64,000 bases of DNA from Candidatus Kaiserbacteria bacterium (GTDB lineage Bacteria > Patescibacteriota > Minisyncoccia > Phycocordibacterales > Phycocordibacteraceae). The notes beneath the pieces are model-generated. The model saw only the letters and a program-made list of their open reading frames with translations. It had not been told where the DNA came from and did not search any database. Positions within the stretch are counted from its first letter, which is position 1. Each line of letters starts with the position of its first letter. Made by a program: the position numbers and the translations under genes. Location: the NCBI GenBank assembly GCA_016194455.1, contig JACQBN010000018.1, positions 10,669 to 74,668 on the forward strand, written 5' to 3'. This document shows positions 1 through 64,000 of the stretch, piece after piece.

Positions 1-591
1 CTGATTCTGGGTCGTGAGCGAGAACCACGCGGCCACTCCGCCCTGCGACCAGTTGCCCGCGAGGAAAGATTGAATATTCGGGGAGGACTGCGAGAGCGTA
101 CACTGATTCTCCGCGAAGAAGCCGGCGAGGCTTGTCTGTTGCAAATAGTTAGTATGAAGGGAGGAGGTGATGGCGGAGGCGAAGGGCGAGTTAGAATTTT
201 TTCCGAACTGCGCAAGGAAAGAGAGAGCCGTCGTATCTCCCGTCTTCTGCAGCGTGACGAGCAGGTTCTGCACGAACTGCGGCTGGCCCGTGCCGTTGCC
301 CTTGCCGTTGACGAAGTTGACGACGCTACCGGTGATGGATTGGAGTGACTTCTGCGAGAGCGCCCATGCAATCGGGTCGAGCACGTACTCCTTGACGTAG
401 AGCGAGTTGACGCCGGAGGCGCTGATGATACTTTGGGCGGCGGTGATTGTATTTTTCAACATTGAGGTAACGCCAGTGAAGGAGGTGTCGCTAATGATCT
501 CTGCGTCAACGGCGTAGGCGGGTCGGGGAACAAGAACGAGCGAAGCGGAGAGAGCCGCGAGTGTGAGCACGACGAGCGAAAGGTTCTTCAT
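1..591 (-). CDS. secreted hypothetical protein, N-terminal part (ORF continues past window start)
   Basis: Not in ORF track (no in-window stop). Reverse-complement translation from ATG at 591 gives MKNLSLVVLTLAALSASLVLVPRPAYA^VDAE..., a classic signal peptide. Reading frame is open to position 1. ATGA overlap with upstream gene stop at 588. Confidence 0.5.
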   Translation of the reverse strand, partial: MKNLSLVVLTLAALSASLVLVPRPAYAVDAEIISDTSFTGVTSMLKNTITAAQSIISASGVNSLYVKEYVLDPIAWALSQKSLQSITGSVVNFVNGKGNGTGQPQFVQNLLVTLQKTGDTTALSFLAQFGKNSNSPFASAITSSLHTNYLQQTSLAGFFAENQCTLSQSSPNIQSFLAGNWSQGGVAAWFSLTTQNQ

Positions 592-1619
592 GGCGCCGGG
601 GTTGCTGCGAGAGCGGAGAAGAAACGCACGAACCCCGCGCCCGGCACGCCGGGCGCGGGGTTCACACCTGCGGCCGCATAGAGCGCGCCGATATTCTGGA
701 ACGCCCTGGTGAGCGCAGTGACCGCCTGGGGATATTGGCCAAGCGCAATCATCGCTGCGATAGGGTCGCTCGTGACGCGGGCGAAGTCGCTCGCGGCGCC
801 CGCGATGCGCGCGAGCGAGTTCACGAGCGCGAGATTGGCGGGAGCGAGCTCTTGCGGGACGGGCAGCGCCGCGATGCCCGCGGCTATCGTGCGATACGCG
901 CCGGCGATTTTTGTAATATTTTCGATTGCCGAGGAGTCGTCGTTCGTCACTGCGTCCTGGAGATACAAAAGCTCGCTCTTCGGGAGCTTCACCGAGGAGG
1001 CTCGGAGGATAGCCTCCGCGGATGCCGCATACGCGAGGAGGGCGTCGGCGCCCGAGTCTGTGGTACGCAGATCAGCGGAGGATTTGAAGTCAGGCGCGGG
1101 CGAGATGCTTGCGCTGAGATTGTTGATCGCCTGGGCAGCGAGTGCAGAGATCTGGCTCTGCGGGAGCGCGGCACCGTTGTTACCCTGCTTCGCCGCGAGA
1201 TAGAGCGCGAAAAAGTTTTTCGCGAAGATATCGGTGAGCGTCCCTTCGGTAGGCGGCGTGAGGCCGAAGGCTGCGTAGTTCACGCCGCTTGTTGAGGGAG
1301 AAGGAGCGGGGGCTGTCGGCACCTCTGCGATTGCCTTGGGTACGATGAGGCCTTTAGCGACCGCGTCGCCATCGGTCATACCGAGACCGCGCGAGTCTGG
1401 GTTGTTTGGATCGGTGCCGTAGAGCGCCTCTTCCCAGTCTGGGAGGCCATCGTTGTCGGAGTCTTTCGCCGCAATAGCTTGGAGGAGGGCGGTCTCGGTG
1501 GACGCTTGAGCAAGGCTTGGAGAACCTAGGCCCCGCGCAAGCTCGTATGCACCGAAGATGAGTGCCGCAGAAAACGCCGTAGCGGCGAAGACGCGCCAGT
1601 TCCCTAGAATCTGGGCCAT
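588..1619 (-). CDS. secreted/membrane-anchored hypothetical protein with thrombospondin-type-3-like Ca-binding motif
   Basis: Track ORF 588..1814 trimmed to internal Met MAQILGNWRVFAATAFSAALIFGAYELARG (N-terminal TM/signal). Contains DSDNDGLPDWEEALYGTDPNNPDS (DxDxDG-type motif). Ala/Pro/Ser-rich. Confidence 0.5.
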   Translation of the reverse strand: MAQILGNWRVFAATAFSAALIFGAYELARGLGSPSLAQASTETALLQAIAAKDSDNDGLPDWEEALYGTDPNNPDSRGLGMTDGDAVAKGLIVPKAIAEVPTAPAPSPSTSGVNYAAFGLTPPTEGTLTDIFAKNFFALYLAAKQGNNGAALPQSQISALAAQAINNLSASISPAPDFKSSADLRTTDSGADALLAYAASAEAILRASSVKLPKSELLYLQDAVTNDDSSAIENITKIAGAYRTIAAGIAALPVPQELAPANLALVNSLARIAGAASDFARVTSDPIAAMIALGQYPQAVTALTRAFQNIGALYAAAGVNPAPGVPGAGFVRFFSALAATPAP

Positions 1620-1683
1620 AGTACAAGACAAGTATAGCAGCCGTCCCGAGGCACGAGGGACGGCTGCTCCTGCTAGGTGTGCA

Positions 1684-2424
1684 TTAGAGAAAGGCGAGCC
1701 AGTTGCTAAGCGGGAGATCCTCGGCGCGAGCCTTGAGAGGGACGAGCGAGGGATCAAAACCAGCTTCTGTGAGGTTGCGCGCCAAAAATTTCCGCTTGTG
1801 CGCGAAGCCGGCATGGAGAAGCGCGAAGAAGCGTCGCTCCGCTTCGGGCGACGGGAAGTTTTTGCGAGAAATGTCTCGGACCGCGAGCGCCGCAGAATCC
1901 ACGTTGGGTGCCGGTTTGAATGCCCCGCGCGGGATAGTGAAGAGATACTCGGGTTCTCCGTACGCCTTCACCGAGAGCGAGAGGATGCTTTCTTTTTCTC
2001 CCCGACAAATCCGCTCGGCGACTTCCTTCTGCACTAAAAGCGTGATCGAGCTCGGCTGATTCGATGAGTCTAGAAATTTTCTGAATATTTCCCCGGTGAG
2101 GTAGTACGGGATGTTCGCGACGAGTGCATAGCCCTGCGGCAAGGTCGCGGCAGCGAACGCGCGGATGTCGCCGTAGATCAATTCCAGCCTCCCGCGCGCA
2201 ATCTCGTCCGCGAATGTTTCTTTAAGTTTGGAAACGAGTTCTCTGTCCGCCTCAACCGCGACCACTCTGCCCGCCCGCGCCAAGAGCGGACGCGTGAGCA
2301 TGCCAGTCCCGGGGCCAATCTCGAGCACGGTGTCGCCTGGCGCAAGTTTTGCGGCATCCGCAATTCGTTCCGCGATCTGCGGATGCATCAAAAAATTCTG
2401 TCCGAGCGATTTTCTTGCCCGCAT
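1684..2424 (-). CDS. rsmA: 16S rRNA (adenine1518/1519-N6)-dimethyltransferase KsgA/RsmA
   Basis: SLGQNFL motif, SAM-binding LEIGPGTG, NIPY motif. Start trimmed to MRARKSLGQNFL (cat at 2422-2424). Confidence 0.85.
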   Translation of the reverse strand: MRARKSLGQNFLMHPQIAERIADAAKLAPGDTVLEIGPGTGMLTRPLLARAGRVVAVEADRELVSKLKETFADEIARGRLELIYGDIRAFAAATLPQGYALVANIPYYLTGEIFRKFLDSSNQPSSITLLVQKEVAERICRGEKESILSLSVKAYGEPEYLFTIPRGAFKPAPNVDSAALAVRDISRKNFPSPEAERRFFALLHAGFAHKRKFLARNLTEAGFDPSLVPLKARAEDLPLSNWLAFL

Positions 2425-2444
2425 GGGTGTAGAATACTGGCTGT

Positions 2445-2822
2445 ATGAACAATCGCAAAATAAGTAGTCGCGGCTTAGAGAACAGCCGCGGAGCAATGTC
2501 TCGAGATTTACAGCACCGGATGAGCCGCGCGTTGCTCACCGAGGCAGGCCGCGGGCGTGTTAACGAGGCTCTGCAAGCCGCAGTTCGACACGTAGAAGAA
2601 ACGCGGGGCTTACAGTATGGGATGCAAGGGCAGCATGTCGACTTGGCACGGCACTTTTTAGAAAAGAAATACAAAGCCAGACACGAGCTACAGCCCAAAG
2701 AAAGGGATCTTATAGAAACGTTAGTGAAAGACCACTTCGGTATTAAGAACGAACCGAACGCTGAGCCTACGCCCGAGCCAAAAAACGAAACGAAACCGGC
2801 GCCCCAACAAGAGGCCCCTTAG
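2445..2822 (+). CDS. hypothetical small basic protein
   Basis: Only ORF in a 320-bp gap between two minus-strand genes. No recognisable motif. Confidence 0.25.
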   Translation: MNNRKISSRGLENSRGAMSRDLQHRMSRALLTEAGRGRVNEALQAAVRHVEETRGLQYGMQGQHVDLARHFLEKKYKARHELQPKERDLIETLVKDHFGIKNEPNAEPTPEPKNETKPAPQQEAP

Positions 2823-4732
2823 GCTTCGATAACCCGCTCGCCGTCGTTCTCGTCGTAGCGGATGAGCGAGCGATCAATATCCGCGAGGAAGGACGAGGGC
2901 TCGGAGAGGAAGTCGGTGCCATAAATCTTGCGGATGCGCGCGAGCGTCAGGTAGAGACGCTGCTTCGCGCGCGTCATCGCGACATAAAAGAGCCGTCGCT
3001 CCTCTTCTTCGTCGCGGTCTTCTTCTTGTGTACCTTGATGCGGGAATAATCCCTCCTCCATCCCGCTCACGAAAACCGTAGAGAACTCGAGCCCCTTCGC
3101 GGCGTGCGCGGTCATCAGCGCAACGCCTGTTTTTGTGGCACGGTCAAGCTCATCCTGGTCGCTCGCGAGCGCAGCCTCGGCGAGGAAGGCCGCGATGCCG
3201 CGTTTCCCGGGCTCGCGGTCGTGGCGCGCGGCCACCGAGGCAATCTCTTCGACATTTTCAAATCGCTCGCGATCGTCATCGCTCCCTTCCTCCACCATTA
3301 TGCGATGCATGCCGCTCTTTTCCACCACAAGCCGCACAAATTCTGAGGGTAGTAATTTTTCGCTCGCTCGTGCGAGCTCCGCGATTACCGCCTCAAATGC
3401 CTCGACTTTCGCCAATTCTCCTGCCCGCAATTCAGTGCGCTTACCCGCGACGAGCTTGCCCAAGGTTGTGGGGCCGATGCCGCGCGGCGGACTCGCCACC
3501 GCGCGGATCCGATCGCTCTCGCGCGAGGGATCGAGCGCGAGGCGCACCCAGGCGAGCACATCCTTCACCTCTTTGCGTTCAAAGAAGCGCGTGCCCACCA
3601 ATGTATACGGCACACCAAGGCGCAAGAGCCCCTCCTCGAGCGCGCGGGATTGGAAGTTGGTGCGGAAAAGCACTGCAATCTCCTCGGGCGCCATGCCCGA
3701 GCGCATCAGCTCGCGGATTTTCCTGCCGATCCAGCACGCCTCATCCTCGGCATTCAATGCGACATGCACCACGATAGGCTCGCCCTCGGGGTTGTCGGTC
3801 ACCGAGCGCTTATCTTTGCGTTTTTTGTTCTCTGCAATGACGCGATTCGCCGCATCAACGATATTTTTGGTGGAGCGATAGTTATGCTCGAGGATAATCG
3901 TCTCCGTCCCAGGATGATCCTCTTCAAAGGTGAGCAGATTTTCAATGGTCGCGCCGCGCCAGGTGTAGATGGTCTGGTCGATGTCGCCGACGACGAAAAG
4001 ATTTTTGTGTTTGGCGGAGAGGAGGTCCGCGAGCCGGGCCTGGAGCAGGTTGGTGTCCTGATACTCATCAATGTGGACGTAGCGCCAGCGCGCCTGCGCG
4101 AGGCCTCGCGCGTCTTCATGCTCCTCAAGAAGCTGGAGCGGCAGCGCGATCAAGTCGTCGAAGTCGAGCGCTCTTTCTTCTTTCAGTTTTTTCTCATACG
4201 CGCGCCAGACTTGGGCAAGGATGCGGCCGTTGAAGGTCCTGCCGCCTGACTTTTCCAAAAATTCCTCAACCCGTAAGCCTTCTCCCTTCGCGCCGCTGAT
4301 GCGCGCGAGCACAGAGCGCGGCGAGAGATCCTTCGCGCCGACGTCGAGCGATTTCAGGATCGCCGCGATCGCTTTCTCCGAATCGGAGCGATCATAAATA
4401 GAGAAGAAGCGCGGCACGCCGATGCGCGTCCCGTAACTCTCGAGGAGCTCGCGCCCAAGACCGTGGAAAGTGGCGACGAGTGGAAGCCCGGGTGACGCGT
4501 CGCCCTCTCCAAGAAGTTTCCGGATCCTCTCGCGCATCTCGCGCGCGGCTTTATTGGTGAAGGTGACGGCGAGGATCTCGCGCGCGGGTACGCCGCTGCG
4601 GATAAGATGGTAGAGCCGTGTGGTCAGCACCCGCGTCTTCCCTGCTCCCGCGCCCGCCAAAACCGCGACGGGGCCCTCGGTCGCGAGTACCGAGCGCCCT
4701 TGCGCATCACTCAGCCCCTTGAGATATTCCAC
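2819..4732 (-). CDS. ATP-dependent DNA helicase, UvrD/PcrA/Rep family
   Basis: Walker A GAGAGKTRVLT, motifs TFTNKAAREM, VDEYQDTN, helicase C-terminal motifs (VTLMTAHAAKGLEF). 637 aa. Confidence 0.9.
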   Translation of the reverse strand: MEYLKGLSDAQGRSVLATEGPVAVLAGAGAGKTRVLTTRLYHLIRSGVPAREILAVTFTNKAAREMRERIRKLLGEGDASPGLPLVATFHGLGRELLESYGTRIGVPRFFSIYDRSDSEKAIAAILKSLDVGAKDLSPRSVLARISGAKGEGLRVEEFLEKSGGRTFNGRILAQVWRAYEKKLKEERALDFDDLIALPLQLLEEHEDARGLAQARWRYVHIDEYQDTNLLQARLADLLSAKHKNLFVVGDIDQTIYTWRGATIENLLTFEEDHPGTETIILEHNYRSTKNIVDAANRVIAENKKRKDKRSVTDNPEGEPIVVHVALNAEDEACWIGRKIRELMRSGMAPEEIAVLFRTNFQSRALEEGLLRLGVPYTLVGTRFFERKEVKDVLAWVRLALDPSRESDRIRAVASPPRGIGPTTLGKLVAGKRTELRAGELAKVEAFEAVIAELARASEKLLPSEFVRLVVEKSGMHRIMVEEGSDDDRERFENVEEIASVAARHDREPGKRGIAAFLAEAALASDQDELDRATKTGVALMTAHAAKGLEFSTVFVSGMEEGLFPHQGTQEEDRDEEEERRLFYVAMTRAKQRLYLTLARIRKIYGTDFLSEPSSFLADIDRSLIRYDENDGERVIEA

Positions 4733-4943
4733 TCGCGCACTCTAGCACGTTGCCTCGAGGTGCCTTGTGCGCTAGACTCCGGAAGTCTACCGTTATGGAA
4801 GTATCCAAGAAACGGCTTAGGTAAGCTGTTTTTGTATTCGGAAGCGCGACCGCCCCCCAACCCACCCTATCGTCTTACTTGCCCTCGCCCTACTTTTCCT
4901 CGCCCCGCAGAGTGCTGCGGCCTTTTGGCCGTTCTCCTCGCCG

Positions 4944-5885
4944 GTGGATGCAGCGATGAACGATCTTATCCCGAGCTCCTCCGCCGCTGCTCTTTCGGCG
5001 CCCACCAACAGCAACGCGAACGCTGCACTACCAGTCGGTGTCACCCTCTCGGGCGGCTCAGCGCTGGTGGCGTACACCGGCCCGGCGGGAACAATCGCGG
5101 ATGTCGCGAGCTCAACGCCCCCAGACCGCATTTCCGTCTATGAGGTGCGCCCAGGCGATACGCTCTCGGGGATCGCTGGGCTCTTCGGCGTCTCGGTCAA
5201 CACGATCGTTTGGGCGAACAGCTTGGGGAGCGCCCGCACTGTGCATCCGGGCGACACGCTCATCATCCTGCCCGTGACCGGCATAGAGCGCACTATCGCG
5301 AAAGGCGACACGCTCAAGTCACTTGCGAAAAAGTATGGTGCGGACGCGATCGAGATCGCGGAGTTCAACGGCATTGATCCCTCCGCGCCGCTCGCAATCG
5401 GCGACACGCTCATCATCCCGGGCGGCGAACTCGCCGCCCCCGCCTCGACGCGCGCGAGCAGTGTCCGCGAACCGTACTTAGGTGGCTCGGGCGCGGAGCT
5501 CGCGGGTTACTTCGCCAATCCGCTCCCCGGCGCGCCCGTCACGCAGGGCATCCACGGTTGGAACGCCGTTGACCTCGGCGCTGCGAAGGGCACACCTATA
5601 CACGCGGCTGCGCCCGGCGTCGTGATCATCGTGCGCAATAACGGCGGTTGGAATGGTGGCTATGGCAACTACGTCGTGATCTCAGACGACAACGGCACGC
5701 AGACTCTCTACGCGCATATGACCCACGCGGCCGTCTCGCCCGGCGAGGGCGTTTCCGCAGGGCAGGTCATCGGCTACGTGGGCGCGACCGGCATGGCGAC
5801 CGGACCCCACCTCCACTTTGAAGTTCGCGGAGCGCGCAACCCCTTCGCCTCCTGTCCACTCCGCGCCATCTGCGAACCGCAGTAG
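4944..5885 (+). CDS. LysM-domain M23 family peptidase (cell-wall endopeptidase)
   Basis: Two LysM repeats (YEVRPGDTLSGIAG..., TIAKGDTLKSLAKKYG...) and an M23 domain (HLHFEV, GYGNYVVI). Annotated GTG start cuts off an in-frame upstream signal peptide (see findings). Confidence 0.85.
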   Translation: MDAAMNDLIPSSSAAALSAPTNSNANAALPVGVTLSGGSALVAYTGPAGTIADVASSTPPDRISVYEVRPGDTLSGIAGLFGVSVNTIVWANSLGSARTVHPGDTLIILPVTGIERTIAKGDTLKSLAKKYGADAIEIAEFNGIDPSAPLAIGDTLIIPGGELAAPASTRASSVREPYLGGSGAELAGYFANPLPGAPVTQGIHGWNAVDLGAAKGTPIHAAAPGVVIIVRNNGGWNGGYGNYVVISDDNGTQTLYAHMTHAAVSPGEGVSAGQVIGYVGATGMATGPHLHFEVRGARNPFASCPLRAICEPQ

Positions 5886-5892
5886 CTTTTGT

Positions 5893-5926
5893 ATAAAATA
5901 AAAAAGGCCGCCATCAGAGCGGCCGC
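5893..5926 (-). terminator. rho-independent terminator between convergent genes (best U-tract on minus strand)
   Basis: GGCCGC-catcaga-GCGGCC hairpin. Preceded on plus strand by aaaataaaaaa, which is a U-run for the minus transcript. Confidence 0.55.
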
Positions 5927-5931
5927 TTACT

Positions 5932-6480
5932 TCAGTCCTTGTAGATGTAGGAGAAGGCGATTGGTGCGAGCGCGTATTTGAGCGCGGCGGTGATGATATC
6001 GACTCTGGAGATTTTGCCGTCGGAGAGACATTTCTGAACATCTTTGTCGTCTCCGCCCGTGAGCTCCTGAACGATCTTGCCGATTTCGGTTCCCCGCTCA
6101 AGCGCCCGCTCTACCATCCAGCGAGGGACTGGGAAGTAAGCGCCGACTGTGCAGGACTTCCAGCCGCGCTTAGTGAGAACGACAATGTAGGGGACATCAA
6201 ACCAGCGCTCCGTAACCTCCACCAGCCCGCTCTCGACGCCGACAGCGAAGTCCGCTTCCGGGCGCTGCCCCATCGCCCTCTCCGCGCGGTTCTCGGCACC
6301 GAGCTGCATTTCCTTGAGACCAATCGGCTGGTCACGGACGCCTGAGGGCACGTCGCACGTTTGCAAGGTCGCGGTAATGCCGAGTTCGCGGAAGGCATTA
6401 CAGACCGCGATGCCTTTCGTCATACTTTTTGACCCGAGGGCAACGATCTTTTGCTGAAACACTGATTTCTCCCTGGACAA
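5932..6480 (-). CDS. YjjX-like non-canonical purine NTP phosphatase (inosine/xanthosine triphosphatase, DUF84)
   Basis: DVPSGVRDQPIG and RAERAMGQRPEADFAVGVESGL align with E. coli YjjX VESGVPEQPFG / [22 protein letters not shown]. Confidence 0.6.
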   Translation of the reverse strand: MSREKSVFQQKIVALGSKSMTKGIAVCNAFRELGITATLQTCDVPSGVRDQPIGLKEMQLGAENRAERAMGQRPEADFAVGVESGLVEVTERWFDVPYIVVLTKRGWKSCTVGAYFPVPRWMVERALERGTEIGKIVQELTGGDDKDVQKCLSDGKISRVDIITAALKYALAPIAFSYIYKD

Positions 6481-6518
6481 GAGCGTATACAGAGCTGCCT
6501 CGTTTGTCCAAGATCACT

Positions 6519-7781
6519 CTAGCGATACGACTCCCTTGCGTCAAGCAGCTCCGCGATCCGCAACAGTCGATTATATTTCGCGGTCCGCTCGCCGCGCGCT
6601 GGTGCACCCGCCTTAATCTGCCCGACGCCAAGTCCTACCGCGAGATCGGCGATAGTCGTGTCCTCGGTCTCGCCGGAGCGATGCGAGACGATGCAGGCAA
6701 ATCCGGCGCGCGTTGCCTCCTGCACCGCCTCAATCGTCTCGGTGACGGTGCCGACTTGGTTCGGCTTGATGAGAATGGCGTTTGCCACATGGAGCTTGAT
6801 ACCGCGGACAAGCCGATCCTTGTTGGTCGCGAAGAGATCATCTCCGACGATTTGAATTTTGCTGCCAAGTTTTTTCGTAAGAAGCTGGAACCCATCCCAG
6901 TCGTCCTCCGCGAGCCCATCTTCTATAGAAAAGATTGGATACTTCGCTGCCCACACTTCATATATCTTCACGAGTTCAGCGCTGCTAAGTATTTTCTTTT
7001 CCGAAGCGAAGTGATAACGGCTATCGCGGTAGAATTCCGTCGCGGCAGCATCGACGCAGAGTGAAACGTCTTTGCCGGGGACGTATCCCGCTTTCTCAAT
7101 CGCCTCCACCAGAAACTCGAGTGCCGCTTCGTTGCTTTGGAGTTCGGGCGCAAAGCCGCCCTCGTCCCCGAGGTTGGTATTTAAATTCCGTTCCTCAAGA
7201 ATTCCTCGCAGCGTGTGCACTATTTCTGCCCCCGTGCGAAGAGCTTCGGCAAATGTCTTCGCGCCGTGGGGCCACAGCATGAATTCTTGGAGGTCGGTGG
7301 AGCGACGCGCGTGCCGCCCGCCATTGAGGACATTTAGCATCGGGATGGGCATCCGCATCCTTTTCTCTGTGCCCGCGAGTCGAGCAAAATATGCAAAAAG
7401 TTCTATCTGTTCGCTGCGCGCTTTAGCATGCGCGAACGCCATTGATACGCCGAGAATCGCGTTGGCGCCTAACTTCTCTTTCGTTTTTGTCCCGTCCAGT
7501 TCGATAAGGGATTTATCGAGCGTGCTCTGATTAAATTCACCGCCGAGAATTTTCTCCCGAATTGCGTCATTCACATTCCCAACCGCTTTTTGCACGCCCC
7601 TGCCTCCGTAGCGCTTCCCGCCGTCGCGGAGCTCGCGCGCCTCATGGCTGCCGGTGGAGGCTCCGGAGGGTACGCTAGCCCTGCCGAATAACTTATCGCC
7701 TAAAACGATCTCGACCTCAACCGTCGGGTTGCCGCGAGAATCAAGAATCTCTCTGCCCCGGAGATTCGCTATCTTTGACAT
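6519..7781 (-). CDS. eno: enolase (phosphopyruvate hydratase)
   Basis: SHRSGETEDTTIADLAV signature, IKPNQVGT, full-length 420 aa. Confidence 0.95.
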   Translation of the reverse strand: MSKIANLRGREILDSRGNPTVEVEIVLGDKLFGRASVPSGASTGSHEARELRDGGKRYGGRGVQKAVGNVNDAIREKILGGEFNQSTLDKSLIELDGTKTKEKLGANAILGVSMAFAHAKARSEQIELFAYFARLAGTEKRMRMPIPMLNVLNGGRHARRSTDLQEFMLWPHGAKTFAEALRTGAEIVHTLRGILEERNLNTNLGDEGGFAPELQSNEAALEFLVEAIEKAGYVPGKDVSLCVDAAATEFYRDSRYHFASEKKILSSAELVKIYEVWAAKYPIFSIEDGLAEDDWDGFQLLTKKLGSKIQIVGDDLFATNKDRLVRGIKLHVANAILIKPNQVGTVTETIEAVQEATRAGFACIVSHRSGETEDTTIADLAVGLGVGQIKAGAPARGERTAKYNRLLRIAELLDARESYR

Positions 7782-7805
7782 TCAAGACCATTCTAGCACC
7801 GGCTC

Positions 7806-9386
7806 TTATTCAAATCCGAACATGCCGCGGGGGCGGTACTGGAGCGCTTCGTGGATATGCGCGGGGGTGACAGAGTCCGCGCCGGCGAGATCCGCGATCG
7901 TGCGCGCGACCCGCATGGTGCGATGGAACGCGCGCGGCGAGAGTTTCATCCGCGCAGCTGCGCTCGTGAGCGTCTCCTTGGCGGTGAGCGTGAAGCCGCT
8001 CTTCTCGTCGAGCTCGCGGCCAGAGAGATGTGCGTTGGTCGCTCCCCTCTTCCCTGTTCGCCGCTCGGCCTGGGCGCGGGCCAAGAGGACGCGGCCGCGT
8101 ACTGCCTCTGATGATTCTCCGGTCGCGAGTTTAGAAAGAGTTTCATGCGGGACGAGTGGCACCTCTATCCAGAGGTCAAGGCGATCAACAATCGGGCGGG
8201 AGATCTTGCGTGCCTGGCGCGCGGTAGCCCGCAGAGCAACAACCGCGTCGTCCGAGAGCGTGTCGGCCGGGTTCATCGCCGCGACGATCATGCAGTCGGC
8301 CGGGAAGGTGATGGTCGCACGAGCGCGCGAGACGGTGACGATCCGGTCCTCCAGGGGCTGGCGCAAGGCCTCAAGCGCGCGAGACTCAAACTCCGGGAAC
8401 TCATCTAAGAAAAGTACGCCCTTGTGTGCAAGCGTGACCTCGCCTGCTTTAGGGAACGCGCCGCCGCCTACAATCGCAACATGTGAGACCGAGTGGTGCG
8501 GGGCTCGAAACGGCGGCCAGTAGACCGCTTCACCCTCCTTCAGGAGCCCGGCGGTGGAGTGGATGGCTGTCACCTCGAGCATCTCGTCGTTGGTCAGGGG
8601 TGGAAGGATGCCGGATAGTGCGCGGGCGAGCATTGTCTTCCCGGTCCCTGGCGGGCCGTAGAAGACGATGTTGTGCCGCCCAGCTGCGGCAATTTCCAAA
8701 GCCCGCTTGGCACTCTCCTGCCCCTTCACATCCTTCAGATCAATCGCGGGCGGGGGCGGCACCAGAGAACGCTCACGCGCGAGGAGCGGCAGTTTCTTTT
8801 CTCCTTTCAGGTGTTGGAGAAGTTCTGCGAGCGACTTGGGCGCATAGACGGCCACTTTCTCGGCGAGCAGGGCCTCGCGGGCATTCCCGGGTGGCACGAA
8901 GACCGTCTTCACTCCGCGGCGCTTCGCGGCGAGGACCTGCGGCAGGACGCCGCGGGTAGCGCGGAGCGTGCCGTCAAGCGCAAGTTCTCCGGCGAAAAGG
9001 ACTTCTTCGGCGAGCGGCTTCAGATCGTCTGCGGCAATAAGATATGCGAGCGCGAGCGGTAGATCATAATGCGAACCTTCCTTTTTCAAATCAGCGGGTG
9101 AGAGCGAGAGGATAATTCTTTTATTCTGCTGTTTGGGCGACTTGTAGCCCGAGTGGCGTATCGCTGCAGAGATCCTGTCGCGTGCTTCCTCCACTGCTTT
9201 GTCCGCGAGGCCGACGACCGCGAAGGAATGGAGCCCGCGAGTGAGGTCCGCCTCCACGCTCACCAGCTCTGCGACTGCGCCGACCGGCTGGGCCGCGAGC
9301 GTCTTCGCGTAGCCATGCTTCAGCAATAGACTCCGCGCCGCCGGAGGCGGCGCGGGGGTCGGCTTCTGATCGGCGACATCAGCCAC
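7806..9386 (-). CDS. comM: YifB/ComM family Mg-chelatase-like AAA+ ATPase (competence protein ComM-like)
   Basis: Lon-like N-domain, Walker [12 protein letters not shown], ChlI-type AAA+ core, C-terminal helical domain. Confidence 0.85.
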
Positions 9387-9753
9387 GGTGCGCAGTGCAG
9401 GTCGCGGCAGCGGGGTCGGCGTCGAGGCGCGCCTTTTCTATTTTCCCCCCACAGACGCTGCAAAGCCCGTACGTGCCCTTTTCTATTCGCGCAAGTGCGG
9501 CGAGCACCGCGTCGTAGCGGGCTTCGAGGTCGCGCAGGATGCCCTCATTATTTTCAAAACTCGTGATCGTGAGCGCCTGATCAATGGTGTCGGCCTCCAC
9601 GCCTGTCTCGCTGCCGACCGGCTCGTAGTCGCCTGGCACGCGCGGATTCTTGCGCCCGACGTTCCCCATGCCCGCTTCCAATTTTGCCTTTTCAGCTTCC
9701 AGCCGTTCCTTATAGTGCGGGATATTCATCCGGCGCATCATAGCAGAAATCAT
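9379..9753 (-). CDS. DksA/TraR-family C4-type zinc-finger protein
   Basis: Coiled-coil N-terminus plus CSVCGG-x17-CTAH zinc ribbon. Overlaps comM start by 8 nt and upstream gene by ATGA. Confidence 0.6.
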
Positions 9754-10826
9754 TGCGAAGAGCGCGACGTCGCGAGTCGCCGCAGAATCTCGGTGAACGC
9801 CGCCTCGTCCCGCGCGATGATGAGGGTTCGCTGATCCCAGTAGCCGTAGACGAGGATCGTGCGCGCGAAGGAGTCGCGATAGATGCGCGTGTCGTGATTC
9901 GCCACTACCACGTCACGAAACCCGCTTGTCCCGAGCGCGGCGGGTGCAGTTGCGGTTGCCGTGGTCGTTGCGACAACTGGCGCAGGATACGGTGGGAAGA
10001 AGAGTCCGAGATCGCGCGGCAGGTGGACCTCCCACGAGAGCATGCCCGCGAAGGTCTCGCCGTAGGAGGCGACCGAGAGAATAAAGAAAGGCGATTGCAT
10101 TCCGGAGACATTCACGATGCCTGCGATGCTGCCCGAGGCATTTATATTCCGCAACAAAACATCAGGCGCAGGCAACTGAAGCGCCGAGAAAACGCTGCGA
10201 TCGGTGGTGGTCGCTCCTGCAAGCGAGAGTAAACGAACAGCGCCCGCGGCCACAGAGCGCGACACGGACTGTACAATACTCTGCGCAAGCGCGGCACCGC
10301 TGCCGTCTACTTCAGCACGTTCGTCGACGAAAATCGGTGCGGCGATCACTGGCGTGAGCGCGACTGGCGCTCCGGAGACCATGTAGTTTGTATAAATATA
10401 GTAGGTGCTCCCGCCGCCAACGACGAGCAGGAGTACCCCTGCAAGCGTGTAGAGCAGGCCGCTACGGCCCCGCGCCGGCGCTTCTTTTGCCGGCGCTTCT
10501 TTTGCCGCGTCCTGTTCGGCCGCGAGCACCGTAGCGGTCGAGGCGCCTGTATCTTTTACTCGTGTAGAAAAATCCGCGGAGTATGTCTCAATCGGGGACG
10601 GGCCCGTAGGCCTCGGGGGCGGTTGCGGCGCAAGCGGCGGCGAAGCGGACTTCGCAAGGGGGGTGGGCGGCGGCACTGGCGAGGCCTCGATAAGCCGCTC
10701 GACGGGCGCGCGCTCCGGGAGCGGCGCAAGGTCAGGCTTGCCTCCCTGCTTCAAGGTCTCGATATCGCCCTCAAGCGTGCGGATATATTTCTTCGGCGCA
10801 TCGCTCGGCATGGGAACTTCTGTCAT
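9750..10826 (-). CDS. hypothetical single-pass membrane protein with Pro-rich N-terminal region
   Basis: Pro-rich region PPPRPTGPSP, TM segment LLYTLAGVLLLVVGG. Contains a 15-nt tandem duplication encoding AKEAPAKEAP. Confidence 0.5.
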   Translation of the reverse strand: MTEVPMPSDAPKKYIRTLEGDIETLKQGGKPDLAPLPERAPVERLIEASPVPPPTPLAKSASPPLAPQPPPRPTGPSPIETYSADFSTRVKDTGASTATVLAAEQDAAKEAPAKEAPARGRSGLLYTLAGVLLLVVGGGSTYYIYTNYMVSGAPVALTPVIAAPIFVDERAEVDGSGAALAQSIVQSVSRSVAAGAVRLLSLAGATTTDRSVFSALQLPAPDVLLRNINASGSIAGIVNVSGMQSPFFILSVASYGETFAGMLSWEVHLPRDLGLFFPPYPAPVVATTTATATAPAALGTSGFRDVVVANHDTRIYRDSFARTILVYGYWDQRTLIIARDEAAFTEILRRLATSRSSQ

Positions 10827-10887
10827 GCGCCTATACTAGCGCACCTCGCGGGAGTGGAGGCGGAGTTGTCCGTCCCGAAGGGACTCC

Positions 10888-11403
10888 TTAGGAGCGCGTA
10901 GCGATAGTGTAGCGCTTCGGGTCCTCGCACATGTCGGTGAAGGCGTGCGCCGCCTCCTTAAGCTTCGCGGAGGAGGATTTGCCAAACGAGATGACCTCCA
11001 CCTGGCAGCCCTCGTTCATGTCAAGATACTGGATCAAGGGAATGAAATCGCCGTCGCCGGTCGCAAGTACGACCGTGTCGAGCTTAGGCGCGAGCTTCAC
11101 CGCGTCGATCGCGAGCCCGACATCCCAGTCCGCTTTCTTGGTGCCGTCGGCGAAGACCTGAAGATCCTTCACTTTGGTCTCGATACCTATCTTGGTGAGC
11201 GCCTCAAAAAAAGCACTTTCTTCGCCGCTCTCTGTTTTGATGACGTAGGCGATTGCACGCACGAGTGTGCGGCCGCCGACCGCCTCTTCAAGGATTTTGG
11301 CGAAGTTGACGCGCGCTTTATAGAGGTGTTTTGCGCTGTGATAGAGGTTTTGCGTGTCGATGAAAACTCCTACGCGTTGCGCTGGATGTTTAATAACTGC
11401 CAT
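10888..11403 (-). CDS. NYN/LabA-like domain protein (predicted RNA-binding/nuclease)
   Basis: VGVFIDTQNLYHS ... VLATGDGDFIPL pattern typical of PF01936. Confidence 0.65.
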   Translation of the reverse strand: MAVIKHPAQRVGVFIDTQNLYHSAKHLYKARVNFAKILEEAVGGRTLVRAIAYVIKTESGEESAFFEALTKIGIETKVKDLQVFADGTKKADWDVGLAIDAVKLAPKLDTVVLATGDGDFIPLIQYLDMNEGCQVEVISFGKSSSAKLKEAAHAFTDMCEDPKRYTIATRS

Positions 11404-11443
11404 AAAATAAGGTTATAGAAAACGAGAATATTAAAACTTTTCT

Positions 11444-11470
11444 GCCCCCGACCCCTCCCGGGGTCGGGGG
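11444..11470 (-). terminator. rho-independent terminator downstream of rpsO
   Basis: CCCCCGACCCC-tcccg-GGGGTCGGGGG hairpin followed (minus strand) by a U-rich tract. Confidence 0.5.
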
Positions 11471-11487
11471 CATTCATAACTATACCA

Positions 11488-11772
11488 CTATTTCTTGAGC
11501 CCCAGCTTCTTGATGACGGCACTGTAGCGGCGTTTGTCATTAGTCTCTAGGTAGCGCAGATGAGTACGGCGGTCAGCGACCATCTGGAGGAGACCCCGGC
11601 GGGAGTGGAAGTCCTTCGGATTTTTCTTCAGGTGTTTGGTGAGATCGGTAATCTGACGCGAAAGGAGCGCGACCTGGACCTCCGGCGAGCCGGTGTCCGC
11701 ATCATGCCGCCCGGAATTCTTAATGATTCCGGCCTTTTTCTTCGTAGTAAGCATTGCCAAATAATCTACCAT
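11488..11772 (-). CDS. rpsO: 30S ribosomal protein S15
   Basis: Conserved S15 core HRRGLLQMVADRRTHLRYLETNDKRRY. True start may be an internal Met. Confidence 0.9.
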   Translation of the reverse strand: MVDYLAMLTTKKKAGIIKNSGRHDADTGSPEVQVALLSRQITDLTKHLKKNPKDFHSRRGLLQMVADRRTHLRYLETNDKRRYSAVIKKLGLKK

Positions 11773-11817
11773 GCCTTGATTATTTCTGCAAGTTCTGCGT
11801 AATCGCCGAGAAATATT

Positions 11818-12756
11818 GTGCGAAACGGATGCTATCCTTATTTTATGAACGCTGAGGCGGCGAAGCGGCAGTTTCTAGAATATATCGAGATCGAGCGCGG
11901 GCGCGCGGTGAAAACGATCGAAAACTACGACCGCTACCTCACGCGCTACTTCGCCCGGATGAAGATTGGGCGCATCGCGGACATCACGGAGGAGAGCGTT
12001 CGCGAGTTCCGGCTCTGGCTCAATCGCCAACCCGGGGCTCGCGCCAACGGTGTCCCTTCGGGAATGAAGCGCCGCACGCAGAACTATTACCTCGTCGCGC
12101 TCCGCGCCTTTCTCAAGTTTCTCCGCAAGCGCGGCGTAGACTGTATCTCCCCCGAGCGCATCGAGCTTGCGAAGGTTCCGGAGCGCTCTCTTGACCTCAT
12201 TACTCCGGCCGAGCTTGGTCGCCTGCTCCGGGCCGCTGACGGGAGCGACCTCAGGTCGCTTCGTGACAAGGCAATTCTTGAGCTTTTCTTCTCCACGGGG
12301 CTCCGCGTCTCAGAGCTCTGTGCACTCAATAGCGATCTCAATCTCTCCCGCGACGAGTTCTCGGTCCGCGGCAAGGGCGAGAAGGTGCGCGTTGTCTTCC
12401 TTTCCCCCGCTGCCAAGAACGCGGTCATTGCGTATCTGAAGGCGCGCAAGGATATGGAAGAGGCGCTCTTCGTCAGCGTCCCGCGGGGCTCCAAGAGCCC
12501 AACCCGTCTCAGTCCCCGACTGATAGAGCTGATGATAAAAAAGTATGCGGCGAAAGCTGGTATCACAAAGAAGGTCACGCCACACGTGCTCCGCCACTCT
12601 TTTGCAACAGACTTGCTCTCAAACGGCGCCGACATCCGCTCGGTCCAACAGCTCCTCGGCCACGCCTCCATCAACACGACCCAAATCTACACCCACGTCA
12701 CCGACACCCACCTCCGCGAAGTCCATAAGAAGTACCACTCTCGTACTCAACACTAA
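11818..12756 (+). CDS. tyrosine recombinase XerC/XerD family
   Basis: Catalytic residues in HVLRHSFAT, LLGHASINTTQIYTHV (R-H-R-Y pattern), N-terminal core-binding domain. Start may be Met at ~11845. Confidence 0.85.
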   Translation: MRNGCYPYFMNAEAAKRQFLEYIEIERGRAVKTIENYDRYLTRYFARMKIGRIADITEESVREFRLWLNRQPGARANGVPSGMKRRTQNYYLVALRAFLKFLRKRGVDCISPERIELAKVPERSLDLITPAELGRLLRAADGSDLRSLRDKAILELFFSTGLRVSELCALNSDLNLSRDEFSVRGKGEKVRVVFLSPAAKNAVIAYLKARKDMEEALFVSVPRGSKSPTRLSPRLIELMIKKYAAKAGITKKVTPHVLRHSFATDLLSNGADIRSVQQLLGHASINTTQIYTHVTDTHLREVHKKYHSRTQH

Positions 12757-12835
12757 GTCCCACTCGATAGGGAATGTTCGGACCTGGATGGGGCAAAGAA
12801 AAGCCGCCTCCAACGACTTTTCGTTGTGGCGGTGA

Positions 12836-13216
12836 TTAAGCTGCGATCGGCACCTCGTAGATTTTGGGAAGAACCCAATCCGGCAGAAGCAAAGAGCGAT
12901 TGAACATCCTCGCTACCCATGCGATGGCGTCGTAGCAACTGCCCATGACTTCGTCGTGGCCATATTGATACGCCACTTCGAACTGATGGGATTCGCATTC
13001 ACCGCAGTCGCAGCGGTAGTTGTCGCTGGCGTTATGGTCCGAGAAACGAATCCTCACAAGTTTGCCGTGGGGTTTGTCCTCCCAGATCTCCAAATACTCT
13101 GACTCAGAGAGTCGGGACGGTTCCCAGCGGGCAATAAGTGCCATGTGCTCACAAACGCGCCGTACGATTTTGGCGCGTCTGCATGCGTGTTCTGGACGAA
13201 GGTCCTCGAAGTACAT
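12836..13216 (-). CDS. hypothetical Cys-rich small protein
   Basis: YRCDCGECESH cluster. No recognisable family. Confidence 0.4.
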   Translation of the reverse strand: MYFEDLRPEHACRRAKIVRRVCEHMALIARWEPSRLSESEYLEIWEDKPHGKLVRIRFSDHNASDNYRCDCGECESHQFEVAYQYGHDEVMGSCYDAIAWVARMFNRSLLLPDWVLPKIYEVPIAA

Positions 13217-13337
13217 CCGCGCCTCCTGCGCTGGCGTTAATCCAAAAGTAAGATACTATAACCATACAAATCTGTCAAGATTAGCGCTCCGCTGGCGTGA
13301 CTCGAACCAACCGACATTTGCGTTATAGAATAAGCGG

Positions 13338-14135
13338 ATGCGGATTATTTCGTGGAACGTGAACGGGATACGGGCGGTGCACCGAAAAGGAGAGTTTTTG
13401 CCCTTTATTAAAAAATATAAGCCCGATATCCTGTGCCTGCAGGAGACCAAGGCCCTTGAACACGAATCCCCCATTGACTTGCCGGAGTACGAAGAATTCT
13501 GGAACTCGGCCAAAAAGAAGAAGGGCTACAGCGGGGTCGCGATTTTTACCAGGCGTACCCCCGAAAACGTCCTTTTCGGCCTCCCCGAGGACTTGGTGAA
13601 GAAGCACAAGCTTGCCGAGGATGGCTACGGCGACCCGAATGAGGAAGGTCGTGTTATCGCGGCTGACGTTGGAGATTTCTACGTCGTGAGCGTCTACACG
13701 CCAAATGCGAAAGACGATCTCTCGCGCCTCGCGCTCCGTCACAAGCGTTGGGATCCTGCTTTTCTTGCCTACATGAAGCGGCTGGAGGAAGAGAGGCCCA
13801 TTATATTCTGCGGCGACCTCAACGTCGCTCACACGCCGGAGGATCTCGCCCATCCCAAGGAAAATGAGGGCTTGGAAGGGTTCACCAAGGAAGAGCGCGA
13901 GGGGGTCGATCAGATAATTTCGGCCGGCTTCCTGGATACTTTCCGCCTTTTCCACTCCGGTAATGACCACTACACTTGGTGGAGCCACTGGGCGAACGCG
14001 CGAGCGCGCAACGTCGGCTGGCGCATCGACTACATCTTCGCGAGCAAGACGCTCAAATCGAAAATAGAAAAAGCGGAGATTCTCCCCGAAGTTATGGGCT
14101 CCGACCACTGCCCCGTTTCGCTCACCATTTCATAA
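13338..14135 (+). CDS. xthA: exodeoxyribonuclease III (AP endonuclease)
   Basis: MRIISWNVNGIRA, LCLQETK, GDLNVAHT, SDHCPV motifs. Confidence 0.9.
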   Translation: MRIISWNVNGIRAVHRKGEFLPFIKKYKPDILCLQETKALEHESPIDLPEYEEFWNSAKKKKGYSGVAIFTRRTPENVLFGLPEDLVKKHKLAEDGYGDPNEEGRVIAADVGDFYVVSVYTPNAKDDLSRLALRHKRWDPAFLAYMKRLEEERPIIFCGDLNVAHTPEDLAHPKENEGLEGFTKEEREGVDQIISAGFLDTFRLFHSGNDHYTWWSHWANARARNVGWRIDYIFASKTLKSKIEKAEILPEVMGSDHCPVSLTIS

Positions 14136-14240
14136 AGGACATTTTCTATCGGACATTTTGACTTCGCTCAGTGCAGACACTTATCCACATCATGTCCTTT
14201 ACAATGTCCTTTAGATTGCTAACATTGTCCTTGAGAGTTC
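14134..14240. repeat. cluster of short GGACAT(TTT)/ATGTCC(TTT) repeats flanking a perfect DnaA-box-like TTATCCACA
   Basis: Two forward copies (14134-14160), three reverse copies (14193-14232), TTATCCACA at 14181-14189. Further AAAGGACAT at ~16165. Confidence 0.35.
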
Positions 14241-14446
14241 TTTCTTGCTCTTTGCCATCAGTGCGTTTCTAGCGTTGGTGCCTGCCTTCGTCGGCGACGT
14301 GTCGCCCTTGACTGCTTGGGCACGGCCTCCTTCTCTGGAGCGCTGTGCGAAAACAAAGATCGCCCACCCTCTATGTGCTGGAGGACCATCAATTTGCCCT
14401 CTCTCCTATTTCACCTCTGGCCGCCACTTGGGCGGTCTTTTTGCAT

Positions 14447-15910
14447 CTAGCAAACGTGGTGTTTTTCCATTATCTTCTGGACTTCTGCGTCCTCCCTTTC
14501 TTCCCTTTTGCTCTTCCCGGACTCGCCGAGTGCCTTGAGATCAGTATCAGATAACGTAAGTAAATGCTTAGCTTTTTCGTCTAAATGCGGCTCCGTATTG
14601 AGTTCCGGCTTCTCCAGGACTTCTTCGAGGAGCGCATTGAGGACCCAGCCGATCCTCGGCCCAGGTTTCACGTGGAACATATCCATGATGCGAGTGCCAT
14701 CAGTCTTGAGCATTCCCACAGAAATCGGGTCTCGAAGCGCCTGGTCCACCATCGCCATATACTTGCGAAGGCGAAAGGGTTGTTCCTTTGGCCTCCCAGT
14801 GCCGATACGGTCGCAGATGCGAAGTTTGAGCAAATCATCTATGTTTTCCTTGCCGACGTTGGTAATCACTCGGCGAACTGCAGAGAGCGTGATCTGCTCT
14901 GGGTCTGAGAAGAACATGTGCCATCGGACAAGCTTTACTGTCTTTTCTATTGTTTCACGTGGAAACTTGAGGTCCTCCAAGGCGGCTTTTGTTACACGTG
15001 AACCAACAACGTCGTGGCCATGGAAGGTCCAGTCTTGTTTTTCATCAGACCACCGACGGGTTTCTGGCTTTGATATATCGTGAAACAGCCCCGCGAGCCT
15101 TATAGCAAGGCTCCAATGCTTATCAGCCGCGTGTTGCATGGTCCGCATCAAGTGGCCGAAGACGTCGTAACTATGAGCCTGATTCTGTTCAACGCCTATG
15201 CCGCGGACGAGATTCGGCGAGATATACTCCAGGATTCGAAGCTGTTGGGCGAGAACGAGCGCCACCATCGGCTGCTCCGACTGAAGTATACGGACAAGCT
15301 CGTCCCGAACCCTTTCACGTGAAACATATTTTAAATTCTTTGCGTTCTCGCTGACTGCCTTCGCTGTCTCTCCGTCTATACCGAAACCGAGCTCGGCGAT
15401 CAAGCGAACGGCGCGCAACATTCGCAGGGCGTCTTCGTTGAAGCGTTCTAAAGGACGTCCGACAGTACGGACTATTTTGTCCTTTATGTCCTTTTGTCCT
15501 TTATATGGGTCTATCAAATGTCCTTTAGATTCTTCGAGAGCAAGCGCGTTGATGGTGAAGTCCCGTCGAGCCAGATCGTTTTCAAGGGAGACACCGAAGG
15601 TTACTTTGTCCGGCCGACGCTTGTCGCTGTAGCTGCTCTCGGCGCGGTAGGGAGTGACCTCTACTATCGCGAGTGTCGAGTCCTTTGAACCGGTCTTGAC
15701 GCCCACGGTGCCGTAATCGTTCTCGTAGAATGAGTCGGGAAACGCTGCCTGAATTTGCTCCGGGGATGCGTTTGTGGTGACGTCCCAATCCCTAGGCACT
15801 CGGCCAACGATTAGATCGCGTACGCAACCTCCCACAAGGTAGGCCTCGTGGCCTTTGTCGCGGAGTACACGGGCGATCTGGGAGACTTCTTCCGGAATGT
15901 GAAAACGCAT
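14447..15910 (-). CDS. cca: CCA-adding tRNA nucleotidyltransferase with HD domain
   Basis: GGCVRDLIVGRVPRDWDVTT polymerase-beta head, HD phosphohydrolase domain (HDISK). Confidence 0.9.
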   Translation of the reverse strand: MRFHIPEEVSQIARVLRDKGHEAYLVGGCVRDLIVGRVPRDWDVTTNASPEQIQAAFPDSFYENDYGTVGVKTGSKDSTLAIVEVTPYRAESSYSDKRRPDKVTFGVSLENDLARRDFTINALALEESKGHLIDPYKGQKDIKDKIVRTVGRPLERFNEDALRMLRAVRLIAELGFGIDGETAKAVSENAKNLKYVSRERVRDELVRILQSEQPMVALVLAQQLRILEYISPNLVRGIGVEQNQAHSYDVFGHLMRTMQHAADKHWSLAIRLAGLFHDISKPETRRWSDEKQDWTFHGHDVVGSRVTKAALEDLKFPRETIEKTVKLVRWHMFFSDPEQITLSAVRRVITNVGKENIDDLLKLRICDRIGTGRPKEQPFRLRKYMAMVDQALRDPISVGMLKTDGTRIMDMFHVKPGPRIGWVLNALLEEVLEKPELNTEPHLDEKAKHLLTLSDTDLKALGESGKSKREEREDAEVQKIMEKHHVC

Positions 15911-15946
15911 GGCGTGATAGTAGCATGTGGCGTAGTATTGGCGTAC

Positions 15947-16021
15947 GCCCCGATGGTGAAATGGATATCACAACTGACTTCGGATCAGTTATTCTGGGTT
16001 CGAATCCTGGTCGGGGCACCA
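15947..16021 (+). tRNA. tRNA-Arg (anticodon TCG), CCA encoded
   Basis: Cloverleaf: acceptor GCCCCGA/TCGGGGC, D-stem GTGA/TCAC, anticodon stem ACTGA/TCAGT with loop CTTCGGA, T-arm CTGGG-TTCGAAT-CCTGG. 75 nt. Confidence 0.75.
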
Positions 16022-16049
16022 GCCAGTATGCTATAGTCGTGCGCGTACT

Positions 16050-16120
16050 GCGGATATGGTTTAGTGGTAGAATGCGTCCTTGCCAAGGACGAGACGGGAG
16101 TTCGATTCTCCCTATCCGCA
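16050..16120 (+). tRNA. tRNA-Gly (anticodon GCC)
   Basis: Acceptor GCGGATA/TATCCGC, anticodon arm CGTCC-TTGCCAA-GGACG, T-arm GGGAG-TTCGATT-CTCCC. 71 nt, CCA not encoded. Confidence 0.85.
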
Positions 16121-16237
16121 CCGCGTTTCTGCTCCAACTCAGCTGTGTATAAACCTGTGGACGAGGGGGATAAAGGACATTCTAGAACTGCCGGAGTCCG
16201 TTAGATACCAAGCAAATGAGCCATATTTCTAAAGGTC

Positions 16238-16633
16238 ATGAATTTGTCTGCTAAAAATAGAAAGGAAATCGGTGCGCTCGGCGAGGCGGTCGCCGCAGAG
16301 TATCTGCAGCGGCATGGCTTCTCCGTGAAGGATAAGAACGTGCTACGGAAAACCGGCGAGCTCGACATTGTCGCGCTTGAGGGCGACACGCTCCACTTTG
16401 TGGAGGTGAAGACGGTGCTGGCGGAAGAATTCCCTGATGAGGAGTTCGCACGCGACGACTACGACCCCTCCTTGAACCTCCACGAGGCGAAGGTGCGCAA
16501 GGTCGCGCGGACGGGAGAGTGGTATGCGCTTGAGAAACGTTGGGAGGGGGAGTGGCAAGTGGACGGTTGTCTGGTTTGGCTCCGGCGGCGAGACGGCCGC
16601 GCGCGCGTCCGCTATCTGCCACAGATCGTTTGA
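16238..16633 (+). CDS. YraN/UPF0102 family predicted endonuclease
   Basis: GEAVAAEYLQRHGF ... GELDIVA ... FVEVKT pattern of UPF0102. Confidence 0.7.
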   Translation: MNLSAKNRKEIGALGEAVAAEYLQRHGFSVKDKNVLRKTGELDIVALEGDTLHFVEVKTVLAEEFPDEEFARDDYDPSLNLHEAKVRKVARTGEWYALEKRWEGEWQVDGCLVWLRRRDGRARVRYLPQIV

Positions 16634-16676
16634 GGTGCTAAAGTGCGTGAAACCCTTCCATCTCGGCCAGGGTAGA

Positions 16677-16747
16677 CGGGGCGTTGTGTAACGGTAGCAC
16701 GCGACCTTTGGGAGGTTGTAGTCCGAGTTCGAATCTCGGCGCCCCGA
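16677..16747 (+). tRNA. tRNA-Pro (anticodon TGG)
   Basis: Acceptor CGGGGCG/CGCCCCG, anticodon arm CGACC-TTTGGGA-GGTTG, T-arm CCGAG-TTCGAAT-CTCGG. 71 nt. Confidence 0.8.
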
Positions 16748-16750
16748 TGA

Positions 16751-17923
16751 CTAGTGGAGACTGGTGGTGATGAGCGCCTCAAGCGCGGGGATTTGCGATG
16801 CGAAGGCAGCCGCAGAACTGACGGGAGATCCGGCGAGAAGCGTCTCGAGTGTGGAGCCGGTCTCTTCGGCATATGCGCGCTGAATATAAGCGGCGGTGAT
16901 GGCGTTGACGTTGCGGGTGTCGGTCGCGCCCTCGACCGTACTCGTGGTGATGGTGGCCGCAAGCTCTCCCGCGGCGTCCGCGACGCCGCCGCCTGAGGAT
17001 CCTTCCTGCGCCGCGGCTGAACCGCCAAGCGCAAGCACGTCAGGGGTGTCGGTCGTGAAGGTGAACACCTGCTTCACACTGCCGAAGACGATAGTGGGGA
17101 AGAGGGTTGATTGTATCTGACTTGGATCAAGAAACTGCGCACCATAGGAGGCGATGGCAACGGGTGAGTCGGGTGCAAGAGCCGCATGGTCAAGCACAAT
17201 CGCAGGGAAATTCGTTGAGAGTACGGTCCCCGGAGTACTGTTACTGGTGGTGAGTGGAGTTGAACCAATAATCGCCAGGAACGCGTAGTCGTGTTCGCCG
17301 TCGCCCGCGGGAGAGGACTCAGTAAGGACGCTCGGGTTTGCGCTCAGCCATGCGCGAGAAATGAACATGAGCGCAGCGCGGTAGCGATCGACTGCTGGGC
17401 TCCCGGTGCGCAGCTCACAAGAGACGCTGTGGTCCGCGAGGAGGAAATACTGCGCGACGTGCGCGTTGGTGAGTACAATGCCGCTTGGCGTAATGATGAC
17501 CCCGCTCGCGGAAATGGACTTGATGGGGGAGCCCGCAGGCGCGTAACAGACGATATTGACGAGCGCGGCGCGGAGCGCCGCGGCAGCAGCATCAAGCGAC
17601 ACGTTGCCCGAAATGGGAGTCACCGGGGGTAGCGCAAGAACTGGAGCGCTCACCGGCTTCAAAGTGGCGGACTTTTTATGCGCAGGGGGAGCTGCACTTG
17701 CGGTTGCTCTGTTTTCCGCGCCTGGCAGGAGCGGGATTGTGCCTGGCAGCAAATTCTCAATCGTGATTGCCGGGCCACCAGTGCCGGAAAGTACGGTCAG
17801 GGTGGAAGAGGCGCTCCTCCCGGCAATGGGCGCCGAGGTGACGGGCGCGATGCGCAGTAGTACGCCGATCAAGAGCACAAAGAAGAGGGCTGCGATGATG
17901 CCCAAATACGGGAAGAGCCGCAT
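16751..17923 (-). CDS. membrane-anchored trypsin-like serine protease (S1 family)
   Basis: N-terminal TM, His motif GVIITPSGIVLTNAHV, Ser motif GSSGGG. No PDZ domain seen. Confidence 0.7.
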   Translation of the reverse strand: MRLFPYLGIIAALFFVLLIGVLLRIAPVTSAPIAGRSASSTLTVLSGTGGPAITIENLLPGTIPLLPGAENRATASAAPPAHKKSATLKPVSAPVLALPPVTPISGNVSLDAAAAALRAALVNIVCYAPAGSPIKSISASGVIITPSGIVLTNAHVAQYFLLADHSVSCELRTGSPAVDRYRAALMFISRAWLSANPSVLTESSPAGDGEHDYAFLAIIGSTPLTTSNSTPGTVLSTNFPAIVLDHAALAPDSPVAIASYGAQFLDPSQIQSTLFPTIVFGSVKQVFTFTTDTPDVLALGGSAAAQEGSSGGGVADAAGELAATITTSTVEGATDTRNVNAITAAYIQRAYAEETGSTLETLLAGSPVSSAAAFASQIPALEALITTSLH

Positions 17924-17962
17924 GGCGCTAACGCTACTCTAAAAATGGTATTCTCGCACTAC

Positions 17963-18033
17963 GCGGGATTAGTTTAATGGTAGAACGTCAGTTTTCCAAA
18001 CTGAGAGCGGGAGTTCGATTCTCCCATCCCGCA
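17963..18033 (+). tRNA. tRNA-Gly (anticodon TCC)
   Basis: Acceptor GCGGGAT/ATCCCGC, anticodon arm TCAGT-TTTCCAA-ACTGA, T-arm GGGAG-TTCGATT-CTCCC. Ends 1 nt before rarA ATG. Confidence 0.85.
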
Positions 18034-18034
18034 C

Positions 18035-19159
18035 ATGGAACCGCTTGCCTCGAGGATACGGCCGACAACCATTGCGGATATGGTGGGGCAAGAGCATCTC
18101 GTCGGAGAAGGGAAGCCCCTCCGGGTCGCTATAGAGAAGAAGCATAAATTCTCATTCATACTCTGGGGGCCGCCGGGCTCGGGCAAGACGACACTCGCGC
18201 GTATTTACGCGCGGGCGTTGGACGCTGAGCTTTTTGAACTCTCCGCTGTCTCGGCGGGCAAGGACGACATCAAGAAGATAGTTGCGGCGAAGACAAAAAA
18301 AGACAAAGTGCTCTTCCTCGATGAGATACATCGCTTCAACAAGGCCCAGCAGGACTTCTTACTACCCTTTGTGGAAAGTGGCGAGCTCACCTTGATCGGC
18401 GCAACGACCGAGAACCCTTCTTTTGAAGTCATCGCGCCTCTCCTGTCGCGCTGCCGCGTCTTCGTGCTCGAGCCACTTTCGGAGGAGGCGCTTCGCGCTA
18501 TCGTAAAACGCACGAAGCTGAAAGTGGACGAGAAAGCGTTTGACTGGTTACTCGGCTACAGCAACGGCGACGCCCGGAAGGCACTTGGGATGCTCGAGGG
18601 CGCAGAGAGTTTGTATGGCAAAGTCACAGTTGCGACGCTAAACAGCGCGCTTGAGTCGCCGCACCTGCGCTACGACAAGAAAGGTGAGGAGCATTACGAC
18701 ACCATCAGTGCGTTTATTAAGAGCATGCGCGCGTCGCAGGCGGACGCTGCGCTCTACTATCTCGCGCGGATGGTCGCAGCAGGGGAAGATCCGCTTTTCA
18801 TCGCGCGCAGAATGGTCGTCTTCGCTTCCGAAGACATCGGACTCGCCCAACCCACCGCCCTCGTGGTCGCGAATGCCGTCTTCAGAGCGTGCGAGACGAT
18901 TGGCTACCCCGAGTGTGCTATCAACCTCGCGCACGGCGTCGCGTACCTTGCGCAAGCGAAAAAGAACCGCTCCGCCTACGACGCTCTGCGCGCCGCGCAG
19001 GCAGACGTGCAGGCGTCGGGCAATCTCCCCGTCCCGAAAAAACTCCGTAACCCAGAGACAAAACTCATGAAAGACCTCGGCTACGGTACCGGCTATCAAA
19101 AATATGACCAAGAATCCTATTTGCCCGACAAGCTCACAAAGAAAAAATACTTGAAATAA
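18035..19159 (+). CDS. rarA: replication-associated recombination protein A (RarA/MgsA AAA+ ATPase)
   Basis: Walker A WGPPGSGKTTLA, Walker B LFLDEIHRFNK, MgsA C-terminal helical domain. Confidence 0.85.
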   Translation: MEPLASRIRPTTIADMVGQEHLVGEGKPLRVAIEKKHKFSFILWGPPGSGKTTLARIYARALDAELFELSAVSAGKDDIKKIVAAKTKKDKVLFLDEIHRFNKAQQDFLLPFVESGELTLIGATTENPSFEVIAPLLSRCRVFVLEPLSEEALRAIVKRTKLKVDEKAFDWLLGYSNGDARKALGMLEGAESLYGKVTVATLNSALESPHLRYDKKGEEHYDTISAFIKSMRASQADAALYYLARMVAAGEDPLFIARRMVVFASEDIGLAQPTALVVANAVFRACETIGYPECAINLAHGVAYLAQAKKNRSAYDALRAAQADVQASGNLPVPKKLRNPETKLMKDLGYGTGYQKYDQESYLPDKLTKKKYLK

Positions 19160-19672
19160 CTAACGAGCGGCAAGGCGCTCGAGAATCGCGGACTCGTCCA
19201 CGTCGTCGCGGGCGAAGCGCTCCCGCTGCGTCTTCATAATCGGAATCAAGAAGTCAGCGCTCTGCCACTCAAGAATACTCTGGCCCTCCGCGTCGCTCAT
19301 ATCGCGTCTGACACCGGCGTCCTTCTCGTAGGTGCAGAGGAAGTAGAGCGTCGTTTTTTCAAAAGGGAAGCGTTCGCCGGGCGTCCGTTCGTCGTAGGGC
19401 GTGGAAATGATAGCGCCGAGGTAGTCGTCGAGGGTGGCCACAGCGTTGAACTCCTCAGCGAGCCCGCGCGCGAGCGCGGCTTCGAGCGTTTCGTTCGGCT
19501 CCAGCGTCTCGCGCATAAGAATATATAAGTCGGTAACACCGATGCTCTTCCAGAAGCCCTTCGTGACGTCCTTGGGGAAGTGGTGGACCCTGATGAGGCT
19601 ATCGGCGTTCCTCATCACGGCGCCTACCGAGATATGCTGCGGGTGTTCCTTGCCGCCCTGGAAGTAGTTCAT
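19160..19672 (-). CDS. NUDIX hydrolase
   Basis: Nudix box E-x7-RGLAEEFN. Confidence 0.65.
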   Translation of the reverse strand: MNYFQGGKEHPQHISVGAVMRNADSLIRVHHFPKDVTKGFWKSIGVTDLYILMRETLEPNETLEAALARGLAEEFNAVATLDDYLGAIISTPYDERTPGERFPFEKTTLYFLCTYEKDAGVRRDMSDAEGQSILEWQSADFLIPIMKTQRERFARDDVDESAILERLAAR

Positions 19673-19731
19673 ACGGTAATCATAGCAAACAGCGCGGCGC
19701 CCCTGGCGCCGCGCTGTTTTTGAGCACCAAA

Positions 19732-20004
19732 TTACTTGACTGCGTCTTTGAGCGCTTTGGCCGCGCGGAACTTGGCCGTGCGGCTTGCTGCGATGTGGAT
19801 CGTCTCGCCGGTGCGGGGGTTCCTGCCCTCGCGCGCAGGGCGCGCCTTGGTAACGAAGATGCCGAGGCCGGCGATCGAGACCTCGTCGCCTGACTTGAGC
19901 CCCTTCGTGATGCTCTCGATCATCGTCTCGACTGCGCGCTCCGCGTCGGCCTTGGTGGAGCCGAGCACTTCCTGCACCTTCCCCGCGATATCTGCTTTGT
20001 TCAT
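19732..20004 (-). CDS. hup: DNA-binding protein HU
   Basis: MNKADIAGKV...GLGIF..RPAREGRNPRTGE...AKFRA, 90 aa. Confidence 0.9.
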   Translation of the reverse strand: MNKADIAGKVQEVLGSTKADAERAVETMIESITKGLKSGDEVSIAGLGIFVTKARPAREGRNPRTGETIHIAASRTAKFRAAKALKDAVK

Positions 20005-20107
20005 GAATATCGGCTAATTGCTAATCCCGCGGCCTGTGCGGAGCGGGGCAACAGAAAGTATAGGAAATGCGCCGTTTTACGCAATGGGGGTGTGGATAAC
20101 GCAAAAA

Positions 20108-21616
20108 TCAGCGCGCAAACTCAACGACGCGGTTCTCGCGAATGATATTTACCTTGATTTCTCCTGGGTACTTAAGCTCTTGCTGGATCCGCTCGGCAAT
20201 CGCCCGCGCCATCTTGTGCATCGCGAGATCGGAGACCTTGCCGGGGTTCACGAAGATCCGCAGCTCGCGCCCGGCCGAAATGGCGTAGACCTTCTCCACC
20301 CCCTCGAAGGCTTTCGCGAGGCGTTCAAGGTCCCCGAGGCGCTCTAGATAGCGCTCAACGGTATCGCGCCGGGCACCCGGTCTTCCAGCTGAGATGGCGT
20401 CCGCGACCTGGACGATGACCGACTCTGGCGTTTCATAGGGATACTCCTCGTGATGCGACTGCATCGCCTGGATGATCCGCTTGTCGACGCCGAACTTCTC
20501 CAAAATGCGCCGCCCTATTTCCACATGCGTGCCCTGGACCTCGTGATCCACCGCCTTGCCGATGTCGTGGAGGAGGGCGCCGGTGCGCGCGACGAGCGGG
20601 TCGGCTCCCAGCTCGGTCGCGAGCATGCCGGCGAGGTGTGCCATTTCGATCGAGTGCTGGAGCACGTTCTGGCCGTAGCTGGTGCGGAAGTGGAGACGGC
20701 CGAGAAGCGCGATTAACTTCGGGTCAAGCCCAACGACGCCGGCCTCGTACGCGGCGGCTTCACCCTTCTGCCGCACGATCTCAGCGACATCGGCACGCGT
20801 CTTCTCCACGACTTCTTCAATCCGTGCGGGCTGGATGCGGCCGTCGAGGATGAGCTGCTCGAGCGCAAGTTTTGCAATGTGGCGGCGCAAGGGATCAAAA
20901 GAGGAGAGTGTGATCTTGTCCGGCGAATCATCAATGAGGACATCCACGCCGGTGACGCGCTCAAAGGCTTTGATATTGCGGCCCTCCTTGCCGATAATCT
21001 TTCCTTTCATCTCTTCCGAGGGGATGGCGACTGCAAGCGACAGTGTCTCGGCGTTGACCGGATTCCCCAACCGATGGATCGCGCTCGTGAGAATGCTGCG
21101 GGCCTTTTCCTCGAGCCGCTCGCGGCCGTGGGCCTCGAGCTTCTGGAGCCGCGACAGAATTGCCTCTTCGTGGGCGATCTCGACCTCCTTCATCAGCTCT
21201 CCATACGCCTTGTCTGCCGAGATATTCGCAATCTTCCCGAGCTCCTTGGTGCGCTCTTCAATGAGTCGCGAGGCGCGGGCCTCACGCGTTTTGATCTCAT
21301 TTTCCTTGGCGTCGAGATCCCGCTGGCGCGCGTCCAGATATTCCTCACGCGAAGCGAGGCGCTCCTCGGTCTTACTCACCTTCTCTTCCCGTTCCTCGAG
21401 AGGCGCGAGGCGCTCGGTCTCGATGACTTCCCCACGATACGTTGCCTCGGCGACAATTTTATTCGCCGCCTCCTTGGCCTGGAGCAGCTTTTGTTTGATC
21501 TCCAACTCCAAAGAGCCTCGCTGGGCGAGGCCGATCAAAACGCGCAGCACATACCCAAGCGCGATGCCGCCGGCGCCCGAGAGCGCAAGCAGTATGAGAA
21601 CGATTTTGAGTGACAT
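20108..21616 (-). CDS. rny: ribonuclease Y
   Basis: N-terminal TM, coiled-coil, KH domain, HD domain (LLHDIGKAVDHE). Confidence 0.9.
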   Translation of the reverse strand: MSLKIVLILLALSGAGGIALGYVLRVLIGLAQRGSLELEIKQKLLQAKEAANKIVAEATYRGEVIETERLAPLEEREEKVSKTEERLASREEYLDARQRDLDAKENEIKTREARASRLIEERTKELGKIANISADKAYGELMKEVEIAHEEAILSRLQKLEAHGRERLEEKARSILTSAIHRLGNPVNAETLSLAVAIPSEEMKGKIIGKEGRNIKAFERVTGVDVLIDDSPDKITLSSFDPLRRHIAKLALEQLILDGRIQPARIEEVVEKTRADVAEIVRQKGEAAAYEAGVVGLDPKLIALLGRLHFRTSYGQNVLQHSIEMAHLAGMLATELGADPLVARTGALLHDIGKAVDHEVQGTHVEIGRRILEKFGVDKRIIQAMQSHHEEYPYETPESVIVQVADAISAGRPGARRDTVERYLERLGDLERLAKAFEGVEKVYAISAGRELRIFVNPGKVSDLAMHKMARAIAERIQQELKYPGEIKVNIIRENRVVEFAR

Positions 21617-21744
21617 ACGCCCGTTTCGTTAGCCCGCTCCGAGCTATCGGGAGCGAGAACAAGGTCTAAAAGAAAGGAAGAGTGGTGGGGCGATCGTGTC
21701 AGCCAATCAGTGGAGCGGTATGAAGGAAATGTACCACAAACAGA

Positions 21745-22347
21745 CTACTTATACACCTGGTCGACGATGCCGTATTTCTTGGCGTCCTCGGCCGTCATGA
21801 AATAGTCGCGATCCACGTCCTTAGCGATCTTCTCGAGCGGCTGGCCCGTCGTCTTGGCGAGAATACGGTTGGTGCGGTCGCGCTGCGCAAGGATGTGTTT
21901 GGCACTTATTTCAATGTCGGAGGCCTGGCCCTCTGCGCCGCCGTGGGGCTGATGAATCATGACCTCCGCGTGGGGGAGCGCGAAGCGCTTCCCCTTCGCG
22001 CCCGACGCAAGAATGACGGAACCCATCGAGGCCGCCATACCCACACAGACCGTTACAATGTCCGGTTTCACGTGGTTCATGCTGTCGACAATTGCGAGCC
22101 CGGAATGGATGTAGCCACCGGGAGAGTTGATGTAGAGCGAAATATCTTTCTTCGGGTCTTCGGACTCGAGGAAGAGGAGCTGGGCAATAACGAGGTTCGC
22201 GACGCCGTCGTCGATCGGGCCGCCCAGAAATATGACGCGATCCTTCAGGAGGCGAGAATAAATGTCGTACGCGCGCTCGCCGAACTGGCTCTTTTCAAGC
22301 ACCATCGGGATGAGCATGTTGGCACGGGGTTCTGTTTTCGTATTCAT
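21745..22347 (-). CDS. clpP: ATP-dependent Clp protease proteolytic subunit
   Basis: Track ORF trimmed to [16 protein letters not shown]... Catalytic Ser in GMAASMG, His in MIHQPHGG. Confidence 0.9.
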
Positions 22348-22420
22348 AGATGCGAAGAGTGTAGCAAAGAAATCCGCGGAGTCAAAGAAAACGCGGCGCA
22401 AAGCGCCGCAGTTCGTTGTA

Positions 22421-22717
22421 TCAACAGTGCGCGTGGGGGGCGAGGCGTTCCTTGAGTTTCTTTTGGGCACGGCGGCGCTCGTATCCCCGGCCGAGCTCGA
22501 AAGATTTTTTGGCAATCGCATTCAGCTCGCGAGCCAAATCATCATTGCCGAATAGCTTCCAGATTGCTTCAAAATATTCCACATCCACGGGGATTTTCGT
22601 CATCCGGGCCACAGGACCCCCATTGTATTCCTTGGGAGGATACGGGAACACGATAATTCTAGCGATGCCTCCCTCGTGCTCTCGGTCTTCAGTGAGAACG
22701 ACTGTCCACTTCGGCAT
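22421..22717 (-). CDS. hypothetical protein
   Basis: ORF in the clpP-nusA spacer. No motif. Confidence 0.3.
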
Positions 22718-22784
22718 TGGTTTCTCCCTTGTGCCGTTCCAGAGACACCCTACGCCCGCGCGTGCCGCGAGTCAAATATTCAAA

Positions 22785-22967
22785 CTAATACGTCGTGGTG
22801 GTTGCGGAGGGAAGCGGAGTGATTGCACGCTCTTGCGCAATCCGCTTGCCCCAGGCATAAAAGGCGCCGATCGTGATCATCAAAACGATGATCACGATAG
22901 AAATGATGACTCCCCAGGACTGTTGCTTGGAGGTGGGCATCGGCGGCAAGGGGAGCGGAGCATCCAT
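22785..22967 (-). CDS. hypothetical small TM protein
   Basis: 60 aa with one hydrophobic helix, lies just downstream of nusA. Confidence 0.25.
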   Translation of the reverse strand: MDAPLPLPPMPTSKQQSWGVIISIVIIVLMITIGAFYAWGKRIAQERAITPLPSATTTTY

Positions 22968-22978
22968 GGGGGCTTATT

Positions 22979-24361
22979 TTACTCGTCTTCTGCGGACTTG
23001 TCGCGCGACTCTTCCTTATCAACGATGGAGTTGTCTTCGCTCGCGGTGAGCTCCTCCTCGGCGGAGAGTTCGGTGATCTCTTTGGGCGCCTCGGCTGGGA
23101 CGGTGTCCTCACTCTCGGCGGGCATCACGCCCGCCTCCTTCGCGAGCGCATCGGGATCGGCGGCCTCGGCAACCGCGGCGGGTTCGTCGGGTACGGTGAC
23201 TGCTTCCCCGTCGCTCTCGGCGATCTCGCTGCCGCCGGTGGAAACGATGTCGATGTTCCAGCCCGTGAGCTTCGCGGCAAGGCGGACGTTCTGCCCGCCC
23301 CGCCCGATCGCGAGCGATTGCTCGTCCTCCGAAACGGTCACTACTGCGAGATGATCCTTCTCATTGAGCTCCACCGAGAGCGGGGTCGCGGGCGAGAGTG
23401 CTTCTTTAATAAAGTCCTTCTGGTCCTCGGACCACTCAATAATATCAATGCGCTCGCCGCCGAGCTCGCTCATCACGGTGGAGACCCGCACGCCGCGCTG
23501 GCCCACCAGGGAGCCGACCGGATCCACATGCGGATCGAGCGAGGCGACCGTTATCTTGGTGCGGCTGCCGGGCTCGCGCGCGATGCCCTTGACCTCGAGA
23601 CTTCCTGCGGCGAGCTCGGGTGCCTCCTGTTCAAAAAGCTTCACGACGAACTTCGGGTGCGCACGCGAGAGTCGCAGGTAGACCCCGCGGAACCCTTCTT
23701 CAACATTGTAGAGATATGCCCGGATGCGCTCGCCGGGCCGGTAGCGCTCGCCGGGGATCTGCTCCTCGTAGGGGATGAGGCCAGTCGCCCTCCCAAGGTC
23801 GACAAAGATCGCGCCGCGCTCCATGCGCTGCACGATGCCGCTCACGATCTGCCCTTTCTTCTCGCCGAACTCTTCGAGCATCGAGAGTTTCTCTGCCTCG
23901 CGGACTTTCTGGATCACCGTCTGCTTCGCGGTCTGCGCCGCGATACGGCCGAAGTCCTCCTGCGGCTCCAGGGGAAAGACGATTTCGTCACCTAAGGCGG
24001 CGCCGCGCTTCATCAGCTTGGCATCAGCGAGGAGAATGTGCTTCTCCGGGTCAAAGCGCGGGAGCTGTCCTTCCTCTACGACCTCCTCTTCGTGGAAGTG
24101 GTGTGGGTGCGTATCGGGAACTTCCTCGCCCTCCTCGGGGAAACGCACAGTGGTCTCGTCGACGACGGTCTTCACCTGTTCGAAGGAGACGGTGCCGGTG
24201 TTGAGGTCAAGCTTGGAGCGAATAATCTGTCCGCGCTTGCCGTACTCCCTCTTGTACGCGCTCGCCATCGCGCTCTCGATGGCGCTCACCATGGTGATGC
24301 GGCTGATGCCGCGGTCCTCAAACTCTCCGAGCACTGCGTTGATGGTCTTGAGGTCTAACAT
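22979..24361 (-). CDS. nusA: transcription termination/antitermination factor NusA (acidic C-terminal tail)
   Basis: Start trimmed to MLDLKTINAVLGEFEDRGI. NusA N-domain, S1 and two KH domains. Asp/Glu-rich C-terminus. Confidence 0.9.
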   Translation of the reverse strand: MLDLKTINAVLGEFEDRGISRITMVSAIESAMASAYKREYGKRGQIIRSKLDLNTGTVSFEQVKTVVDETTVRFPEEGEEVPDTHPHHFHEEEVVEEGQLPRFDPEKHILLADAKLMKRGAALGDEIVFPLEPQEDFGRIAAQTAKQTVIQKVREAEKLSMLEEFGEKKGQIVSGIVQRMERGAIFVDLGRATGLIPYEEQIPGERYRPGERIRAYLYNVEEGFRGVYLRLSRAHPKFVVKLFEQEAPELAAGSLEVKGIAREPGSRTKITVASLDPHVDPVGSLVGQRGVRVSTVMSELGGERIDIIEWSEDQKDFIKEALSPATPLSVELNEKDHLAVVTVSEDEQSLAIGRGGQNVRLAAKLTGWNIDIVSTGGSEIAESDGEAVTVPDEPAAVAEAADPDALAKEAGVMPAESEDTVPAEAPKEITELSAEEELTASEDNSIVDKEESRDKSAEDE

Positions 24362-24502
24362 ATGGATTGTGTATGTCGCACTTTGGTAAAAAGAAAACCC
24401 TAGAGGGGCATTCGATAGAGGCATCGTAGCAGATGCAAGTAGTTGCGTCAAGCAGAGCCTTGGAGTAGAGTGCTCCGCGGAGCAAATAAGAAAGGGCTCG
24501 GC

Positions 24503-24970
24503 ATGGACCGCAGCAAAAGCTTTGACTATCTCAAGGTCGCAACGTATCCGTTCTGGGACGTGTATCTAAGCCGTAACCAGAACCCGTCCATCGGCACGCT
24601 CTACGCCTGGCTGAAGAGACCGGGCGACCTGCAGTACGCTACGGAGCTTGGCAAAGACGAGCTTGCAGAATTCTTCGAGTCCGTTCTTCCCAGCTGCGAG
24701 TCGGCGATTGCCGAATGTTGGAACTTCCAACGGTTGCAGCTCGCGTTACCCGAGGATCCGCGCTACCACGCGCATGCCTATTGGGTCATGGTTCCGCGCC
24801 GGGGGCGTTCGGTGAGGGTCGCCGGCTTCCTGTTCGACGAACAAGCGGTTTTCCCGCAAGGCGTCACTTATTGCCCGCGCGGTGAGCGTGTCCCGAAACA
24901 CCTTCTGCTCAAAATCCGCGATGCGTTATCGGGGAAATTTCCTCAAGAGCGGCGAATCATTCGCGGCTAA
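24503..24970 (+). CDS. HIT-like superfamily protein, paralog 1 (degenerate triad HAHAYWV)
   Basis: Shares YAWLKRPG block and overall alignment with the downstream paralog. Third His of the triad replaced by Tyr. Confidence 0.5.
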   Translation: MDRSKSFDYLKVATYPFWDVYLSRNQNPSIGTLYAWLKRPGDLQYATELGKDELAEFFESVLPSCESAIAECWNFQRLQLALPEDPRYHAHAYWVMVPRRGRSVRVAGFLFDEQAVFPQGVTYCPRGERVPKHLLLKIRDALSGKFPQERRIIRG

Positions 24971-25058
24971 GATACCTGCGGCGAGCTCACACTCGCCGCT
25001 TTTTGTTTGCGCATCTGGACCGCGGGGAGTAGACTACAGAGAGAAAGGAAGGTGTCGA

Positions 25059-25490
25059 GTGGCAACCTACGATCAGCTGAAGCTAAAGGAATATGAATAT
25101 TGGATGCTGTACCTACACGCGAATCAGGGTTATCTCGGCCGCGCCTACGCCTGGCTGAAACGCCCGGGCGCCATGCAACGGTTTGGTGGCCTCAAGTTCA
25201 AGGAACGGGACGAGCTCTGGGACCAGGTTCTCCATGAGTATGAAAACTCGGTCGGTCGGTTGTGGACACCGGAGCATATGAACTACGCATGGCTCGGGAA
25301 CGAGTTCAACACCCACTTGGGACACGGGCACTTGCATCTCATTCCTCGGTATCGCCGTGTGGTCTCCTTCGCCGGGGTTGAGTTCTCCGACGGGCAGTGG
25401 GGACATAACTACGCCCCTTATCCGAAGATCAAACTGCCAGAAGCGATCCTCTTCGCGGTTCGCGACGCGCTGAAGAAAGAGCTGAGATGA
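25059..25490 (+). CDS. HIT-like superfamily protein, paralog 2 (intact HGHLHLI triad)
   Basis: HxHxHxx motif HLGHGHLHLIP. GTG start preceded by AAGGAAGG RBS. Confidence 0.55.
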   Translation: MATYDQLKLKEYEYWMLYLHANQGYLGRAYAWLKRPGAMQRFGGLKFKERDELWDQVLHEYENSVGRLWTPEHMNYAWLGNEFNTHLGHGHLHLIPRYRRVVSFAGVEFSDGQWGHNYAPYPKIKLPEAILFAVRDALKKELR

Positions 25491-25504
25491 AACTCATGCA
25501 CACC

Positions 25505-25535
25505 GGGCGCCCTGAAGGGGCGCCCGTTTTCTTTT
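25505..25535 (+). terminator. rho-independent terminator
   Basis: GGGCGCCC-tgaa-GGGGCGCCC hairpin followed by gttttctttt. Confidence 0.5.
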
Positions 25536-25553
25536 CCGCGTTATACTCTAGCG

Positions 25554-27299
25554 ATGCATGTGTCTGAAGCAGAACTGAAAGAATTTATTATCGATTCGGG
25601 CCTGGTCGCCAAAAAAGAGATTGACGAGGCGGAGGCGCAGGCGAGGAAGAATAAGCAGCCTCTCGGCAATACACTCGTCGCGCGCGGTGCCCTGTCCGAG
25701 GACGCGCTTCGGCGGATCCAGGCCTATGTGCTTGGCATTCCCTTTGTCGACTTGAAGGAGTACCGCGTGCCTATCGACGTGCTCGCACTCATCCCGGAGC
25801 CCATCGCGCGGACGCACAATATTATTGCGTTCAAAAAGGAGAACGACTCGCTCGAGGTCGCGATGCTTGACGTGGAAGACCTCGCCTCGATTGATTCAGT
25901 ACGCAAGAAGACCGGGCTCAAGATCCTGCCACGCCTCACCGACACGGAGAGCATAAGGCATGCGCTCCTCGAATACCAGAAGTCGCTCAAGGACGAGTTT
26001 GGCGACATCATCTCTGCCGAGGCGGGGAAGATCCGCGTCGTGAATGCGGGCGGCGAGCTCTCCGGTGACGAGCTCAAGAAGATGGCGGAGGATCTGCCGA
26101 TTGTACGCATCGTGGATACGCTCCTGCGGCACGCAATTGTGCAGGGCGCTTCGGATGTTCATATGGAGCCGATGGAGACCGAGGTCCTGATCCGCTACCG
26201 CATTGACGGCATCCTCCATGATGCGATGACGCTGCCGAAGGCCGCTGCGGCGGGCATCGTCGCGCGTATCAAGGTGCTCTCCAATTTGAAACTCGACGAG
26301 AAGCGTCTGCCGCAGGACGGCCGCTTCAAGATGGAGACCGAGGCGGACAGAGTCTCCTTCCGCGTCTCGATACTCCCGACCTTCTACGGCGAGAAGGTGG
26401 TCATGCGACTCTTGCGCGAGACGGGCGAGGGCTTCACGCTCGATGCGCTCGGCTTCCATGGCGAAGGCCTTGAACGCATCCACCGTGCGCTTAAGCAGAC
26501 GACCGGCATCATTCTTATCTCGGGCCCGACCGGGAGCGGCAAGACAACGACGCTCTACACGATGCTCGATATCCTCAATACGCCTGACGTGAATATTTCT
26601 ACAATTGAAGACCCGATTGAATACCAAATGAAGCGCATCAATCAGACGCAGGTGAATCCGCAGATCGGCTTCACCTTTGCGAACGGACTCCGCTCCCTCG
26701 TGCGCCAGGATCCGGACATCGTCATGGTCGGCGAGATCCGCGATGGCGAGACGGCTTCGCTCGCGATCAATGCCGCACTCACCGGCCACCTCGTGCTCTC
26801 CACCATCCACACCAACTCGGCGGCGGGCGCGATCCCGCGCCTCATCGATATGGGTGTTGAGCCCTTCCTCCTCGTCTCTACCGTCCGGGTGGTCGTCGGC
26901 CAACGCCTGGTGCGGAAGCTCACGGAAAGCAAGAAACAGTACACGCTCTCCAAGACCGAGCGCGCAAAGGTCGCAGACGACGCAGAGTTCTCAACCGCGC
27001 TCGCGGAGCTCAAGGCCGAGAAGCTGGTGAGGGAGAACGTCGGTATCGATGCGCTGCCGTTTTATAAGCCAGCGCCCTCCGCAGACTCCGAGGACGGCTA
27101 CAAGAGTCGCATCGGCATCCACGAGATTCTCGGCGTCTCCCCCGCGATTCGCGACATCATCCTACACTCAAGCACGAGTGATGCCTTGGAGACGCAGGCG
27201 AAGAAGGAGGGCATGCTCACGATGCTCGAAGACGGCATCTACAAGGCAGCGCGCGGCATCACCTCGCTTGAGGAGGTTCTCCGCGCCGTGACGGAATAA
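25554..27299 (+). CDS. pilB: type IV pilus assembly ATPase PilB / GspE family
   Basis: GspE N-terminal domain, Walker A SGPTGSGKTTT, Asp and His boxes, Walker B IVMVGEIRD. Confidence 0.9.
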   Translation: MHVSEAELKEFIIDSGLVAKKEIDEAEAQARKNKQPLGNTLVARGALSEDALRRIQAYVLGIPFVDLKEYRVPIDVLALIPEPIARTHNIIAFKKENDSLEVAMLDVEDLASIDSVRKKTGLKILPRLTDTESIRHALLEYQKSLKDEFGDIISAEAGKIRVVNAGGELSGDELKKMAEDLPIVRIVDTLLRHAIVQGASDVHMEPMETEVLIRYRIDGILHDAMTLPKAAAAGIVARIKVLSNLKLDEKRLPQDGRFKMETEADRVSFRVSILPTFYGEKVVMRLLRETGEGFTLDALGFHGEGLERIHRALKQTTGIILISGPTGSGKTTTLYTMLDILNTPDVNISTIEDPIEYQMKRINQTQVNPQIGFTFANGLRSLVRQDPDIVMVGEIRDGETASLAINAALTGHLVLSTIHTNSAAGAIPRLIDMGVEPFLLVSTVRVVVGQRLVRKLTESKKQYTLSKTERAKVADDAEFSTALAELKAEKLVRENVGIDALPFYKPAPSADSEDGYKSRIGIHEILGVSPAIRDIILHSSTSDALETQAKKEGMLTMLEDGIYKAARGITSLEEVLRAVTE

Positions 27300-27325
27300 T
27301 TGACACGAAAAAAATTCGCAGTAGA

Positions 27326-27682
27326 GTGGTGGCGGAACACAAGTGGGAGGATGGCATGGGCATGCAGCTTGGGATCATTTACTTGCTTTTGGTGTGGCTT
27401 GTGATCGGTGACTGGCTGGGGCCCGTGAATGCATTCACGATTCTCGCCATCGGCATCGCGCTCCTCACGGCGCTCTGCGGCGGGAAGCGACTCGTCCGCA
27501 AGTTCCTCTGCTTCGTCGCGGGGGAACTGCTCGGGATCGCGCTGTGCGTCTCTTTCTATGCCGCGGTCATCGCGCGCGGGGCGGGAGCGCGCGGGGCGTT
27601 TGACGCGGCCCTCGCGCTCGCCGCGGCCGCGTGTATCATCGCACTCCCGGTCGCGTACCGGATCAAGACGCAGCCGCGGTAG
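27326..27682 (+). CDS. hypothetical small polytopic membrane protein
   Basis: 3 predicted TM helices. Sits between pilB and pilC, immediately followed by a strong terminator. Confidence 0.4.
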   Translation: MVAEHKWEDGMGMQLGIIYLLLVWLVIGDWLGPVNAFTILAIGIALLTALCGGKRLVRKFLCFVAGELLGIALCVSFYAAVIARGAGARGAFDAALALAAAACIIALPVAYRIKTQPR

Positions 27683-27720
27683 CCGCGTCCGCCAGCTGGC
27701 GGACGCGGGCTTTCTTTTTT
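27683..27720 (+). terminator. strong rho-independent terminator between pilB unit and pilC
   Basis: Perfect 11-bp stem CCGCGTCCGCC-agct-GGCGGACGCGG followed by gctttctttttt. Confidence 0.7.
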
Positions 27721-27739
27721 GCATGCTAAAATTATATCG

Positions 27740-28951
27740 ATGAAGTTCCGTGTCGTCGTGGGGGGGGAGGGCGAGGGAGAGGAGATGCGCGTTATCGAGG
27801 CGCCCTCGCGCTTCGTCGTGTACGAACAGATACAAAAAGAGGGCAGGACGGTGCTGCAAATCAAAGAAAAAAGTTCTTTCGCGCTTCCTCCGTGGCTTAC
27901 TATGAGCATCGGTTCGGGGGTAAAGAAGCGGGCGATCGTAACGATGGCGAAGAACCTCTCTGCGATGCTCTCCGCCGGACTCTCGCTCTCCCGCGCACTC
28001 TCGGTCATTGAACGACAGTCACCCTCCAAGCGTCTTAAAACGATCTCTGCTGGACTTGGAGAGGCGGTCAAGAGAGGATCGTCGCTCCATGATGCCCTCT
28101 CCGCCTACCCGGCTGTCTTCTCCGGTCTCTTCGTCGCAATGGCGAAGGCGGGCGAGGAATCCGGGACGCTTGCAAACGCACTCTCGGTAGTCGGTCTCCA
28201 GATGGAGCGCTCCGAGGAGCTCCGCCGGAAGATTAAGGGCGCGATGATTTACCCCTCCATCGTGGTCACTGCGATTGTCATCGTCGGCATCCTTATGCTC
28301 GTCTATGTGGTGCCGACCTTGACCAAAACCTTTACCGAACTCGGGGTTGCCGTGCCGCTCACGACCCAGCTCATCGTTGCCGCTTCAAATTTTATGGTTG
28401 CGAACGCGCTCTTTGTGCTCACCGGACTCGTATTCCTTATCCTTGGCGGAGCGATTTTCTTCCGCTCGCGGACGGGGAGCGCGCTGGTGCTCTGGTCTGC
28501 GCTCCGGCTGCCGGTCATCGGAGAACTTGTGCGCGAGACGTATACCGCGCGCGCCGCGCGCACGCTCTCCTCGCTCCTCTCCTCGGGCGTGCCGGTCCTC
28601 GAGGCGCTCGGGATCACGCGCGAGGTGGTCCGGGCGGGCTCCTTCGCTCGCGTTATTGAAGAGGCCCAGGCGCGCGTGAAGAAGGGTGAGCCGCTCTCCG
28701 CGGCGTTTATGGAGCACCCGAAGCTCTATCCTCTCCTTATGAGTGACATGCTCGCGGTAGGCGAGGAAACCGGAAAGCTCGCCGAGATGCTGAAGCAAAT
28801 TGCCGAGTTCTACGAGGGTGACGTGGCAGAGAAAACGAAAGACCTTTCTACGGTTATCGAACCAGTTTTGATGCTCCTCATCGGCGCGGTGGTGGGCGTC
28901 TTCGCCGTCTCCATGATCGCGCCGATTTACTCGCTCTCGTCCGCGATTTAA
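27740..28951 (+). CDS. pilC: type IV pilus inner-membrane platform protein PilC / GspF family
   Basis: Two T2SS-F domains. Start set at ATG (MKFRVVV); the track starts at an upstream TTG. Confidence 0.85.
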   Translation: MKFRVVVGGEGEGEEMRVIEAPSRFVVYEQIQKEGRTVLQIKEKSSFALPPWLTMSIGSGVKKRAIVTMAKNLSAMLSAGLSLSRALSVIERQSPSKRLKTISAGLGEAVKRGSSLHDALSAYPAVFSGLFVAMAKAGEESGTLANALSVVGLQMERSEELRRKIKGAMIYPSIVVTAIVIVGILMLVYVVPTLTKTFTELGVAVPLTTQLIVAASNFMVANALFVLTGLVFLILGGAIFFRSRTGSALVLWSALRLPVIGELVRETYTARAARTLSSLLSSGVPVLEALGITREVVRAGSFARVIEEAQARVKKGEPLSAAFMEHPKLYPLLMSDMLAVGEETGKLAEMLKQIAEFYEGDVAEKTKDLSTVIEPVLMLLIGAVVGVFAVSMIAPIYSLSSAI

Positions 28952-28952
28952 T

Positions 28953-29438
28953 ATGCGCTTCGCGCGTCAGCCACAAGGATTCTCGCTCATTGAGATCGTT
29001 ATCACGCTTTTCATCGTCGGCGTTACGCTCGTCCTGCTACAAACCGTGCCGCGCAATCTCACGCTTGTGCGCCTCGCGAAAGATCAGGACATCGCGCTCC
29101 GAATTGTGGATTCGGAACTGGAGGTGCTGCGCGCCGGCGGCTACGCCGCATTACCCGCGAGCGGCTCCTTCTCGGCTTCCCAGCTCGCCTTGCTGCCGTC
29201 GGGTTCCGGGTCGCTCGCCGTTTCTGACTTCAACACAAAGACGAAGCAAGTGGTGGCCACTGTTTCCTGGCAGGAGCCCAGCCGCAGCACTCTTTCTTCG
29301 GTATCGCTCACCACGCTTATCACGCAGGTCGGTGGGCTCTCTGCGAATGGCGGTTCCGGCGCCTCCGGCTCCGGCGGGAGCGGATCCGGAAGCGGGTCGA
29401 ATCCTCCGTCCGGCAGCGGCAACTTAAATCAATTCTGA
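28953..29438 (+). CDS. prepilin-type (class III signal peptide) pseudopilin, Gly/Ser-rich C-terminus
   Basis: QG^FSLIEIVITLFIVGV cleavage/methylation motif. Confidence 0.75.
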   Translation: MRFARQPQGFSLIEIVITLFIVGVTLVLLQTVPRNLTLVRLAKDQDIALRIVDSELEVLRAGGYAALPASGSFSASQLALLPSGSGSLAVSDFNTKTKQVVATVSWQEPSRSTLSSVSLTTLITQVGGLSANGGSGASGSGGSGSGSGSNPPSGSGNLNQF

Positions 29439-29441
29439 AAA

Positions 29442-29993
29442 ATGCAAAACTTTGGTTTTACCTTGCTCGAGACCGTGATCACCATCGCTCTTTCCACCGT
29501 GATGATCCTCATTCTCGCGGGGCTCGCCTACAACTTCTCCTTCGTCTTTTCCTATCAGCAGAATGCGACGCAGGTGGCGGGCGGAGCGGGCCGCGTCGCG
29601 AGCGAGACGGATGCGCTCATCCGCGGCGCGAGCCAAGTCCTCTCTTCGCACACCATCGCGGGCACGACCTACACCTCCGGCGCGGGGGCGCTCGTGCTCG
29701 CGCTGCCCTCCATCGACAGCTCCGGCGCTGTGATCGCGGGCAAGAGTGATTACGCGGTTGTCTACGCGAGCAGCACGAGCGCGTATCGGCTCGTGGCGGC
29801 GGACGCCGCGAGCAGCCGCGTCTCCGGCACAAAACTGCTGACGAACAATCTTCTAGCGCTCGCTTTCGCCTTCGACAACACCGACTTCACCCAGGTGAAA
29901 GGCGTCGGAGTCGACATAAAGACCGAAACGAAGACTAAGCAGCAGACTCTCGATGAGCACCGCTACCAGGTTACCTATCTGCGCAACCACTAA
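29442..29993 (+). CDS. prepilin-type pseudopilin
   Basis: N-terminus MQNFG^FTLLETVITIAL. Confidence 0.7.
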   Translation: MQNFGFTLLETVITIALSTVMILILAGLAYNFSFVFSYQQNATQVAGGAGRVASETDALIRGASQVLSSHTIAGTTYTSGAGALVLALPSIDSSGAVIAGKSDYAVVYASSTSAYRLVAADAASSRVSGTKLLTNNLLALAFAFDNTDFTQVKGVGVDIKTETKTKQQTLDEHRYQVTYLRNH

Positions 29994-29996
29994 TCT

Positions 29997-31325
29997 ATGA
30001 CTCCCCGCGCACCACTCCGAGCACGCGGTCAGATTCTCATCCTCGCGCTGGTTTTCCTCGCGATATTCCTCTCGGTCGCGATTTCGCTCGTCGGCTATCT
30101 CACGGACTATGCGCGGAGCGAGCGCGTCTCGATTGCGAGCGCGCAGGCGCTTGCGCTCGCCGAGGCCGGTCTCGACGAGGCGGCGTACCAGCTGAACCAA
30201 AACGTGAGCTACGCGGGAGAGAGCGGGACCGCGCTCGGGGCCGGAACCTTCAGCGTAACCGTCGCGAGCGTTGATTCTTCCACAAAGAGGGTTACCGCGA
30301 CCGGCTTCGTGCCGTCAAGCCAGCATCCGACGGCGATCAAAACTATCACGGCTGAGGTGGGGTTGAACGCATCAAGCATCTCGTTCCACTACGGCATCCA
30401 GGCGGGGAACGGCGGCTTCAGTTTGAGCAACAGCTCGCAGATTATCGGCAATGTCTTCTCGGGCGGCCCGGTCGTCGGGAGCGGCAATGTGATCTACGGT
30501 GACGTCGTCTCTTCGGGCACGAACGGGCTCGTCTACGGAGTGCACGCAACGAGCAGCGTCTATGCGCACACCATCGGCTCCGCGAGCGCGGCCACGACCG
30601 TCGATGGCAACGCATACTACGTGAACAAGACTAATGCAACCGTCGCCGGGACCCTCTACACGAACAGCCCCGACCAGGGCACGGCGGCCTTGCCAATCTC
30701 CGACGCGCAGATAAGCCAGTGGGAGTCGTACGCCGAGGCGGGTGGCACTATCAGCTCCTGCGATTTCAGCGGCAACTATACGATCTCATCGAGCATGTCG
30801 CTCGGGCCGAAGAAGATCGCCTGCAACCTTGTGATCAAGAGCTCCTCGGGGGTGTTGACCGTTACTGGCCCGCTCTGGGTCACCGGCAACATCACCACCC
30901 AGACTGGCCCGACGATTAAGATGGACTCCGCGCTCGGCAGCACCAACGTCGCTATCATCGCGGACAAACCGACGAATACGACCGGGAGCGGGGTTATCAC
31001 GGTCGGGCAGAGCACGGTATTCCAAGGCTCGGGAGCGCAGGGTTCGTTCGTCTTCCTTATTTCGCAGAACAACAGTGCGGAGGCGGGCGGAGCGGTAGTC
31101 GCGCTTTCGCTCAACCAGGGAGCCTCCGCGCTCGTGGCCTACGCGAGCCATGGCCTCGCGAGCTTGAGCCAGAGCGTGAACGTCAAGGAAGTTACTGCCT
31201 ACAAAATAGCCCTGACCCAATCCGCGAGCGTCACCTATGATACCGGGCTGCCGAACACTATATTCCAGTCCGGACCGGGCGGCTCCTGGGACTTCGTCCC
31301 CGGAACCTACGCGATTGCGCGCTAA
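29997..31325 (+). CDS. large pilus-associated protein (PilX/minor-pilin-like N-terminal hydrophobic segment)
   Basis: N-terminal RARGQILILALVFLAIFLSVAISLVGYL followed by a long Ser/Thr/Gly-rich beta-type region. Same operon as the pseudopilins. Confidence 0.5.
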   Translation: MTPRAPLRARGQILILALVFLAIFLSVAISLVGYLTDYARSERVSIASAQALALAEAGLDEAAYQLNQNVSYAGESGTALGAGTFSVTVASVDSSTKRVTATGFVPSSQHPTAIKTITAEVGLNASSISFHYGIQAGNGGFSLSNSSQIIGNVFSGGPVVGSGNVIYGDVVSSGTNGLVYGVHATSSVYAHTIGSASAATTVDGNAYYVNKTNATVAGTLYTNSPDQGTAALPISDAQISQWESYAEAGGTISSCDFSGNYTISSSMSLGPKKIACNLVIKSSSGVLTVTGPLWVTGNITTQTGPTIKMDSALGSTNVAIIADKPTNTTGSGVITVGQSTVFQGSGAQGSFVFLISQNNSAEAGGAVVALSLNQGASALVAYASHGLASLSQSVNVKEVTAYKIALTQSASVTYDTGLPNTIFQSGPGGSWDFVPGTYAIAR

Positions 31326-31359
31326 GCGGCGGAGAGAGTCCGGCTGCTATACTTCTCCT

Positions 31360-32103
31360 ATGTTTATCGTCGCCAACTGGAAGGCCTATGTGGAGAGCCT
31401 GGCCGAGGCGAAAAAGCTCGCGGAGCTCGCGAAGCGGCTTGCCGCGAAGACCCGGGTCTCTCTCGTGATCGCGCCGCCCGCGCCCCTCCTCGCGTTCTTG
31501 GCAGCGCGCAACCGCTCGAGCATCGGCTTTGCCGCTCAGGACGTCTCGGCGGAGACGGGCGGGGCCGAAACGGGCGAAGTGTTGGCACAAATTTCCGCAT
31601 CGGCGGGTGCGACCTATGCGATTATCGGGCACTCGGAACGCAGAGCCCGCGGAGAGAGTGACGAGGTCGTCGCGCGTAAGCTTGCGCACGCGCTCGCACA
31701 GGGGCTTATCCCAATTCTCTGTGTGGGGGAGCACGAGCGTGATGCTGAGGGCGGATATCTCACTTTCGTCCGCGAGCAGGTGAGCTCAGCGCTCGAGCCT
31801 CTCGAGCCGAAGGAACGCTCACGCGTCATCCTCGCCTACGAGCCTGTCTGGGCGATCGGGAAGACGTCCGCGGACGCGATCGTCCCAGCGGATCTGGGCG
31901 AGATGGTTCTCTATTTACGAAAATTGCTTGCAGAACTCCTGCCGGGGAAGTCCTCAGCGCGTTCGCAGGTCCTCTACGGCGGTTCAGTGGAACCCTCCGA
32001 TATCCGCGCGCTTGCGGGTGGGACACAGGTAGACGGCTTCCTTGTCGGACACGCGTCAGTTGAGCCCTCCACCTTCGCCGCGCTGGTGAAGGCCGTTGCA
32101 TGA
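31360..32103 (+). CDS. tpiA: triosephosphate isomerase
   Basis: Start trimmed to MFIVANWKA. AYEPVWAIGKT and GGSV motifs. Confidence 0.9.
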   Translation: MFIVANWKAYVESLAEAKKLAELAKRLAAKTRVSLVIAPPAPLLAFLAARNRSSIGFAAQDVSAETGGAETGEVLAQISASAGATYAIIGHSERRARGESDEVVARKLAHALAQGLIPILCVGEHERDAEGGYLTFVREQVSSALEPLEPKERSRVILAYEPVWAIGKTSADAIVPADLGEMVLYLRKLLAELLPGKSSARSQVLYGGSVEPSDIRALAGGTQVDGFLVGHASVEPSTFAALVKAVA

Positions 32104-33248
32104 GAAGTGTCCGGGACATTCCTGTTTTTGAAAATATCCCCATCCTAGTGCGCGCGGCGCTCAATGAGCCACTCCAAAACGGCGTTGTTGTCGACAGCTT
32201 CCGGCTTTCTCGTGCGCAAGCGACGCTGCGTTTCCTTGCGGAGCGACATGCACGTGTCGTCGTCGCGAGTCACATCGGCGATCTTGGGACCGAGAGCCTG
32301 AAGCCGGTCGCTGAGGCACTTGGGCGGGCGCTCCGGGGTGTCTCCTTCTGCTCCTCGACTATTGGCGAGGAGGCGCGCGCTGCTATACGTGCGCTTTCAC
32401 CCGGTGGCATCCTCGTACTCGAAAATCTGCGCCGCAACCACGGAGAGACAGCGAACGATCCCGTCTTCGCCAAGGAGCTCGCGGCCTTGGCGGACGTTTT
32501 TGTAGAGGATTCCTTTGATACCTGCCACCGCGCGCACGCCTCCATCGTAGGCGTTCCGACTCTTTTGCCCTCCTACGCCGGCCTTCTGCTTGAGGAGGAG
32601 ATCGCGGCGCTTAGCGGAGCTCTCGCACCAAAAACACCTGCACTCGCCGTCATCGGCGGCGCGAAGTTTGGTACGAAAGAAGCGGTGCTTGAGACACTGC
32701 TCAGCGTCTACACCCACGTCTTCGTCGGCGGGGCACTCGCGAACGACTTCCTCAAGGCCGCGGGACAGGAGGTGGGCCAGTCGCTCGTCTCCGGCGCCGA
32801 CCCGGCTCACATTAAAAAATTGCTGGCGAACAAAAAGCTTATTCTCCCGATTGACTCGTTGGTGGTGCCGAGGGCAGCGATGGGCTCGATGGACCTACGA
32901 GGACGGGCGCGCATCGCGGGCTTCCGCGAGGTAAGGAACGACGAAGTTATTCTTGACCACGGGCCCGGGACCGAGGCGCTCCTCGCCGGGCTCGCGAAGA
33001 AGATGCACACCATTCTCTGGAACGGCCCCTTGGGGAATTACGAGAACGGCTTCACCGATGCGACCGATGGCTTCGCGCGCGCGGTCGCGGCCTCGGGCGC
33101 GCGCTCCATCGTGGGCGGCGGCGACACCGTCGCCTCAATAGAGAACTTGGGGCTCCTGCCCCGCTTCTCTTTCGTCTCGACCGGCGGGGGCGCGATGCTG
33201 GAATTTTTGGCAAAAGGTACTCTTCCAGGCATCCAGGTTCTTGGTTAA
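32100..33248 (+). CDS. pgk: phosphoglycerate kinase
   Basis: ASHIGDLG, FDTCHRAHAS, GGGD hinge motifs. ATGA overlap with tpiA. Confidence 0.9.
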   Translation: MRSVRDIPVFENIPILVRAALNEPLQNGVVVDSFRLSRAQATLRFLAERHARVVVASHIGDLGTESLKPVAEALGRALRGVSFCSSTIGEEARAAIRALSPGGILVLENLRRNHGETANDPVFAKELAALADVFVEDSFDTCHRAHASIVGVPTLLPSYAGLLLEEEIAALSGALAPKTPALAVIGGAKFGTKEAVLETLLSVYTHVFVGGALANDFLKAAGQEVGQSLVSGADPAHIKKLLANKKLILPIDSLVVPRAAMGSMDLRGRARIAGFREVRNDEVILDHGPGTEALLAGLAKKMHTILWNGPLGNYENGFTDATDGFARAVAASGARSIVGGGDTVASIENLGLLPRFSFVSTGGGAMLEFLAKGTLPGIQVLG

Positions 33249-33664
33249 CCCAGTTTTGCTCTGATTTTTTCTGCAATCTTTGCCGCTTCGCCCTCTGGAT
33301 AATTTTTACCGTGCCAGAGCTCATAGCCATCGTTCAGGAAGCGCGGCATCACATGCACATGCGCGTAGAAGACGACTTGCCCGGCCGCAGGAGAATTGTT
33401 CATTCCGATGTTGATGCCGTCCGCGCCAACCGCGTCCTTTATAACAGGCGCGAGCTTGTGGGCGGCGCGCATAAGGGCGGCGAAAGCGTTTGCATCGATG
33501 TCGAAAATGCTTTTCGCAAATTTCTTCGGCACCACGAGCGTGTGGCCGGGGTTCATGGGCTGGATATCGAGGAACGCGAGCGTCTCCGCATCCTCGTAGA
33601 TGATCTCGGCCGGGATCTCGCGGCGAATAATTTTATGAAAAACTGTCTCCTCCATGCCGGCCAT
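33245..33664 (-). CDS. HIT family hydrolase (canonical histidine triad)
   Basis: HVHVHVMPR motif. Confidence 0.85.
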   Translation of the reverse strand: MAGMEETVFHKIIRREIPAEIIYEDAETLAFLDIQPMNPGHTLVVPKKFAKSIFDIDANAFAALMRAAHKLAPVIKDAVGADGINIGMNNSPAAGQVVFYAHVHVMPRFLNDGYELWHGKNYPEGEAAKIAEKIRAKLG

Positions 33665-33692
33665 ACTACCATTTCGCTGTTATACTCCGCGC

Positions 33693-34112
33693 ATGCAATT
33701 CACCATCCATGCCGACGGAGGCGCGCGCGGCAATCCGGGGCCCGCGGGCGCCGGCGCAGTCATTCGCGACGAGCTTGGCACCATCATCGGCTCGGTTTCT
33801 AAATTTCTTGGGCATCAGACCAACAACTTTGCAGAATACGAAGCGGTAATCGCCGCGCTTGAAGAACTTTTTACTCTCGTGCCCGCAGGGAAACGCGCAG
33901 CGACGCAAGTGGTGGTGAAGATGGACAGCGAGCTTGTGGTGAAGCAGATGAATCGGGAATATAAAGTCAAACATCCGAACCTCAAGGCGCAGCACGCGCG
34001 GCTTATACAGCTGGCAGGCGCCTTCACCTCCGTCTCCTTCGTCCACGTCCCGCGCGAACAGAACAGCGACGCCGACCAGCTCGCGAACGACGCGATGGAT
34101 AGGGGAGCATGA
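33693..34112 (+). CDS. rnhA: ribonuclease HI
   Basis: MQFTIHADGGARGNPGPAG ... NNFAEYEA ... DADQLAN catalytic DEDD pattern. Start trimmed to MQFT. Confidence 0.8.
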   Translation: MQFTIHADGGARGNPGPAGAGAVIRDELGTIIGSVSKFLGHQTNNFAEYEAVIAALEELFTLVPAGKRAATQVVVKMDSELVVKQMNREYKVKHPNLKAQHARLIQLAGAFTSVSFVHVPREQNSDADQLANDAMDRGA

Positions 34113-35608
34113 GCGGGTTCGTCGCGGTGCTCGGCGGGTTCGCGAGCGGAGTGTTGCTCCGCTCACTTTTCGTACTGGGCTGGCCGGTCATTGTGTTTGT
34201 TTTGCTGTTGGCAGCGCTCTGCGGCGCTGCGGCGTTCCTCCAGCCGCGCCGAGCGAGTACGCTCGGCGCGGTATTTTTTATATTCCTTGCACTCGGGATA
34301 GTGCGCGCATCGCTTGCCGACACGCCGCTCCCCACGCCCTTCGCGGCGAGCGTCAAGGAACGCGTTTCCTATGAGGGCATCGTTGTCGCCGATCCGGACC
34401 TGCGCGACGCGAACCAGAGTGTTGAAGTCCGCGTGCGGCAGGGCGACGCTTCAACAATCATGTTGGCGATTGCTTCGCGCACCCCGATCGTGCGCGTGGG
34501 CGAGCGCGTGCGCGTCTCCGGCACGCTTGAGGCGCCCGAGGCGTTCGCGGATGATAACGGCCGCGTATTTCATTATGATAAATATCTGGAGCGCGAGGGA
34601 GTACGCTTTATACTCAACTTTTCTTTCATCCGCGTGGAGGCGCCCGCGCCCTGGTACTCGCTGCCGGCTGCGCTTGCACGGGTAAAGCACACATTCCTCA
34701 ACGGCATTGCGGCGACTCTGCCCGAGCCCGATGCGTCCTTGGCCGGCGGCGTTGTGATTGGCGGGAAGTCGGGGCTCGGGAGCGATTTGCAGAGGGCATT
34801 TGCACGCTCTGGCCTCGTGCAGATCATTGTGCTCTCCGGCTACAACGTGATGGTCGTCGCCGAGTGGGTGATGTACGGCGTTGGCCTGTTCGCTCTACCG
34901 CGCCGATGGTCGGCGGCTGCGGGGGTTCTCGCCCTGCTTCTCTTCGTCGGGGTCGCGGGTGCGTCCGCTACCACGCTTCGCGCCGGGCTTATGGCGCTCA
35001 TCGCGCTCTACGCTCGGGCGACCGGCCGCTCCTACGCGGCCGGTCGCGCGCTCCTCGCCGTCGTCCTCCTCATGCTGCTTTATAATCCGCTCCTGCTTGC
35101 GTTTGATCCTGGCTTCGGGCTGTCGGTGGCGGCGACTGCGGGTCTCATTTGGCTTGCCCCGCGCATCGAGCCTTTATTTTCATTCGTGAAAAATCTTTTC
35201 TGGAAAAACGCGATTGCGACGACGCTTGCCGCACAAGTTGCCGTGCTCCCGCTCCTTCTTTACGACACCGGCACTCTCTCCTTGGTAGCTATCCCCGCCA
35301 ACCTGCTTGCCATGCCGCTCGTGCCTGCGGCAATGGCGTTCTCCGCGCTCGCAGGCCTCGCGGGAATTCTTTTCAGCGCCATCGCGCCCTTGCTCGGCAT
35401 CGTTATTGCGTTCCCCGCGTATCTCGCCATGCGATTCCTCGTCCTCCTTGCAACCGGGAGCACGGCACTCCCGTTTGCCGCGTTCATCCTTCCCGCATTC
35501 CCTTTTGTGCTCGTGCTTGCCGCCTACGCCGCACTTATTTTCTTAGCTTCGTCAAAACGTTTCTCCACGACGCTCCAGTTGAGGTTCGCGAAGAATGCGT
35601 CTACGTAA
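34109..35608 (+). CDS. comEC: ComEC/Rec2 DNA-uptake channel protein (no C-terminal beta-lactamase domain)
   Basis: DUF4131-like N-terminus plus polytopic competence domain. ORF ends before any metallo-beta-lactamase domain. Confidence 0.8.
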   Translation: MSGFVAVLGGFASGVLLRSLFVLGWPVIVFVLLLAALCGAAAFLQPRRASTLGAVFFIFLALGIVRASLADTPLPTPFAASVKERVSYEGIVVADPDLRDANQSVEVRVRQGDASTIMLAIASRTPIVRVGERVRVSGTLEAPEAFADDNGRVFHYDKYLEREGVRFILNFSFIRVEAPAPWYSLPAALARVKHTFLNGIAATLPEPDASLAGGVVIGGKSGLGSDLQRAFARSGLVQIIVLSGYNVMVVAEWVMYGVGLFALPRRWSAAAGVLALLLFVGVAGASATTLRAGLMALIALYARATGRSYAAGRALLAVVLLMLLYNPLLLAFDPGFGLSVAATAGLIWLAPRIEPLFSFVKNLFWKNAIATTLAAQVAVLPLLLYDTGTLSLVAIPANLLAMPLVPAAMAFSALAGLAGILFSAIAPLLGIVIAFPAYLAMRFLVLLATGSTALPFAAFILPAFPFVLVLAAYAALIFLASSKRFSTTLQLRFAKNAST

Positions 35609-36141
35609 CTCTTCTTGTCTGCGGGGACGTAATCAACCATATACGCGTGCTCCCACAGGTCGAGCGCGAGCAGGATCGGGAGCCCCGCGAGCTGGCCGAG
35701 TTCGTGATCGGCGACGAAACTCGTATGCAGAGTCACAGCAACTGGGTCGTAGTAGACGACGACCCACCCAATGCCGCGCGTAAGGGCAACTTCCTTAATA
35801 TGCGCAATAAAGTTCTTGCCGCTGCCATACTTCTCTACCGCCGCCTCCGCGAGCGCAGACTGCGAATCTCCACCCTTCCCTCCCTCAAACTGCGCAAAGT
35901 AATATTCGTGCATGCGCATCCCATCAAACTCAAACGCGAGCCGGCGACGCAGCTCTGCGACGACATAGGGCTCCACGCCGCTCTCCTTCAACTTCTGGAT
36001 CTGCTCCATAATCAAATTCACGTGCTTGACGTACCCCTCATAAAGCGCGAGGTGCACCTTAATCTGTTTCTCCGATAATCCAGTGAGCGTCGGCAGATTG
36101 AACTTTCTTGCAATGTAGGTCATATCCGTAGAATCTAACAT
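35524..36141 (-). CDS. Fe/Mn superoxide dismutase
   Basis: HHxKHH-type N-terminus (VHLALYEGYVKH), DLWEHAYMVDY motif. Confidence 0.9.
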   Translation of the reverse strand: MLDSTDMTYIARKFNLPTLTGLSEKQIKVHLALYEGYVKHVNLIMEQIQKLKESGVEPYVVAELRRRLAFEFDGMRMHEYYFAQFEGGKGGDSQSALAEAAVEKYGSGKNFIAHIKEVALTRGIGWVVVYYDPVAVTLHTSFVADHELGQLAGLPILLALDLWEHAYMVDYVPADKKSYVDAFFANLNWSVVEKRFDEAKKISAA

Positions 36142-36257
36142 GTTTAGGATTAGGCCGTGCGCGGCTACTTGACTTTATAAACCGCATGTGCTATGTTCGA
36201 CAGCAGAGTGTGCTGGTCCTTGCCGAAGGCGAGGAGGCCCTCTCGAGGGAGGACAAA

Positions 36258-36470
36258 ATGGAAAGAGAAAGAACTGAAGCGGAGGTCGCCAGGATCAGGC
36301 GGGAAGCGGCGGCGGCGGCTGAGCGGAATTTCCGCCTCGTTCCAGACAGCGAGGGAGTTGTCTTCCGCCACACATCGGCAACAGAAACGGCAGAAATTCT
36401 CGCCGGGGGACCGAGGGGGACCGAACACTTCGAAGTGTCCCCATATGAGCGAAACTTTCCACACAATTGA
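36258..36470 (+). CDS. candidate small protein (MERERTEAEVARIRRE...); alternatively non-coding
   Basis: Only plus-frame ORF that ends just before the hairpin/T-tract at 36481. Region has overlapping ORFs in several frames. Confidence 0.2.
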   Translation: MERERTEAEVARIRREAAAAAERNFRLVPDSEGVVFRHTSATETAEILAGGPRGTEHFEVSPYERNFPHN

Positions 36471-36480
36471 ACAAGGGACT

Positions 36481-36513
36481 GGGCGGGCGCAACAAGCGCC
36501 CGCCTTTTACTTT
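36481..36513 (+). terminator. rho-independent terminator (possibly bidirectional; best U-tract on plus strand)
   Basis: GGGCGGGCGC-aacaa-GCGCCCGCC followed by TTTTACTTTAAAT. Confidence 0.5.
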
Positions 36514-36520
36514 AAATAAA

Positions 36521-37444
36521 CTACTCCGTGGGTCGTTGGTAGCCGATCTCTTGGGCAAGCTGCGCCTCAAGAACATTGGTCACGGTGCTCTGGCGCGCGA
36601 ACTCGCGCACCTTCGCGTGGTCAAGCTTCATCGTTTGAAATATTCCCTCTATATCCTTCAACGCCTCCTTATAGCAGGCGATCGTCTCCTCTACATGCGG
36701 CTTGGCGGCTCTATCCACCTGCGTCTCTGAGTACCACAGATACGCCTTGAGCTGCTTGCTGATCTGATAGAGGACTGTGAGACCGGTCACCCAGTCGCGC
36801 TGCTTTTCTTCGGTGCCCTCGTGCTCGGCCTCCCGCAGGCGTCCCATTGCTTCGATCGCTCGTTCGCGTTCAACGCCAATCACGACCTTCGGGAGCGCAA
36901 GCATATCGCGCGGCTCGGGCGCTGCCTCCGGGTTGAGCGGTTTGTAATAGGAAAGCTGCGCGAGGCGACCGCCCGTAAGGAGCTTTTCCTTTAAGTCGCG
37001 GATTTTGCCACCGATGTTCTGCGGGTCGGTCGAGAAGGTGATATCGATCGAGAGCCCGATCGGGCGCCCGCCGCGCTGTTCCACGTCCTCGACGTAGAGG
37101 TCAATGCCGTTGCGATAGTCGTCAAAGGGTGTAGTGAGTTGCGCCTTCACCCGTTCGCCGAGCCAGTGCGAGGGGCCATTGAGGCGCTGCTGGAGTACAT
37201 ACTCAAACGCACTCGCGAGAAGCGACTCGTCGTCGTGAACAAATTTTGCTTCAAGGCGTTTTACTTCGGAGCGGTCAGCCGCGAGGCGCTCCGAGCTTTT
37301 TACCTTCGCGAAGTACGAATCTTCCATTGAGAGCCGCTCCTCGTCTCGTCGCAGAGCATAGCTCTCGGCGAGCGCACGCTCGTCCAGGGAAAGTGGCTCC
37401 CGGATAGGCGGCTGCGGCGACTGGCGTAGGGATTCGGGGCGCAT
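36521..37444 (-). CDS. conserved-looking hypothetical protein (307 aa, no recognisable domain)
   Basis: Long intact ORF with normal codon usage. Charged, helical. No motif recognised. Confidence 0.5.
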   Translation of the reverse strand: MRPESLRQSPQPPIREPLSLDERALAESYALRRDEERLSMEDSYFAKVKSSERLAADRSEVKRLEAKFVHDDESLLASAFEYVLQQRLNGPSHWLGERVKAQLTTPFDDYRNGIDLYVEDVEQRGGRPIGLSIDITFSTDPQNIGGKIRDLKEKLLTGGRLAQLSYYKPLNPEAAPEPRDMLALPKVVIGVERERAIEAMGRLREAEHEGTEEKQRDWVTGLTVLYQISKQLKAYLWYSETQVDRAAKPHVEETIACYKEALKDIEGIFQTMKLDHAKVREFARQSTVTNVLEAQLAQEIGYQRPTE

Positions 37445-37467
37445 ACGGGATACTATAGAGCGATAGT

Positions 37468-38178
37468 ATGGCCGAATCGGAGCAGAAAGTGAAGCGGCTC
37501 CTCTTACTCGCGGCTGCGCTCCTTATAGCAGCAAGCTTTTTTATGTACCGAGCGATAGTGGCGCCACGCGAGCTTCGAGTCTTTGTGCCGAACGTCGGGG
37601 CAAAAGGAGATTCTGTTGTAGTAGAAACGCCGAGCGGCAAAACGCTTTTGATCGACGCCGGTCCCGACGCGAGCGTGCTGCGGGCGCTCGGCAGTACGCT
37701 GCCCGAGTGGCGGCGGCGCATCGATGCTGTGGTGCTCACAAGCCCGATCGCTATGGCGAGTGGAGGATTACCGGAGATATTTTATCGTTATCACGTCGAC
37801 GTGCTGTTTCGCTCTGGCGTGCGGGGCTCAAAAAGCACTGAAGCTACTCTCGCCGCGGCGGCAGGTGCGGAGCCTGGGCTCCAACAAGTAGAGCTATCCC
37901 GCGGAGCGCGTCTTACGCTTGGCGATGGTGTTATCGTCGACGTCCTCTGGCCTGGCGCAGATATCGGCGCGATGAAACCGGCGAACTCTGCGCTCGTGCT
38001 CCGTTTCTCCTACGGCACCACTGCTTTTATTATTGAAGAAAATTTATCGCCAGGCGCCGCCGCTTGGCTCGCGACGCTCGATCCGGGCGCGGTTCCCTCG
38101 CCGACTAGTTTATTTATCTCCTCAAGCACACCCGCAGGTGTCTACACATCAAACGGCCGCGAGATTTTAAAAAAGTGA
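37468..38178 (+). CDS. ComEC-type metallo-beta-lactamase-fold protein with degenerate metal-binding motif
   Basis: N-terminal TM, then VGAKGDSVVVETPSGKTLLIDAGPD, which is like the ComEC MBL domain. The expected HxHxDH is replaced by SPIAMASGG. Confidence 0.5.
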   Translation: MAESEQKVKRLLLLAAALLIAASFFMYRAIVAPRELRVFVPNVGAKGDSVVVETPSGKTLLIDAGPDASVLRALGSTLPEWRRRIDAVVLTSPIAMASGGLPEIFYRYHVDVLFRSGVRGSKSTEATLAAAAGAEPGLQQVELSRGARLTLGDGVIVDVLWPGADIGAMKPANSALVLRFSYGTTAFIIEENLSPGAAAWLATLDPGAVPSPTSLFISSSTPAGVYTSNGREILKK

Positions 38179-38179
38179 T

Positions 38180-38422
38180 TTAGAGAACGCCAGCTCGCTT
38201 CAGCGCAGTGTAGGCGCCGTTCTTTTTGATCGTCTTCAAGCCCTTGACCGAGACGTCCACGATGATCGTCTTGCCGATCTCGGGCACATAAATGCGGCGG
38301 CGCTGAAGGTTAGACTTTCGGCGGGTCTTCCCGACCGGGTTAAATTGCGTCGCGCGGGTACGGTTAGAGTACCGCCCGCCTACCTGCGTGCTCTTCCCCG
38401 TGATGTCGCAGCTCCTCGCCAT
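38180..38422 (-). CDS. rpmB: 50S ribosomal protein L28
   Basis: Start trimmed to MARSCDITGKSTQVGG. Matches L28 MSRVCQVTGKRP.. Confidence 0.85.
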   Translation of the reverse strand: MARSCDITGKSTQVGGRYSNRTRATQFNPVGKTRRKSNLQRRRIYVPEIGKTIIVDVSVKGLKTIKKNGAYTALKRAGVL

Positions 38423-38459
38423 AGTCGCCGCATGGTAGCATACGCCGTACCCTACGCCA

Positions 38460-39104
38460 ATGCTGATCGCTCTCACCATCGTCGTGCTCATCTTCTCGAT
38501 TATCGCGCACGAGGTCGCGCACGGCTACGCCGCTGATGCGCTCGGGGACCCGACCGCGCGGCTTGCGGGGCGTCTCACCCTCAACCCGCTGCCGCACCTC
38601 GACTTGATGGGCTCTATCCTTATCCCCGCGCTTCTCATCTTCTCGGGCTCGCCGATCCTCTTCGGCTGGGCGAAGCCGGTGCCCTACAATCCGTTTAATC
38701 TGCGTGGCCCTTGGGGCTTGCCTGCGCAGGCAGGCGAATTCCTCGTCGCGATCGCGGGCGCCGCGACTAACATCGTGCTGGCGATTATTTTCGGCCTCAT
38801 CGCCCGCTGGGCCGGCGGGGCGGGGCTCCCCGCAAGCGCCGTAGCGCTCGCAGGCACCATCGCGTTCGTGAATCTCTTCTTGGGGATGTTCAACCTCATT
38901 CCGTTCCCTCCCTTGGACGGCTTCACCGCACTCCGCTCCGCGCTCCCCTGGGATATCTCCGCCCGCTTCGTCCGCTTTGAAGCCCGGGTCCGCGCTTCGG
39001 GCTCCCTCGCGCTCATCCTCTTCCTGCTCGTCTTCTCCTACGTCCTTGCCAACCCCTTTTTTAATTTGGTCTCCTGGACCTTCCGCCTCATCGTGGGCAG
39101 CTAA
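38460..39104 (+). CDS. site-2 protease family (peptidase M50) membrane metalloprotease
   Basis: HEVAHGYAA HExxH in first TM, polytopic, LDG motif. Confidence 0.7.
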   Translation: MLIALTIVVLIFSIIAHEVAHGYAADALGDPTARLAGRLTLNPLPHLDLMGSILIPALLIFSGSPILFGWAKPVPYNPFNLRGPWGLPAQAGEFLVAIAGAATNIVLAIIFGLIARWAGGAGLPASAVALAGTIAFVNLFLGMFNLIPFPPLDGFTALRSALPWDISARFVRFEARVRASGSLALILFLLVFSYVLANPFFNLVSWTFRLIVGS

Positions 39105-39127
39105 CCTAGAAAAACGATTCGGCAGAT

Positions 39128-39553
39128 CTAGCCGGTGCGTTTGGGGGCGAAGCGGCCGCCGAGGACGATGGCGAGCGTGACGACGCTGTAGATGATGCCG
39201 AGGAGGCGCGCGGCGCCCTCGCGCGAGAGCTCGGTGCCCACCGGCATCGGGATCGGGAAGACGAAGACGAGGAGGGCGGCGGCAATCGGGACGAAGTAAT
39301 AGCTAAACTTAAGCCACCTCTTGAACTCTGTTTCGCTTGCGAAAAAGAGGACAGCCGCGACCAGCGCGAGCCACTCGCCAATGGAGAGAAGAGGCAGGCC
39401 AACATTCACACCAGTATCAACTTGGCAGATCCAAGAGACATTGTCCGCGCCACGACAAAGTCCATATGGTAAGGGGTTGGCGAAAAAAGTGCCGACAAAA
39501 TAAAAAACTGCGGCGATAAGAAGGAGTGAGAGTTTTAGATAGATATTCTTCAT
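39128..39553 (-). CDS. hypothetical polytopic membrane protein
   Basis: 4 hydrophobic segments. No motif. Confidence 0.45.
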   Translation of the reverse strand: MKNIYLKLSLLLIAAVFYFVGTFFANPLPYGLCRGADNVSWICQVDTGVNVGLPLLSIGEWLALVAAVLFFASETEFKRWLKFSYYFVPIAAALLVFVFPIPMPVGTELSREGAARLLGIIYSVVTLAIVLGGRFAPKRTG

Positions 39554-42450
39554 GGGCTGAGCAGACCCACTAGTTGTAGCATGAAGAGGGCCTGCGCTTG
39601 TGTGATCTGCTTGCCCGACTGTGCGTTAATCAAGCTCTGCAGATTGCTCAAGGCGCCCCGGAGCACTTCCTTTTTGCTGCCAAGATTCGCCTCCACTTTG
39701 TCGAGCGCCTTGCTGAGATCGGTTTTGACCCCCTGCGCTGCGCCTAGCGTATTGATATACGAGCGCAGGTAGGCAATCAGCTGGGTCGGCGAGAGTACGG
39801 GAGCTCCTGGGGTGTAGGTGAAGTCGCTTGAACCGTTGCCGTCTTCGTCTACCGAAACCGCACCCACGGTGCCGTTACTGACCGAGAACGTAGCGGTGGT
39901 GGAGGCGATAAGCGGAATATTGCGGAAGGAGACGGTCGTGCTCGCCGAGCCGTCGGCCTGTTCCGCGCCAACGTTCAAGGTCGCGTAGCCGCCGGCGTAG
40001 GCCTGCATCGAGATCGTGTAGCTCCCGCCGGCGGGCAGATAGAGATACTCCTCGTCGCCGAAGGTCTGCACCGAGCTGCCCGGTACGTCCTCAAGGAGAC
40101 CGGTAAAGTCGGTCCCGGGCATCGGTAGAATCCCCGTTCTGTTCCCGCTCGCGTCAGTTGCGACAATGTTCACGGGCGAGCGGGTACTGATTATGGTAAT
40201 TGGATTTAATCCGCCTGGCGGTCTAGTCGATGAAATAAATGACCCGAGAGAATTTTTGCCTTCAAGAATAGATTCGACGATGTTTTGAATTGGAGAGGCA
40301 GCGGTCAAGTTTTGATGAACAATATTTTTTCTAGTCGCGTGGAAAAACGCTGAAGTGTCAAAATAAGCTTTACCTGCAGTATCCCCAAGCGCGCTGGCGT
40401 CGATGACGGTGTCGTCGCCGTCCTGCGTGTTGACCGGGGCGTGCTCGAGCACTTGCCTCACGCCGCACGAGAAGACGCCGGAGACCGAATCGCAGGAATA
40501 TTTCGTGCCGGTGGTGTAGGCGAGGGTCTTGAGCGTCTTCTGCCCCCAACCGGCGATGGCGGTCACCGCGATGCCTGACGGCGGCGTCCAGGCGTCGAGC
40601 TGCGCGTGGGTCGCCTGGGCCTTTTGCAGCAGCGTGGGCGAGAGAGCGAGAGGCGTCGTGAGCGCGCCCGGATCGCCCACCGTTGCATCAAGATGAGCGG
40701 GGTCGCTTAAGAAGTTCGCGAGCGCGCTGTAGTTGGTGGTTGTTGCGCCGTAACTCTCCGCGTACTTCCCCGCGAGCGAGGTCGCGTCGAAGGTGGCGAC
40801 CGGGTCGGCAATGCGAGCGAAGTACGCGGGCGCCGGTAAGAGGCCGAAGGCGCCCGGCATCGTGCTCGCGACGGCGCGCGCAGCCGTTTGATTGATAATG
40901 AGACTCGGAATATCGGCGAAGTTGTCGGCGTGGAGGAGCGCGCCAATGCTCGAAGGCGTGCCGTATTGCGGCGTGCCGATCATGATGATGCGGTCGATAT
41001 ACTTGGGCGCGTCCGCCCCGAGCGTGATTGCAAGCGCCTTGGCGAGGAGGCCGCCGTTACTGTGCGCGACGATAGTCACCTTGCCGGTGGCCGAGTTGGA
41101 CGCCATCTGCTTCAAGACATCCGCGAGATAGACGCGCGTTATCGAGCCGTCGGGCTGTTCCGTCAGCGTGCCGTTCTGCACAATGTCGAAGACGTCGTAG
41201 CGCCAGTCGTAGGGGTACGCGCGCCACTCCTTGATCGTGCCGGTGGCGACAAGGCCGTCCATAAACTGCTCGAAGGTGCCGTACACCTCGAGCGTGTCGA
41301 AGAGGCCGGCAATGGTACTCGCGCTCCGGTTATGCGCCTGGATTGAGTCCACGATATCTTTTGTGTAAATCTGGGCCTTGCTCGAGCCGTCGGCGTTGAG
41401 CGCAAGCGGCGGGAGATCGGTGGAGAGCGTGGGCTCCCAGAGCTGGTGCTCATTGCCAAGCAAGGTATCACGCGTGTATAAACGGCTTCCTTCAATCCCA
41501 GGCAGGAAGAGGACGCTGGAAACCTTTGGCGCTCCACAGCCGCTCGCGAAGGAGTCGCAGGCGAGGAAGGGAAGGACCGACACCATCGTTGGTTCGTTGA
41601 AGCCGACATTCACAAGGCCGTTCGGGTTCAGCGCCGCCCAATACGGGCCCGACGCGTCGCCCCACCAGTTGTTCTCCATATGGACGGAGAAGGTGCCGAG
41701 ATAGTAATCGAGCGCCGCACCGCGCAGGCCGTCTATGCTGCTTTGGTGCATGAGCAGTGTTGTGGGGGAGGGGCTGCTGCTCGTCCACAAGCGGGCTATG
41801 TAGTTCTCGCCTTGGAAGAGATCGTTCTCGAGATCGAGGAGGCCTTGTGAGCCCATATAGACCTGATAGCCAGGAACGTTTTCAAAAACGCTGTCGGCTA
41901 TAAGCACCCGTGCGCCCGTGAGTACATAGACATTGCCGACATATCCGCCAGAGCTTTGTACTGAAAGGAGGGTGGAGTTTGCATCGCCGGCCACTCCCGC
42001 GTAGCGGAAGCGGATATGCTCGAGCGTGCTCGTGGCGTCCGTACCGGCAAACTGGATTGCGCCCCAGCGATTCTGCTCTGGATCCGTGGCAGTGCCGTCG
42101 CCGTTCGTGTCGCCGCCCACGCTGTCGTCGGCGATGGAGGTGAAGACGACGGTGCTTGAATCGGAGGTGCTCCCGGCATTGAGAGTGCCGTTTACTTCAA
42201 TGGCAGCCTCGCCGAAGGGGTTGTTAAAAAACTTGACGACCACGCCCGGATCAATGGTGAGCGTAGCGCCCGGACTAATCGTAAGCGGCTCCAACACCTC
42301 AATCGGACTCCCGGCAGTCGTCCACTCGGTGTCGGCACTGACGACGACCGGGGCGACGGTCGCCGCCTCCGCGCTCTGCGCGGAGGCGGCGACACCAACG
42401 CACAAAATGGAGCACAAAAGAAAAAGCGTGCGAGCGCGCATCGGGCACAT
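39550..42450 (-). CDS. giant secreted protein: N-terminal beta-helix-like domain + alpha/beta-hydrolase (lipase/esterase, GHSxG) domain
   Basis: Track ORF 39550..42738 trimmed to signal peptide M(CP)MRARTLFLLCSILCVGVAASAQSAEA. Gly/Thr/Asp-rich repeats typical of right-handed beta-helix. VLFLPGIEGSRLY plus nucleophile elbow GHSNGGLLAKA. Confidence 0.7.
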   Translation of the reverse strand: MCPMRARTLFLLCSILCVGVAASAQSAEAATVAPVVVSADTEWTTAGSPIEVLEPLTISPGATLTIDPGVVVKFFNNPFGEAAIEVNGTLNAGSTSDSSTVVFTSIADDSVGGDTNGDGTATDPEQNRWGAIQFAGTDATSTLEHIRFRYAGVAGDANSTLLSVQSSGGYVGNVYVLTGARVLIADSVFENVPGYQVYMGSQGLLDLENDLFQGENYIARLWTSSSPSPTTLLMHQSSIDGLRGAALDYYLGTFSVHMENNWWGDASGPYWAALNPNGLVNVGFNEPTMVSVLPFLACDSFASGCGAPKVSSVLFLPGIEGSRLYTRDTLLGNEHQLWEPTLSTDLPPLALNADGSSKAQIYTKDIVDSIQAHNRSASTIAGLFDTLEVYGTFEQFMDGLVATGTIKEWRAYPYDWRYDVFDIVQNGTLTEQPDGSITRVYLADVLKQMASNSATGKVTIVAHSNGGLLAKALAITLGADAPKYIDRIIMIGTPQYGTPSSIGALLHADNFADIPSLIINQTAARAVASTMPGAFGLLPAPAYFARIADPVATFDATSLAGKYAESYGATTTNYSALANFLSDPAHLDATVGDPGALTTPLALSPTLLQKAQATHAQLDAWTPPSGIAVTAIAGWGQKTLKTLAYTTGTKYSCDSVSGVFSCGVRQVLEHAPVNTQDGDDTVIDASALGDTAGKAYFDTSAFFHATRKNIVHQNLTAASPIQNIVESILEGKNSLGSFISSTRPPGGLNPITIISTRSPVNIVATDASGNRTGILPMPGTDFTGLLEDVPGSSVQTFGDEEYLYLPAGGSYTISMQAYAGGYATLNVGAEQADGSASTTVSFRNIPLIASTTATFSVSNGTVGAVSVDEDGNGSSDFTYTPGAPVLSPTQLIAYLRSYINTLGAAQGVKTDLSKALDKVEANLGSKKEVLRGALSNLQSLINAQSGKQITQAQALFMLQLVGLLSP

Positions 42451-42456
42451 GATACT

Positions 42457-42885
42457 ATGATGCTGATGGAATACCAGGTTCCGCAGTTCATCGAGGTCGA
42501 GGACAAGATCGTCGGCCCACTTACCCTGCGGCAGTTCATCTACCTCGCGGGCGCGGGCGGGCTCTGCGTCATTTTCTTCTTCCTCCTGCCCCTTATTTTC
42601 GCTCTTATCCTCTCGGTTCCAGTCGCTGCGCTCGGGGCTGCGCTTGCCTTCTATCGGGTGAATAGCAAACCATTCATCGAGGTGCTCGAGTCGGCCTTTG
42701 GCTACTACACCTCCTCGCATCTCTTCCTCTGGAAGCATCAGGAGCCGAAGGCCGGCGCCGCAGCGGCGCCGGCCCCAACCACCGCTCCCTTGCCCGCGCG
42801 CGGTACGCCGCGGCTCACGCGCGGCAAGCTCTCGGAGCTCTCCTGGTCGCTCGATGTCAAGAAACCAGAGTCGCTCAAGCCCTGA
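42457..42885 (+). CDS. PrgI-family (VirB3-like) T4SS membrane protein
   Basis: N-terminus MEYQVPQFIEVEDKIVGPLTLRQFIYLAG followed by TM helices is the PrgI family signature. Pro/Ala-rich C-terminus. Confidence 0.6.
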   Translation: MMLMEYQVPQFIEVEDKIVGPLTLRQFIYLAGAGGLCVIFFFLLPLIFALILSVPVAALGAALAFYRVNSKPFIEVLESAFGYYTSSHLFLWKHQEPKAGAAAAPAPTTAPLPARGTPRLTRGKLSELSWSLDVKKPESLKP

Positions 42886-42887
42886 CC

Positions 42888-43544
42888 ATGGCCACCAAAC
42901 CCGCTGGCGCGACGCAGAACTTTGTTCCGATCAAGGAGATCCGGAACGGCATTGTCGTGCTGAAAGACGCCGGCTATCGGGGGATTCTCATTTGTTCTTC
43001 TATCAACTTTGGCCTTAAATCCGCGGATGAGCAGCGCGCGATTACGCTTGGATTCCAGAACTTCCTCAACACGATAGACTTCTCGATCCAGATCGTCGTC
43101 AACTCGCGCCGCATGGATCTGCGGCCCTATCTCGCCCTCCTCGCCGAGAAGGCGCCCGAGCAGCGCACCGAGCTCATGCGCATCCAGCTGCGGGAGTACC
43201 AGGAGTTCATCCGCTCCTTCGCCGAGCAGTCCAACATCATGACGAAATCTTTCTATATCGTCGTACCGTACGCGCCGCGCGTCGAGCTCGGAAAGACCGC
43301 AGCGGGGCTCCTCGGCCGGCGCCAGAACGCATCGGGCGCCGCTGCGGTGGCCGAGAGCTCCTTCGAGGAAGATCGTGCGCAGCTCGAGCAGCGTCTCGCG
43401 CTCGTCTCTGGCGCGCTCTCGGGGACGGGGGTGCGCGCAATCCCGCTTGGGACCGAGGAGATCATCGAGCTCCTCTATCGCTCCTTCAATCCGGGTGAGC
43501 TCGAGAATCCGATCCGCCTTGAATCCTACTATGGCACTTCTTGA
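42888..43544 (+). CDS. VirB4/TraC/PrgJ-like T4SS ATPase, N-terminal domain fragment
   Basis: FVPIKEIRNGIVVLKDAGYRGILICSSINFGLKSADEQ matches VirB4 family N-terminus. Ends 14 nt into the next ORF in another frame. Confidence 0.6.
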   Translation: MATKPAGATQNFVPIKEIRNGIVVLKDAGYRGILICSSINFGLKSADEQRAITLGFQNFLNTIDFSIQIVVNSRRMDLRPYLALLAEKAPEQRTELMRIQLREYQEFIRSFAEQSNIMTKSFYIVVPYAPRVELGKTAAGLLGRRQNASGAAAVAESSFEEDRAQLEQRLALVSGALSGTGVRAIPLGTEEIIELLYRSFNPGELENPIRLESYYGTS

Positions 43545-45348
43545 TTTCATCAACCGCAGGAAGCAAGAGGAGCCGAAGGTCGTTCCGGTCTTGCCGAGAG
43601 ACATTTACAAACAAGGCGCGCTCGACCTCGTCGACACCATCGCGCCCTCCGCGCTTAAGATCGGTGCGCGCGAAATAGAGCTCGGCGAGAAGTTCGTCCG
43701 CTCTTTCTATACTATCTCGTATCCGCGCTTCCTCGCTGACGGCTGGTTCTCGCCCATTGTCAACTTGGACCAAGTGCTTGATATCGCGATCTTCATCCAT
43801 CCCGTCGAGACCGCCTCCGCGCTGCGCGACTTCCAAAAGAAGGTGGCGGAGGTGCAGAGCCAGATCAATGAACGAGAAGCGCGCGGGCTTGTGCGCGATC
43901 CTTTGCTCGATACGGCGTACCAGGATCTCGAGAGCCTGCGCGACAACTTGCAACAGGCGCAGGAGAAACTCTTTGAGGTTGGGCTCTACCTCTCGCTGTA
44001 TGGCGATTCTAAAGAGGCGATAGACAAAATAGAGGGTGACATCCGCGGCATCCTCGATGCGAAGCTCGTCTACACCAAGCCCGCGCTTTTCCAACAAGAA
44101 CAAGGATTCCGTTCCTGTCTCGCGCTCGGCACCGACGAGCTCCTCGTCAATTCAAAGCTGAACTCTTCGCCGCTCTCCTCGATCTTCCCTTTTGTCTCGT
44201 TTGACTTGACCTCCGACCGAGGAATTCTGTACGGGATAAACAGACACAACTCTTCGCTCATCCTCTTCGACCGCTTCTCCCTCGAGAACTATAATTCTGT
44301 CGTCTTCGCGAAGTCGGGCTCGGGGAAGTCCTACGCGACCAAGCTTGAGATCTTGCGCTCGCTGATGTTCGGCACGGATGTCATCGTGATTGACCCTGAG
44401 CGCGAGTACGAGCAGCTCGCGGAGGCGACCGGCGGCCGCTCCTTCCATATCTCGCTCTCAAGCGAGCACCACATCAATCCGTTTGATCTGCCCCCGGTCA
44501 AAGAAGACGAGGACCCGAAGGACATTCTCCGGAGCAACATCATCAATCTCGTCGGTCTCTTCCGCATCATGCTGGGCGGTCTCTCGCCGGAAGAAGACGC
44601 GATTATCGACCGCGCCATCAGCGAGACCTACGCGCTCAAGGACATCACCGGCGACGCCGACTTCACCGGCGCAGAGGTACCTTTGCTCGCCGACTTTGAA
44701 CAAGTGCTCTCGGGGATGGAGGGGAGTGAATCCTTGGTCCAGCGTCTTTCCAAATACACGCAGGGGACGTGGGCGGGCTTTATGAATCAGCCGACCAATA
44801 TTGATATCAACCAGCAGTTCGTCGTCTTCTCCGTGCGCGACATGGAGGATGAGTTGAAGCCGGTCGCGATGTATGTGGTCACGCACTACATCTGGAACGC
44901 CATACGCCATGAGCTCAAGAAGCGTCTCCTCGTGATCGACGAGGCGTGGTGGATGATGAAGAGCGAAGACACCGCTTCCTTCCTCTATTCCGTCGCGAAG
45001 CGCGGAAGAAAGTATTATCTCGGAGTCGCGACCATCACCCAGGACGTTGAAGACTTCCTTAAGAGCCCCTACGGCCGGCCGATCCTCACGAACTCCTCCA
45101 TCCAACTGCTCCTCAAACAGTCGCCGACGACCATTGATCTCCTGCAGCAGACCTTCAATCTCACGGAAGAAGAAAAATACCTGCTGCTTGAGGCAGGAGT
45201 CGGCGAGGGGCTCTTCTTCGCGGGCCTCAAGCACGTCGCGATAAAGATCGAGGCGAGCTACACCGAGGATCAAATCATCACCTCCGACCCGTCCCAGCTC
45301 TTGGCGATAAAGGCGGAGAAGGAGCGCTATGCCTCTCAACAAAAGTAG
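43531..45348 (+). CDS. VirB4/TraC/PrgJ-like T4SS ATPase, C-terminal ATPase domain (frame-shifted relative to N-terminal fragment)
   Basis: Walker A VFAKSGSGKSYATK, Walker B LLVIDEAWWMM, C-terminal ITSDPSQL. Start set at MALLDF overlapping the upstream fragment; the track ORF starts at 43375. Confidence 0.75.
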   Translation: MALLDFINRRKQEEPKVVPVLPRDIYKQGALDLVDTIAPSALKIGAREIELGEKFVRSFYTISYPRFLADGWFSPIVNLDQVLDIAIFIHPVETASALRDFQKKVAEVQSQINEREARGLVRDPLLDTAYQDLESLRDNLQQAQEKLFEVGLYLSLYGDSKEAIDKIEGDIRGILDAKLVYTKPALFQQEQGFRSCLALGTDELLVNSKLNSSPLSSIFPFVSFDLTSDRGILYGINRHNSSLILFDRFSLENYNSVVFAKSGSGKSYATKLEILRSLMFGTDVIVIDPEREYEQLAEATGGRSFHISLSSEHHINPFDLPPVKEDEDPKDILRSNIINLVGLFRIMLGGLSPEEDAIIDRAISETYALKDITGDADFTGAEVPLLADFEQVLSGMEGSESLVQRLSKYTQGTWAGFMNQPTNIDINQQFVVFSVRDMEDELKPVAMYVVTHYIWNAIRHELKKRLLVIDEAWWMMKSEDTASFLYSVAKRGRKYYLGVATITQDVEDFLKSPYGRPILTNSSIQLLLKQSPTTIDLLQQTFNLTEEEKYLLLEAGVGEGLFFAGLKHVAIKIEASYTEDQIITSDPSQLLAIKAEKERYASQQK

Positions 45349-45907
45349 CCCGCGCCCCAAGGTAATGACCTGGAAGAAGGCACTGCCCATTCTTGCTCTC
45401 GCGGGGATTTTCGATGCGATCCGCTTCGCATTTGAACAATTTTGGCTCTTCGGGCCCATTCTCGTCGGCACTGCCACAAACAGTTTCTTTGGTGGTGGGG
45501 CGATCGGAGGTGTGGCGGGAAGCATTGCTGGCAAAACATCTTTTCTCGCGGGCCCCGAGCTTGAGGTTTTCGGCATCGTGATGGCAGCCGTGGTCGGACT
45601 CGCGGGGTGGGGAACAATCGGCTTTTTACTTCTTGTATTCAATCAGCGCTTTTTTAAAGCGAACGCATCAAATACCCTCTGGTTCCTCTCTAGTCTGGTC
45701 GTGAGCGAGATACCGATCGTCGGGAGCGTCCCCGCACTTTTCGCTGCGACCTTCAAGGGCTATCATTCGCAAATAAAAAGAGAAAAAGCGGCGCTGAAGC
45801 GCTGGGAGAAAGAGCGAACCGAGATGCAAAAGAGAAATCGGGACGCGCGGCTCGCCGAGCAGTATGCAGCGGCAGAACAAAATGAGCTGGCAGAGGCGAT
45901 ATACTAG
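45329..45907 (+). CDS. polytopic membrane protein in T4SS-like operon (VirB6/TrbL-role candidate)
   Basis: ~4 TM helices with Gly-rich loop, charged coiled C-terminus. Likely real start MTWKK at ~45365. Confidence 0.45.
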   Translation: MPLNKSSPRPKVMTWKKALPILALAGIFDAIRFAFEQFWLFGPILVGTATNSFFGGGAIGGVAGSIAGKTSFLAGPELEVFGIVMAAVVGLAGWGTIGFLLLVFNQRFFKANASNTLWFLSSLVVSEIPIVGSVPALFAATFKGYHSQIKREKAALKRWEKERTEMQKRNRDARLAEQYAAAEQNELAEAIY

Positions 45908-45911
45908 AAGC

Positions 45912-46907
45912 ATGAGTCTTTGCGCGCAGCTAGCGTTCTTCGCGGCAATTACCGCGGCTCTGCTCCTGCCCGCAAGCGCGCTCGCGCAATCTCTTGTAGT
46001 CCCGTCGGGGCTTACTCTGACAGTCTCCCCGCAGTACCCGACGCCCTACGGGGAAGTCCTTATTACTCCGCTCTCGACGACTTTTGATCTCGTCAACGCC
46101 TCGTACACGCTCTCGGCCAACGGGAACGTCGTTTATCGCGGCAACGCGAAGCCCTTCGCGGTGGCCCTCGGCGCGGCAGGCAGCGTCACGAGCGTGAAGG
46201 CAATGGTCACGGGCAGCGGTGGCAGCGTGAGCCAGAGCATCTCAATCCGCCCGCAGGATGTTGCGCTCGTCGCCGAACCACTCTCGTCAGTCCCGCCGCT
46301 CTACCCGGGCAAGGCGCTCGTTCCGCTTGAGGGGAGCGTGCGGGTCGTCGCGGTTGCGAATTTGCGCTCGAAGGCCGGCAAGCAGGTTGATCCTTCGGCG
46401 CTCTCCTACGACTGGACGCTCGACGGCACCGAGCTCGCGGGCTCCTCCGGCATCGGCAAGAGCTCGATCACCGTCGCTTCGCCGCTCCAGTATCGCGCGG
46501 GCAGAGTCTCGGTCGTCGTGAAGAGCCAGGATGGTGCGCTCGCGAGCGGCGACTTGCTCTCGCTCACGCCCGTAGAGCCCTCGGTGCGTGTCTACGAGGA
46601 CGATCCTCTGCTCGGCGTGCGCTTCGAGCGGGCGCTTGCGGGCTCCTACGCGCTTGCAGGAGCAGAGACCACCCTCTATGCGGTCCCGTACTCCTTCCCG
46701 CTTGCGCTCGGCGCGCCCGTCCTCCACTGGTTCCTCAACGGCAGCGCAGCGCAGACCGGCGACTTCGTTACGCTGCGGCCCACGGGGAGCGGAGGAGGGA
46801 GCGCAAATGTCTCCCTGACCGCTACTGCGGGGGACTTCGCGCGCGCGAGCGCTGTGCTCTCGCTTACCTTCAACGCAAACGCGAGCGCTACTCTCTTCGG
46901 ACTATGA
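45912..46907 (+). CDS. secreted protein in T4SS-like operon
   Basis: Signal peptide MSLCAQLAFFAAITAALLLPASALA^QS. Beta-rich. Start placed after the upstream stop. Confidence 0.45.
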   Translation: MSLCAQLAFFAAITAALLLPASALAQSLVVPSGLTLTVSPQYPTPYGEVLITPLSTTFDLVNASYTLSANGNVVYRGNAKPFAVALGAAGSVTSVKAMVTGSGGSVSQSISIRPQDVALVAEPLSSVPPLYPGKALVPLEGSVRVVAVANLRSKAGKQVDPSALSYDWTLDGTELAGSSGIGKSSITVASPLQYRAGRVSVVVKSQDGALASGDLLSLTPVEPSVRVYEDDPLLGVRFERALAGSYALAGAETTLYAVPYSFPLALGAPVLHWFLNGSAAQTGDFVTLRPTGSGGGSANVSLTATAGDFARASAVLSLTFNANASATLFGL

Positions 46908-48004
46908 AAAAGATAATTTTCGCGGCCGGATTTATTCTAAGCTTCACGGCATTCGCTCCAGCGGCATTCGCCGAGGGCGATATTGGCCAGGCGGATTGGC
47001 CCTGCTTCGACGCCATCGACCCGACCCAGCCGACAACCTGCGATACTGCAAACGGGTATCACTTCGTTCCGCTTGCGCCCATCCCCGGCCTCACCGCAGA
47101 CCAGAACGGCACCCCATTTATTGGTACGCCGGATCTCCCGAGCTTCTTGAACAACCTGTATCAGTACCTGATCGGGTTTGCGGCTGCGCTCGCGGTGATT
47201 TATGTCATCTGGGGAGGACTAGAAATTTCCACCCAGGACAGCGTGAGCAAGCAGAGCGATGGCCGCAAGCGCATTGAGGGCGCACTCTTCGGCCTCGCGC
47301 TTGTGCTCGCTCCCTATCTCGTCTTCTACGTCATCAACCCCGCGATCGTGAATCTCTCGCTCAATCTCCCCGCGCTCCAGACCCAAGGCGGCACGTTTGG
47401 GACGGGTGTGAACTCCCCGACGCAGTCAACGACAGCGGCAAACGGAGTGACTACGACGGTAACAGGCACGTACCTCCAGACCGCGCACTTCGCCTCAAAC
47501 GACCAAACCAACAACAATAACGCCCGAGACGCCTGGGTAAGCAGCTGTAACTCCTCCGGCGGAGTCGGGTACGCCGCGCAAGACAGTGGGTGCGGATCGA
47601 ACGTTGTCCCTGCCGGAGGAAAAACGACCTGCGTCTCCACAAGCGACGCCATTGCTAAATGCGCAACGTTTTCAAAGTCCGCATATAACTTCGTCAACAT
47701 TGGTGCGGCCTGCAGTGGTGTTATCAGCTGTTTTGCGTCAATCGATTTACAGCCCTTAAACACTGACGCTTCTGCTGTCTCGGGCTTCGTGGGGGCGTGT
47801 TCCTCGGATGGAGGATACGCGTGTATAGCAGCGGGTACTGGTTTAAGCATACCCCACGGTTTGGGCCTCCGAGAGCTGAGCGCGTGCCCGGAGGCAATAA
47901 CGGGGCTAGCAGGAAACGCTAGTGGAAAATGTTACCAAGCCGGTCTCTTCTGCGCCCGGACTCAGGGGGCTAGTCAGTGCGCGGCCAACACTACGTTGCA
48001 TTAA
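46904..48004 (+). CDS. VirB2/TrbC-like pilin-type protein with Cys-rich C-terminal domain
   Basis: Signal peptide, then two hydrophobic helices (LYQYLIGFAAALAVIYVIWGGLEI ... GALFGLALVLAPYLVFYVINP), then ~170-aa domain with ~14 Cys. ATGA overlap upstream. Confidence 0.45.
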   Translation: MKKIIFAAGFILSFTAFAPAAFAEGDIGQADWPCFDAIDPTQPTTCDTANGYHFVPLAPIPGLTADQNGTPFIGTPDLPSFLNNLYQYLIGFAAALAVIYVIWGGLEISTQDSVSKQSDGRKRIEGALFGLALVLAPYLVFYVINPAIVNLSLNLPALQTQGGTFGTGVNSPTQSTTAANGVTTTVTGTYLQTAHFASNDQTNNNNARDAWVSSCNSSGGVGYAAQDSGCGSNVVPAGGKTTCVSTSDAIAKCATFSKSAYNFVNIGAACSGVISCFASIDLQPLNTDASAVSGFVGACSSDGGYACIAAGTGLSIPHGLGLRELSACPEAITGLAGNASGKCYQAGLFCARTQGASQCAANTTLH

Positions 48005-48007
48005 ATT

Positions 48008-49213
48008 ATGCGCCGGACTTTAATCATCATCGCGACAGTGGTAGTCCTCGCTGGGGTTGGGGCGTGGGTGTACTTCTCCTTCTTCGCGGGCTCTGCCGGA
48101 GTCGCGGTCGCTCCGGCGGGGAATGCTGGTTTGCCGATCGCGGGGCAGGGAACTCAAAACGGTTCTGCCCCTTCGGGCGCAACTGCTGGAGCGCCTTCGG
48201 CGCCCGCTGCGCCAGTGAAAGTCTCTCCGCGCCTGGTACAGATTGATAAAGGTCCGGTCGTCCCGGGCGAAGTCGCACGAGATATTAAAATTTCTTCCAC
48301 AACGAATGACGTTGTGGTTTCTTATGTCGAGCGCCAGAGCGGCAACGTCTTCTCCTACTTCGTGAACGCGGGCACGCTCACCCGGACCAGCAACCGCACG
48401 CTTCCGGGCATCGAGGAAGCCTCGTGGCTTCCCGATGCCTCGCTTGCCTTCGTACGCTACCTCTCGGGGACAAACTTCAGCATCACCAACACGTACGCGC
48501 TCCGAGCCGATGGCTCAAGCGGGTTCTTCCTGCCGCAGAATCTCGCCGGAGTCTCGGTCTCTTCAACAACGATTCTCGCGCTTGCCTCGGGCGGTAACGG
48601 CTCCGTAGTCTCTCTGGTAAAGAGCGACGGTACCCGCGCGACCCAGGTCTTCACGACGCCCCTCTCCTCGATCCGTATTTCGTTTGCGGGCAAGAACCAG
48701 TACCTCGTCGTCACCAAGCCCTCCGCGACACTGCCGGGTGATGCGTATCTTGTGGACAGCGCAGGACACTTCTCGCGCGTCGCGGGGCCGCTCTCGGGCC
48801 TCGTCGCGCTCGCGAGTCCTTCAGGCACATGGGCGCTCGTGAGCTCGGCTGCAAACGGCACCATGCGTCTTGAGCTGGTGAACGCTTTGACCGGCTCGGC
48901 GCTGCCGCTCCCGGTCGCGACCATCGCGGATAAGTGCGCTTGGGCTCTTGATGAATCCGCGGTCTACTGCGGCGTGCCAATCTCGCCGAGTGCGGCATAC
49001 TCCTACCCCGACGACTGGTATCAGGGCGCTGCGCATTTCTCTGATCGGATCTGGAAAATAGAAGTCACTGGGCGCTATGCCGAGCTCGTGCTTGATTTCA
49101 ATAAAGAAACGAAAGGGCTCTTGGACGCAGAGGCGCTCGCGCTTGACCCGCAGCGCTCCGCGCTCGCGTTTCTCAACAAAAACGACGGCTCGCTCTGGTC
49201 GTATCAGCTCTGA
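48008..49213 (+). CDS. N-terminally TM-anchored extracytoplasmic protein in T4SS-like operon
   Basis: MRRTLIIIATVVVLAGVGAWVYFSFF anchor, then Ser/Thr/Gly-rich beta region. Confidence 0.45.
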   Translation: MRRTLIIIATVVVLAGVGAWVYFSFFAGSAGVAVAPAGNAGLPIAGQGTQNGSAPSGATAGAPSAPAAPVKVSPRLVQIDKGPVVPGEVARDIKISSTTNDVVVSYVERQSGNVFSYFVNAGTLTRTSNRTLPGIEEASWLPDASLAFVRYLSGTNFSITNTYALRADGSSGFFLPQNLAGVSVSSTTILALASGGNGSVVSLVKSDGTRATQVFTTPLSSIRISFAGKNQYLVVTKPSATLPGDAYLVDSAGHFSRVAGPLSGLVALASPSGTWALVSSAANGTMRLELVNALTGSALPLPVATIADKCAWALDESAVYCGVPISPSAAYSYPDDWYQGAAHFSDRIWKIEVTGRYAELVLDFNKETKGLLDAEALALDPQRSALAFLNKNDGSLWSYQL

Positions 49214-49929
49214 GGCCGAAGTGCGCGGCGCACATACCATTCCTGCAAGGCACCGGCGAGGTTCGTGGTAATGAAGTAGAGCGCGATGGCGCTCGAGGTC
49301 GTGTAGGAGATCACACCGATAAGAACAGGGAAGACGAACCGCATCTGCATCCCCATCACTCTCTGGACATCGCCTTGCATGCCAGTCCCGAGAGCGGGCT
49401 TCATCGTGCCCGAGAGCGCGAGGTGCGCCTGGAGAAATTGAGAGGCTCCGGAGAGTGCGGCCAGTACGATTGACTTACCGGCGACCGAGATGAGTCCCAG
49501 AAAGAGGAGAGAGATGTGCTGTGGCACGGGCGTGAAGGCGTAGAGCCGCGCGGTATCAATCGAAGAAAACGGCTCGTAGCGAAAGACCCAGTAGAGCGCG
49601 AGGAGCACCGGAATCTGGATGAAGACGGTCAGGATGCTCGCGAAAGGATTCACCCGCCGCTCGCGATAGAGTGCGAGCGTCTCAAGCGCTTCTTTTTCTT
49701 TGTCGCCCTTATGTTTCTCTTTGAGTTCCTTCACGTGCGGCTCAAGGTCTTTCATCGCGCGCTGGGTCCGCGCTGCCGAAAGCGAAAAAGGAAGGAGGAG
49801 GAGGCGAATGGCAACGGTGAGGAGGATGACCGCGACGCCGACGTCCCCGCCCGGGACGAGGGCGACGAGGGCGACGAGCGCGTTATAGAGCGGATTGTAG
49901 AACGCCGCGTGGAAGAGGGTACTGATCAC
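49204..49929 (-). CDS. yidC: membrane protein insertase YidC (short form)
   Basis: 5-TM 60-kDa-IMP core. Conserved synteny rpmH-rnpA-yidC. Confidence 0.8.
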   Translation of the reverse strand: MISTLFHAAFYNPLYNALVALVALVPGGDVGVAVILLTVAIRLLLLPFSLSAARTQRAMKDLEPHVKELKEKHKGDKEKEALETLALYRERRVNPFASILTVFIQIPVLLALYWVFRYEPFSSIDTARLYAFTPVPQHISLLFLGLISVAGKSIVLAALSGASQFLQAHLALSGTMKPALGTGMQGDVQRVMGMQMRFVFPVLIGVISYTTSSAIALYFITTNLAGALQEWYVRRALRPQS

Positions 49930-49938
49930 GGCTACAGT

Positions 49939-50262
49939 CTACGATTTTCCGATGATTTTAGAAAGAAGGCTCGCCAGCTCCGCTTTGATTTCCTCGGACG
50001 AGAGTGCGAGGGTAGAAACTTTTGGGAAAACAATGAGCGCGGGCGGCAGAGGGAGCGCGCGAAGCACCGAAAGAACGCGACGCTTGAGGCGGTGGCGCGT
50101 GACCGAGAACCGTGCGACCTTTTTAGGGATGACTACTGCATAGCCGTGGAGATTGCCGGCCGGAACAACGAGTGAGAAGTGCGCCGAGGATGCTCGACGG
50201 CCGCTCGCGGCTATTGCAGAGGAAAAACCGCTTCTCGCAAGGCGCTGAGAGCGCGGAAACAT
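49939..50262 (-). CDS. rnpA: ribonuclease P protein component
   Basis: RLKRRVLSVLR-type basic RnpA motif, 107 aa, immediately downstream of rpmH. Confidence 0.75.
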   Translation of the reverse strand: MFPRSQRLARSGFSSAIAASGRRASSAHFSLVVPAGNLHGYAVVIPKKVARFSVTRHRLKRRVLSVLRALPLPPALIVFPKVSTLALSSEEIKAELASLLSKIIGKS

Positions 50263-50399
50263 CAGTGCGAGAGGCGGGCGCGCCCGACGCGACGGCGCCC
50301 GCGCATGATCTTACGGCCTGAGCTTGTCGACGAGCGCTTGCGGAAGCCATGGGTGCGGGCGCGCTTGCGACGTTTCGGTTGATAGGTTCGTTTTGCCAT
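50262..50399 (-). CDS. rpmH: 50S ribosomal protein L34
   Basis: Not in ORF track. Reverse-complement translation gives [45 protein letters not shown] (45 aa), a textbook L34. Confidence 0.8.
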
Positions 50400-50489
50400 G
50401 GTAAAAAGTTATGCACACCATACTAACAGGTTCTCCCCGAAGCGCCAGGATTTGCAGAATCGGCCCGACGCGTATAATCCCCTCTATCT
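50400..50489 (+). promoter_or_regulatory. rpmH/dnaA divergent promoter region with DnaA-box-like TTATGCACA and TATAAT -10 element
   Basis: TTATGCACA at ~50409-50417 (1 mismatch to TTATCCACA). TTGCAG-N15-TATAAT at ~50452-50478, 11 nt before the dnaA ATG. Confidence 0.3.
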
Positions 50490-51839
50490 ATGGAGAAAGA
50501 GAATCCTCGCGAACTGTGGGAGTACGTGCTCAGCCAGGTGGAACTCTCGATATCCCCCGCGAACTTCAACACCTGGTTTCGCGATAGCCACATCGTCAAG
50601 GTAGAGGAGGGGATCGTGTACGTGGGCGTCCCGAGCCAGTTCTTCAAGGATTGGTACTTGAAGAAGTTCCATACGCTTCTGCTCAAGATCGTCCGCGACG
50701 TTTCCTACGAATTCCGCACCGTGGAATACCTCATCGTGAAGGACGAGCGCCGGAAACCCGCCAAAGAACCTCGGCACGACCGCAACGCTCCGGAATTGCC
50801 GCTCGCGGACTTCTATATCAACAAGAGCGACAATCTGAATCCGCGCTACACCTTCGAGAACTTCGTTATCGGCGCCTTTAACAACCTCGCATGCGTTGCC
50901 GCGCGCGCTGCCCTGGAGCGTCCTGGCATCACCTACAACCCGCTCTTCATCTACGGAGAGACGGGCCGTGGCAAGACGCATCTCATCCAAGCAATCGGCA
51001 ATCAATACAAGAAGCAGTACCCGGGGCGGAAGGTTTTCTATCTCACGTCTGAAAAGTTTGTTGTTGACTATACCGATTCGCTGCAGACGGGGAGCGCCAA
51101 CCGCTTCAAGGACAAGTATCGGCAATACGATTTGTTGATTATGGACGACGTGCAGTTCCTCTCCAAGAAGGAAAAGAGTGAGGAAGAACTCTTTCACCTC
51201 TTCAACACGCTCCACGACACGAACAAACAAATTGTTTTTTCTTCCGATCGGTCCCCTGTGGCGATTCCCGACATCGCAGAGCGGCTGAAGGGTCGCCTCG
51301 CGAGCGGTATGACGGTGGACATCGGGGAGCCTGACCCGGAATCGCGCATGGAGATTATACGTCGCAAAGCGTCGCTTCACGGCATCATCCTCTCGGACGA
51401 GGTTGTGGAGTATGTCGCAGCGAACACGACCGGCTCCATCCGCGAACTCGAGGGAATGGTGAACAGTATTGTTTGTCACGCGCAGGTGAAGGGGGCGGCG
51501 CCCGATATTGCAGAAGTGCGACAGTCGCTCCGCTCTTTCGCGCGACCGCAGAAGACAATCTCGGTGAAGAACGTGGTGGGGAAAGTCGCGGAGTTCTACG
51601 GGATTGAAGAGGAAAGCATCTACGAGAAGACGCGGCGGCGAGAGGTCGTGCGCCCGCGCCAGATCATCATGTATATCCTGCGCGAAGACTTCAGTATTTC
51701 GTATCCGACGATTGGAACGAAGCTCGGAGGGAGAGATCACACAACTGTTATCCACTCTTGTGAGAAGATAAAGCGTGAAGTGGTTGTGGATAACGACTTG
51801 GCGAAGGACATCCAGAGTATCCGCACTTTGTTGGTATAA
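50490..51839 (+). CDS. dnaA: chromosomal replication initiator DnaA
   Basis: GETGRGKTHL Walker A, LIMDDVQFL, C-terminal GGRDHTTVIHSCEKI DNA-binding domain. Confidence 0.95.
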   Translation: MEKENPRELWEYVLSQVELSISPANFNTWFRDSHIVKVEEGIVYVGVPSQFFKDWYLKKFHTLLLKIVRDVSYEFRTVEYLIVKDERRKPAKEPRHDRNAPELPLADFYINKSDNLNPRYTFENFVIGAFNNLACVAARAALERPGITYNPLFIYGETGRGKTHLIQAIGNQYKKQYPGRKVFYLTSEKFVVDYTDSLQTGSANRFKDKYRQYDLLIMDDVQFLSKKEKSEEELFHLFNTLHDTNKQIVFSSDRSPVAIPDIAERLKGRLASGMTVDIGEPDPESRMEIIRRKASLHGIILSDEVVEYVAANTTGSIRELEGMVNSIVCHAQVKGAAPDIAEVRQSLRSFARPQKTISVKNVVGKVAEFYGIEEESIYEKTRRREVVRPRQIIMYILREDFSISYPTIGTKLGGRDHTTVIHSCEKIKREVVVDNDLAKDIQSIRTLLV

Positions 51840-51948
51840 AAAATATGAAATTTTTTCAACATATTTATCAACGAGTAAGAGCTAAAAACCTTAACATTTA
51901 CGTACTTTTTTGCTTTTCCCCACTATCAACCCCTATAATAAGTACTTC
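51840..51948 (+). promoter_or_regulatory. AT-rich dnaA-dnaN spacer (candidate oriC / DNA unwinding element)
   Basis: ~70% AT in a ~62% GC genome. TTATCAAC and CTATCAAC DnaA-box-like repeats. TATAAT 11 nt before the dnaN ATG. Confidence 0.35.
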
Positions 51949-53049
51949 ATGTTTGTTTCTATAAACAGAAAGGTATTTTCTGATGCGGTGTTAATAGCAG
52001 CACGTTTTGCTGAACGTCGGGCGGCAACCCTTCCCGTTCTCTCTTGTCTTCTTTTTGTTGCAAGCGACGAGGGAATCAAGCTCCGCGCGACCAATCTAGA
52101 GACCGCCGTGGACCTTAAGGTTAAGGGGGTGTGTAAAAGTAAGGGAGTCGTCGCAGTTCCCGCCACTGTCCTCCAACAAATCGCCTCGTCGCTTACGGGG
52201 GAAGGAGACATCACTCTCGAACACACTGGGGACACTCTCACTCTTAAAAGCGGGTCAAGTAAAAGTTCACTCAAGACACTCCCTTATGACGATTTTCCTT
52301 CCATCCCGTTCCCCGAGAGTTCTAAGAGCCGCCTTCTACTCTCGGGAATGGTTTTGAAATCCCTTCTCTCCTCTCTTGTGTCGTGTTCCTCTCCCTCTAC
52401 TGTCCGTCCGGAGCTCGCGAGCGTGTATCTTTCTGCTGAGGGAGGGGTATTGACCGCAGTTGCGACCGACTCCTTTCGTCTCGCAGAGAAAAAAATTCCA
52501 CTCCCCGGTCGCGGCACACAAGGGAAGTTGCTGATACCAGCGAAAAATGCTGCCGAGATCGCTCAAGTACTTCCTGACGAGGAAGTTATCGTTTCGTTTG
52601 ATGAACACCAGTGTGCGTTTGTCGGTAGTTACGGTATGTTCGTTACTCGCCTTACTAACGCGACCTTCCCGGACTACCGTCAAATCATCCCGAAGGAGTC
52701 GGTCGCCGAAGCCATCGTACTCCGCAAGGACTTTGAAACCGCACTCCGGAGGACAACCATCTTCGCCGACTCGTTTCAGAAGGTAAAAATCGGCTTTGAG
52801 CCCAAGACAAAGAAACTCTCTCTCTACGCCCGGAACATCGACCTCGGCGAATCCTCCGAGTCCATTCCCGCGCAGGTCTCGGGTAATGCTCTCGAGCTCT
52901 CGTTTAACCACCGCTACCTCTCTGCTTCTCTCTCTCTCGCCCAATCAGAGAGCATCTCGCTCACCGCCGCAGGGGCCGGACGGCCCGTCCTCGTCCGGGG
53001 TGTCGGGGACTCTTCGCTCCTCTATTTGGTCTCACCGATGAACCAGTAG
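51949..53049 (+). CDS. dnaN: DNA polymerase III beta sliding clamp
   Basis: Start trimmed to MFVSINRKVFSDAV. Three-domain beta clamp, directly after dnaA. Confidence 0.9.
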   Translation: MFVSINRKVFSDAVLIAARFAERRAATLPVLSCLLFVASDEGIKLRATNLETAVDLKVKGVCKSKGVVAVPATVLQQIASSLTGEGDITLEHTGDTLTLKSGSSKSSLKTLPYDDFPSIPFPESSKSRLLLSGMVLKSLLSSLVSCSSPSTVRPELASVYLSAEGGVLTAVATDSFRLAEKKIPLPGRGTQGKLLIPAKNAAEIAQVLPDEEVIVSFDEHQCAFVGSYGMFVTRLTNATFPDYRQIIPKESVAEAIVLRKDFETALRRTTIFADSFQKVKIGFEPKTKKLSLYARNIDLGESSESIPAQVSGNALELSFNHRYLSASLSLAQSESISLTAAGAGRPVLVRGVGDSSLLYLVSPMNQ

Positions 53050-53052
53050 CTA

Positions 53053-55200
53053 CTAACTTTCCGAAAGCGGCACGGGGAGCATCACACCACCCGAGAAGAG
53101 CTGCGGGTGCGACGCGTAGAAAGCGCCGAGCGCGTACTCCCAGTACGCGAACTGGGCATCACTCGACGGATTTGTCGGCTGCGGACCCTGCGGATTATTC
53201 TTGTCGGTCCAGTAGAGCAAGTCGTGCGGCACAGCAGCGCCCGAGAGATCGGGGACCCTCCAGTTACCCTGCAGGAGCGGCGGGACCGAGGCAGGGATTG
53301 GATCTGGTTCGCCGAAGTACGTCTTCGGATATTTGGAAAGCGCGTAGGACATGATCTCGTGCCACATTGGTGCGGCGATAAAGCCGGCGATTGATTTGAC
53401 CATCGGAGTGTTGTCGTTGTTGCCGGCCCACACCCCGAGCGCGAGCGAGGGCGTGTAGCCGATCACCCATGCGTCGCGGGTATCGTTGGTGGTGCCCGTC
53501 TTGACCGCGACATCGTAGCCCGGGATGGAGAGCGGGGAGTTGAGCGGATACTCCGGGATGCGCGCCGGGGCATCCGAGAGCATCGCAGACATGTCGCGCG
53601 CGATGTTCGCCGGGATGACTTGCTGCTGATCCGGCGCGTACTTCTCGAGGACGTTTCCTGCCGCGTCATCCACTTCAAGGAGGCCGGTCTTCGCGTTTTT
53701 CACCCCGTCATTGCCGAAGGCGGCGTAGGCGTTGGTGAGATCCAAGAGCCGGACTTCGCCGCCGCCAAGCACGAGGGTAAGACCGTACTGGTTCGCGTCC
53801 CCGAGCGAGGCGAGGCCGAAGGACTCCGCGAGATTGATTGCGTTCTGGATTCCCACGAGATACAAAACTTTTATGGCGGGAATGTTGATGGACTGTGCAA
53901 GCGCGGTCTCAAATGTCATCGGACCGCGATAGGTGCTGTCGAAATCCTGCGGCGCGTAGCAGGGTGGGGTATCGCTCGCGACGTCCATGGGGGAACAGGC
54001 GGTAGAGAACTGCGTCGGAACGTCGAAGACAACGGTGTCGCGCGTGTAGCCGCGCATAAGCGCGAGCGAATAGATGAAAGGCTTCATCGCTGACCCCGGC
54101 TGGCGGAGCGCCAAGGCGGCGTTGTACTGACCGTCAATCGCCGGATCAAAGAAATCGCGCGATCCAACCATCGCAAGGATCTGCCCCGTCGCAGGGTCTA
54201 CCGCGACAAGCGCGGCATTCGAGGCCTTGAAGAGTTTCTCGTTCTTGAGGGCGTAGGTGTTCACCAGGGCCTCGGCTTTCGCCTCGAGGTCAGCGTCGAG
54301 CGTGGTGGTAACTTTAAGCCCCGAGGCAAGTACGGTCTGCCCATACTTTTGCTGGAGCTGGTCAAGAATATAAAAGACGAAGTGCGGCGCGATGATGGAA
54401 TTCTGCCCCGAGGGGACGAAGGAGATGCGAGCCGCCCTCGCGTTCGCATATTCCGCATCCGTGATAAAGCCGAGGGCGTGCATCCGATCGAGCACCAAAT
54501 CTTTTCGCAGGTCGAGCGCAACGCGGTTCGGCCCGTAGGGCGAGTAATGCGAGGGCGCCTGGATCATCGCGGCAAGATAGGCCGCCTGGGGAATGGAGAG
54601 GTCCTCCGCTGAGATTCCGAAATACGCCTCGCTTGCTGCTTCGATGCCGTAGAGCGTTCCGCCGTAGGGAATATCATTGAAGTACGCCTCCAAGATCTGG
54701 TCTTTTGAATATTTTTGTTCCAATCGTATCGCGAGGATCCATTCGTGCACCTTGCGCGTGATGCTGCGCGCGTTGGTGAGGATCGCGTTCTTCACCACTT
54801 GCTGGGTGATGGTGGAGCCGCCCTGGGTCGCGCCGCCGGGGACTACGTCCGCAAGCGCCGCGCGGATGATGGAAGTGAAGCGGATGCCGCCGTGCTGGTA
54901 GAAGCTGGAGTCCTCAATCGCGATGGTCGCATTGATCGCAGATGGCGCGATGTTGGAGAGCGAAACGACATCGCGCCTGGCGTCGCGGTTGTAGTCATAG
55001 AGCAGCACCTGGCCGGTGCGGTCATAAATTCTCGTTGATTGGTTAATCTGACGCGCGCCGAAGGAGGCGATATCGGGCGTCGGCGTGAGCGCGACGACGA
55101 TAAGGGCGAGTCCGACAACAAAAAACGCAATTCCCGCGCCGACGAAGAAGATAAGCAGGAGCACATGACGAAGCGAAGAGCGACGAAGCGGCCCGTTCAT
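53053..55200 (-). CDS. class A penicillin-binding protein (PBP1A: glycosyltransferase + transpeptidase)
   Basis: N-terminal TM, GT51 motif EDSSFYQHGGI, TP motifs SAMKP, KTGTT. Confidence 0.9.
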   Translation of the reverse strand: MNGPLRRSSLRHVLLLIFFVGAGIAFFVVGLALIVVALTPTPDIASFGARQINQSTRIYDRTGQVLLYDYNRDARRDVVSLSNIAPSAINATIAIEDSSFYQHGGIRFTSIIRAALADVVPGGATQGGSTITQQVVKNAILTNARSITRKVHEWILAIRLEQKYSKDQILEAYFNDIPYGGTLYGIEAASEAYFGISAEDLSIPQAAYLAAMIQAPSHYSPYGPNRVALDLRKDLVLDRMHALGFITDAEYANARAARISFVPSGQNSIIAPHFVFYILDQLQQKYGQTVLASGLKVTTTLDADLEAKAEALVNTYALKNEKLFKASNAALVAVDPATGQILAMVGSRDFFDPAIDGQYNAALALRQPGSAMKPFIYSLALMRGYTRDTVVFDVPTQFSTACSPMDVASDTPPCYAPQDFDSTYRGPMTFETALAQSINIPAIKVLYLVGIQNAINLAESFGLASLGDANQYGLTLVLGGGEVRLLDLTNAYAAFGNDGVKNAKTGLLEVDDAAGNVLEKYAPDQQQVIPANIARDMSAMLSDAPARIPEYPLNSPLSIPGYDVAVKTGTTNDTRDAWVIGYTPSLALGVWAGNNDNTPMVKSIAGFIAAPMWHEIMSYALSKYPKTYFGEPDPIPASVPPLLQGNWRVPDLSGAAVPHDLLYWTDKNNPQGPQPTNPSSDAQFAYWEYALGAFYASHPQLFSGGVMLPVPLSES

Positions 55201-55385
55201 GGAGAGATGCTAGCACGAGCGGACACCAACGCGCGGCTCTTGCCGCGCGTTGGTGTCCCGACAGCCAAATTAGATACCTTCTTCGGGTTCCTCTCCGGTT
55301 TCAACCGGATTGAGCTCCTCGTCCTCCTCCGTCTCCTCTCTTTTTTCGAGATCGTACGCGTTGATCATGCTGTTTCGAAGTAAGC

Positions 55386-55910
55386 CTAACCCCGAGGCGT
55401 AATGTGCCGGGGCGACTCTATTTGAGCAAAGATATTTTTTTGTGCAAGGGCCGCAATCCCCAGAGCGATTGCATCAAGTTCGTCATCAAGCCGCTTCTGC
55501 CCCGCGGGCCGTGGCGGCAGGGCAATGAGGCGGGGAATCATCCGCGCCACCGCCGCCTTGTCCGCTCGCCCCTCTCCCGTGACTGCGATCTTCACCTGCT
55601 GTGGCGAACGCTCCAGCACCTGGAGCCCCGCTGTCCCAGCGGCTGCGAGCGCCACCCCGCGCGCCCCGGCGACCCCGAGCGCCGTCTTCTTATTGACGCC
55701 GAAGAAGAGCGTCTCGAGAGCGACTAGGTCCGGCTTATATTTTTGTATCGCGTCCTCAATCGCCCCCTTCACTTCCGCGAGTCGATTGGCGCGCGTCCCC
55801 TTCGCAGGCGTGATACATGCACTCCAGACCAGCGTCGGCTGGGAAACGTCGCCCTCAAGGACTGCGATGCCAAGCCGATCGTAGCCAGGATCAATCGCGA
55901 GTACTCTCAT
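55386..55910 (-). CDS. ruvC: Holliday junction resolvase RuvC
   Basis: Start trimmed to MRVLAIDPGYDRLGIAV. Catalytic D/E residues. Confidence 0.85.
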   Translation of the reverse strand: MRVLAIDPGYDRLGIAVLEGDVSQPTLVWSACITPAKGTRANRLAEVKGAIEDAIQKYKPDLVALETLFFGVNKKTALGVAGARGVALAAAGTAGLQVLERSPQQVKIAVTGEGRADKAAVARMIPRLIALPPRPAGQKRLDDELDAIALGIAALAQKNIFAQIESPRHITPRG

Positions 55911-56445
55911 AGCCACGCGCGTTAGTGAAAATAGTTTGTACGTCCTCGTGCTCATCAAGCGCTTCAAGAAGCGTCGAGAGTTTCTCCTCGTCCTGTCCGG
56001 AGATTTCGACCAGCGGCTCACTCGCGATGTATCCGCCTGGAGACTTTGTGAATGCCCAGCTCGCGGCACCGGGCCCCGCGAGCTCGATACCGTTTTGGGC
56101 GAGCAGATGTTTTAGCTCCTGCGTCGTTCTGTTTTTGTTATCGGTGAGAGCGTCGATGATAAGCGCCGCGCCGCTCGGGCCATACGCCTCGTAGATCACT
56201 TGTTCAAGAGCGGTCGCGTCTTTAGAAATACCTTTTGCAATCGCACGCTCGATGTTGTCTTTGGGCATGTTCGCCGCTTTCGCGCGCGCGATCACCGCGG
56301 CAAGCCCGGGCGCCGAAACGTCCCCCGCCGACTTCTTGGATTCCAGCGCGACGAGCCGCGCAAATCTCGAGAACACGCGGCTTTTCGCGGCGTCCGTTAC
56401 CGCTTTGCCCCGCTTTATCTGCGCCCACTTGGAGTGCCCGGCCAT
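55891..56445 (-). CDS. yebC: YebC/PmpR family DNA-binding regulator (short form)
   Basis: Start trimmed to MAGHSKWAQIKRGK, the universal YebC N-terminus. Confidence 0.8.
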   Translation of the reverse strand: MAGHSKWAQIKRGKAVTDAAKSRVFSRFARLVALESKKSAGDVSAPGLAAVIARAKAANMPKDNIERAIAKGISKDATALEQVIYEAYGPSGAALIIDALTDNKNRTTQELKHLLAQNGIELAGPGAASWAFTKSPGGYIASEPLVEISGQDEEKLSTLLEALDEHEDVQTIFTNARGYESTRD

Positions 56446-56461
56446 ATTATTATAGAAAATT

Positions 56462-57466
56462 TCACAGCAGACTTTCACCCCCGAGGTAGTTCCGGCCCCG
56501 CGGCGTGAGCATGCGCCCGCGCGGGGACCGCTCGATGAGGCCAAGCCGCAAGAGGTAGGGCTCGTACACATGTTCCATTGTGTCGGCCTCCTCGTGCAAG
56601 CTCGCCGCGAGCGCGCGCACCCCTGCGGGCCCGCCGCGGAAGCTCTTGTGCAATGCCTCAAGATAGCGCCGGTCGTCCTTGGTGAGGCCGAGCGCGTCGA
56701 TGCCGAAGAGCTCAAAAGCTCTCTCTAAAAGCCCGGTCGAAAGCGGAAGCTCGTGTACCTCGGAGAAGTCGCGTACCCGCTTGAGGAGCGCGTTCGCCAC
56801 TCTTGGAGTCGCGCGGCTCCGGGCCGCGACCCGCTCTATGACCTCCTCGGGCGTCGAGAGTCCGAGCAATCTCGCCGAGCGGCGGATGATGTCGCGCAGA
56901 TCTTCCTCGCTGTAGAAATCAAGCTGGTAGGTACCGCCCCCGAAGCGGGAGCGTAGGGGGCCGGAGAGCTCCGCCACCCGCGTCGTCGCGCCCACGAGTG
57001 TGAAGGGCGGGAGCGCGAGCTCCACCGTGCGCGCCGAAGGGCCCTTGCCGAGCACGATATCGAGATGTCCGGACTCAAGCGCCGGGTAAAGGAGTTCTTC
57101 GATTTTGCGCGAGAGGCGGTGGATCTCGTCAATAAAAAGAACGGTACCAGGCTCAAGATTGGTCAGAATCGCGGCAAGGTCGGCCGCGCGCTCGATCGCC
57201 ACTCCGGAGGTACTCTTCAGCTGTGCGCCGAGAGTCAGGGCGACCAGGTGTGCAAGCGTCGTCTTGCCGACCCCGGGCGGGCCGTAGAAGAGCAGGTGCT
57301 CGGGCATGCCCCCGCGTTTCTTGGCGGCATCGATCGCGATGCGGACGTTCGCTTTGACCTGCTTCTGGCCGACGTATTCCTCCCAGCGCGCGGGGCGGAG
57401 CGTCGCGTCGAGTGCCTCAAACGGCTCTTGGCGACGGGACCCTTGGGCCTTGCGAGGGGTTGACAT
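56462..57466 (-). CDS. ruvB: Holliday junction branch-migration helicase RuvB
   Basis: Walker A GPPGVGKTTLA, FIDEIHRL, C-terminal winged-helix domain. Confidence 0.95.
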   Translation of the reverse strand: MSTPRKAQGSRRQEPFEALDATLRPARWEEYVGQKQVKANVRIAIDAAKKRGGMPEHLLFYGPPGVGKTTLAHLVALTLGAQLKSTSGVAIERAADLAAILTNLEPGTVLFIDEIHRLSRKIEELLYPALESGHLDIVLGKGPSARTVELALPPFTLVGATTRVAELSGPLRSRFGGGTYQLDFYSEEDLRDIIRRSARLLGLSTPEEVIERVAARSRATPRVANALLKRVRDFSEVHELPLSTGLLERAFELFGIDALGLTKDDRRYLEALHKSFRGGPAGVRALAASLHEEADTMEHVYEPYLLRLGLIERSPRGRMLTPRGRNYLGGESLL

Positions 57467-57664
57467 AAAAATGATGCAGTGCTAACATCTTATCACAGAT
57501 TTTTGATCCTGTTCATACTCCTCTAGGCAAGGCTTGACGGCTTCGGGCGTTTCCCCAAGGATTTTCTGGTACGCAACTTCGGTTGCGCTTGCTGGAATGT
57601 TCCTCAGGTGTCTCGTCCACGCACTGCTTCGGCAGGGTGATCGCCTGGAGGATTATGGACGGGA

Positions 57665-58183
57665 TTAGTGTTTTAAAACAATCGCCGCCGCTTTCTTGTA
57701 TACCTCATCCGCATTTAGTTTTTCGGCGTCGATAACCACAGCGCGCGGCCTATTCGGGATTAGTCTCTGCGTACTATGCCAAAACTCCTCAACCCGTTTT
57801 GGAGTCAGCAAACCGCCCTCTCGGAATCCCCGTTCGTGGGCGCGTTGCGTGACCGTTTCTTTGGTTGCGTTGAGAATAAATTCGTAGACCGTTGCGCCGC
57901 ATTCCTCTCCAACCCTTTCCAATGCGTCGAGCTTGTCTCCCGTGTCGAGAATTATCTTATCGATAATGACATCATGCCCGGCCTCTAAATAAGTTCTCGT
58001 AGCTGCGAAACAAAATGCAAAGGAAAGCTCATAACTTTTCTTCCGATGTTCACGGTATCCGCTTATGAGTCGCCGCTGCGCGTCGATGTCGAGGAGCAGC
58101 GAAAGAGGCATCGCCTTGTATAAACGCTCGGCGAGCGTCGACTTGCCGATCCCCGACGGCCCGTTGATGATGACCAGTTTCAT
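57665..58183 (-). CDS. P-loop kinase (AAA_33/zeta-toxin-like nucleotide or small-molecule kinase fold)
   Basis: MKLVIINGPSGIGKSTLAERL Walker A, DID lid region. Substrate unknown. Confidence 0.5.
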   Translation of the reverse strand: MKLVIINGPSGIGKSTLAERLYKAMPLSLLLDIDAQRRLISGYREHRKKSYELSFAFCFAATRTYLEAGHDVIIDKIILDTGDKLDALERVGEECGATVYEFILNATKETVTQRAHERGFREGGLLTPKRVEEFWHSTQRLIPNRPRAVVIDAEKLNADEVYKKAAAIVLKH

Positions 58184-59863
58184 TTATACCCGCGGGAGAT
58201 CGACGGTTGCGGCGACTTCGGCAAGCGAGGTGATGCCCGCGAGCGCTTTGACGATTCCGTCTTGCGCCATCGTAAGGTAGCCCTGCTTCGCTGCCGCTTT
58301 CACGATTTCGCCCGAGGGAGGATTATCGCGGAGGAACTGCGCGAGCTCGTCGTCCATGAATATCGCTTCGTAAAGCCCGATACGCCCTTTGTAGCCAGTC
58401 TCCCCGCTTTCGGGGGAGTCGGGGCCGGGCTCCCAGACGGTTTCTCTTTTTTCGGGTATCAGTGTTTTATCGGCAAGTGAGGAGAACACTTTTTCAATCA
58501 TCTTTTTCTCCCCCGTGGTGAGCGGACGCTCTTTCCGTTTGTTCGGGTCGAGCTTGCGCACCAGCCGCTGCGCCATCGAGACGGTGATCGCGGAGCCGAA
58601 TGACTTCGGATCCGCGCCGAGATCAACGAGGCGGGGGAAGGTCCCCGCGGCGTCGTTGGTGTGGAGGGTGGAGAAGACGAAGTGCCCGGTCAAGGCCGCT
58701 TGGATCGCGATGTTGGCGGTGTCGCCGTCGCGGATCTCGCCCACCATAATCACGTCCGGGTCCTGCCGGACGATGGAGCGCAGCCCTTCGGCGAACGTAT
58801 ATTTTTTCCCTTCCACCTGCGTCTGCACAATACCCTCAAGGTGGTACTCCACCGGGTCTTCAATGGTGATCACTTTTATCTCGGGGGTATGGATCTCGCG
58901 GAGAAATGAGTAGAGCGTCGTTGTCTTGCCGCTCCCCGTCGGGCCGGTGGTGAGGAGCATCCCGTTTGCCCTCCTGATCTCGGCCTCGAGCCGCGCGAGG
59001 AGCTTCGCGGGGATGCCAAGCTCGCGGAATGAAATCTTCGTCGTCTCAGGGTCGAGGATCCGGAGCACGATCGACTCGCCGTAGTTGCCGGGGATGAAAG
59101 AGGCACGGATCTCCACCTGCATCTCTCCGCGGGTGACGCTGAAGCGCCCGTCCTGCGCGCGGTCTGCGATATTCAGCTTCACGCCCGCAAGGAGCTTGAT
59201 GCGCGAGTTGAGGAGACGGTAGGTCGCGGGGTCGAAGAAGTAAGCGTCGGTCAAGAGGCCGTCGATCCGGAGCCGCAGTTTGGTCCGCGCCTCCTCGGGT
59301 TCAAAATGGATGTCGGAGGCGCGAAGCCCTGCCGAGCTTGCAAAGAGCGCTTCTAGGATGCGCGAGATTCGGTCGAGTGATTTCTCCGCGGCCGCGGCGT
59401 CGAGCGCGCTCCGGAGCGCCGAGAGTTTGGTCGTCGCGCTCGCAAGCGCGGTGTAGGCCTCTTGCGGAATTTCAAAAACGCCGGCCCTCGATTCTGTTGC
59501 GAGCGAGAGGTCATGGTAGCGCCCGAGTGCCTTCTCCAAACTTTTCTTTGATACCAGAAATTGCTTCACGACAAAACCGCCCTGCTCCAGCTCTTTGAGG
59601 AGCGGCGCAAGCGCCGCGTTCCCCGGGTTATGCACCGCGAGCGAGAGATGCTTCGCGGTCCGGTCGAAGGGGACTGCCTCAGCCCTCTTCGCCTTCGCCT
59701 CATTCGTTGCCCGGAGCGCCTCGGCATCTATTTGCTTCAGCGAGAGGTCGGCATAGGGCATGCCATATTTCTCCGAGAGGATGCGCGCGACATCCTCCTC
59801 CTCACGCTCGCGCACGCCCGCGAGCGCCGCTTCCTCAGTTCTTGGGTCAAACGGGAGATCCAT
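58184..59863 (-). CDS. second GspE/PilB-family secretion ATPase (with N-terminal GspE_N-like domain)
   Basis: Walker A TGPTGSGKTTT, Asp/His boxes, MVGEIRD. Confidence 0.85.
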   Translation of the reverse strand: MDLPFDPRTEEAALAGVREREEEDVARILSEKYGMPYADLSLKQIDAEALRATNEAKAKRAEAVPFDRTAKHLSLAVHNPGNAALAPLLKELEQGGFVVKQFLVSKKSLEKALGRYHDLSLATESRAGVFEIPQEAYTALASATTKLSALRSALDAAAAEKSLDRISRILEALFASSAGLRASDIHFEPEEARTKLRLRIDGLLTDAYFFDPATYRLLNSRIKLLAGVKLNIADRAQDGRFSVTRGEMQVEIRASFIPGNYGESIVLRILDPETTKISFRELGIPAKLLARLEAEIRRANGMLLTTGPTGSGKTTTLYSFLREIHTPEIKVITIEDPVEYHLEGIVQTQVEGKKYTFAEGLRSIVRQDPDVIMVGEIRDGDTANIAIQAALTGHFVFSTLHTNDAAGTFPRLVDLGADPKSFGSAITVSMAQRLVRKLDPNKRKERPLTTGEKKMIEKVFSSLADKTLIPEKRETVWEPGPDSPESGETGYKGRIGLYEAIFMDDELAQFLRDNPPSGEIVKAAAKQGYLTMAQDGIVKALAGITSLAEVAATVDLPRV

Positions 59864-59878
59864 AGAGTTGCTGCCGCT

Positions 59879-59908
59879 TATGATAGCACCGTGATGTGGG
59901 GATAACGC
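59879..59908 (+). promoter_or_regulatory. putative sigma70-type promoter (perfect TTGACA -35)
   Basis: TTGACA, 17-18 nt spacer, TACGCT, about 60 nt before an AAGGAGGG RBS and the ATG at 59972. Confidence 0.3.
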
Positions 59909-59971
59909 CGATTGACAGCCTAAGCTACAGGAGTACGCTTCTGGGCAGACAGAGAAAGGAGGGTCCGCCCC

Positions 59972-60436
59972 ATGAAGAATCTGTTTGTGGCAGCCATCGC
60001 TGCCCTCACCCTAGCCTTCGCAGCTCTTTTCGCCCCGACTTCGGCCGCTGCCCAAGGCTACGGGTCCTACGGATACGGATACGGGTACGGACAAGATCCG
60101 TATAGCTACGGCTATTCGTACCACCGCTCGCCTGAGTACCGCTATCCCGTCTGGGTCTGCGTCTACGATTATCGTCTTTGGACCCAGCGCCTGCAGCCGG
60201 AGCTCCGCTTCTACGATCGGCCTCTCGACTCGCAGTCCTGTTACGGGAACAACTATTACGACCCGTGGTTCTTCCGTTTCGATTTCGATCGCGATGATTT
60301 CGACCGCGACCGGGACCGTGACCACGACAACGATCGCGGCCATCACGATCGTGACGATCACGGCAATTGGGGCAATCGCAATCCCGGCAGCCATGACAAT
60401 CACGGCGACCACGACCGGCACCCCGGACATCCCTAA
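59972..60436 (+). CDS. secreted low-complexity protein: Tyr/Gly-rich region + Asp/Arg/His-rich (DRDRDHD) C-terminus
   Basis: Strong RBS AAGGAGGG. Signal peptide MKNLFVAAIAALTLAFAALFAPTSAAA^QG. GYGYGYG repeats. C-terminus DRDRDHDNDRGHHDRDDHG...HDNHGDHDRHPGHP. Confidence 0.55.
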   Translation: MKNLFVAAIAALTLAFAALFAPTSAAAQGYGSYGYGYGYGQDPYSYGYSYHRSPEYRYPVWVCVYDYRLWTQRLQPELRFYDRPLDSQSCYGNNYYDPWFFRFDFDRDDFDRDRDRDHDNDRGHHDRDDHGNWGNRNPGSHDNHGDHDRHPGHP

Positions 60437-60447
60437 GCACCGCTTGC

Positions 60448-60479
60448 GCGCCCCCTCCTCCGAGGGGGCGTTTTCTTTT
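60448..60479 (+). terminator. rho-independent terminator
   Basis: GCGCCCCC-tcctccga-GGGGGCG followed by TTTTCTTTT. Confidence 0.6.
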
Positions 60480-60496
60480 ACGCTACACTCCGTTAT

Positions 60497-60940
60497 ATGC
60501 AGAAGGTGGTGAAGGATCTGACAGAGCTTGAGAGCGAGGCGAAGCACCTGCTCGCGCGCCTCGCGCTGCGAGCCGACGGAGCAACCCTGATCACGCTCTC
60601 GGGTGAACTCGGAGCGGGGAAAACAGCGCTCGCGAAGGCCCTTGCGCGAGCCCTCGGGATTACCGAGGTAGTGAGTAGTCCGACGTTTGTCTTAGAAAAA
60701 ATCTACCGCTTGCCCGCGGGCTCACCCTTCGCCCGCCTCGTACACATCGATGCATATCGGCTTGAATCCGGCGCCGAGCTCGCACCACTCGGGTTTGATG
60801 AAATCATGCAAGACCCCCACAGTCTCGTCATTCTTGAATGGCCGGAGCGCGTCGCGGACGCCCTCCCGCCTCCCGCACTCGCCATCTCACTTGTCGCCCT
60901 CCCCGACCACTCCCGCCAGGTTGAAATAGTGGCCGCTTGA
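60497..60940 (+). CDS. tsaE: tRNA threonylcarbamoyladenosine biosynthesis protein TsaE
   Basis: P-loop LSGELGAGKTALAK, SPTFVLEKIY motif. 147 aa. Confidence 0.75.
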   Translation: MQKVVKDLTELESEAKHLLARLALRADGATLITLSGELGAGKTALAKALARALGITEVVSSPTFVLEKIYRLPAGSPFARLVHIDAYRLESGAELAPLGFDEIMQDPHSLVILEWPERVADALPPPALAISLVALPDHSRQVEIVAA

Positions 60941-60992
60941 CAGAAAACACAGCGTCTGTTAGGTTACTGACGAATGTTCCGAGCGGCCGGAT

Positions 60993-61433
60993 ATGCCGCG
61001 TTCAAAAAAGGAAACATCGGCCATGCCGATCTATGGGATTCTAGTCGTGGCTCTCGCCCTTTCCGGCGCATTTCTCGCATTCCTTAGCGGCCGCCGATCA
61101 ACAAGGACTGATAGTGATGGGAAGGAGCTAGGGACAGTGTCGTTAGTATTCAGCGCAGGCAGTCTCGCTACCGGGCTCTTCATGACTGTCATGGTTGGGG
61201 CCGGTCTGCCAGCGCCGGTAGACAGAAACTTCGGGATGTTTACCGCAGAAGTCGTCTACAAGATCGAAGCGACCACTCCGGTACCAGACGGCTTCGCCTA
61301 TCTCATCAAGAAGGCGAACGACCCGGCAAGCAACGTCGTGCTCTACGAGTCAAGCACTCTGATCCCGGGCTGCTTCATGTACACTCCGGACGCTGACGTG
61401 CGCTTCACGCCGTCGTCCTTGTGCAAGCCCTGA
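60993..61433 (+). CDS. hypothetical membrane protein
   Basis: Two hydrophobic helices. Likely start MPIYGILVV. Confidence 0.4.
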   Translation: MPRSKKETSAMPIYGILVVALALSGAFLAFLSGRRSTRTDSDGKELGTVSLVFSAGSLATGLFMTVMVGAGLPAPVDRNFGMFTAEVVYKIEATTPVPDGFAYLIKKANDPASNVVLYESSTLIPGCFMYTPDADVRFTPSSLCKP

Positions 61434-61452
61434 CAAACTCCTCTCGATGAAC

Positions 61453-61481
61453 GCCGCGGAGGCAACTCCGCGGCTTTTTCT
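61453..61481 (+). terminator. rho-independent terminator
   Basis: GCCGCGGAG-gcaa-CTCCGCGGC followed by TTTTTCT. Confidence 0.6.
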
Positions 61482-61510
61482 ATATTTAAGAAGGCAGGTA
61501 CAATAGGGGA

Positions 61511-63907
61511 GTGGAGAGGAAACGGCTGGTGCTTTTAGACGCGCACGCGATCATCCATCGCGCGTATCACGCGCTCCCGGAGTTCACCGGGCCCGAGGGG
61601 CAGCCCACCGGCGCTCTCTACGGCCTCGTCTCAATGTTACTTGGGATTATCACCGAGCTTAAGCCCGATTATCTCGCCGCCTGCTACGACCTCCCCGGCC
61701 CCACCATTCGCCACGAGGCGTACGAAGCCTACAAGGGCACGCGCGCCAAGACCGAGGACGCGCTCGTCGCACAATTAAAGAGTTCGCGCAAAGTCTTTGA
61801 AGCGTTTGCCATCCCCTGTTACGAGCGTGCCGGCTTCGAGGCCGATGACCTGCTCGGCACCATCGCCCTGAAGATGCGGAGCGAGAAAAATATAGACGTC
61901 GTCATCGCCTCGGGCGACATGGACACCCTCCAACTCGTGGCCGACCGCCGCGTGATGGTCTATACGCTGAAGCGGGGCTTGAGCGAGACTATTCTCTACG
62001 ACGAGAAGGCGGTGGAGAAGCGCTTCGGCTTCCTGCCCGCCCTCATTCCCGACTACAAGGGGCTCCGCGGTGACCCTTCCGACAACATCAAGGGCGTGCC
62101 CGGAGTCGGCGAGAAGACCGCGAGCCAACTCGTCCAGAAGTTTGGCGCACTGGAGGGAATGTTTAAAAAATTAAAGAAGAGCGAGGAGCCGTTCGTCGCC
62201 GCTGGCATTAAGCCGCGGATGATCGCGCTCCTGAAGAAGCACGAGGAGGACGCGATTTTTTCGAAAATGCTCGCGACGATACGTACCGATGCGCCGATCG
62301 CGTTCGCGCTCCCCACGGAGCCCTGGCGCGCGGGCGTGGATGTGGAAAAGGTCGTGGCTTTGTGCGACGAGTTCGGGTTTCGTTCGTTACGAGCGCGAGT
62401 TCGGAATGTGCTCGGTGCAGGGGCGCAATTTGGTGGTTCCTCGGGTCCGCATGCCACAGAAGACCCAGACGAGGGCGCTGCGCCAAGGCAACCACACATT
62501 GCGCCCGCCCGCCTCGCTGAGGCAGCTGTGATGCTCTGGCTTATCTCATCAGAGTTCACCAATCCCTCGCTCGACGACATTCTTGCCTTCACCAGGCGCC
62601 GCACCTTCGACGAGGCATACGCAGAGCTCGCGATGCAGGTGAGCAAGCTCGGCCGCCTTCAAGACGTCTACGAGAAAATAGAGAAACCGCTCATTCCCGT
62701 CGTCCGCGCCATGGAACAGCATGGCGTGCTTATTGATCCCGCCGTGCTCGCGAAGCTTGCAAAGAATTACCGCACCGAGCTCGCCCTGCTTGAAAAGAAA
62801 ATCTATACAGCCGCGGGGCACGAATTCAACGTCGGTTCGCCCAAGCAGCTCGCGACCGTGCTTTTTGATGAAATGCGCCTGACGCCGCAGAAGCAGAAGA
62901 AGACACCGGGCGGCGAGCGCTCTACGCGCGAGAGCGAACTCGTGAAGATTCGCGAGCTCCACCCCATCATCGCTGCGATTCTTGACTATCGCGAGTTGAA
63001 AAAGCTTCTCTCTACGTATATTGAAACCATCCCGCCCCTTCTTGACTCTGAGCATCGGCTGCATGCCGAGTTCCTCCAGACGGGCACCACCACCGGCCGC
63101 ATGGCCTCCCAGAATCCAAACCTACAGAATATCCCGCTCCACTCCGAGCGCGGCAAGGCCATCCGCCACGCCTTCGTCGCGCCGCCCCACTTCACGCTCC
63201 TTGCGCTCGACTACTCGCAGATAGAACTGCGGCTCGCCGCGATTCTTTCGGGCGACGAGAAACTCTGCGAGATATTCCGCCACGGGCGCGACGTCCACAC
63301 GGAGGTCGCGGCAATGGTCTTCGGCGTTTCTCACGAAAAAGTGGATGCCGATATGCGGCGCAAGGCGAAAGTGATCAACTTCGGCATCCTCTACGGCATG
63401 GGCGCGAACGCGCTCCGCGCTCAGCTCGGCTCCACTACCGCAGAGGCCCATCAATTTCTTGAAGACTATTTCAAAACCTTCAAGACACTCGCGGAGTATC
63501 TGGAGACAACACGCGGCTTCGCGCGTAAACACGGCTACACCGAAACCCTATTTGGCCGCCGCCGCCAGTTCCCCGAGATGAAATCGCCGCTCCCGTATGT
63601 GCGGGCGCAGGCGGAGCGAATGGCGATCAACGCACCCTTGCAGGGCACCCAAGCAGATATCATCAAGCTCGCAATGGTGCAGGTGGACAAAATGCTCGAG
63701 CGAGAAAACGCGTCGGCAGATGCACATCTTTTGCTTCAAGTGCACGACGAGCTTGTCTACGAGATCCACACCGCGCGCATCGCTGAGCTTAGCGCGCACA
63801 TAAAAAAGATTATGGAGTCCGCGCTCAGGGCGGCTGAGACGCGCGGCGTGCTGATCCTTGCGGTGGGGAAGACAGGCCCCAACTGGGGCGACATGCAACC
63901 TCTATGA
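61511..63907 (+). CDS. polA: DNA polymerase I (5'-3' exonuclease + polymerase domains; no recognisable 3'-5' exonuclease domain)
   Basis: N-terminal FEN/5'-nuclease domain, low-complexity linker, family A polymerase motifs (DYSQIELR, RRKAKVINFG, HDELVYE). 798 aa. Confidence 0.9.
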   Translation: MERKRLVLLDAHAIIHRAYHALPEFTGPEGQPTGALYGLVSMLLGIITELKPDYLAACYDLPGPTIRHEAYEAYKGTRAKTEDALVAQLKSSRKVFEAFAIPCYERAGFEADDLLGTIALKMRSEKNIDVVIASGDMDTLQLVADRRVMVYTLKRGLSETILYDEKAVEKRFGFLPALIPDYKGLRGDPSDNIKGVPGVGEKTASQLVQKFGALEGMFKKLKKSEEPFVAAGIKPRMIALLKKHEEDAIFSKMLATIRTDAPIAFALPTEPWRAGVDVEKVVALCDEFGFRSLRARVRNVLGAGAQFGGSSGPHATEDPDEGAAPRQPHIAPARLAEAAVMLWLISSEFTNPSLDDILAFTRRRTFDEAYAELAMQVSKLGRLQDVYEKIEKPLIPVVRAMEQHGVLIDPAVLAKLAKNYRTELALLEKKIYTAAGHEFNVGSPKQLATVLFDEMRLTPQKQKKTPGGERSTRESELVKIRELHPIIAAILDYRELKKLLSTYIETIPPLLDSEHRLHAEFLQTGTTTGRMASQNPNLQNIPLHSERGKAIRHAFVAPPHFTLLALDYSQIELRLAAILSGDEKLCEIFRHGRDVHTEVAAMVFGVSHEKVDADMRRKAKVINFGILYGMGANALRAQLGSTTAEAHQFLEDYFKTFKTLAEYLETTRGFARKHGYTETLFGRRRQFPEMKSPLPYVRAQAERMAINAPLQGTQADIIKLAMVQVDKMLERENASADAHLLLQVHDELVYEIHTARIAELSAHIKKIMESALRAAETRGVLILAVGKTGPNWGDMQPL

Positions 63908-64000
63908 TCTACCTTTTTTATGGCAGCGATAGCGAGAAAACGCGCCGGAAGGCATTTGAATGGGTGGAGAAGGCGAAAGCCAAGGAGCCCGACCTCGTGT
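63904..64000 (+). CDS. DNA polymerase III delta subunit-like protein, N-terminal fragment (runs off window)
   Basis: MIYLFYGSDSEKTRRKAFEW resembles HolA N-terminus. ATGA overlap with polA stop. Confidence 0.4.
   Translation, partial: MIYLFYGSDSEKTRRKAFEWVEKAKAKEPDLV

What the first reader, a model, noticed from the sequence alone, without database searches (positions are those of the whole stretch)
34109..38178. Split ComEC: channel protein lacks the nuclease domain, which is encoded separately 1.8 kb downstream with its catalytic motif degenerated
comEC (34109-35608) ends right after the competence (channel) domain. ORF 37468-38178 has a TM anchor and the ComEC-type beta-lactamase N-terminal signature (GDSVVVETPSGKTLLIDAGPD), but SPIAMASGG replaces the HxHxDH metal site. 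ComM, two PilB-like ATPases, PilC and pseudopilins are also present, so the DNA-uptake route looks intact. Processing of the incoming strand, however, may be non-canonical.
Basis: partly seen in the sequence, partly recalled or inferred. Interest (0 to 1): 0.55.

Follow-up and report, generated by a model that had tools for sequence, protein, structure and literature searches.

The report
Split ComEC with dead nuclease subunit
In this Kaiserbacteria genome the DNA-uptake channel ComEC is split into two genes, and the split-off nuclease half has lost every catalytic residue yet is still conserved across a whole clade, which suggests that this half also has a non-enzymatic job.

Summary
comEC (34109-35608) encodes only the OB fold and the channel. 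ORF 37468-38178 is the missing C-terminal part: transmembrane helix TM11 plus a ComEC-type metallo-beta-lactamase (MBL) domain. Pfam and NCBIfam do not detect it. It matches solved ComEC (PDB 30bt residues 511-709, E=3.7e-7), its model (pLDDT 93) best matches the ComEC nuclease domain 9ic4 (E=4e-14), and its family profile matches intact standalone MBLs (hhalign 100%, E=7e-44). All five metal-ligand positions are substituted (S92, I94, M96, A97, N192). The segment carrying H725/S728 is deleted.

This is not a quirk of one genome. The order RNaseH-comEC-sodA(antisense)-MBL-L28-M50 is conserved across a broad Parcubacteria/Kaiserbacteria group. Distant members keep an intact 285-300 aa standalone MBL. 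The window's clade carries dead versions that shrink stepwise to about 230, 205 and 165 aa, yet stay under purifying selection (dN/dS 0.13-0.26, like comEC). One relative has secondarily re-fused the dead domain to ComEC.

Best reading: a non-catalytic, membrane-anchored ComEC subunit, with strand degradation dispensed with or done by another nuclease. That function is inferred, not shown. I rate it a new variant of a known kind, of moderate interest.

The parts
33654..34112 (+). RNase H-type gene whose stop overlaps the comEC start (ATGA). It is a conserved upstream neighbour of comEC in all relatives. Context, not shown to be functionally linked.
   Evidence: Pfam RVT_3 E=2.3e-24 and RNase_H E=2.3e-12. 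Synteny.
34109..35608 (+). comEC N-terminal piece: two N-terminal TM helices, OB fold (DUF4131) and channel (Competence domain), ending after the TM10/cytoplasmic-helix region. It has no MBL domain.
   Evidence: Pfam DUF4131 and Competence only. TIGR00360 is above its cut-off; TIGR00361 (full-length ComEC) is far below. Aligns to 30bt residues 9-473. 64-74% identical to about 120 relatives, all without Lactamase_B.
35524..36141 (-). Fe/Mn superoxide dismutase gene inserted antisense between the two ComEC halves. Its 3' end overlaps the comEC 3' end by 85 nt (35524-35608).
   Evidence: Pfam Sod_Fe_C E=3.6e-19. Same position in most relatives. An antisense relic survives in L086.
36521..37444 (-). 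307-aa ORF of unknown function. It is a lineage-specific insertion between sodA and the MBL-like gene and is probably not part of the system. Relatives carry other genes, or none, at this spot.
   Evidence: No hit in Pfam, NCBIfam, PHROGs or PDB sequences. The content of this slot varies.
37468..38178 (+). Split-off ComEC C-terminal piece: TM11-equivalent membrane anchor plus a catalytically dead, C-terminally shortened ComEC-type MBL domain.
   Evidence: phmmer to 30bt residues 511-709 (E=3.7e-7) and to 9ic4 (E=7.7e-7). AF2 pLDDT 93.3. Foldseek top hit 9ic4, E=4.1e-14, TMq 0.73. hhalign to intact standalone MBLs 100%, E=6.9e-44.
37498..37554 (+). Membrane anchor LLLLAAALLIAASFFMYRA. It aligns with the helix just before the MBL domain in solved ComEC (TM11 by the paper's naming). 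Basic residues (K7, K9, R10) precede it, which predicts N-in/C-out topology.
   Evidence: TM11 description in PMC13539106.
37738..37767 (+). Remnant of MBL motif II. TSPIAMASGG replaces TH.D.DHIGG: S92, I94, M96 and A97 sit at the positions of H598, D600, D602 and H603.
   Evidence: Mutagenesis of these residues in PMC12455585.
38035..38043 (+). Remnant of MBL motif IV. EEN replaces TGD: N192 sits at the position of metal ligand D700. Downstream, the GHHGS segment (H725/S728) and about 26 further residues are deleted.
38180..39104 (.). Ribosomal protein L28 (38180-38491, -) and an M50 site-2-protease-like gene (38460-39104, +). These are conserved downstream synteny anchors of the MBL gene in all relatives. 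Context only.
   Evidence: Pfam hits. Synteny.
25554..31325 (+). Type IV pilus genes: PilB ATPase, PilC platform, two prepilin-type proteins and a large putative minor pilin. This is the surface part of the DNA-uptake route. Context.
   Evidence: Pfam T2SSE E=5.8e-124, T2SSF E=3.3e-53, N_methyl.

Best explanation
ORF 37468-38178 is the C-terminal third of ComEC, encoded as a separate type-II membrane protein. It consists of the last transmembrane helix (TM11) followed by the extracytoplasmic beta-lactamase-like nuclease domain.

The gene fission lies in the cytoplasmic loop between TM10 and TM11. It is old, and the sodA gene was inserted antisense between the two halves. Distant relatives with the same gene order keep a fully equipped standalone nuclease. 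There ComEC presumably works as a two-subunit protein, with the nuclease supplied as a separate polypeptide.

In the clade that contains this window the split-off subunit has lost all metal ligands and part of the fold, so it cannot be a metallo-nuclease. It is nevertheless kept under purifying selection.

I infer, without direct evidence, that it still assembles with the ComEC channel through TM11 and its ectodomain, and that it serves a non-catalytic role at the outer mouth of the channel, such as scaffold, DNA guide or gate. In that case the non-imported strand is either not degraded by ComEC at all or is degraded by an unrelated nuclease.

Shown: the homology, the fission point, the loss of catalytic residues, the conserved synteny and the purifying selection. 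Inferred: physical association with ComEC, the non-catalytic role, and the fate of the second DNA strand.
For: Homology and fission point. The two ORFs tile solved ComEC 30bt: 9-473 and 511-709. The break falls between TM10/CH1 and TM11, which the cryo-EM paper describes as peripheral helices, with the MBL domain on a flexible linker. The fold is confirmed by AF2 (pLDDT 93.3) and Foldseek (top hit ComEC MBL domain 9ic4, E=4e-14, against about 1e-7 for the next MBL folds). The family profile matches intact standalone MBLs at 100%, E=7e-44.

Catalytic death. S92/I94/M96/A97/N192 replace H598/D600/D602/H603/D700, and the H725/S728 segment is deleted. Single Ala substitutions of H598, D602, H603 or D700 make the Moorella domain virtually inactive (PMC12455585).

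Link to ComEC. RNaseH-comEC-[sodA]-MBL-L28-M50 was found in 16 of the 17 distinct relatives' loci whose sequence reaches upstream; L003 is the exception and L013 is cut at a contig end. In L009-L011 the comEC stop and the dead-MBL start overlap by 4 nt. In L086 the dead domain is fused in frame to ComEC (660 aa), and a SOD C-terminal relic on the antisense strand shows this is a secondary re-fusion.

Selection. dN/dS for the dead gene is 0.13-0.26, against 0.09-0.17 for comEC in the same genome pairs. The best pair, L009-L011, gives 0.14 against 0.13.

Family size. 113 of the best 150 representatives at 50% identity are standalone proteins without the motif.

Coherent clade. ComECs paired with dead MBLs are 64-74% identical to the window's ComEC; those paired with intact MBLs are 36-41% identical.

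Ectodomain charge. Median pI is 4.65 with net charge -19 in intact forms, and 9.0 with net charge +2 in dead forms. This fits a change of role, possibly toward nucleic-acid contact.

Conserved block. The best-conserved block of the dead family (GPDASILRALG..LP.WQR) aligns to the loop of 30bt that holds F572, a residue the cryo-EM paper places at the periplasmic channel entrance.
Against: No direct evidence exists for a ComEC-subunit complex. The only complex-type model I could build, the two window proteins joined in one chain, had low confidence (pLDDT 67, pTM 0.47). The Foldseek PDB copy holds no full-length ComEC to compare it with.

In this window the gene is not co-transcribed with comEC, because two opposite-strand genes lie between them.

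The dead gene evolves faster than its neighbours: 46-54% identity to the window against 64-71% for ComEC. It has shrunk repeatedly, and its GC3 is lower (0.59). All three are signs of relaxed constraint.

In L003 no comEC lies within 6 kb. In L030 the dead gene is in two ORFs.

dS is near saturation in most pairs (1.4-2.3), so the dN/dS values are rough.

No substitute nuclease was identified, and only 64 kb of the genome was visible.
Confidence: 0.62

Rival explanations
1. The dead MBL protein has been recruited to a function unrelated to ComEC, for example another envelope or surface role. It stays near comEC only because gene order in this region (PGK...RNaseH...L28-M50) is generally frozen.
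For: The whole block from PGK to M50 is syntenic, so adjacency alone is weak evidence. The gene stays next to L28-M50 even where comEC is not adjacent (L003). In this window it is a separate transcription unit. The charge reversal and a new conserved C-terminal motif ISSSTPAGVY could mark a new function.
Against: Stop/start overlap with comEC in L009-L011. An in-frame re-fusion to ComEC is tolerated in L086. The TM11-equivalent anchor is retained in all size classes. Intact orthologues in the same slot are clearly ComEC nuclease domains.
Confidence: 0.2
2. The ORF is a functionless relic on its way to loss, in effect a slowly decaying pseudogene left over after the nuclease became dispensable.
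For: Stepwise shrinkage from about 290 to 230, 205 and 165 aa. Faster evolution than neighbouring genes. Lower GC3. A split ORF in L030.
Against: dN/dS is 0.13-0.26, similar to comEC. The reading frame is intact in 14 of 15 distinct dead-form loci and in more than 100 clusters at 50% identity. Blocks are invariant across the family (41 invariant columns in A2). The fold is predicted with confidence. In small, streamlined CPR genomes a useless 0.5-0.7 kb gene would not be expected to persist across such divergence (inference).
Confidence: 0.1
3. The domain is still a hydrolase or nuclease and uses a different set of residues or a metal-independent mechanism.
For: The core of the fold and the motif I Asp (D63 in LLIDAG) are retained. 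For S. pneumoniae, the ComEC paper PMC8579336 leaves open whether conservative substitutions abolish activity.
Against: The substitutions here are not conservative (H to S, D to I, D to M, H to A, D to N), and the segment carrying H725/S728 is missing. The motif II positions are hypervariable across the dead family, which is not the pattern of an active site. The shortest family members lack most of the second beta sheet.
Confidence: 0.04
4. The split is an assembly or annotation artefact: a frameshift or mis-join in a single full-length comEC.
For: The source is a metagenome-assembled genome. L007 shows a comEC broken into two ORFs, so frameshifts do occur in such assemblies.
Against: Two bona fide opposite-strand genes lie between the halves. 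The same arrangement occurs in more than 15 independent assemblies from different studies. All 120 closest ComEC relatives stop at about 500 aa, except the re-fused P0075.
Confidence: 0.01

Closest known systems
Canonical three-domain ComEC/Rec2 (OB fold + Competence channel + C-terminal beta-lactamase-like nuclease), e.g. Moorella/Neomoorella ComEC (PDB 30bt, 9ic4) and B. subtilis ComEC
   Same: The order of modules is the same: N-terminal TM helices, OB fold, channel, TM11, MBL fold. The two window ORFs together align to residues 9-709 of 30bt. The OB-loop aromatic residues (FHYDKYL) are retained. The MBL fold is closest to 9ic4.
   Different: Here it is two polypeptides encoded 1.86 kb apart, with two antisense genes between them. 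The MBL module has none of the five metal ligands that were shown by mutagenesis to be needed for activity, and it lacks about 55 C-terminal residues of the domain.
Standalone TM-anchored ComEC-type MBL proteins of Parcubacteria/Kaiserbacteria (about 285-300 aa; e.g. P0380 from Ca. Kaiserbacteria CG10, P0041, P0323, P0341). JGI names many of them 'competence protein ComEC'; NCBI calls them 'MBL fold metallo-hydrolase'.
   Same: Orthologous genomic slot: RNaseH-comEC(about 503 aa)-sodA(-)-...-MBL-L28-M50. Same N-terminal anchor. 30-34% identity. hhalign 100%.
   Different: These proteins keep TH.D.DHIGG, TGD and GHHGS, which are invariant columns in A7. They reach Pfam Lactamase_B and are strongly acidic (pI about 4.65). 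The window protein has lost all of these features.
[quoted passage not shown] 2019, PMC6744442)
   Same: Taken alone, the window comEC is a textbook DC-profile ComEC, as reported for CPR.
   Different: Those surveys scored domains within the ComEC polypeptide only. Here the 'missing' domain exists as a neighbouring gene, so at least in this CPR group the domain was split off rather than lost. In this subclade it was then inactivated.
Streptococcus pneumoniae ComEC, whose C-terminal domain has substituted metal ligands and where the membrane nuclease EndA degrades the non-transforming strand (discussed in PMC8579336 and PMC12455585)
   Same: It is a precedent for a ComEC MBL domain that is probably inactive yet retained. 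Those authors proposed that it is retained to guide the transported DNA.
   Different: The pneumococcal domain is fused, full-length and carries conservative substitutions (Asn for His, Glu for Asp, Asn for Asp). Here the domain is a separate protein, all ligands are replaced by non-ligand residues, part of the fold is deleted, and no EndA-like partner has been identified.

Membership tests
ComEC/Rec2 channel protein (ORF 34109-35608) | Competence domain (PF03772), the multi-helix DNA channel | tested here: met
   PF03772 E=3.3e-42, residues 216-482, 145 bits against a cut-off of 23. TIGR00360 71 bits against a cut-off of 36.5. Aligns to solved ComEC 30bt.
ComEC/Rec2 channel protein (ORF 34109-35608) | N-terminal OB fold (DUF4131, PF13567) | tested here: met
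   PF13567 E=1.1e-14, 54.9 bits against a cut-off of 31.6.
Full-length three-domain ComEC (TIGR00361 equivalog) | [quoted passage not shown] | tested here: not met
   The ORF ends 17 residues after the Competence match. TIGR00361 scores 65 bits against a cut-off of 190. No MBL is found in any frame downstream before sodA.
[quoted passage not shown] | Specific sequence and structural similarity to the ComEC MBL domain rather than to other MBL folds | tested here: met
   The only PDB sequence hits are ComEC 30bt (E=3.7e-7) and 9ic4 (E=7.7e-7). Foldseek gives 9ic4 at E=4e-14, TMq 0.73, seven orders of magnitude better than the next MBL fold.
[quoted passage not shown] | Preceded by the last transmembrane helix (TM11), placing the domain outside the membrane | tested here: met
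   Residues 11-35 align to 30bt 511-535. Predicted helix at residues 2-31. Kyte-Doolittle maximum 2.1 over residues 13-31. The topology itself is inferred from the positive-inside rule.
[quoted passage not shown] | Genomic or physical linkage to a ComEC channel | tested here: met
   Conserved synteny, stop/start overlap in L009-L011, and a fused form in L086. Physical interaction was not tested.
Metallo-beta-lactamase superfamily enzymes (PF00753 Lactamase_B) | Pfam profile match above the gathering score | tested here: not met
   No Pfam family at E<=0.1 and no NCBIfam family. Most family members also have no precomputed Pfam domain.
Metallo-beta-lactamase superfamily enzymes (PF00753 Lactamase_B) | Alpha-beta/beta-alpha sandwich fold | tested here: met
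   AF2 model with pLDDT 93.3 and alternating strand/helix pattern. 208 PDB matches at E<=0.001; the 50 best listed are all MBL-fold proteins. The C-terminal part of the second sheet is shortened.
Metallo-beta-lactamase superfamily enzymes (PF00753 Lactamase_B) | Motif II H-x-[HD]-x-D-H metal ligands | tested here: not met
   S92-P-I94-A-M96-A97 at the aligned positions.
Metallo-beta-lactamase superfamily enzymes (PF00753 Lactamase_B) | Motif IV bridging Asp (D700 in Moorella ComEC) and the C-terminal His (GHHGS; H725) | tested here: not met
   N192 replaces the Asp. The GHHGS segment is absent. Residue roles are taken from PMC12455585.
Metallo-beta-lactamase superfamily enzymes (PF00753 Lactamase_B) | Metal-dependent hydrolytic activity | not testable with these tools
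   Requires biochemistry. Loss of activity is predicted from the loss of all ligands.
Pseudoenzyme (a catalytically dead homologue retained for a non-catalytic role) | Catalytic residues lost, but the gene maintained by purifying selection across species | tested here: met
   Ligand loss is shown above. dN/dS is 0.13-0.26 in 12 genome pairs, comparable to comEC. 113 dead standalone representatives occur among the best 150. dS is near saturation, so the values are approximate.

The most novel reading that the evidence does not exclude
Two claims together.

First, the ComEC C-terminal domain has a second, non-catalytic function at the channel mouth, such as positioning or guiding DNA, gating, or docking of ComEA or the pilus. 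That function is sufficient on its own. An entire abundant clade of ultra-small CPR bacteria keeps only this function, in a separately encoded and progressively miniaturised subunit (down to about 165 aa), and imports DNA without ComEC-catalysed degradation of the second strand.

Second, many ComECs scored as 'lacking the nuclease domain' in CPR are really two-subunit ComECs whose nuclease is supplied as a separate protein.
Probability: 0.4. Interest if true: 0.7.

Novelty: new variant of a known kind. Interest (0 to 1): 0.52.

Why it matters
How the non-transforming strand is handled by the roughly half of ComEC proteins without a nuclease domain is stated as an open question in the ComEC literature (PMC8579336). 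CPR bacteria have been described as essentially lacking the ComEC-MBL fusion (PMC6744442).

This locus shows that in a large Parcubacteria/Kaiserbacteria group the domain is not missing. It is split off as a TM11-anchored protein in a fixed genomic slot. So domain-content surveys that look only inside the ComEC polypeptide undercount it.

The locus also offers a natural experiment. Sister lineages share the same gene order but carry an intact, a motif-dead, or a heavily truncated nuclease subunit. All stay under selection, and there is one natural re-fusion. This series separates the catalytic role of the ComEC C-terminal domain from any structural role, and it points to a minimal retained core (about 130 ectodomain residues) that could be tested.

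The practical value is limited, because the organisms are uncultivated and the function is inferred.

Tried and rejected
(1) Pfam, NCBIfam and PHROGs on ORF 37468-38178 gave no hits. This reflects low sensitivity, not evidence against homology.

(2) Frameshift or hidden MBL domain in comEC, or elsewhere in the window: rejected.

MAFFT misplaced the short MBL rows when many ComEC-only rows were present. The accepted compromise used the window concatenation, P0075, 6 ComEC rows and 27 dead-MBL rows (A6). It gave pLDDT 67 and pTM 0.47, so the domain arrangement cannot be interpreted. Foldseek on that model found only the isolated MBL domain, and full-length ComEC is not in that library copy.

(4) The search for related loci with the diverse alignment A1 failed for lack of a conserved stretch. 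The narrower alignment A2 worked.

(5) A substitute extracytoplasmic nuclease or a ComEA in the window: none found. Exo_endo_phos (13338-14135), UPF0102 (16238-16633) and the NYN protein (10888-11403) show no sign of export. The rest of the genome was not visible.

(6) The 307-aa ORF between sodA and the MBL gene as a possible partner: no homology anywhere, and it is absent from this slot in relatives. I treat it as an unrelated insertion.

(7) Rfam on the whole window found only four tRNAs.

(8) Literature searches for a described split ComEC, or a dead standalone ComEC MBL, in CPR found nothing. The library does not cover most subscription journals, so prior description cannot be excluded.

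(9) The first dN/dS script timed out and was rerun with a faster aligner.

Full report
ORIGIN AND OBSERVATION. The window matches a metagenome-assembled Candidatus Kaiserbacteria genome. The two proteins are NCBI MBI3572236.1 ('ComEC/Rec2 family competence protein') and MBI3572239.1 ('hypothetical protein HY091_01750') on a 79-kb contig. ORF 34109-35608 (+, 499 aa) carries Pfam DUF4131 (residues 23-170) and Competence (216-482) and nothing else. It reaches the ComEC N-terminal model TIGR00360 but falls far short of the full-length equivalog TIGR00361. It aligns to residues 9-473 of the 801-residue solved ComEC 30bt (E=7e-23). It is followed immediately, with an 85-nt tail-to-tail overlap, by a superoxide dismutase gene on the opposite strand (35524-36141). 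Next comes a 307-aa ORF without any detectable relatives (36521-37444, minus strand), and then ORF 37468-38178 (+, 236 aa). A profile of the MBL family searched against all six frames of the window finds only this last ORF. So there is no hidden or frameshifted nuclease domain in comEC or elsewhere in the 64 kb.

WHAT THE DOWNSTREAM ORF IS. Pfam, NCBIfam and PHROGs give no hit. More specific comparisons settle it.
- phmmer against all PDB sequences returns only ComEC: 30bt residues 511-709 (E=3.7e-7) and the isolated ComEC beta-lactamase-like domain 9ic4 (E=7.7e-7).
- An AlphaFold2 model built on 29 relatives is confident (pLDDT 93.3, pTM 0.87).
- The best structural match of that model in the PDB is 9ic4 (Foldseek E=4e-14, TM 0.73). 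Other MBL folds such as RNase J and phosphodiesterases follow at about 1e-7.
- A profile of the closest relatives matches a profile of intact standalone MBL proteins with 100% probability, E=7e-44.
The alignment to 30bt starts inside the membrane. Residues 11-35 of the ORF, a single hydrophobic helix preceded by K7, K9 and R10, align to residues 511-535 of 30bt, directly upstream of the MBL domain. By the helix naming of the cryo-EM paper I take this to be TM11. Together the two ORFs therefore tile a canonical ComEC. The break lies in the cytoplasmic loop between TM10 and TM11. That paper describes these helices as peripheral, with a short cytoplasmic helix between them and a flexible connection to the nuclease domain (PMC13539106). 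A break there gives two topologically self-consistent membrane proteins (inference from the positive-inside rule).

CATALYTIC DEATH. In the Moorella enzyme the metal-coordinating residues are H598, D600, D602, H603 and D700. H725 and S728 contact the substrate. Alanine substitutions of H598, D602, H603 or D700 make the domain virtually inactive (PMC12455585). In the window protein the aligned positions are S92, I94, M96, A97 and N192. The segment that holds GHHGS, plus about 26 further residues, is deleted. Only the structural motif I Asp (D63 in LLIDAG) and fold-determining residues remain. Across the dead family the former motif II positions are hypervariable, which argues against an alternative active site at that place.

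COMPARATIVE GENOMICS. I examined one representative-genome scan and contig look-ups.
- The order (PGK-HIT-...)-RNaseH-comEC-[sodA, antisense]-MBL-L28(antisense)-M50 protease recurs in 16 of the 17 distinct relatives' loci whose sequence reaches upstream. The MAGs are labelled Kaiserbacteria, Adlerbacteria, Parcubacteria, Paceibacterota or Minisyncoccota.
- Four distinct loci (L004 with its duplicate L005, L087, L088, L089) carry an intact 288-293 aa MBL in this slot, with TH.D.DHIGG, TGD and GHHGS. One of them is from a named Kaiserbacteria MAG. Their ComECs are only 36-41% identical to the window's.
- Intact standalone proteins of this kind are numerous. There are 5,091 hits at E<=1e-10 to P0041. 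The best 120 are all 276-338 aa, and JGI names many of them 'competence protein ComEC'.
- Every locus whose ComEC is 64-74% identical to the window's carries a dead MBL. All 120 closest ComEC relatives lack Lactamase_B. This fits a single inactivation in the ancestor of the clade, although I did not build a tree.
- The dead proteins fall into size classes of about 230 aa (the window, L006), about 205 aa (L001, L003) and about 165 aa (most others).
- An exhaustive profile search of 1.84 billion representatives gave 107 hits at E<=1e-30. Among the best 150 there were 113 standalone proteins without the motif, 30 intact standalone proteins and 7 fused full-length ComECs. Of the 113, 24 are full-size 'motif-dead' intermediates.

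FISSION, INSERTION AND RE-FUSION. sodA lies between the halves in both the intact-MBL and the dead-MBL lineages, so the split-plus-insertion state is ancestral to the whole group. In L009-L011 sodA is absent and the comEC stop overlaps the dead-MBL start by 4 nt. In L086 (GCA_023264495.1) a single 660-aa ORF joins ComEC, the TM11 helix and a dead MBL. The antisense strand of its linker still encodes the last ~30 residues of SOD (tblastn E=1e-8). This is therefore a secondary in-frame re-fusion produced by deletion of sodA. Such a fusion would be expected to be tolerated if the two polypeptides already sit next to each other in the membrane in the orientation of canonical ComEC (inference). It is a Rosetta-stone type argument for continued association.

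SELECTION. Nei-Gojobori estimates on 12 genome pairs give dN/dS of 0.13-0.26 for the dead gene and 0.09-0.17 for comEC. The least saturated informative pair (L009-L011) gives 0.14 against 0.13. dS is high (1.4-2.3), so these values are approximate, but they are far from neutrality. The dead gene does evolve faster than its neighbours. Identity to the window is 46-54%, against 64-71% for ComEC, 66-76% for SOD and 76-86% for L28. Its GC3 is lower (0.59 against 0.68-0.83). The ectodomain has changed from strongly acidic in intact forms (median pI 4.65, net charge -19) to neutral or basic in dead forms (median pI 9.0, net charge +2; the window protein has pI 7.2 and net charge 0). [quoted passage not shown]

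CONTEXT IN THE WINDOW. The surface and cytoplasmic parts of a DNA-uptake route are present: PilB, PilC and prepilin-type proteins (25554-31325), a second PilB-like ATPase (58184-59863) and a ComM-type ATPase (7806-9386). The comEC channel gene itself is well conserved, including the OB-loop aromatic residues. I found no ComEA and no exported nuclease in the window. The rest of the genome was not available.

MECHANISM AND RIVALS. The best-supported reading is that this is a two-subunit ComEC whose second subunit has become a pseudoenzyme. It is anchored by TM11 beside the channel, has no nuclease activity, and is retained for a structural or DNA-handling role at the channel mouth. The complementary strand is then either left undegraded or cut by an unrelated enzyme. 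The identity, the fission point, the loss of ligands and the selective constraint are shown. The association with ComEC and the non-catalytic role are inferred. My attempt to model the two proteins as one chain gave a low-confidence model (pLDDT 67, pTM 0.47), and the structure library held no full-length ComEC to compare with. That test is inconclusive. I give four rivals:
- Recruitment to a ComEC-independent function (0.2). It is favoured by the generally frozen gene order and by L003, where comEC is not adjacent.
- A functionless decaying relic (0.1). It is disfavoured by dN/dS and by persistence across more than 100 divergent clusters.
- Residual catalysis by other residues (0.04).
- An assembly artefact (0.01).

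COMPARISON WITH WHAT IS KNOWN, AND NOVELTY. ComECs without a nuclease domain are common and well documented (PMC6299819). CPR genomes in particular were reported to lack the fusion almost entirely (PMC6744442). How the second strand is handled in such organisms is described as open (PMC8579336). A probably inactive but retained ComEC C-terminal domain has a precedent in S. pneumoniae, where EndA supplies the nuclease and a DNA-guiding role was suggested for the domain. Standalone ComEC-type MBL proteins are implicitly recognised by annotation pipelines: JGI gives names such as 'competence protein ComEC' and 'beta-lactamase superfamily II metal-dependent hydrolase' even to some dead forms. From memory, the COG system also has separate groups for the N- and C-terminal parts of ComEC. 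I found no paper in the searchable library describing three things: the conserved split-with-sodA architecture in CPR, the clade-wide conversion of the split-off nuclease into a shrinking pseudoenzyme, or the re-fusion. That library omits most subscription journals. I therefore rate the finding as a new variant of a known kind. It would interest specialists in natural transformation and CPR biology, mainly as a natural dissection of catalytic versus structural roles of the ComEC C-terminal domain, and as a caution for domain-content surveys.

Noticed in passing
window 35524-35608: comEC and the antisense sodA overlap tail to tail by 85 nt. Both reading frames are conserved in relatives: the ComEC tail KRFSTTLQLRFAKKAS lies opposite the SOD C-terminus ...NLNWSVVEKRFDEAKKISAA. 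This is an unusually long convergent overlap of two conserved coding sequences.
   Followed up: partly
L086 5001-6983 (GCA_023264495.1): A relative has ComEC and the dead MBL domain in one 660-aa ORF and no sodA. The antisense strand of the linker still encodes the last ~30 aa of SOD (E=1e-8). This indicates a secondary in-frame re-fusion by deletion.
   Followed up: yes
window 33654-34112 / 34109: An RNase H-type gene overlaps the comEC start by ATGA. It is the immediate upstream neighbour of comEC in every relative examined, with intact or dead MBL. It is unknown whether this reflects function or frozen gene order.
   Followed up: partly
window 36142-36520: A 379-bp stretch between sodA and the 307-aa ORF has no credible gene. 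It has a promoter-like site with an extended -10 (36169-36197, +) and a strong GC hairpin with a T-run (36481-36505, +). There is no Rfam hit. It may be a small transcript or a bidirectional terminator.
   Followed up: partly
window 36521-37444 (-): A 307-aa ORF with no hit in Pfam, NCBIfam, PHROGs or PDB sequences. In this genome it sits in the variable slot between sodA and the MBL gene. Its start codon is only 23 nt from the divergent start of the MBL-like ORF.
   Followed up: partly
ORF 37468-38178 and relatives (P0002-P0035 vs P0041, P0313-P0428): The ectodomain charge flips between intact and dead forms. Median pI is 4.65 with net charge -19 in intact forms, and 9.0 with net charge +2 in dead forms. 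The dead forms also share a new conserved C-terminal motif, ISSSTP(A/P)G(V)Y.
   Followed up: partly
window 37468-38178: GC3 of the dead-MBL ORF is 0.59, against 0.68-0.83 for its neighbouring genes. This is consistent with weaker codon-level constraint or lower expression.
   Followed up: no
window 43375-49213, and L001/L086 downstream of M50: Type IV secretion genes are present: a VirB4/TraG-like ATPase and a T4SS pilin in the window, and PrgI and TraC-like proteins in relatives. In relatives they follow the M50 gene directly. In the window a 141-aa membrane ORF and a 1062-aa protein lie between.
   Followed up: no
window 39550-42738 (-): A 1062-aa protein with an LCAT/PGAP1-like alpha/beta-hydrolase core (residues about 486-642) and long flanking regions without family hits. 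It may be a large surface lipase or acyltransferase.
   Followed up: no
L007 3894-5416; L030 5980-6496; L003: Some relatives show broken genes. comEC is in two ORFs in L007. The dead MBL is in two ORFs in L030. In L003 the M50 gene is split, only a fragment of sodA remains, transposase and integrase genes are nearby, and no comEC lies within 6 kb. I could not tell whether these are real decay or assembly errors.
   Followed up: partly
window 15947-18033: Four tRNA genes lie among small ORFs. The window also holds dnaA (50490-51839) and dnaN (51910-53049), so it probably lies near the replication origin.
   Followed up: no

Follow-up and report, generated by a model that had tools for sequence, protein, structure and literature searches.

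A secreted LCAT/LPLA2-like lipase forms a two-gene cassette with a four-helix membrane protein and lies incidentally beside a T4SS-like operon in Candidatus Kaiserbacteria

Results

Genes at the locus

The window, a 64,000-nucleotide stretch of a Candidatus Kaiserbacteria contig, carries a gene for a secreted lipase that diverges from a T4SS-like operon (Table 1). The lipase ORF on the minus strand ends at 39550 and has in-frame ATGs at 42450 and 42441, with the choice of 42450 instead of 42441 adding three residues. The protein is identical to NCBI HY091_01770 (Candidatus Kaiserbacteria MAG), annotated as the 963-aa form starting at 42441; this numbering is used below unless stated. No lipase paralog was found within the 64-kb window. 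The 3' end of the lipase gene is overlapped by a co-oriented gene for a 141-aa membrane protein, TM141, which the sequence-only reading of this DNA had missed. The lipase stop codon and the TM141 start ATG share the sequence ATGA.

At its 5' end the lipase gene faces the first gene of the operon, a PrgI-family gene (Pfam match, E 1.8e-12) that is followed by a VirB4-like ATPase gene and then by a T4SS-pilin-like gene, confirming the divergent arrangement first read from the sequence. We place the PrgI start at 42466 because the DNA becomes collinear with that of relatives again at 42464-42466 and because the PrgI ortholog of locus L095 begins MEYQVPQF. The gap to the lipase start is then 24 bp (annotated start, 42441) or 15 bp (42450). 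The start codons had been read as less than 10 bp apart, which holds for the longest possible ORFs (starts at 42450 and 42457, 6 bp between) but not for the likeliest starts.

Table 1. Features of the lipase-TM141 cassette and its junction with the T4SS-like operon (positions in the window)
Feature	Position	Strand	Basis or remark
TM141 partner gene, 141-aa protein with four TM helices	39128..39553	-	ORF; overlap verified
Secreted LCAT/LPLA2-like lipase CDS	39550..42441	-	ORF and translation; 963 aa plus stop
C-terminal four-helix bundle, residues 881-963	39553..39801	-	ends in conserved amphipathic helix
All-beta (sandwich-like) domain, residues 746-880	39802..40206	-	DEDGNG motif; conserved across family
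LCAT/LPLA2-type alpha/beta-hydrolase core, residues 301-745	40207..41541	-	holds VLFLPGIEGS, PYDWR, AHSNGG, DGDDTV
His709 codon, candidate base, in IVHQNL	40315..40317	-	120/120 homologs; codon verified
Asp676 codon, candidate acid, in DGDDTV	40414..40416	-	120/120 homologs; codon verified
Ser461 codon, candidate nucleophile, strand-helix elbow	41059..41061	-	120/120 homologs; codon verified
Right-handed parallel beta-helix domain, residues 28-300	41542..42360	-	variable across family; DTNGDG Ca-loop-like motif
Perfect 16-bp inverted repeat, 3-nt loop	42359..42393		repeat search; inside signal-peptide coding, 72 nt upstream of PrgI start; 5' 121 nt of the mRNA fold, z -3.34
Signal peptide, residues 1-27 (MRAR / hydrophobic core / AEA)	42361..42441	-	read from sequence
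PrgI-family gene, first gene of T4SS-like operon, likeliest start	42466..42885	+	Pfam PrgI; collinearity; L095 ortholog

Export signal and domain architecture of the lipase

The lipase begins with MRARTLFLLCSILCVGVAASAQSAEA, followed by ATV, and this N-terminus can be read as the n-, h- and c-regions of a Sec-type signal peptide, in agreement with the canonical signal peptide noted earlier. The AlphaFold2 (AF2) model places an N-terminal helix there at low confidence. A similar N-terminal hydrophobic segment was present in 97 of 116 full-length homologs, and a predicted Sec-type export leader is thus a conserved feature of the lipase family.

The N-domain that follows adopts a pectate-lyase-like beta-helix fold. 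Its Gly/Thr/Asp/Asn enrichment, from which such a fold had been proposed, was observed, though at a modest level (G 10.6, T 8.8, D 6.2 and N 6.2%). Searched alone against Pfam, the domain gave no match and no lyase or hydrolase signature. It differs from lineage to lineage, and the beta-helix is unlikely to be catalytic because homologs conserve it poorly and often lack it or carry something else in its place. These observations bear on whether the protein could be a polysaccharide-active enzyme that combines a beta-helix lyase or hydrolase with a carbohydrate esterase against host cell-wall or capsule polymers. The missing Pfam signature argues against this, as does the finding that the conserved part of the protein is the LCAT/LPLA2-like core, with lipid enzymes as its best matches, and we consider such an activity highly improbable.

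Downstream of the core, AF2 strands span residues 748-876 of the all-beta domain with pLDDT above 90, and AF2 helices span residues 885-961 of the C-terminal bundle. The C-terminal tails of the homologs have the common form ...AEIILxMIxxLKxLL. Pfam searches with the isolated beta-sandwich and with the C-terminal bundle returned nothing significant, and an NCBIfam search with the lipase gave no matches. We considered a FIMAH domain for the bundle; Pfam gave no confirmation, and this candidate was dropped.

The core is an LCAT/LPLA2-type hydrolase with a candidate triad

The lipase matches Pfam PF02450 (LCAT) at 39.3 bits (cut-off 21, E 6e-10), over HMM positions 66-204 of 392 only, and a precomputed PF02450 match is present in 120 of the 120 listed homologs. 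The AF2 model of the lipase has a mean pLDDT of 87.7. It shows the alpha/beta-hydrolase fold together with the subdomains specific to the LPLA2/LCAT family, and the best nine Foldseek matches to it were all LPLA2 or LCAT. Alignment with human LCAT in hhalign gave a probability of 97.1%, with the PYDWR, xHSxG and DGDDTV motifs in register. Sequence searches of the PDB with the lipase alone and with the family profile returned only marginal matches to generic alpha/beta-hydrolases, with no LCAT or LPLA2 among them. Weak, sub-threshold Pfam similarity was seen to PGAP1, DUF7379 and palmitoyl thioesterases.

The VLFLPGIEGS segment pointed out previously occupies residues 313-322 (966-aa numbering), and the nucleophile elbow, given then as GHSNGG, actually reads AHSNGG. 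Its serine, Ser461, aligns with LCAT Ser181 in hhalign and lies between AF2 strand 455-460 and helix 462-481. Asp676 aligns with LCAT Asp345 within an identical DGDDTV motif. His709 fits LCAT H377-L-N-M by its H-x-N-[LM] pattern; the hhalign placement is five residues off, in a low-confidence stretch. Each of the three residues is invariant in 120 of 120 homologs. These results support a complete, conserved Ser-Asp-His set (Ser461-Asp676-His709) at the LCAT family positions as the candidate triad. Together, the signal peptide, the PF02450 match, the AF2 and Foldseek results and the hhalign alignment support a secreted protein made of a beta-helix and an LCAT/lipase-like alpha/beta-hydrolase, bearing out what the sequence-only reading had proposed and classing the hydrolase as LCAT-like (PF02450) with an LPLA2/LCAT fold.

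The lipase and TM141 form a conserved cassette

Of 69 loci, 59 have a co-oriented TM141-family ORF directly 3' of the lipase gene. The adjacent gene is absent in 10 of the 69, and three more loci have a TM141-family ORF nearby. In the reverse direction, starting from TM141 relatives, the gene upstream was LCAT-like or was represented by the 3' end of such a gene. No neighbour besides TM141 was conserved around the lipase loci, no natural lipase-TM141 fusion occurred among 120 homologs, and the lipases without an adjacent TM141 were not found to have a C-terminal TM anchor of their own. The lipase and TM141 are therefore a translationally coupled two-gene cassette, which is widespread in Paceibacteria-type Patescibacteria. 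We found more than 1300 lipase homologs, and the distribution covers at least 584 species-representative genomes, nearly all titled as Patescibacteria lineages. The lipase core is near-ubiquitous across a class and often stands among housekeeping genes (L28, M50, EF-Tu, SecA).

TM141 itself was modelled by AF2 as four helices (pLDDT 68.7), with external loops of about 25 aa and 14 aa. C33 and C43 are invariant in the family alignment and W80 is nearly so. TM141 has no Pfam family, no structural relative and no likeness to a known immunity family. An exhaustive HMMER search with TM141 yielded 1487 cluster representatives; a word-indexed homology search with the single sequence found only TM141 itself, and with a 44-sequence profile it found nine proteins.

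The partner diverges faster than the enzyme, with identities across the family of 16-38% for TM141 against 29-46% for the lipase. Tandem copies of TM141 also occur in 13 of 64 loci, with up to four in one of them (L029), while the lipase remains single. These two properties, and the tight coupling of a small gene downstream of the lipase, would suit an antibacterial toxin-immunity pair, in which the phospholipase serves mainly to lyse or kill host or competitor cells in the manner of the T6SS effector Tle4, TM141 is the cognate immunity protein and lipid nutrition is a by-product. An immunity array accounts for the tandem duplications at least as well as an anchor does. However, the enzyme core is well conserved, near-ubiquitous in the class and housekeeping-linked, and polymorphic toxins usually show another pattern. 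Export by Sec instead of a contact-dependent system, the lack of resemblance of TM141 to immunity proteins and the loci without an adjacent TM141 also speak against such a pair, which we regard as possible, though unlikely.

A lineage-specific indel probably accounts for the position beside the T4SS-like operon

The sequence-only reading had linked the lipase functionally to the T4SS-like operon, and the junction offers some features in favour of an effector or accessory of this apparatus that is co-regulated through overlapping divergent promoters. With divergent starts 15-24 bp apart, promoter elements must overlap coding sequence, and the perfect palindrome lies inside the lipase gene, upstream of PrgI. 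However, a consensus scan of 38900-43000 found no sigma-70-like promoter site.

The synteny screens, in which the positive controls were detected, argue against a functional tie. PrgI, VirB4 or other T4SS genes were found near lipase homologs in none of 80 loci, 50 of which had more than 5 kb of upstream sequence, and LCAT-like or TM141 genes were found in none of 80 loci around closely related T4SS operons (VirB4 73-92% identical). In the 11 closest T4SS relatives, an M50 protease gene directly precedes PrgI. Collinearity with the T4SS relatives breaks exactly at 39101 and 42466, which marks the 3.36-kb cassette as an indel in the M50-PrgI spot. This insertion or deletion of the LCAT-TM141 cassette in the M50-PrgI intergenic spot explains the tight back-to-back layout. 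No terminal direct or inverted repeats, as a mobile element might have, were found at the cassette borders. The only exception found was a distant genome (L086), where an LCAT-TM141 cassette directly adjoins the 5' side of PrgI. This would favour a link, but the cassette there has the other orientation, and its lipase is 32% identical to that of the query while VirB4 is 75% identical. The earlier reading had itself named homologs lying consistently away from T4SS loci as contrary evidence, and apart from L086 this is essentially the picture obtained.

The export signal points the same way. T4SS effectors are expected to be cytoplasmic substrates that the secretion ATPases recognise and that have no Sec leader, a rule with known exceptions in diderms, whereas the putative Sec-type signal peptide is conserved at the N-terminus in the lipase family. 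In a monoderm, a cleavable Sec signal peptide would speak against translocation by a cytoplasm-fed T4SS and would make that route unnecessary. Conserved genomic linkage is likewise lacking, and a role as T4SS effector or accessory, largely refuted by synteny, is very improbable. A lineage-specific indel accounts for the lipase gene standing next to this operon; the two are not a functional unit, and a weak link, for which L086 might speak, has a low probability. This result removes the tempting annotation of the lipase as a T4SS effector, and the gene is no evidence on the role of the essential CPR T4SS-like system.

Discussion

Proposed function

We give about even credence to the lipase being a Sec-exported enzyme of the LCAT/LPLA2 type that forms a cassette with TM141 and acts on foreign membranes, its T4SS adjacency being incidental. 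The enzyme would be exported via Sec to the cell surface or the extracellular space, where the variable beta-helix ahead of the core would probably target it to a foreign cell surface. Its likeliest job there would be to cleave or transfer acyl chains from glycerophospholipids of the host or of a neighbouring cell, providing fatty acids and lysolipids to a bacterium unable to synthesise lipids itself. TM141 may either shield the producer's membrane in an immunity-like manner or tether the lipase. Lipid auxotrophy is assumed for this bacterium from its phylum, the 64-kb window being the part of the genome seen. In CPR bacteria, the genomes encode no complete synthesis of fatty acids and lipids, and the membranes are enriched in lysolipids, which a phospholipase A could generate; lipidomics indicated that lysolipids are taken from neighbouring cells (PMC7242380). 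Our literature search for CPR combined with LCAT returned nothing, and broader lipase searches were mostly off-topic.

Lysolipid-rich CPR membranes could also reflect a lipase that remodels the producer's own envelope, acting on membrane lipids, for instance through lysolipid formation, on lipoproteins or on lipid-anchored polymers, with TM141 as a docking or substrate-presenting subunit. The apparently strict co-expression of the lipase with one of the cell's own membrane proteins, judged from the ATGA overlap and the frequency of the adjacent pair, and the weak likeness to PGAP1, DUF7379 and palmitoyl thioesterases would fit this. However, the large, variable beta-helix, a kind that adhesins, tailspikes and lyases also have, suggests that an external surface is recognised, and variation of the N-domain by lineage is expected for host-specific targeting. 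Action on the own envelope therefore seems distinctly unlikely.

A more far-reaching form of the foreign-membrane proposal, which we hold to be unlikely, is that the LCAT-like enzyme and TM141 are the missing lipid-acquisition machine of Paceibacteria, in which the enzyme, as an extracellular transacylase or phospholipase, would strip the host membrane of acyl chains or lysolipids. TM141 would then receive the lipids, insert them into the symbiont bilayer or gate the enzyme to foreign membranes. If true, this would explain both the lipid source of fatty-acid auxotrophs and their lysolipid-rich membranes. The lipase-TM141 pair is a specific candidate, open to cloning, for the lipid-acquisition step that is missing in Patescibacteria.

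Comparison with known systems

The lipase shares with LCAT and LPLA2 (PLA2G15; PF02450) the PYDWR, xHSxG and DGDDTV motifs and the Ser/Asp/His set, at a sequence identity of only 14-18%. Members of that family are phospholipases A or transacylases that work at membrane or lipoprotein surfaces. In contrast to LCAT and LPLA2, the lipase is bacterial, Sec-secreted and 963 aa long instead of roughly 400, and its core is flanked by a beta-helix and by a beta-sandwich plus helical bundle. Its genetic coupling to a four-TM partner has no counterpart in the eukaryotic enzymes.

The Tle4-Tli4 pair of the Pseudomonas aeruginosa T6SS (PDB 4r1d) likewise sets a lipase gene beside the gene of a small cognate protein and is a model for a lipase that works with a protective partner. 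The lipase resembles the effector Tle4 in fold, which we do not take as membership of the Tle4 family. Tle4 relies on T6SS delivery in diderms, whereas the lipase carries a predicted Sec signal peptide. Tli4, a soluble periplasmic protein, is the crystallised binding partner of Tle4, whereas TM141 has four TM helices and no detectable similarity to any family; a Tli4-homologous immunity protein was not found, nor was a T6SS gene among the annotated neighbours.

Lif, the lipase-specific foldase, is roughly 340 aa long and combines a single TM anchor with a large helical chaperone domain in the periplasm. In the LipA-Lif/LipB systems of Pseudomonas, Burkholderia and Acinetobacter (PDB 2es4, 9g8u), a secreted lipase is likewise followed by a membrane partner in one operon, and LipA-type lipases of such foldase operons occur among the structural matches of the lipase. 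TM141 and Lif have no sequence similarity, and the external loops of TM141, unlike Lif, are too small to wrap the lipase.

The lipases that Staphylococcus aureus secretes, Geh among them, release host fatty acids for incorporation and are a functional analogy for lipid scavenging by a secreted lipase (PMC10327171). They come from another lipase family and lack a TM partner, and S. aureus can also synthesise fatty acids itself.

Predicted architecture and enzyme class of the lipase

The minus-strand ORF found by scanning the window runs from 42738 to a stop at 39550. Translation realistically begins at an ATG at 42450 or 42441, since the 96 codons before them lie over the plus-strand PrgI gene and ahead of the signal peptide. 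The NCBI entry, 'hypothetical protein HY091_01770 [Candidatus Kaiserbacteria bacterium]', is the 963-aa form from 42441, from which residues are counted here unless stated otherwise. Read from sequence, the N-terminus (MRAR, a hydrophobic core, AEA/ATV) is arranged like a Sec signal peptide, and a comparable hydrophobic segment was present in 97 of 116 full-length homologs. An AlphaFold2 model built from an 81-sequence alignment (mean pLDDT 87.7) divides the protein into the segments listed in the table. The model and fold comparison bear out both halves of the sequence-only reading, a beta-helix and an alpha/beta-hydrolase; the Gly/Thr/Asp/Asn enrichment described for the N-domain is there but modest.

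Features of the lipase locus and related loci
Feature	Source	Coordinates (nt)	Residues	Remark
Lipase gene	window	39550-42441 (-)	963 aa	
TM141	window	39128-39553 (-)	141 aa	start ATG overlaps lipase TGA stop (ATGA)
Signal helix	AlphaFold2 model		N-terminal to 28	
Solenoid	AlphaFold2 model		28-300	~24 short strands
Alpha/beta-hydrolase	AlphaFold2 model		301-745	inserted subdomains
All-beta domain	AlphaFold2 model		746-880	
Four-helix bundle	AlphaFold2 model		881-963	
DTNGDG, beta-helix	window	42094-42111	114-119	counted from ATG 42450
DEDGNG, beta-sandwich	window	39832-39849	868-873	counted from ATG 42450
Final helix	window	39553-39600		
Inverted repeat	window	42359-42393		
Near-palindrome	window	42448-42462		
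T4SS-like operon beside yidC, dnaA and dnaN	window	42466-49213; 49204-53049		
T2SSE/PilB-type ATPase	window	58184-59863		
M50-PrgI insert	L095	4189-6264		versus window 39105-42465
VirD4-like protein	L081	5910-6817		
VirD4-like protein	L082	4834-7584	916 aa	
VirD4-like protein	L045	19485-20963		
IS200-like Y1 transposase	L002	8193-8840		
IS200-like Y1 transposase	L081	875-1576		

Classification of the hydrolase gave LCAT (PF02450, residues 390-546, 39.3 bits versus a cut-off of 21), in keeping with the lipase/LCAT-like class first suggested; PGAP1, DUF7379, Tle3 and other lipase families all fell under the Pfam cut-offs. The first nine PDB matches by Foldseek were LPLA2 and LCAT (E 2e-9 to 1e-7, target TM-score 0.62-0.69), followed by Tle4, BlEst2 and PlaB. 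Ser461, Asp676 and His709 (S464, D679 and H712 in the 966-aa numbering) were invariant in a 120-sequence alignment, and in the model Ser461 sits in a canonical strand-helix elbow. The VLFLPGIEGS segment was found as described, whereas the nucleophile elbow reads AHSNGG, not GHSNGG. The catalytic-core profile aligned with the human LCAT sequence at a probability of 97.1%. In this alignment VLFLPG pairs with VILVPG, PYDWR with PYDWR, AHSNG with GHSLG (Ser181) and DGDDTV with DGDDTV (Asp345); the His region is of low confidence and offset by five residues, and H-Q-N-L still resembles H377-L-N-M. Collectively, sequence and model predict an exported enzyme of LPLA2/LCAT fold with conserved triad residues, preceded by a variable beta-helix.

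Two DxDxDG-type motifs, in the beta-helix and the beta-sandwich, suggest putative Ca2+ sites; D868 and G873 of the second are kept in more than 90% of homologs. In the family's final helix an amphipathic motif, ...AEIILxMIxxLKxLL, is conserved (query tail ...AQALFMLQLVGLLSP). Two homologs, P0002 and the ORF of locus L065, end instead in a true TM anchor, as do fragments at contig edges that match the 3' end of L065.

The lipase and the T4SS-like operon are separately conserved

The plus strand of the divergent side encodes a PrgI-family protein (Pfam E 1.8e-12), a VirB4-like ATPase (TraG P-loop, 2.6e-25) and a T4SS-pilin-like protein; between PrgI and VirB4 lies a 218-aa protein whose ortholog in locus L086 has a TraC-like Pfam match. 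The operon is very conserved, with metagenome VirB4 relatives of up to 92% identity among at least 534 stretches encoding one. In the Candidatus Kaiserbacteria genome yidC, dnaA and dnaN directly adjoin it, a position likely near the replication origin. The gene for an MshEN-domain ATPase of T2SSE/PilB type (type IV pilus-like) lies ~9 kb past the operon.

The sequence-only reading had suggested that the lipase is co-regulated with this operon and is a plausible effector. At least 584 genomes, sampled at one per species, encode a lipase relative. In the 80 LCAT loci fetched, nearly all with Patescibacteria titles, neither tblastn nor phmmer (E values as high as 1) detected homologs of the PrgI, TraC-like, VirB4, pilin-like and flanking proteins of the window's operon; in 50 of these loci the sequence upstream of the lipase gene exceeds 5 kb. 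Conversely, LCAT-core and TM141 HMMs matched none of 80 metagenome loci with VirB4 73-92% identical, while the L086 controls scored 434 and 93 bits. The window VirB4 and PrgI readily matched those of L086 (1037 bits and 3e-48), so sensitivity does not explain the absence.

The one exception found was L086 (JACXTT010000011.1), which surfaced during sampling of TM141 relatives. Here an LCAT-TM141 cassette directly precedes PrgI and reads in the same direction (lipase 32% and VirB4 75% identical to the window). By a rough, informal estimate that assumes ~800 genes per genome, a single extra linked case among ~95 informative loci does not clearly exceed chance. The earlier interpretation is thus partly supported: the enzyme class stands, but not the suggested effector role or co-regulation. 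Three loci encode, 4-9 kb downstream of the cassette, a 916-aa protein that matches DUF8128 and, weakly, TraG-D_C/TrwB (VirD4-like coupling protein); none of the other 79 LCAT loci has it.

Comparison with the 11 nearest T4SS relatives, ordered L28(-), M50(+), PrgI(+), TraC-like, VirB4, accounts for the layout. Collinearity with the window breaks at ~39101 (M50 end) and returns at 42464-42466 (PrgI start), and the intervening 3.36 kb consists exactly of TM141 and the lipase gene, both on the opposite strand. The back-to-back arrangement therefore comes from an indel, either a gain or a loss, between M50 and PrgI. This junction varies among relatives: L095 has another insert of ~2 kb, including a 359-aa ORF, and the spacing in other relatives is only ~70-600 bp. 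In nine LCAT loci the lipase, in some with TM141, lies near M50, L28 and a 236-aa gene without the T4SS; the window thus joins two separately conserved syntenies sharing an L28-M50 anchor. Upstream neighbours in closer LCAT relatives were a Vut_1 transporter, an EamA protein, SecA and an IS200-like gene. IS200-like Y1 transposase genes directly adjoin the cassette in two unrelated loci, which may hint at how it moves.

Two sequence elements lie near the divergent starts. Within the signal-peptide coding region, 72 nt before the start of PrgI, GTCGCCGCCTCCGCGC TCT GCGCGGAGGCGGCGAC forms a perfect inverted repeat of 16 bp around a 3-nt loop. Neither strand has a T-run after it, the mRNA folds with z -3.34 over its 5' 121 nt, and the repeat could be an operator or mRNA element. 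By eye, the 15-bp near-palindrome CATGATACTATGATG is self-complementary at 12 of 15 positions and contains ATGs on both strands and TANNNT-like hexamers, a pattern compatible with leaderless or overlapping divergent promoters.

TM141 is the conserved partner of the lipase

Single-sequence phmmer placed TM141 relatives directly downstream of the lipase in 47 loci. With an iterated profile, 59 of the 69 LCAT loci that extend 450 nt or more past the lipase had a same-strand family member directly downstream, and three more had one nearby. It was the sole conserved neighbour family. The lipase, broadly distributed in Paceibacteria-type lineages, is tightly coupled to this membrane protein and shows no T4SS synteny. 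Clustered at 50%, the family comprises 1487 representatives (E <= 1e-3), and no relatives were found in Pfam or among known structures. Upstream of TM141 relatives lay an LCAT gene in L086 and only a match to the L065 LCAT-like 3' end in L081 and L082; in the remaining loci the contig was too short to assess. The proteins (~140 aa) have four hydrophobic helices, modelled as such by AF2 (pLDDT 68.7), two invariant Cys in the first external loop and a nearly invariant Trp80; basic residues in loop 2 and the C-terminal tail fit a predicted N-in/C-in topology.

Two to four tandem TM141 copies were present in 13 of 64 loci. Diverged arrays of this kind stand beside a single lipase gene in L008, L009, L013, L015, L017, L023, L029, L036, L039, L051, L073 and L077, and two stretches of P0150 (271 aa) match the TM141 profile, which suggests a tandem fusion. 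Such copies, together with the fold likeness of the lipase to Tle4, favour the main rival explanation, that the cassette is a pure toxin-immunity pair; its housekeeping-like conservation and export by the Sec route argue against this.

We propose that the enzyme would hydrolyse or transfer acyl chains of another cell's membrane glycerophospholipids, that the beta-helix and beta-sandwich may target it to surfaces, and that TM141 may shield the producer's own membrane or tether the enzyme. CPR bacteria, which lack lipid synthesis, are lysolipid-rich, and phospholipase A activity could make lysolipids (PMC7242380); no mechanism of lipid uptake or breakdown is known for the phylum (PMC11665869). 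Both points fit acyl-chain hydrolysis or transfer on foreign membranes. Phospholipases in general have been proposed earlier to damage host envelopes in Patescibacteria. The acyl-chain and toxin-immunity readings overlap, since any secreted phospholipase needs self-protection. The conserved lipase-TM141 cassette is a testable candidate for CPR lipid acquisition.

We found no paper connecting CPR and LCAT. NCBI already names some family members 'lipase/acyltransferase domain-containing protein', so the LCAT-type domain call itself is not new. The sequence-only observation is partly confirmed overall. The lipase passes the membership tests that were run and is a distant bacterial branch of the LCAT/LPLA2 superfamily, to which this branch adds a new architecture and a membrane partner.

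Follow-up and report, generated by a model that had tools for sequence, protein, structure and literature searches.

At positions 42457-49213 of the 64,000-nucleotide stretch of DNA analysed here (the window), a Candidatus Kaiserbacteria MAG carries seven tightly packed, co-directional genes of type IV secretion system (T4SS) type. The NCBI proteins HY091_01795 and HY091_01805 are 100% identical matches to this DNA. The genes are as follows:

42457..42885, + strand: PrgI-family (VirB3-like) small membrane protein, 142 aa (PF12666)
42888..43544, + strand: TrsD-like protein, 218 aa, soluble (NCBIfam VirB4 models)
43531..45348, + strand: VirB4-family ATPase, 605 aa (NCBIfam NF045971, Pfam, PDB)
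45329..45907, + strand: small polytopic membrane protein, 192 aa (hydropathy)
45912..46907, + strand: secreted protein with three predicted Ig-like domains, 331 aa (AF2 model and fold match)
46904..48004, + strand: VirB2/TrbC-type T4SS pilin, 366 aa (PF18895, orthologues)
48008..49213, + strand: type-II membrane protein with a predicted seven-bladed beta-propeller, 401 aa (AF2 model and fold match)

The first-pass annotation had described one transcription unit of six ORFs, joined by 4-nt or other short overlaps. All of these ORFs were recovered in place on the + strand and the compact, co-directional layout was borne out, but the gene count is seven: the supposed single VirB4 ORF comprises two genes (42888-43544 and 43531-45348), and the TrsD-like gene had been missed or merged. 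Genes overlap at three internal junctions, namely 218-aa gene/VirB4 (14 nt, different frames), VirB4/membrane protein (20 nt) and signal-peptide protein/pilin (4 nt), whereas gaps separate PrgI from the 218-aa gene (2 nt), the membrane protein from the signal-peptide protein (4 nt) and the pilin from the propeller gene (3 nt). The latter closes the cluster and shares 10 nt with the convergent yidC. For the signal-peptide protein the most likely start is 45912, giving 331 aa as in HY091_01795, and not 45864 as first proposed. Promoter and terminator scans of the cluster gave results no better than chance, and the operon structure of the seven genes is proposed from their spacing.

Components of the VirB4 motor

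The first ORF contains MEYQVPQFIEVEDKIVGPLTLRQFIYL, the motif by which a PrgI-family N-terminus had been recognized, and the assignment was supported by a PF12666 match of 48 bits (cutoff 27) in the Pfam scan; a match to TcpE was weak. Hydropathy indicates a hydrophobic hairpin at about residues 24-68, and orthologues with 38-73% identity occur in 78 of 80 related loci. Translation may in fact begin at the fourth codon (MEYQ..., 42466).

The 605-aa ATPase scored 373 bits against NF045971, the NCBIfam model of VirB4-like proteins of the CD1110 family (cutoff 325), while the TraC-F-type, VirB4_CagE and other NCBIfam models all remained under their cutoffs. Pfam matches were P-loop_TraG, AAA_10 and DUF87, and in the PDB the VirB4 C-terminal domain 4ag5 was matched with an E-value of 7.9e-51 (TrwK, 2.9e-6). 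Walker A (GSGKS) and Walker B (DEAW) are present, as originally noted, and do not vary among 36 orthologues; the protein is 74-91% identical to those of 80 species representatives, with a mean column identity of 79%. The proposed VirB4-family ATPase is confirmed, and the profile searches suggested for PrgI and VirB4 both returned matches.

The ATPase covers positions 183-734 of a 752-position full-length VirB4 model, and the 218-aa protein is collinear with it on the CD1110 model: residues 10-128 align with positions 2-121 (E 9.2e-6). A second NCBIfam VirB4 model, Mbov_0397, aligns at positions 102-236 with residues 7-130 (E 1.5e-8). The TrsD/TraD model NF041427 gave an E-value of 0.077 and 12.8 bits (cutoff 200), below the score of the family proper. 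Neither the Pfam scan nor the PDB sequence search returned a match for the 218-aa protein, and it has no similarity to the downstream ATPase; an alignment of 37 sequences contains 37 invariant columns. A frameshifted single VirB4 gene was considered and ruled out, because the stop-then-ATG junction between the two ORFs is conserved in 80 of 80 related loci and occurs in all three relative frames, which identifies a real gene pair. Each of the 81 genomes examined encodes the N-terminal module as a gene of its own. Judged by these profile alignments, the 218-aa protein is homologous to the module at the very N-terminus of full-length VirB4 ATPases of monoderms, and VirB4 is here made of two polypeptides.

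Pilin, membrane protein and extracytoplasmic partners

In the pilin, a signal peptide and a conserved F-V-P-L-x-P-I-P-G motif accompany a two-helix core at about residues 81-151. It matched PF18895 (T4SS_pilin) with 25.8 bits, just under the cutoff of 26.6; among positional orthologues 28 of 33 match PF18895, and nine of these also match PF04956 (TrbC/VirB2). The fast-evolving C-terminal domain of about 215 aa contains 12 Cys, in agreement with the earlier description of a VirB2/TrbC-like two-helix pilin with a Cys-rich domain. In the orthologue alignment the core is conserved, and the tail ranges from 2 to 213 aa with a usually even number of Cys. A tail of about 215 aa on each subunit is not known to fit VirB2-type pilus packing, a point against the pilus assembly proposed below.

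Two of the four ORFs that had been left without a family were given folds by structure prediction. After its signal peptide, the secreted protein comprises three tandem Ig-like/FN3/PKD-like beta-sandwiches (about residues 34-123, 142-218 and 224-320), and it ends in an invariant ...F-G-L. The propeller protein, correctly foreseen as TM-anchored and extracytoplasmic, is anchored by an N-terminal TM helix (2-26), from which a disordered linker rich in Ala, Pro and Gly (about 27-68) leads to an extracytoplasmic seven-bladed beta-propeller; in the propeller a Cys pair (C310, C321) and the motif Y-P-D-D-W-Y-x-G are invariant. Both predicted folds rest on confident AF2 models and fold matches. With the pilin assigned to PF18895/TrbC, the lack of a family holds for the small membrane protein, which has about four hydrophobic segments and a charged C-terminal tail by hydropathy and matched nothing in Pfam or NCBIfam. 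Detectable homologues (30-53%) are confined to close relatives. Of about 75 related loci, about 63 have a hydrophobic protein of 110-280 aa and divergent sequence in this slot, and about ten have no gene there; a Pfam scan of all slot proteins gave nothing consistent. Homology to VirB6 was not detected; the protein may be a VirB6 or PrgF analogue.

Genomic setting and conservation

The cluster is followed by yidC(-), rnpA(-), dnaA(+), dnaN(+) and a PBP gene (-), and this order, which the first-pass annotation had proposed to check across relatives, is kept in essentially all of the 80 species-level Paceibacteria/Kaiserbacteria genomes whose locus is long enough to show the cluster. In 58 of 59 loci the identity is higher for VirB4 than for DnaA (median 78%, minimum 74%, versus median 74%, minimum 49%), a comparison biased by the ranking of loci by VirB4 similarity. 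Together, synteny and VirB4 conservation argue for a vertically inherited core machine rather than for a mobile element. In GC content (0.56-0.62) the cluster matches its flanks. Housekeeping genes make up the rest of the window (enolase, PGK, TIM, NusA, ClpP, RNase Y, RuvABC, PolA, a type IV pilus operon, ComEC), and three features are located there as follows:

25554-31325: type IV pilus (T4P) operon
34109-35608: ComEC
11818-12756: XerC/D-type tyrosine recombinase (Phage_int_SAM_1 and Phage_integrase), the only recombinase in the window

Pfam scans of about 40 further ORFs in the 64-kb window identified neither a VirD4/T4 coupling protein (T4CP) nor a relaxase, and the cluster itself yielded neither a VirB6-like channel protein nor a VirB8-like (NTF2) protein, a cell-wall hydrolase or a T4CP. 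Of the relaxase, coupling protein and integrase first noted as missing, the former two were not found in these 64 kb and no integrase lies near the cluster; the XerC/D-like recombinase is 30 kb away among housekeeping genes.

Interpretation

We consider it highly probable that the cluster is the Kaiserbacteria/Paceibacteria version of the chromosomal, origin-adjacent Patescibacteria-clade T4SS, that is, a system derived from conjugation machinery of the monoderm (MPF_FATA) type that lost its DNA-processing partners and became a vertically inherited core envelope machine near dnaA. Synteny and literature agree with the initial view of a chromosomal, non-conjugative, reduced T4SS typical of the ultrasmall CPR bacteria (Patescibacteria). 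By analogy with VirB3, VirB4 and VirB2 of other T4SSs, PrgI would tether the TrsD/VirB4 ATPase to the cytoplasmic membrane. The ATPase might then pull Sec-inserted pilin from the membrane and polymerise it into a pilus or conduit that spans the wall and the single membrane. The variable, Cys-rich (disulfide-bonded) pilin tail, together with the Ig-like and propeller proteins, would form the exposed, host-contacting part. Work on Saccharibacteria and on one cultivated ectoparasite suggests contact-dependent transfer of macromolecules between episymbiont and host; the effector or contact-dependent secretion proposed initially is a hypothesis of this kind. The apparatus may export effectors, or it may import host nucleic acid or nutrients. 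Tubular structures proposed to be T4SS pili have been described at a parasite-host interface (bioRxiv 10.64898/2026.06.21.733656). The orthologous T4SS of Southlakia epibionticum ML1 (SEML1_0006-0019) is essential (Wang et al., 2023, PMC10633639), and the present apparatus is probably indispensable for growth as well, although for Paceibacteria both essentiality and pili are extrapolated from another class.

It is tempting to speculate that the VirB4 motor and pilus instead work inwards, as a ComB/Ced-like machine that takes up DNA or RNA from the host or the environment for a cell unable to make nucleotides. The T4SS has been proposed as a candidate route of nucleotide acquisition (PMC11665869), VirB4 has been linked to host-RNA feeding in the literature, and the lack of both relaxase and T4CP in the window speaks against an export of processed DNA. 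The ATPase also partially matches CedB, the archaeal DNA-import ATPase, but this match is weak (E 2.7e-8 over 70 residues, 33 bits, NCBIfam cutoff 700) and confined to the generic P-loop region. Furthermore, nothing CedA-like or specific to ComB was identified, the cluster yielded neither a nuclease nor a DNA-binding domain, the propeller match to YncE is one of hundreds of equally good ones, and the T4P operon and ComEC provide a separate competence route. We regard import as unlikely.

A role in attachment only, in which the VirB4-driven pilus with a variable head rich in Cys, together with the Ig-like and propeller proteins, would recognise and tether the host and nothing would be translocated, appears quite improbable. 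The predicted extracellular folds are adhesin-like, the pilin tail differs strongly from species to species, as a host-specificity determinant would, and no recognisable VirB6, VirB8 or T4CP is present in the cluster. However, some T4SSs, e.g. Ptl and Brucella VirB, translocate without a T4CP (PMC12102498), and the genome has a full type IV pilus system, the one that experiments in Saccharibacteria tie to adhesion and motility. That the ATPase is so extremely conserved also suggests a more fundamental function. Finally, that the cluster is left over from, or belongs to, an integrative conjugative element with an ordinary Gram-positive-type conjugation module, whose relaxase, T4CP and integrase decayed or lie outside the window, is hardly credible and effectively refuted by the synteny: VirB4, PrgI and TrsD have homologues among the MPF_FATA conjugation proteins and the window does hold a tyrosine recombinase, but that recombinase is XerC/D-like and distant, VirB4 is conserved above DnaA, composition shows no anomaly, and relaxases occur in only 103 of 3,035 genomes (PMC12102498).

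Comparison with known systems

With the diderm MPF_T systems Agrobacterium VirB and R388 Trw, the cluster shares a two-helix VirB2-type pilin, a VirB3-like protein and a VirB4 motor, but it lacks VirB5-B11 and an outer-membrane core, as expected for a monoderm envelope, and its VirB4 is much closer to monoderm families. The triad of VirB3-like protein, TrsD and VirB4 ATPase is the same as in staphylococcal pGO1/pSK41 Trs (TrsC-TrsD-TrsE) and enterococcal pIP501 Tra, according to literature summaries of these MPF_FATA systems. In contrast to the cluster, these are plasmid-borne and conjugative, possess a relaxase, T4CP, VirB1-like hydrolases and VirB8-like proteins, and have no VirB2-type pilins. 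The top-scoring curated model for the ATPase, the Clostridioides CTn2-type VirB4 (CD1110, NF045971), represents a single polypeptide on a conjugative transposon, whereas its first 121 positions fit the separately encoded 218-aa protein in Kaiserbacteria.

The S. epibionticum T4SS, so far the only one of these for which essentiality is shown, has the same order of a PrgI-family protein, a hypothetical protein of about 290 aa and a VirB4 of about 612 aa, has PF18895 pilins and contains no recognisable relaxase or coupling protein; its low locus tags suggest a place near the start of the genome record (PMC10633639). Unlike the present cluster, it encodes six small pilins in an array, together with two VirB6/TrbL-like proteins of very large size, a lysozyme-like protein and one that is NTF2-like (VirB8-like) (PMC10633639). 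The Kaiserbacteria cluster has instead one pilin with a large tail, the small 4-TM protein and the predicted 3x Ig-like and beta-propeller proteins, and no NTF2-like or lysozyme gene inside.

This kind of system has already been published, and the present cluster is a Kaiserbacteria/Paceibacteria instance of it. The same arrangement of VirB4, TrsD, PrgI and a VirB2-like pilin, without relaxase and near dnaA, was described by Quinonero-Coronel (2025, PMC12102498). That survey describes the system in 2,407 Patescibacteria assemblies, with TrsD, VirB3 and VirB2-like pilins near virB4 and hardly any relaxases; VirD4-like genes occur in most Patescibacteria genomes, usually far from virB4, and in Paceibacteria dnaA, dnaN and rnpA are close to virB4 (PMC12102498). 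Shared features are the MPF_FATA-related VirB4 with adjacent TrsD and PrgI/VirB3, a nearby PF18895/PF04956 pilin, no relaxase, no T4CP close by, and the chromosomal place beside dnaA, dnaN and rnpA. There is no essential difference from the published system, whose other neighbours are unannotated in that paper. The modest novelty of this study lies in the predicted folds of two such conserved accessory proteins, kept syntenic in 80 species, and in the variability of the Cys-rich pilin tail.

Gene content of the cluster

The cluster comprises seven co-directional ORFs on the forward strand (42457-49213), separated by gaps or overlaps of 2-20 nt:

42457-42885, +: PrgI family protein, 142 aa (PF12666, 48 bits, cutoff 27)
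42888-43544, +: TrsD-like protein, 218 aa, soluble, no Pfam match
43531-45348, +: VirB4 ATPase, 605 aa; Pfam P-loop_TraG (PF19044), AAA_10 (PF12846) and DUF87 (PF01935); NCBIfam VirB4-like CD1110 family NF045971 (373 bits, cutoff 325); PDB matches to VirB4 4ag5 (E 7.9e-51) and to TrwK
45329-45907, +: 4-TM protein, 192 aa, about four hydrophobic segments by hydropathy
45912-46907, +: Ig-repeat protein, 331 aa, signal peptide; start as in NCBI record HY091_01795
46904-48004, +: pilin, 366 aa, signal peptide, two-helix core, 12-Cys tail; PF18895 (T4SS_pilin) at 25.8 bits, 0.8 below the cutoff of 26.6
48008-49213, +: propeller protein, 401 aa, N-terminal TM helix

Two NCBI proteins, HY091_01795 and HY091_01805, match the window exactly and assign it to a Candidatus Kaiserbacteria MAG, on a contig of 79 kb. 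Every motif quoted in the first-pass annotation was found in the sequence. Its operon-like series of ORFs is present as well, with a count of seven instead of six, the 218-aa gene having been missed or merged into VirB4. The Walker A (GSGKS) and Walker B (DEAW) motifs of VirB4 are invariant in 36 sequences, and PrgI is encoded two genes before VirB4. By model scores, the best curated matches of the ATPase are monoderm (MPF_FATA-type) VirB4 families; this result and the Patescibacteria origin of its best 80 genomic relatives would both fit a place in the Patescibacteria VirB4 clade. Scans of 42000-49600 returned one promoter-like site (1.7 expected) and ten terminator-like sites (6.5 expected), and both were uninformative.

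Two-gene organization of VirB4

The ATPase gene is read in another frame than the 218-aa ORF, with which it shares 14 nt. A single, frameshifted VirB4 gene was considered and is ruled out by the stop-then-ATG junction in the relatives: the first ORF is stop-terminated in 80 of 80, and the ATG of the ATPase follows 0-12 nt further in most. The separate gene is kept in every one of the 80 loci (the best 80 of more than 527), and all three relative frames occur among them, so the arrangement cannot be put down to a sequencing frameshift or to programmed frameshifting.

Residues 10-128 of the 218-aa protein align to positions 2-121 of the 752 in the CD1110 VirB4 model (E 9.2e-6), and the ATPase aligns to positions 183-734 of the same model (NCBIfam). 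As these alignments are collinear, the two proteins together span a full-length monoderm VirB4. The 218-aa protein also matches N-terminal positions of a second full-length VirB4 model (NCBIfam, E 1.5e-8) and, weakly, the TrsD model (NCBIfam, E 0.077), and corresponds to the TrsD-like protein of the literature, a remote homologue of the VirB4 N-terminus (PMC12102498). A search of the 218-aa family against PDB sequences returned nothing below E 0.9. An internal duplication, with the 218-aa protein resembling the N-terminal part of the 605-aa ATPase, was rejected: hhalign gave it a probability of 0.2%, and the 218-aa protein aligns to the VirB4-model segment preceding the part covered by the ATPase. 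Judged from gene structure in the window and in 80 of 80 loci, VirB4 in Paceibacteria is universally split over two polypeptides.

Conservation and synteny

Searching one genome per species yielded more than 527 loci with relatives of the ATPase, and the best 80 were compared. These best 80 all derive from Patescibacteria MAGs (Kaiserbacteria, Paceibacteria, Parcubacteria) and match the ATPase at 74-91% identity over its full length. In essentially all loci that are long enough, the order is PrgI, TrsD-like, VirB4, (4-TM), Ig-repeat, pilin and propeller, continuing downstream with yidC (−), rnpA (−), dnaA, dnaN and a PBP gene (−). In the window, yidC (−) overlaps the last cluster gene by 10 nt and is followed by rnpA (−), dnaA (+), dnaN (+) and a class-A PBP gene (−).

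Median identity to the window protein was 78% for VirB4 (minimum 74%), 74% for DnaA (minimum 49%), 57% for the TrsD-like protein, 51% for PrgI, 49% for DnaN, 45% for YidC, 37% for the propeller protein, 37% for the pilin (about one third of its length aligning) and 34% for the Ig-repeat protein. Among the loci, which were ranked by VirB4 similarity, VirB4 (43531-45348) exceeded DnaA (50490-51839) in 58 of 59; its mean column identity across 36 species is 79%. Such conservation, unusual for a secretion ATPase, suggests an indispensable role, with the proviso that the loci were selected by VirB4. Under the same selection, the Paceibacteria cluster appears to be as fixed and conserved as the adjoining replication genes. 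In GC content the cluster does not differ from its flanks. Fixed order, VirB4 conservation and flank-like GC together identify a vertically inherited core cluster and not a mobile element.

Conservation does not extend to the upstream side. A gene for an M50 protease directly precedes PrgI in close relatives; in the window the two are separated by genes (39128-42450, −) for a 141-aa membrane protein and for a secreted protein of about 967 aa, neither of which close relatives have at this position. The larger protein has a signal peptide, an LCAT/PGAP1-like alpha/beta-hydrolase domain and a weak match to the T6SS phospholipase Tle3 (E 0.018). It looks Sec-dependent rather than like a T4SS substrate, and it may act on host membranes as a lipase specific to the lineage. 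Its ATG lies 6 bp from that of PrgI, in divergent orientation, and the promoter of each gene must therefore sit within the other.

The remainder of the window holds housekeeping genes, plus type IV pilus and competence genes. A type IV pilus operon (25554-31325) encodes PilB, PilC, an N-methyl pilin and two unassigned ORFs, and ComEC (34109-35608) and a second PilB-like ATPase (58184-59863) are also present; together these genes point to a competence/T4P route independent of the T4SS. Ten DnaA-box-like 9-mers with at most one mismatch were found in the window (4.4 expected), three of them near dnaA (50409-51793), which is not decisive, and there is no clear GC-skew switch within the window.

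Membrane and extracytoplasmic components

The 4-TM protein of the window has no match in Pfam or NCBIfam, VirB6/TrbL included. In about 63 of about 75 loci its slot between VirB4 and the Ig-repeat gene holds a small hydrophobic protein of divergent sequence; the slot is empty in about 10 (L046, L050, L051, L053, L054, L060, L063, L068, L076 and L079; loci numbered by rank of VirB4 similarity). The component is thus dispensable or encoded elsewhere. In L003 (634 aa) and L010 (553 aa) the slot protein is far longer. Scattered sub-threshold matches were all that a Pfam scan of 64 positional analogues returned. A borderline match to Pre-toxin TG (PF14449; 22.9 bits, cutoff 23.5) in the slot protein of L052 (11906-12757) is a single case and probably due to chance.

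PF18895 is matched by 28 of 33 positional orthologues of the pilin and PF04956 by nine; on profile evidence, the pilin is assigned to the VirB2/TrbC class. The two-helix core is kept, as is visible in the orthologue alignment, and is 30-70% identical across species. Tail length varies between 2 and 213 aa, the numbers of Cys residues are mostly even, and the tail is barely alignable even where the VirB4s are 90% identical. Two orthologues, L066:13296-15035 and probably L068:12857-13849, have an enzyme domain fused to the VirB2-like core: a Peptidase_S8 subtilase in one (E 5.6e-18) and a YkuD L,D-transpeptidase domain in the other (E 6e-12).

The two conserved extracytoplasmic proteins are predicted to fold as Ig-like repeats and as a beta-propeller, not as NTF2 domains. 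The Ig-repeat protein has an invariant F-G-L at its extreme C-terminus, which might serve as a docking peptide for a partner. Invariant in the propeller protein are a Y-P-D-D-W-Y-x-G motif and a pair of Cys residues (C310, C321).

Conjugation and channel components

Pfam scans detected no relaxase domain in the approximately 50 ORFs of the window, and no T4CP of the VirD4/TcpA family is encoded within the 64 kb; the relaxase and the coupling protein, reported missing from the sequence alone, are indeed absent at this scale. An integrase had also been reported missing. The window does contain one tyrosine recombinase (11818-12756, +) of XerC/D architecture (Phage_int_SAM_1 and Phage_integrase), its only recombinase, yet it lies 30 kb from the cluster among housekeeping genes and is most likely the chromosome dimer resolvase and not an element integrase. 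Relaxase, VirD4 and integrase genes do not flank the cluster, whose dnaA-adjacent position is fixed in 80 species, in agreement with the first-pass rejection of an ICE. Synteny, composition and gene content led to the rejection of an ICE. The cluster, with its components identified, is core and non-mobile.

Within the cluster there is no VirB8-like (NTF2-fold) protein and no VirB6-like polytopic protein of five or more TM segments, the sole polytopic product being the 192-aa protein with about four. It also encodes no VirB1-like wall hydrolase; an M23 peptidase with two LysM domains is encoded 37 kb distant (4944-5885, +), beside uvrD and ksgA (2819-4732 and 1684-2496). More distant relatives (L022-L080) carry this group upstream of PrgI, at a distance of a few kb, and in the window a rearrangement placed it away from the cluster. 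M23/LysM proteins are counted among the VirB1-like candidates associated with virB4 in Paceibacteria (PMC12102498).

Proposed role and alternatives

The cluster very probably represents the known Patescibacteria T4SS as it occurs in Kaiserbacteria; the earlier reading of a non-conjugative, chromosomal system of this type is supported, with the corrections described. Its biological role is extrapolated from Saccharibacteria. By analogy with other T4SSs, the VirB3-like protein would tether the two-piece VirB4 motor, which would assemble a VirB2-type pilus or conduit, and the exposed pilin tail, the Ig-repeat protein and the propeller may contact the host.

The alternatives differ from this explanation mainly in transport direction or purpose. 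Reviews propose either effector delivery or uptake of nutrients and nucleic acids for the Patescibacteria T4SS (incl. PMC11665869). A machine for nucleic-acid import is nevertheless rather doubtful, as the ATPase-plus-partner set of Ced or ComB is missing: the CedB model reaches 33 bits on the ATPase (cutoff 700) and aligns with its P-loop segment alone (NCBIfam), and the cluster has no partner of the CedA/CedA1/CedA2 or ComB2,3,6-10 families (Pfam, NCBIfam). Less probable again is an organelle serving adhesion only. An ICE remnant is highly improbable, being essentially refuted by synteny.

Returning to the Patescibacteria T4SS, one might speculate, with low confidence, that the Paceibacteria system has exchanged the channel and wall components standard in monoderms (VirB6, VirB8 and VirB1) for a lineage-specific extracellular module, made of a secreted protein with three Ig domains, a membrane-tethered seven-bladed beta-propeller and a VirB2-type pilin. 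The pilin would display on the pilus a large, disulfide-rich, hypervariable C-terminal head that sets which host is recognised or breached, and in some species this head would be swapped for a subtilase or L,D-transpeptidase domain. If true, the T4SS would have a new architecture, with the specificity or effector domain borne by the major pilin itself.

The Patescibacteria T4SS is among the few machines thought to underlie obligate episymbiosis across a very large share of bacterial diversity. In Paceibacteria, the largest class, the conserved partners are a protein of Ig repeats, a membrane-tethered beta-propeller and a pilin whose Cys-rich tail evolves fast, and not the textbook VirB6, VirB8 and VirB1. 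These three proteins are concrete structural and interaction targets for host engagement by ultrasmall cells. In a 2026 preprint, tubular structures, possibly T4SS pili, were described at a parasite-host interface (bioRxiv 10.64898/2026.06.21.733656).

Comparison with known systems

In conjugative MPF_FATA systems (pCF10 Prg, pIP501 Tra, ICEBs1 Con, CTn2) a T4CP, a relaxase and a plasmid or ICE location are found, together with VirB6-, VirB8- and VirB1-like proteins in the cluster; the window cluster has none of these. Nor does it match the ATPase-plus-partner set of the DNA-import systems, archaeal Ced and Helicobacter ComB.

The closest counterpart comes from a survey of 3,035 Patescibacteria genomes (Quinonero-Coronel et al., 2025; PMC12102498), in which a monophyletic Patescibacteria VirB4 clade was nested in MPF_FATA. 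TrsD, VirB3/PrgI and VirB2-like pilins were found near virB4; homologues of VirB6, VirB8 and VirB1 were rare, T4CP genes usually distant and relaxases almost absent, and in Paceibacteria the cluster lay close to dnaA, dnaN and rnpA (PMC12102498). The window shares with this system a Walker-intact VirB4, PrgI, a TrsD-like protein, a VirB2-like pilin, the lack of an associated relaxase and a chromosomal position near dnaA, dnaN and rnpA. In Southlakia epibionticum an orthologous cluster is essential by Tn-seq (Wang et al., 2023; PMC10633639). It has the same triad of PrgI, a hypothetical protein and a 612-aa VirB4, as well as PF18895 pilins, but it alone adds VirB6-like, NTF2-like and lysozyme-like proteins (PMC10633639). 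The kind of system is therefore already published, and the locus adds no new kind; new here are the predicted folds of the accessory proteins, the variable tail of the pilin and the encoding of VirB4 by two genes throughout.
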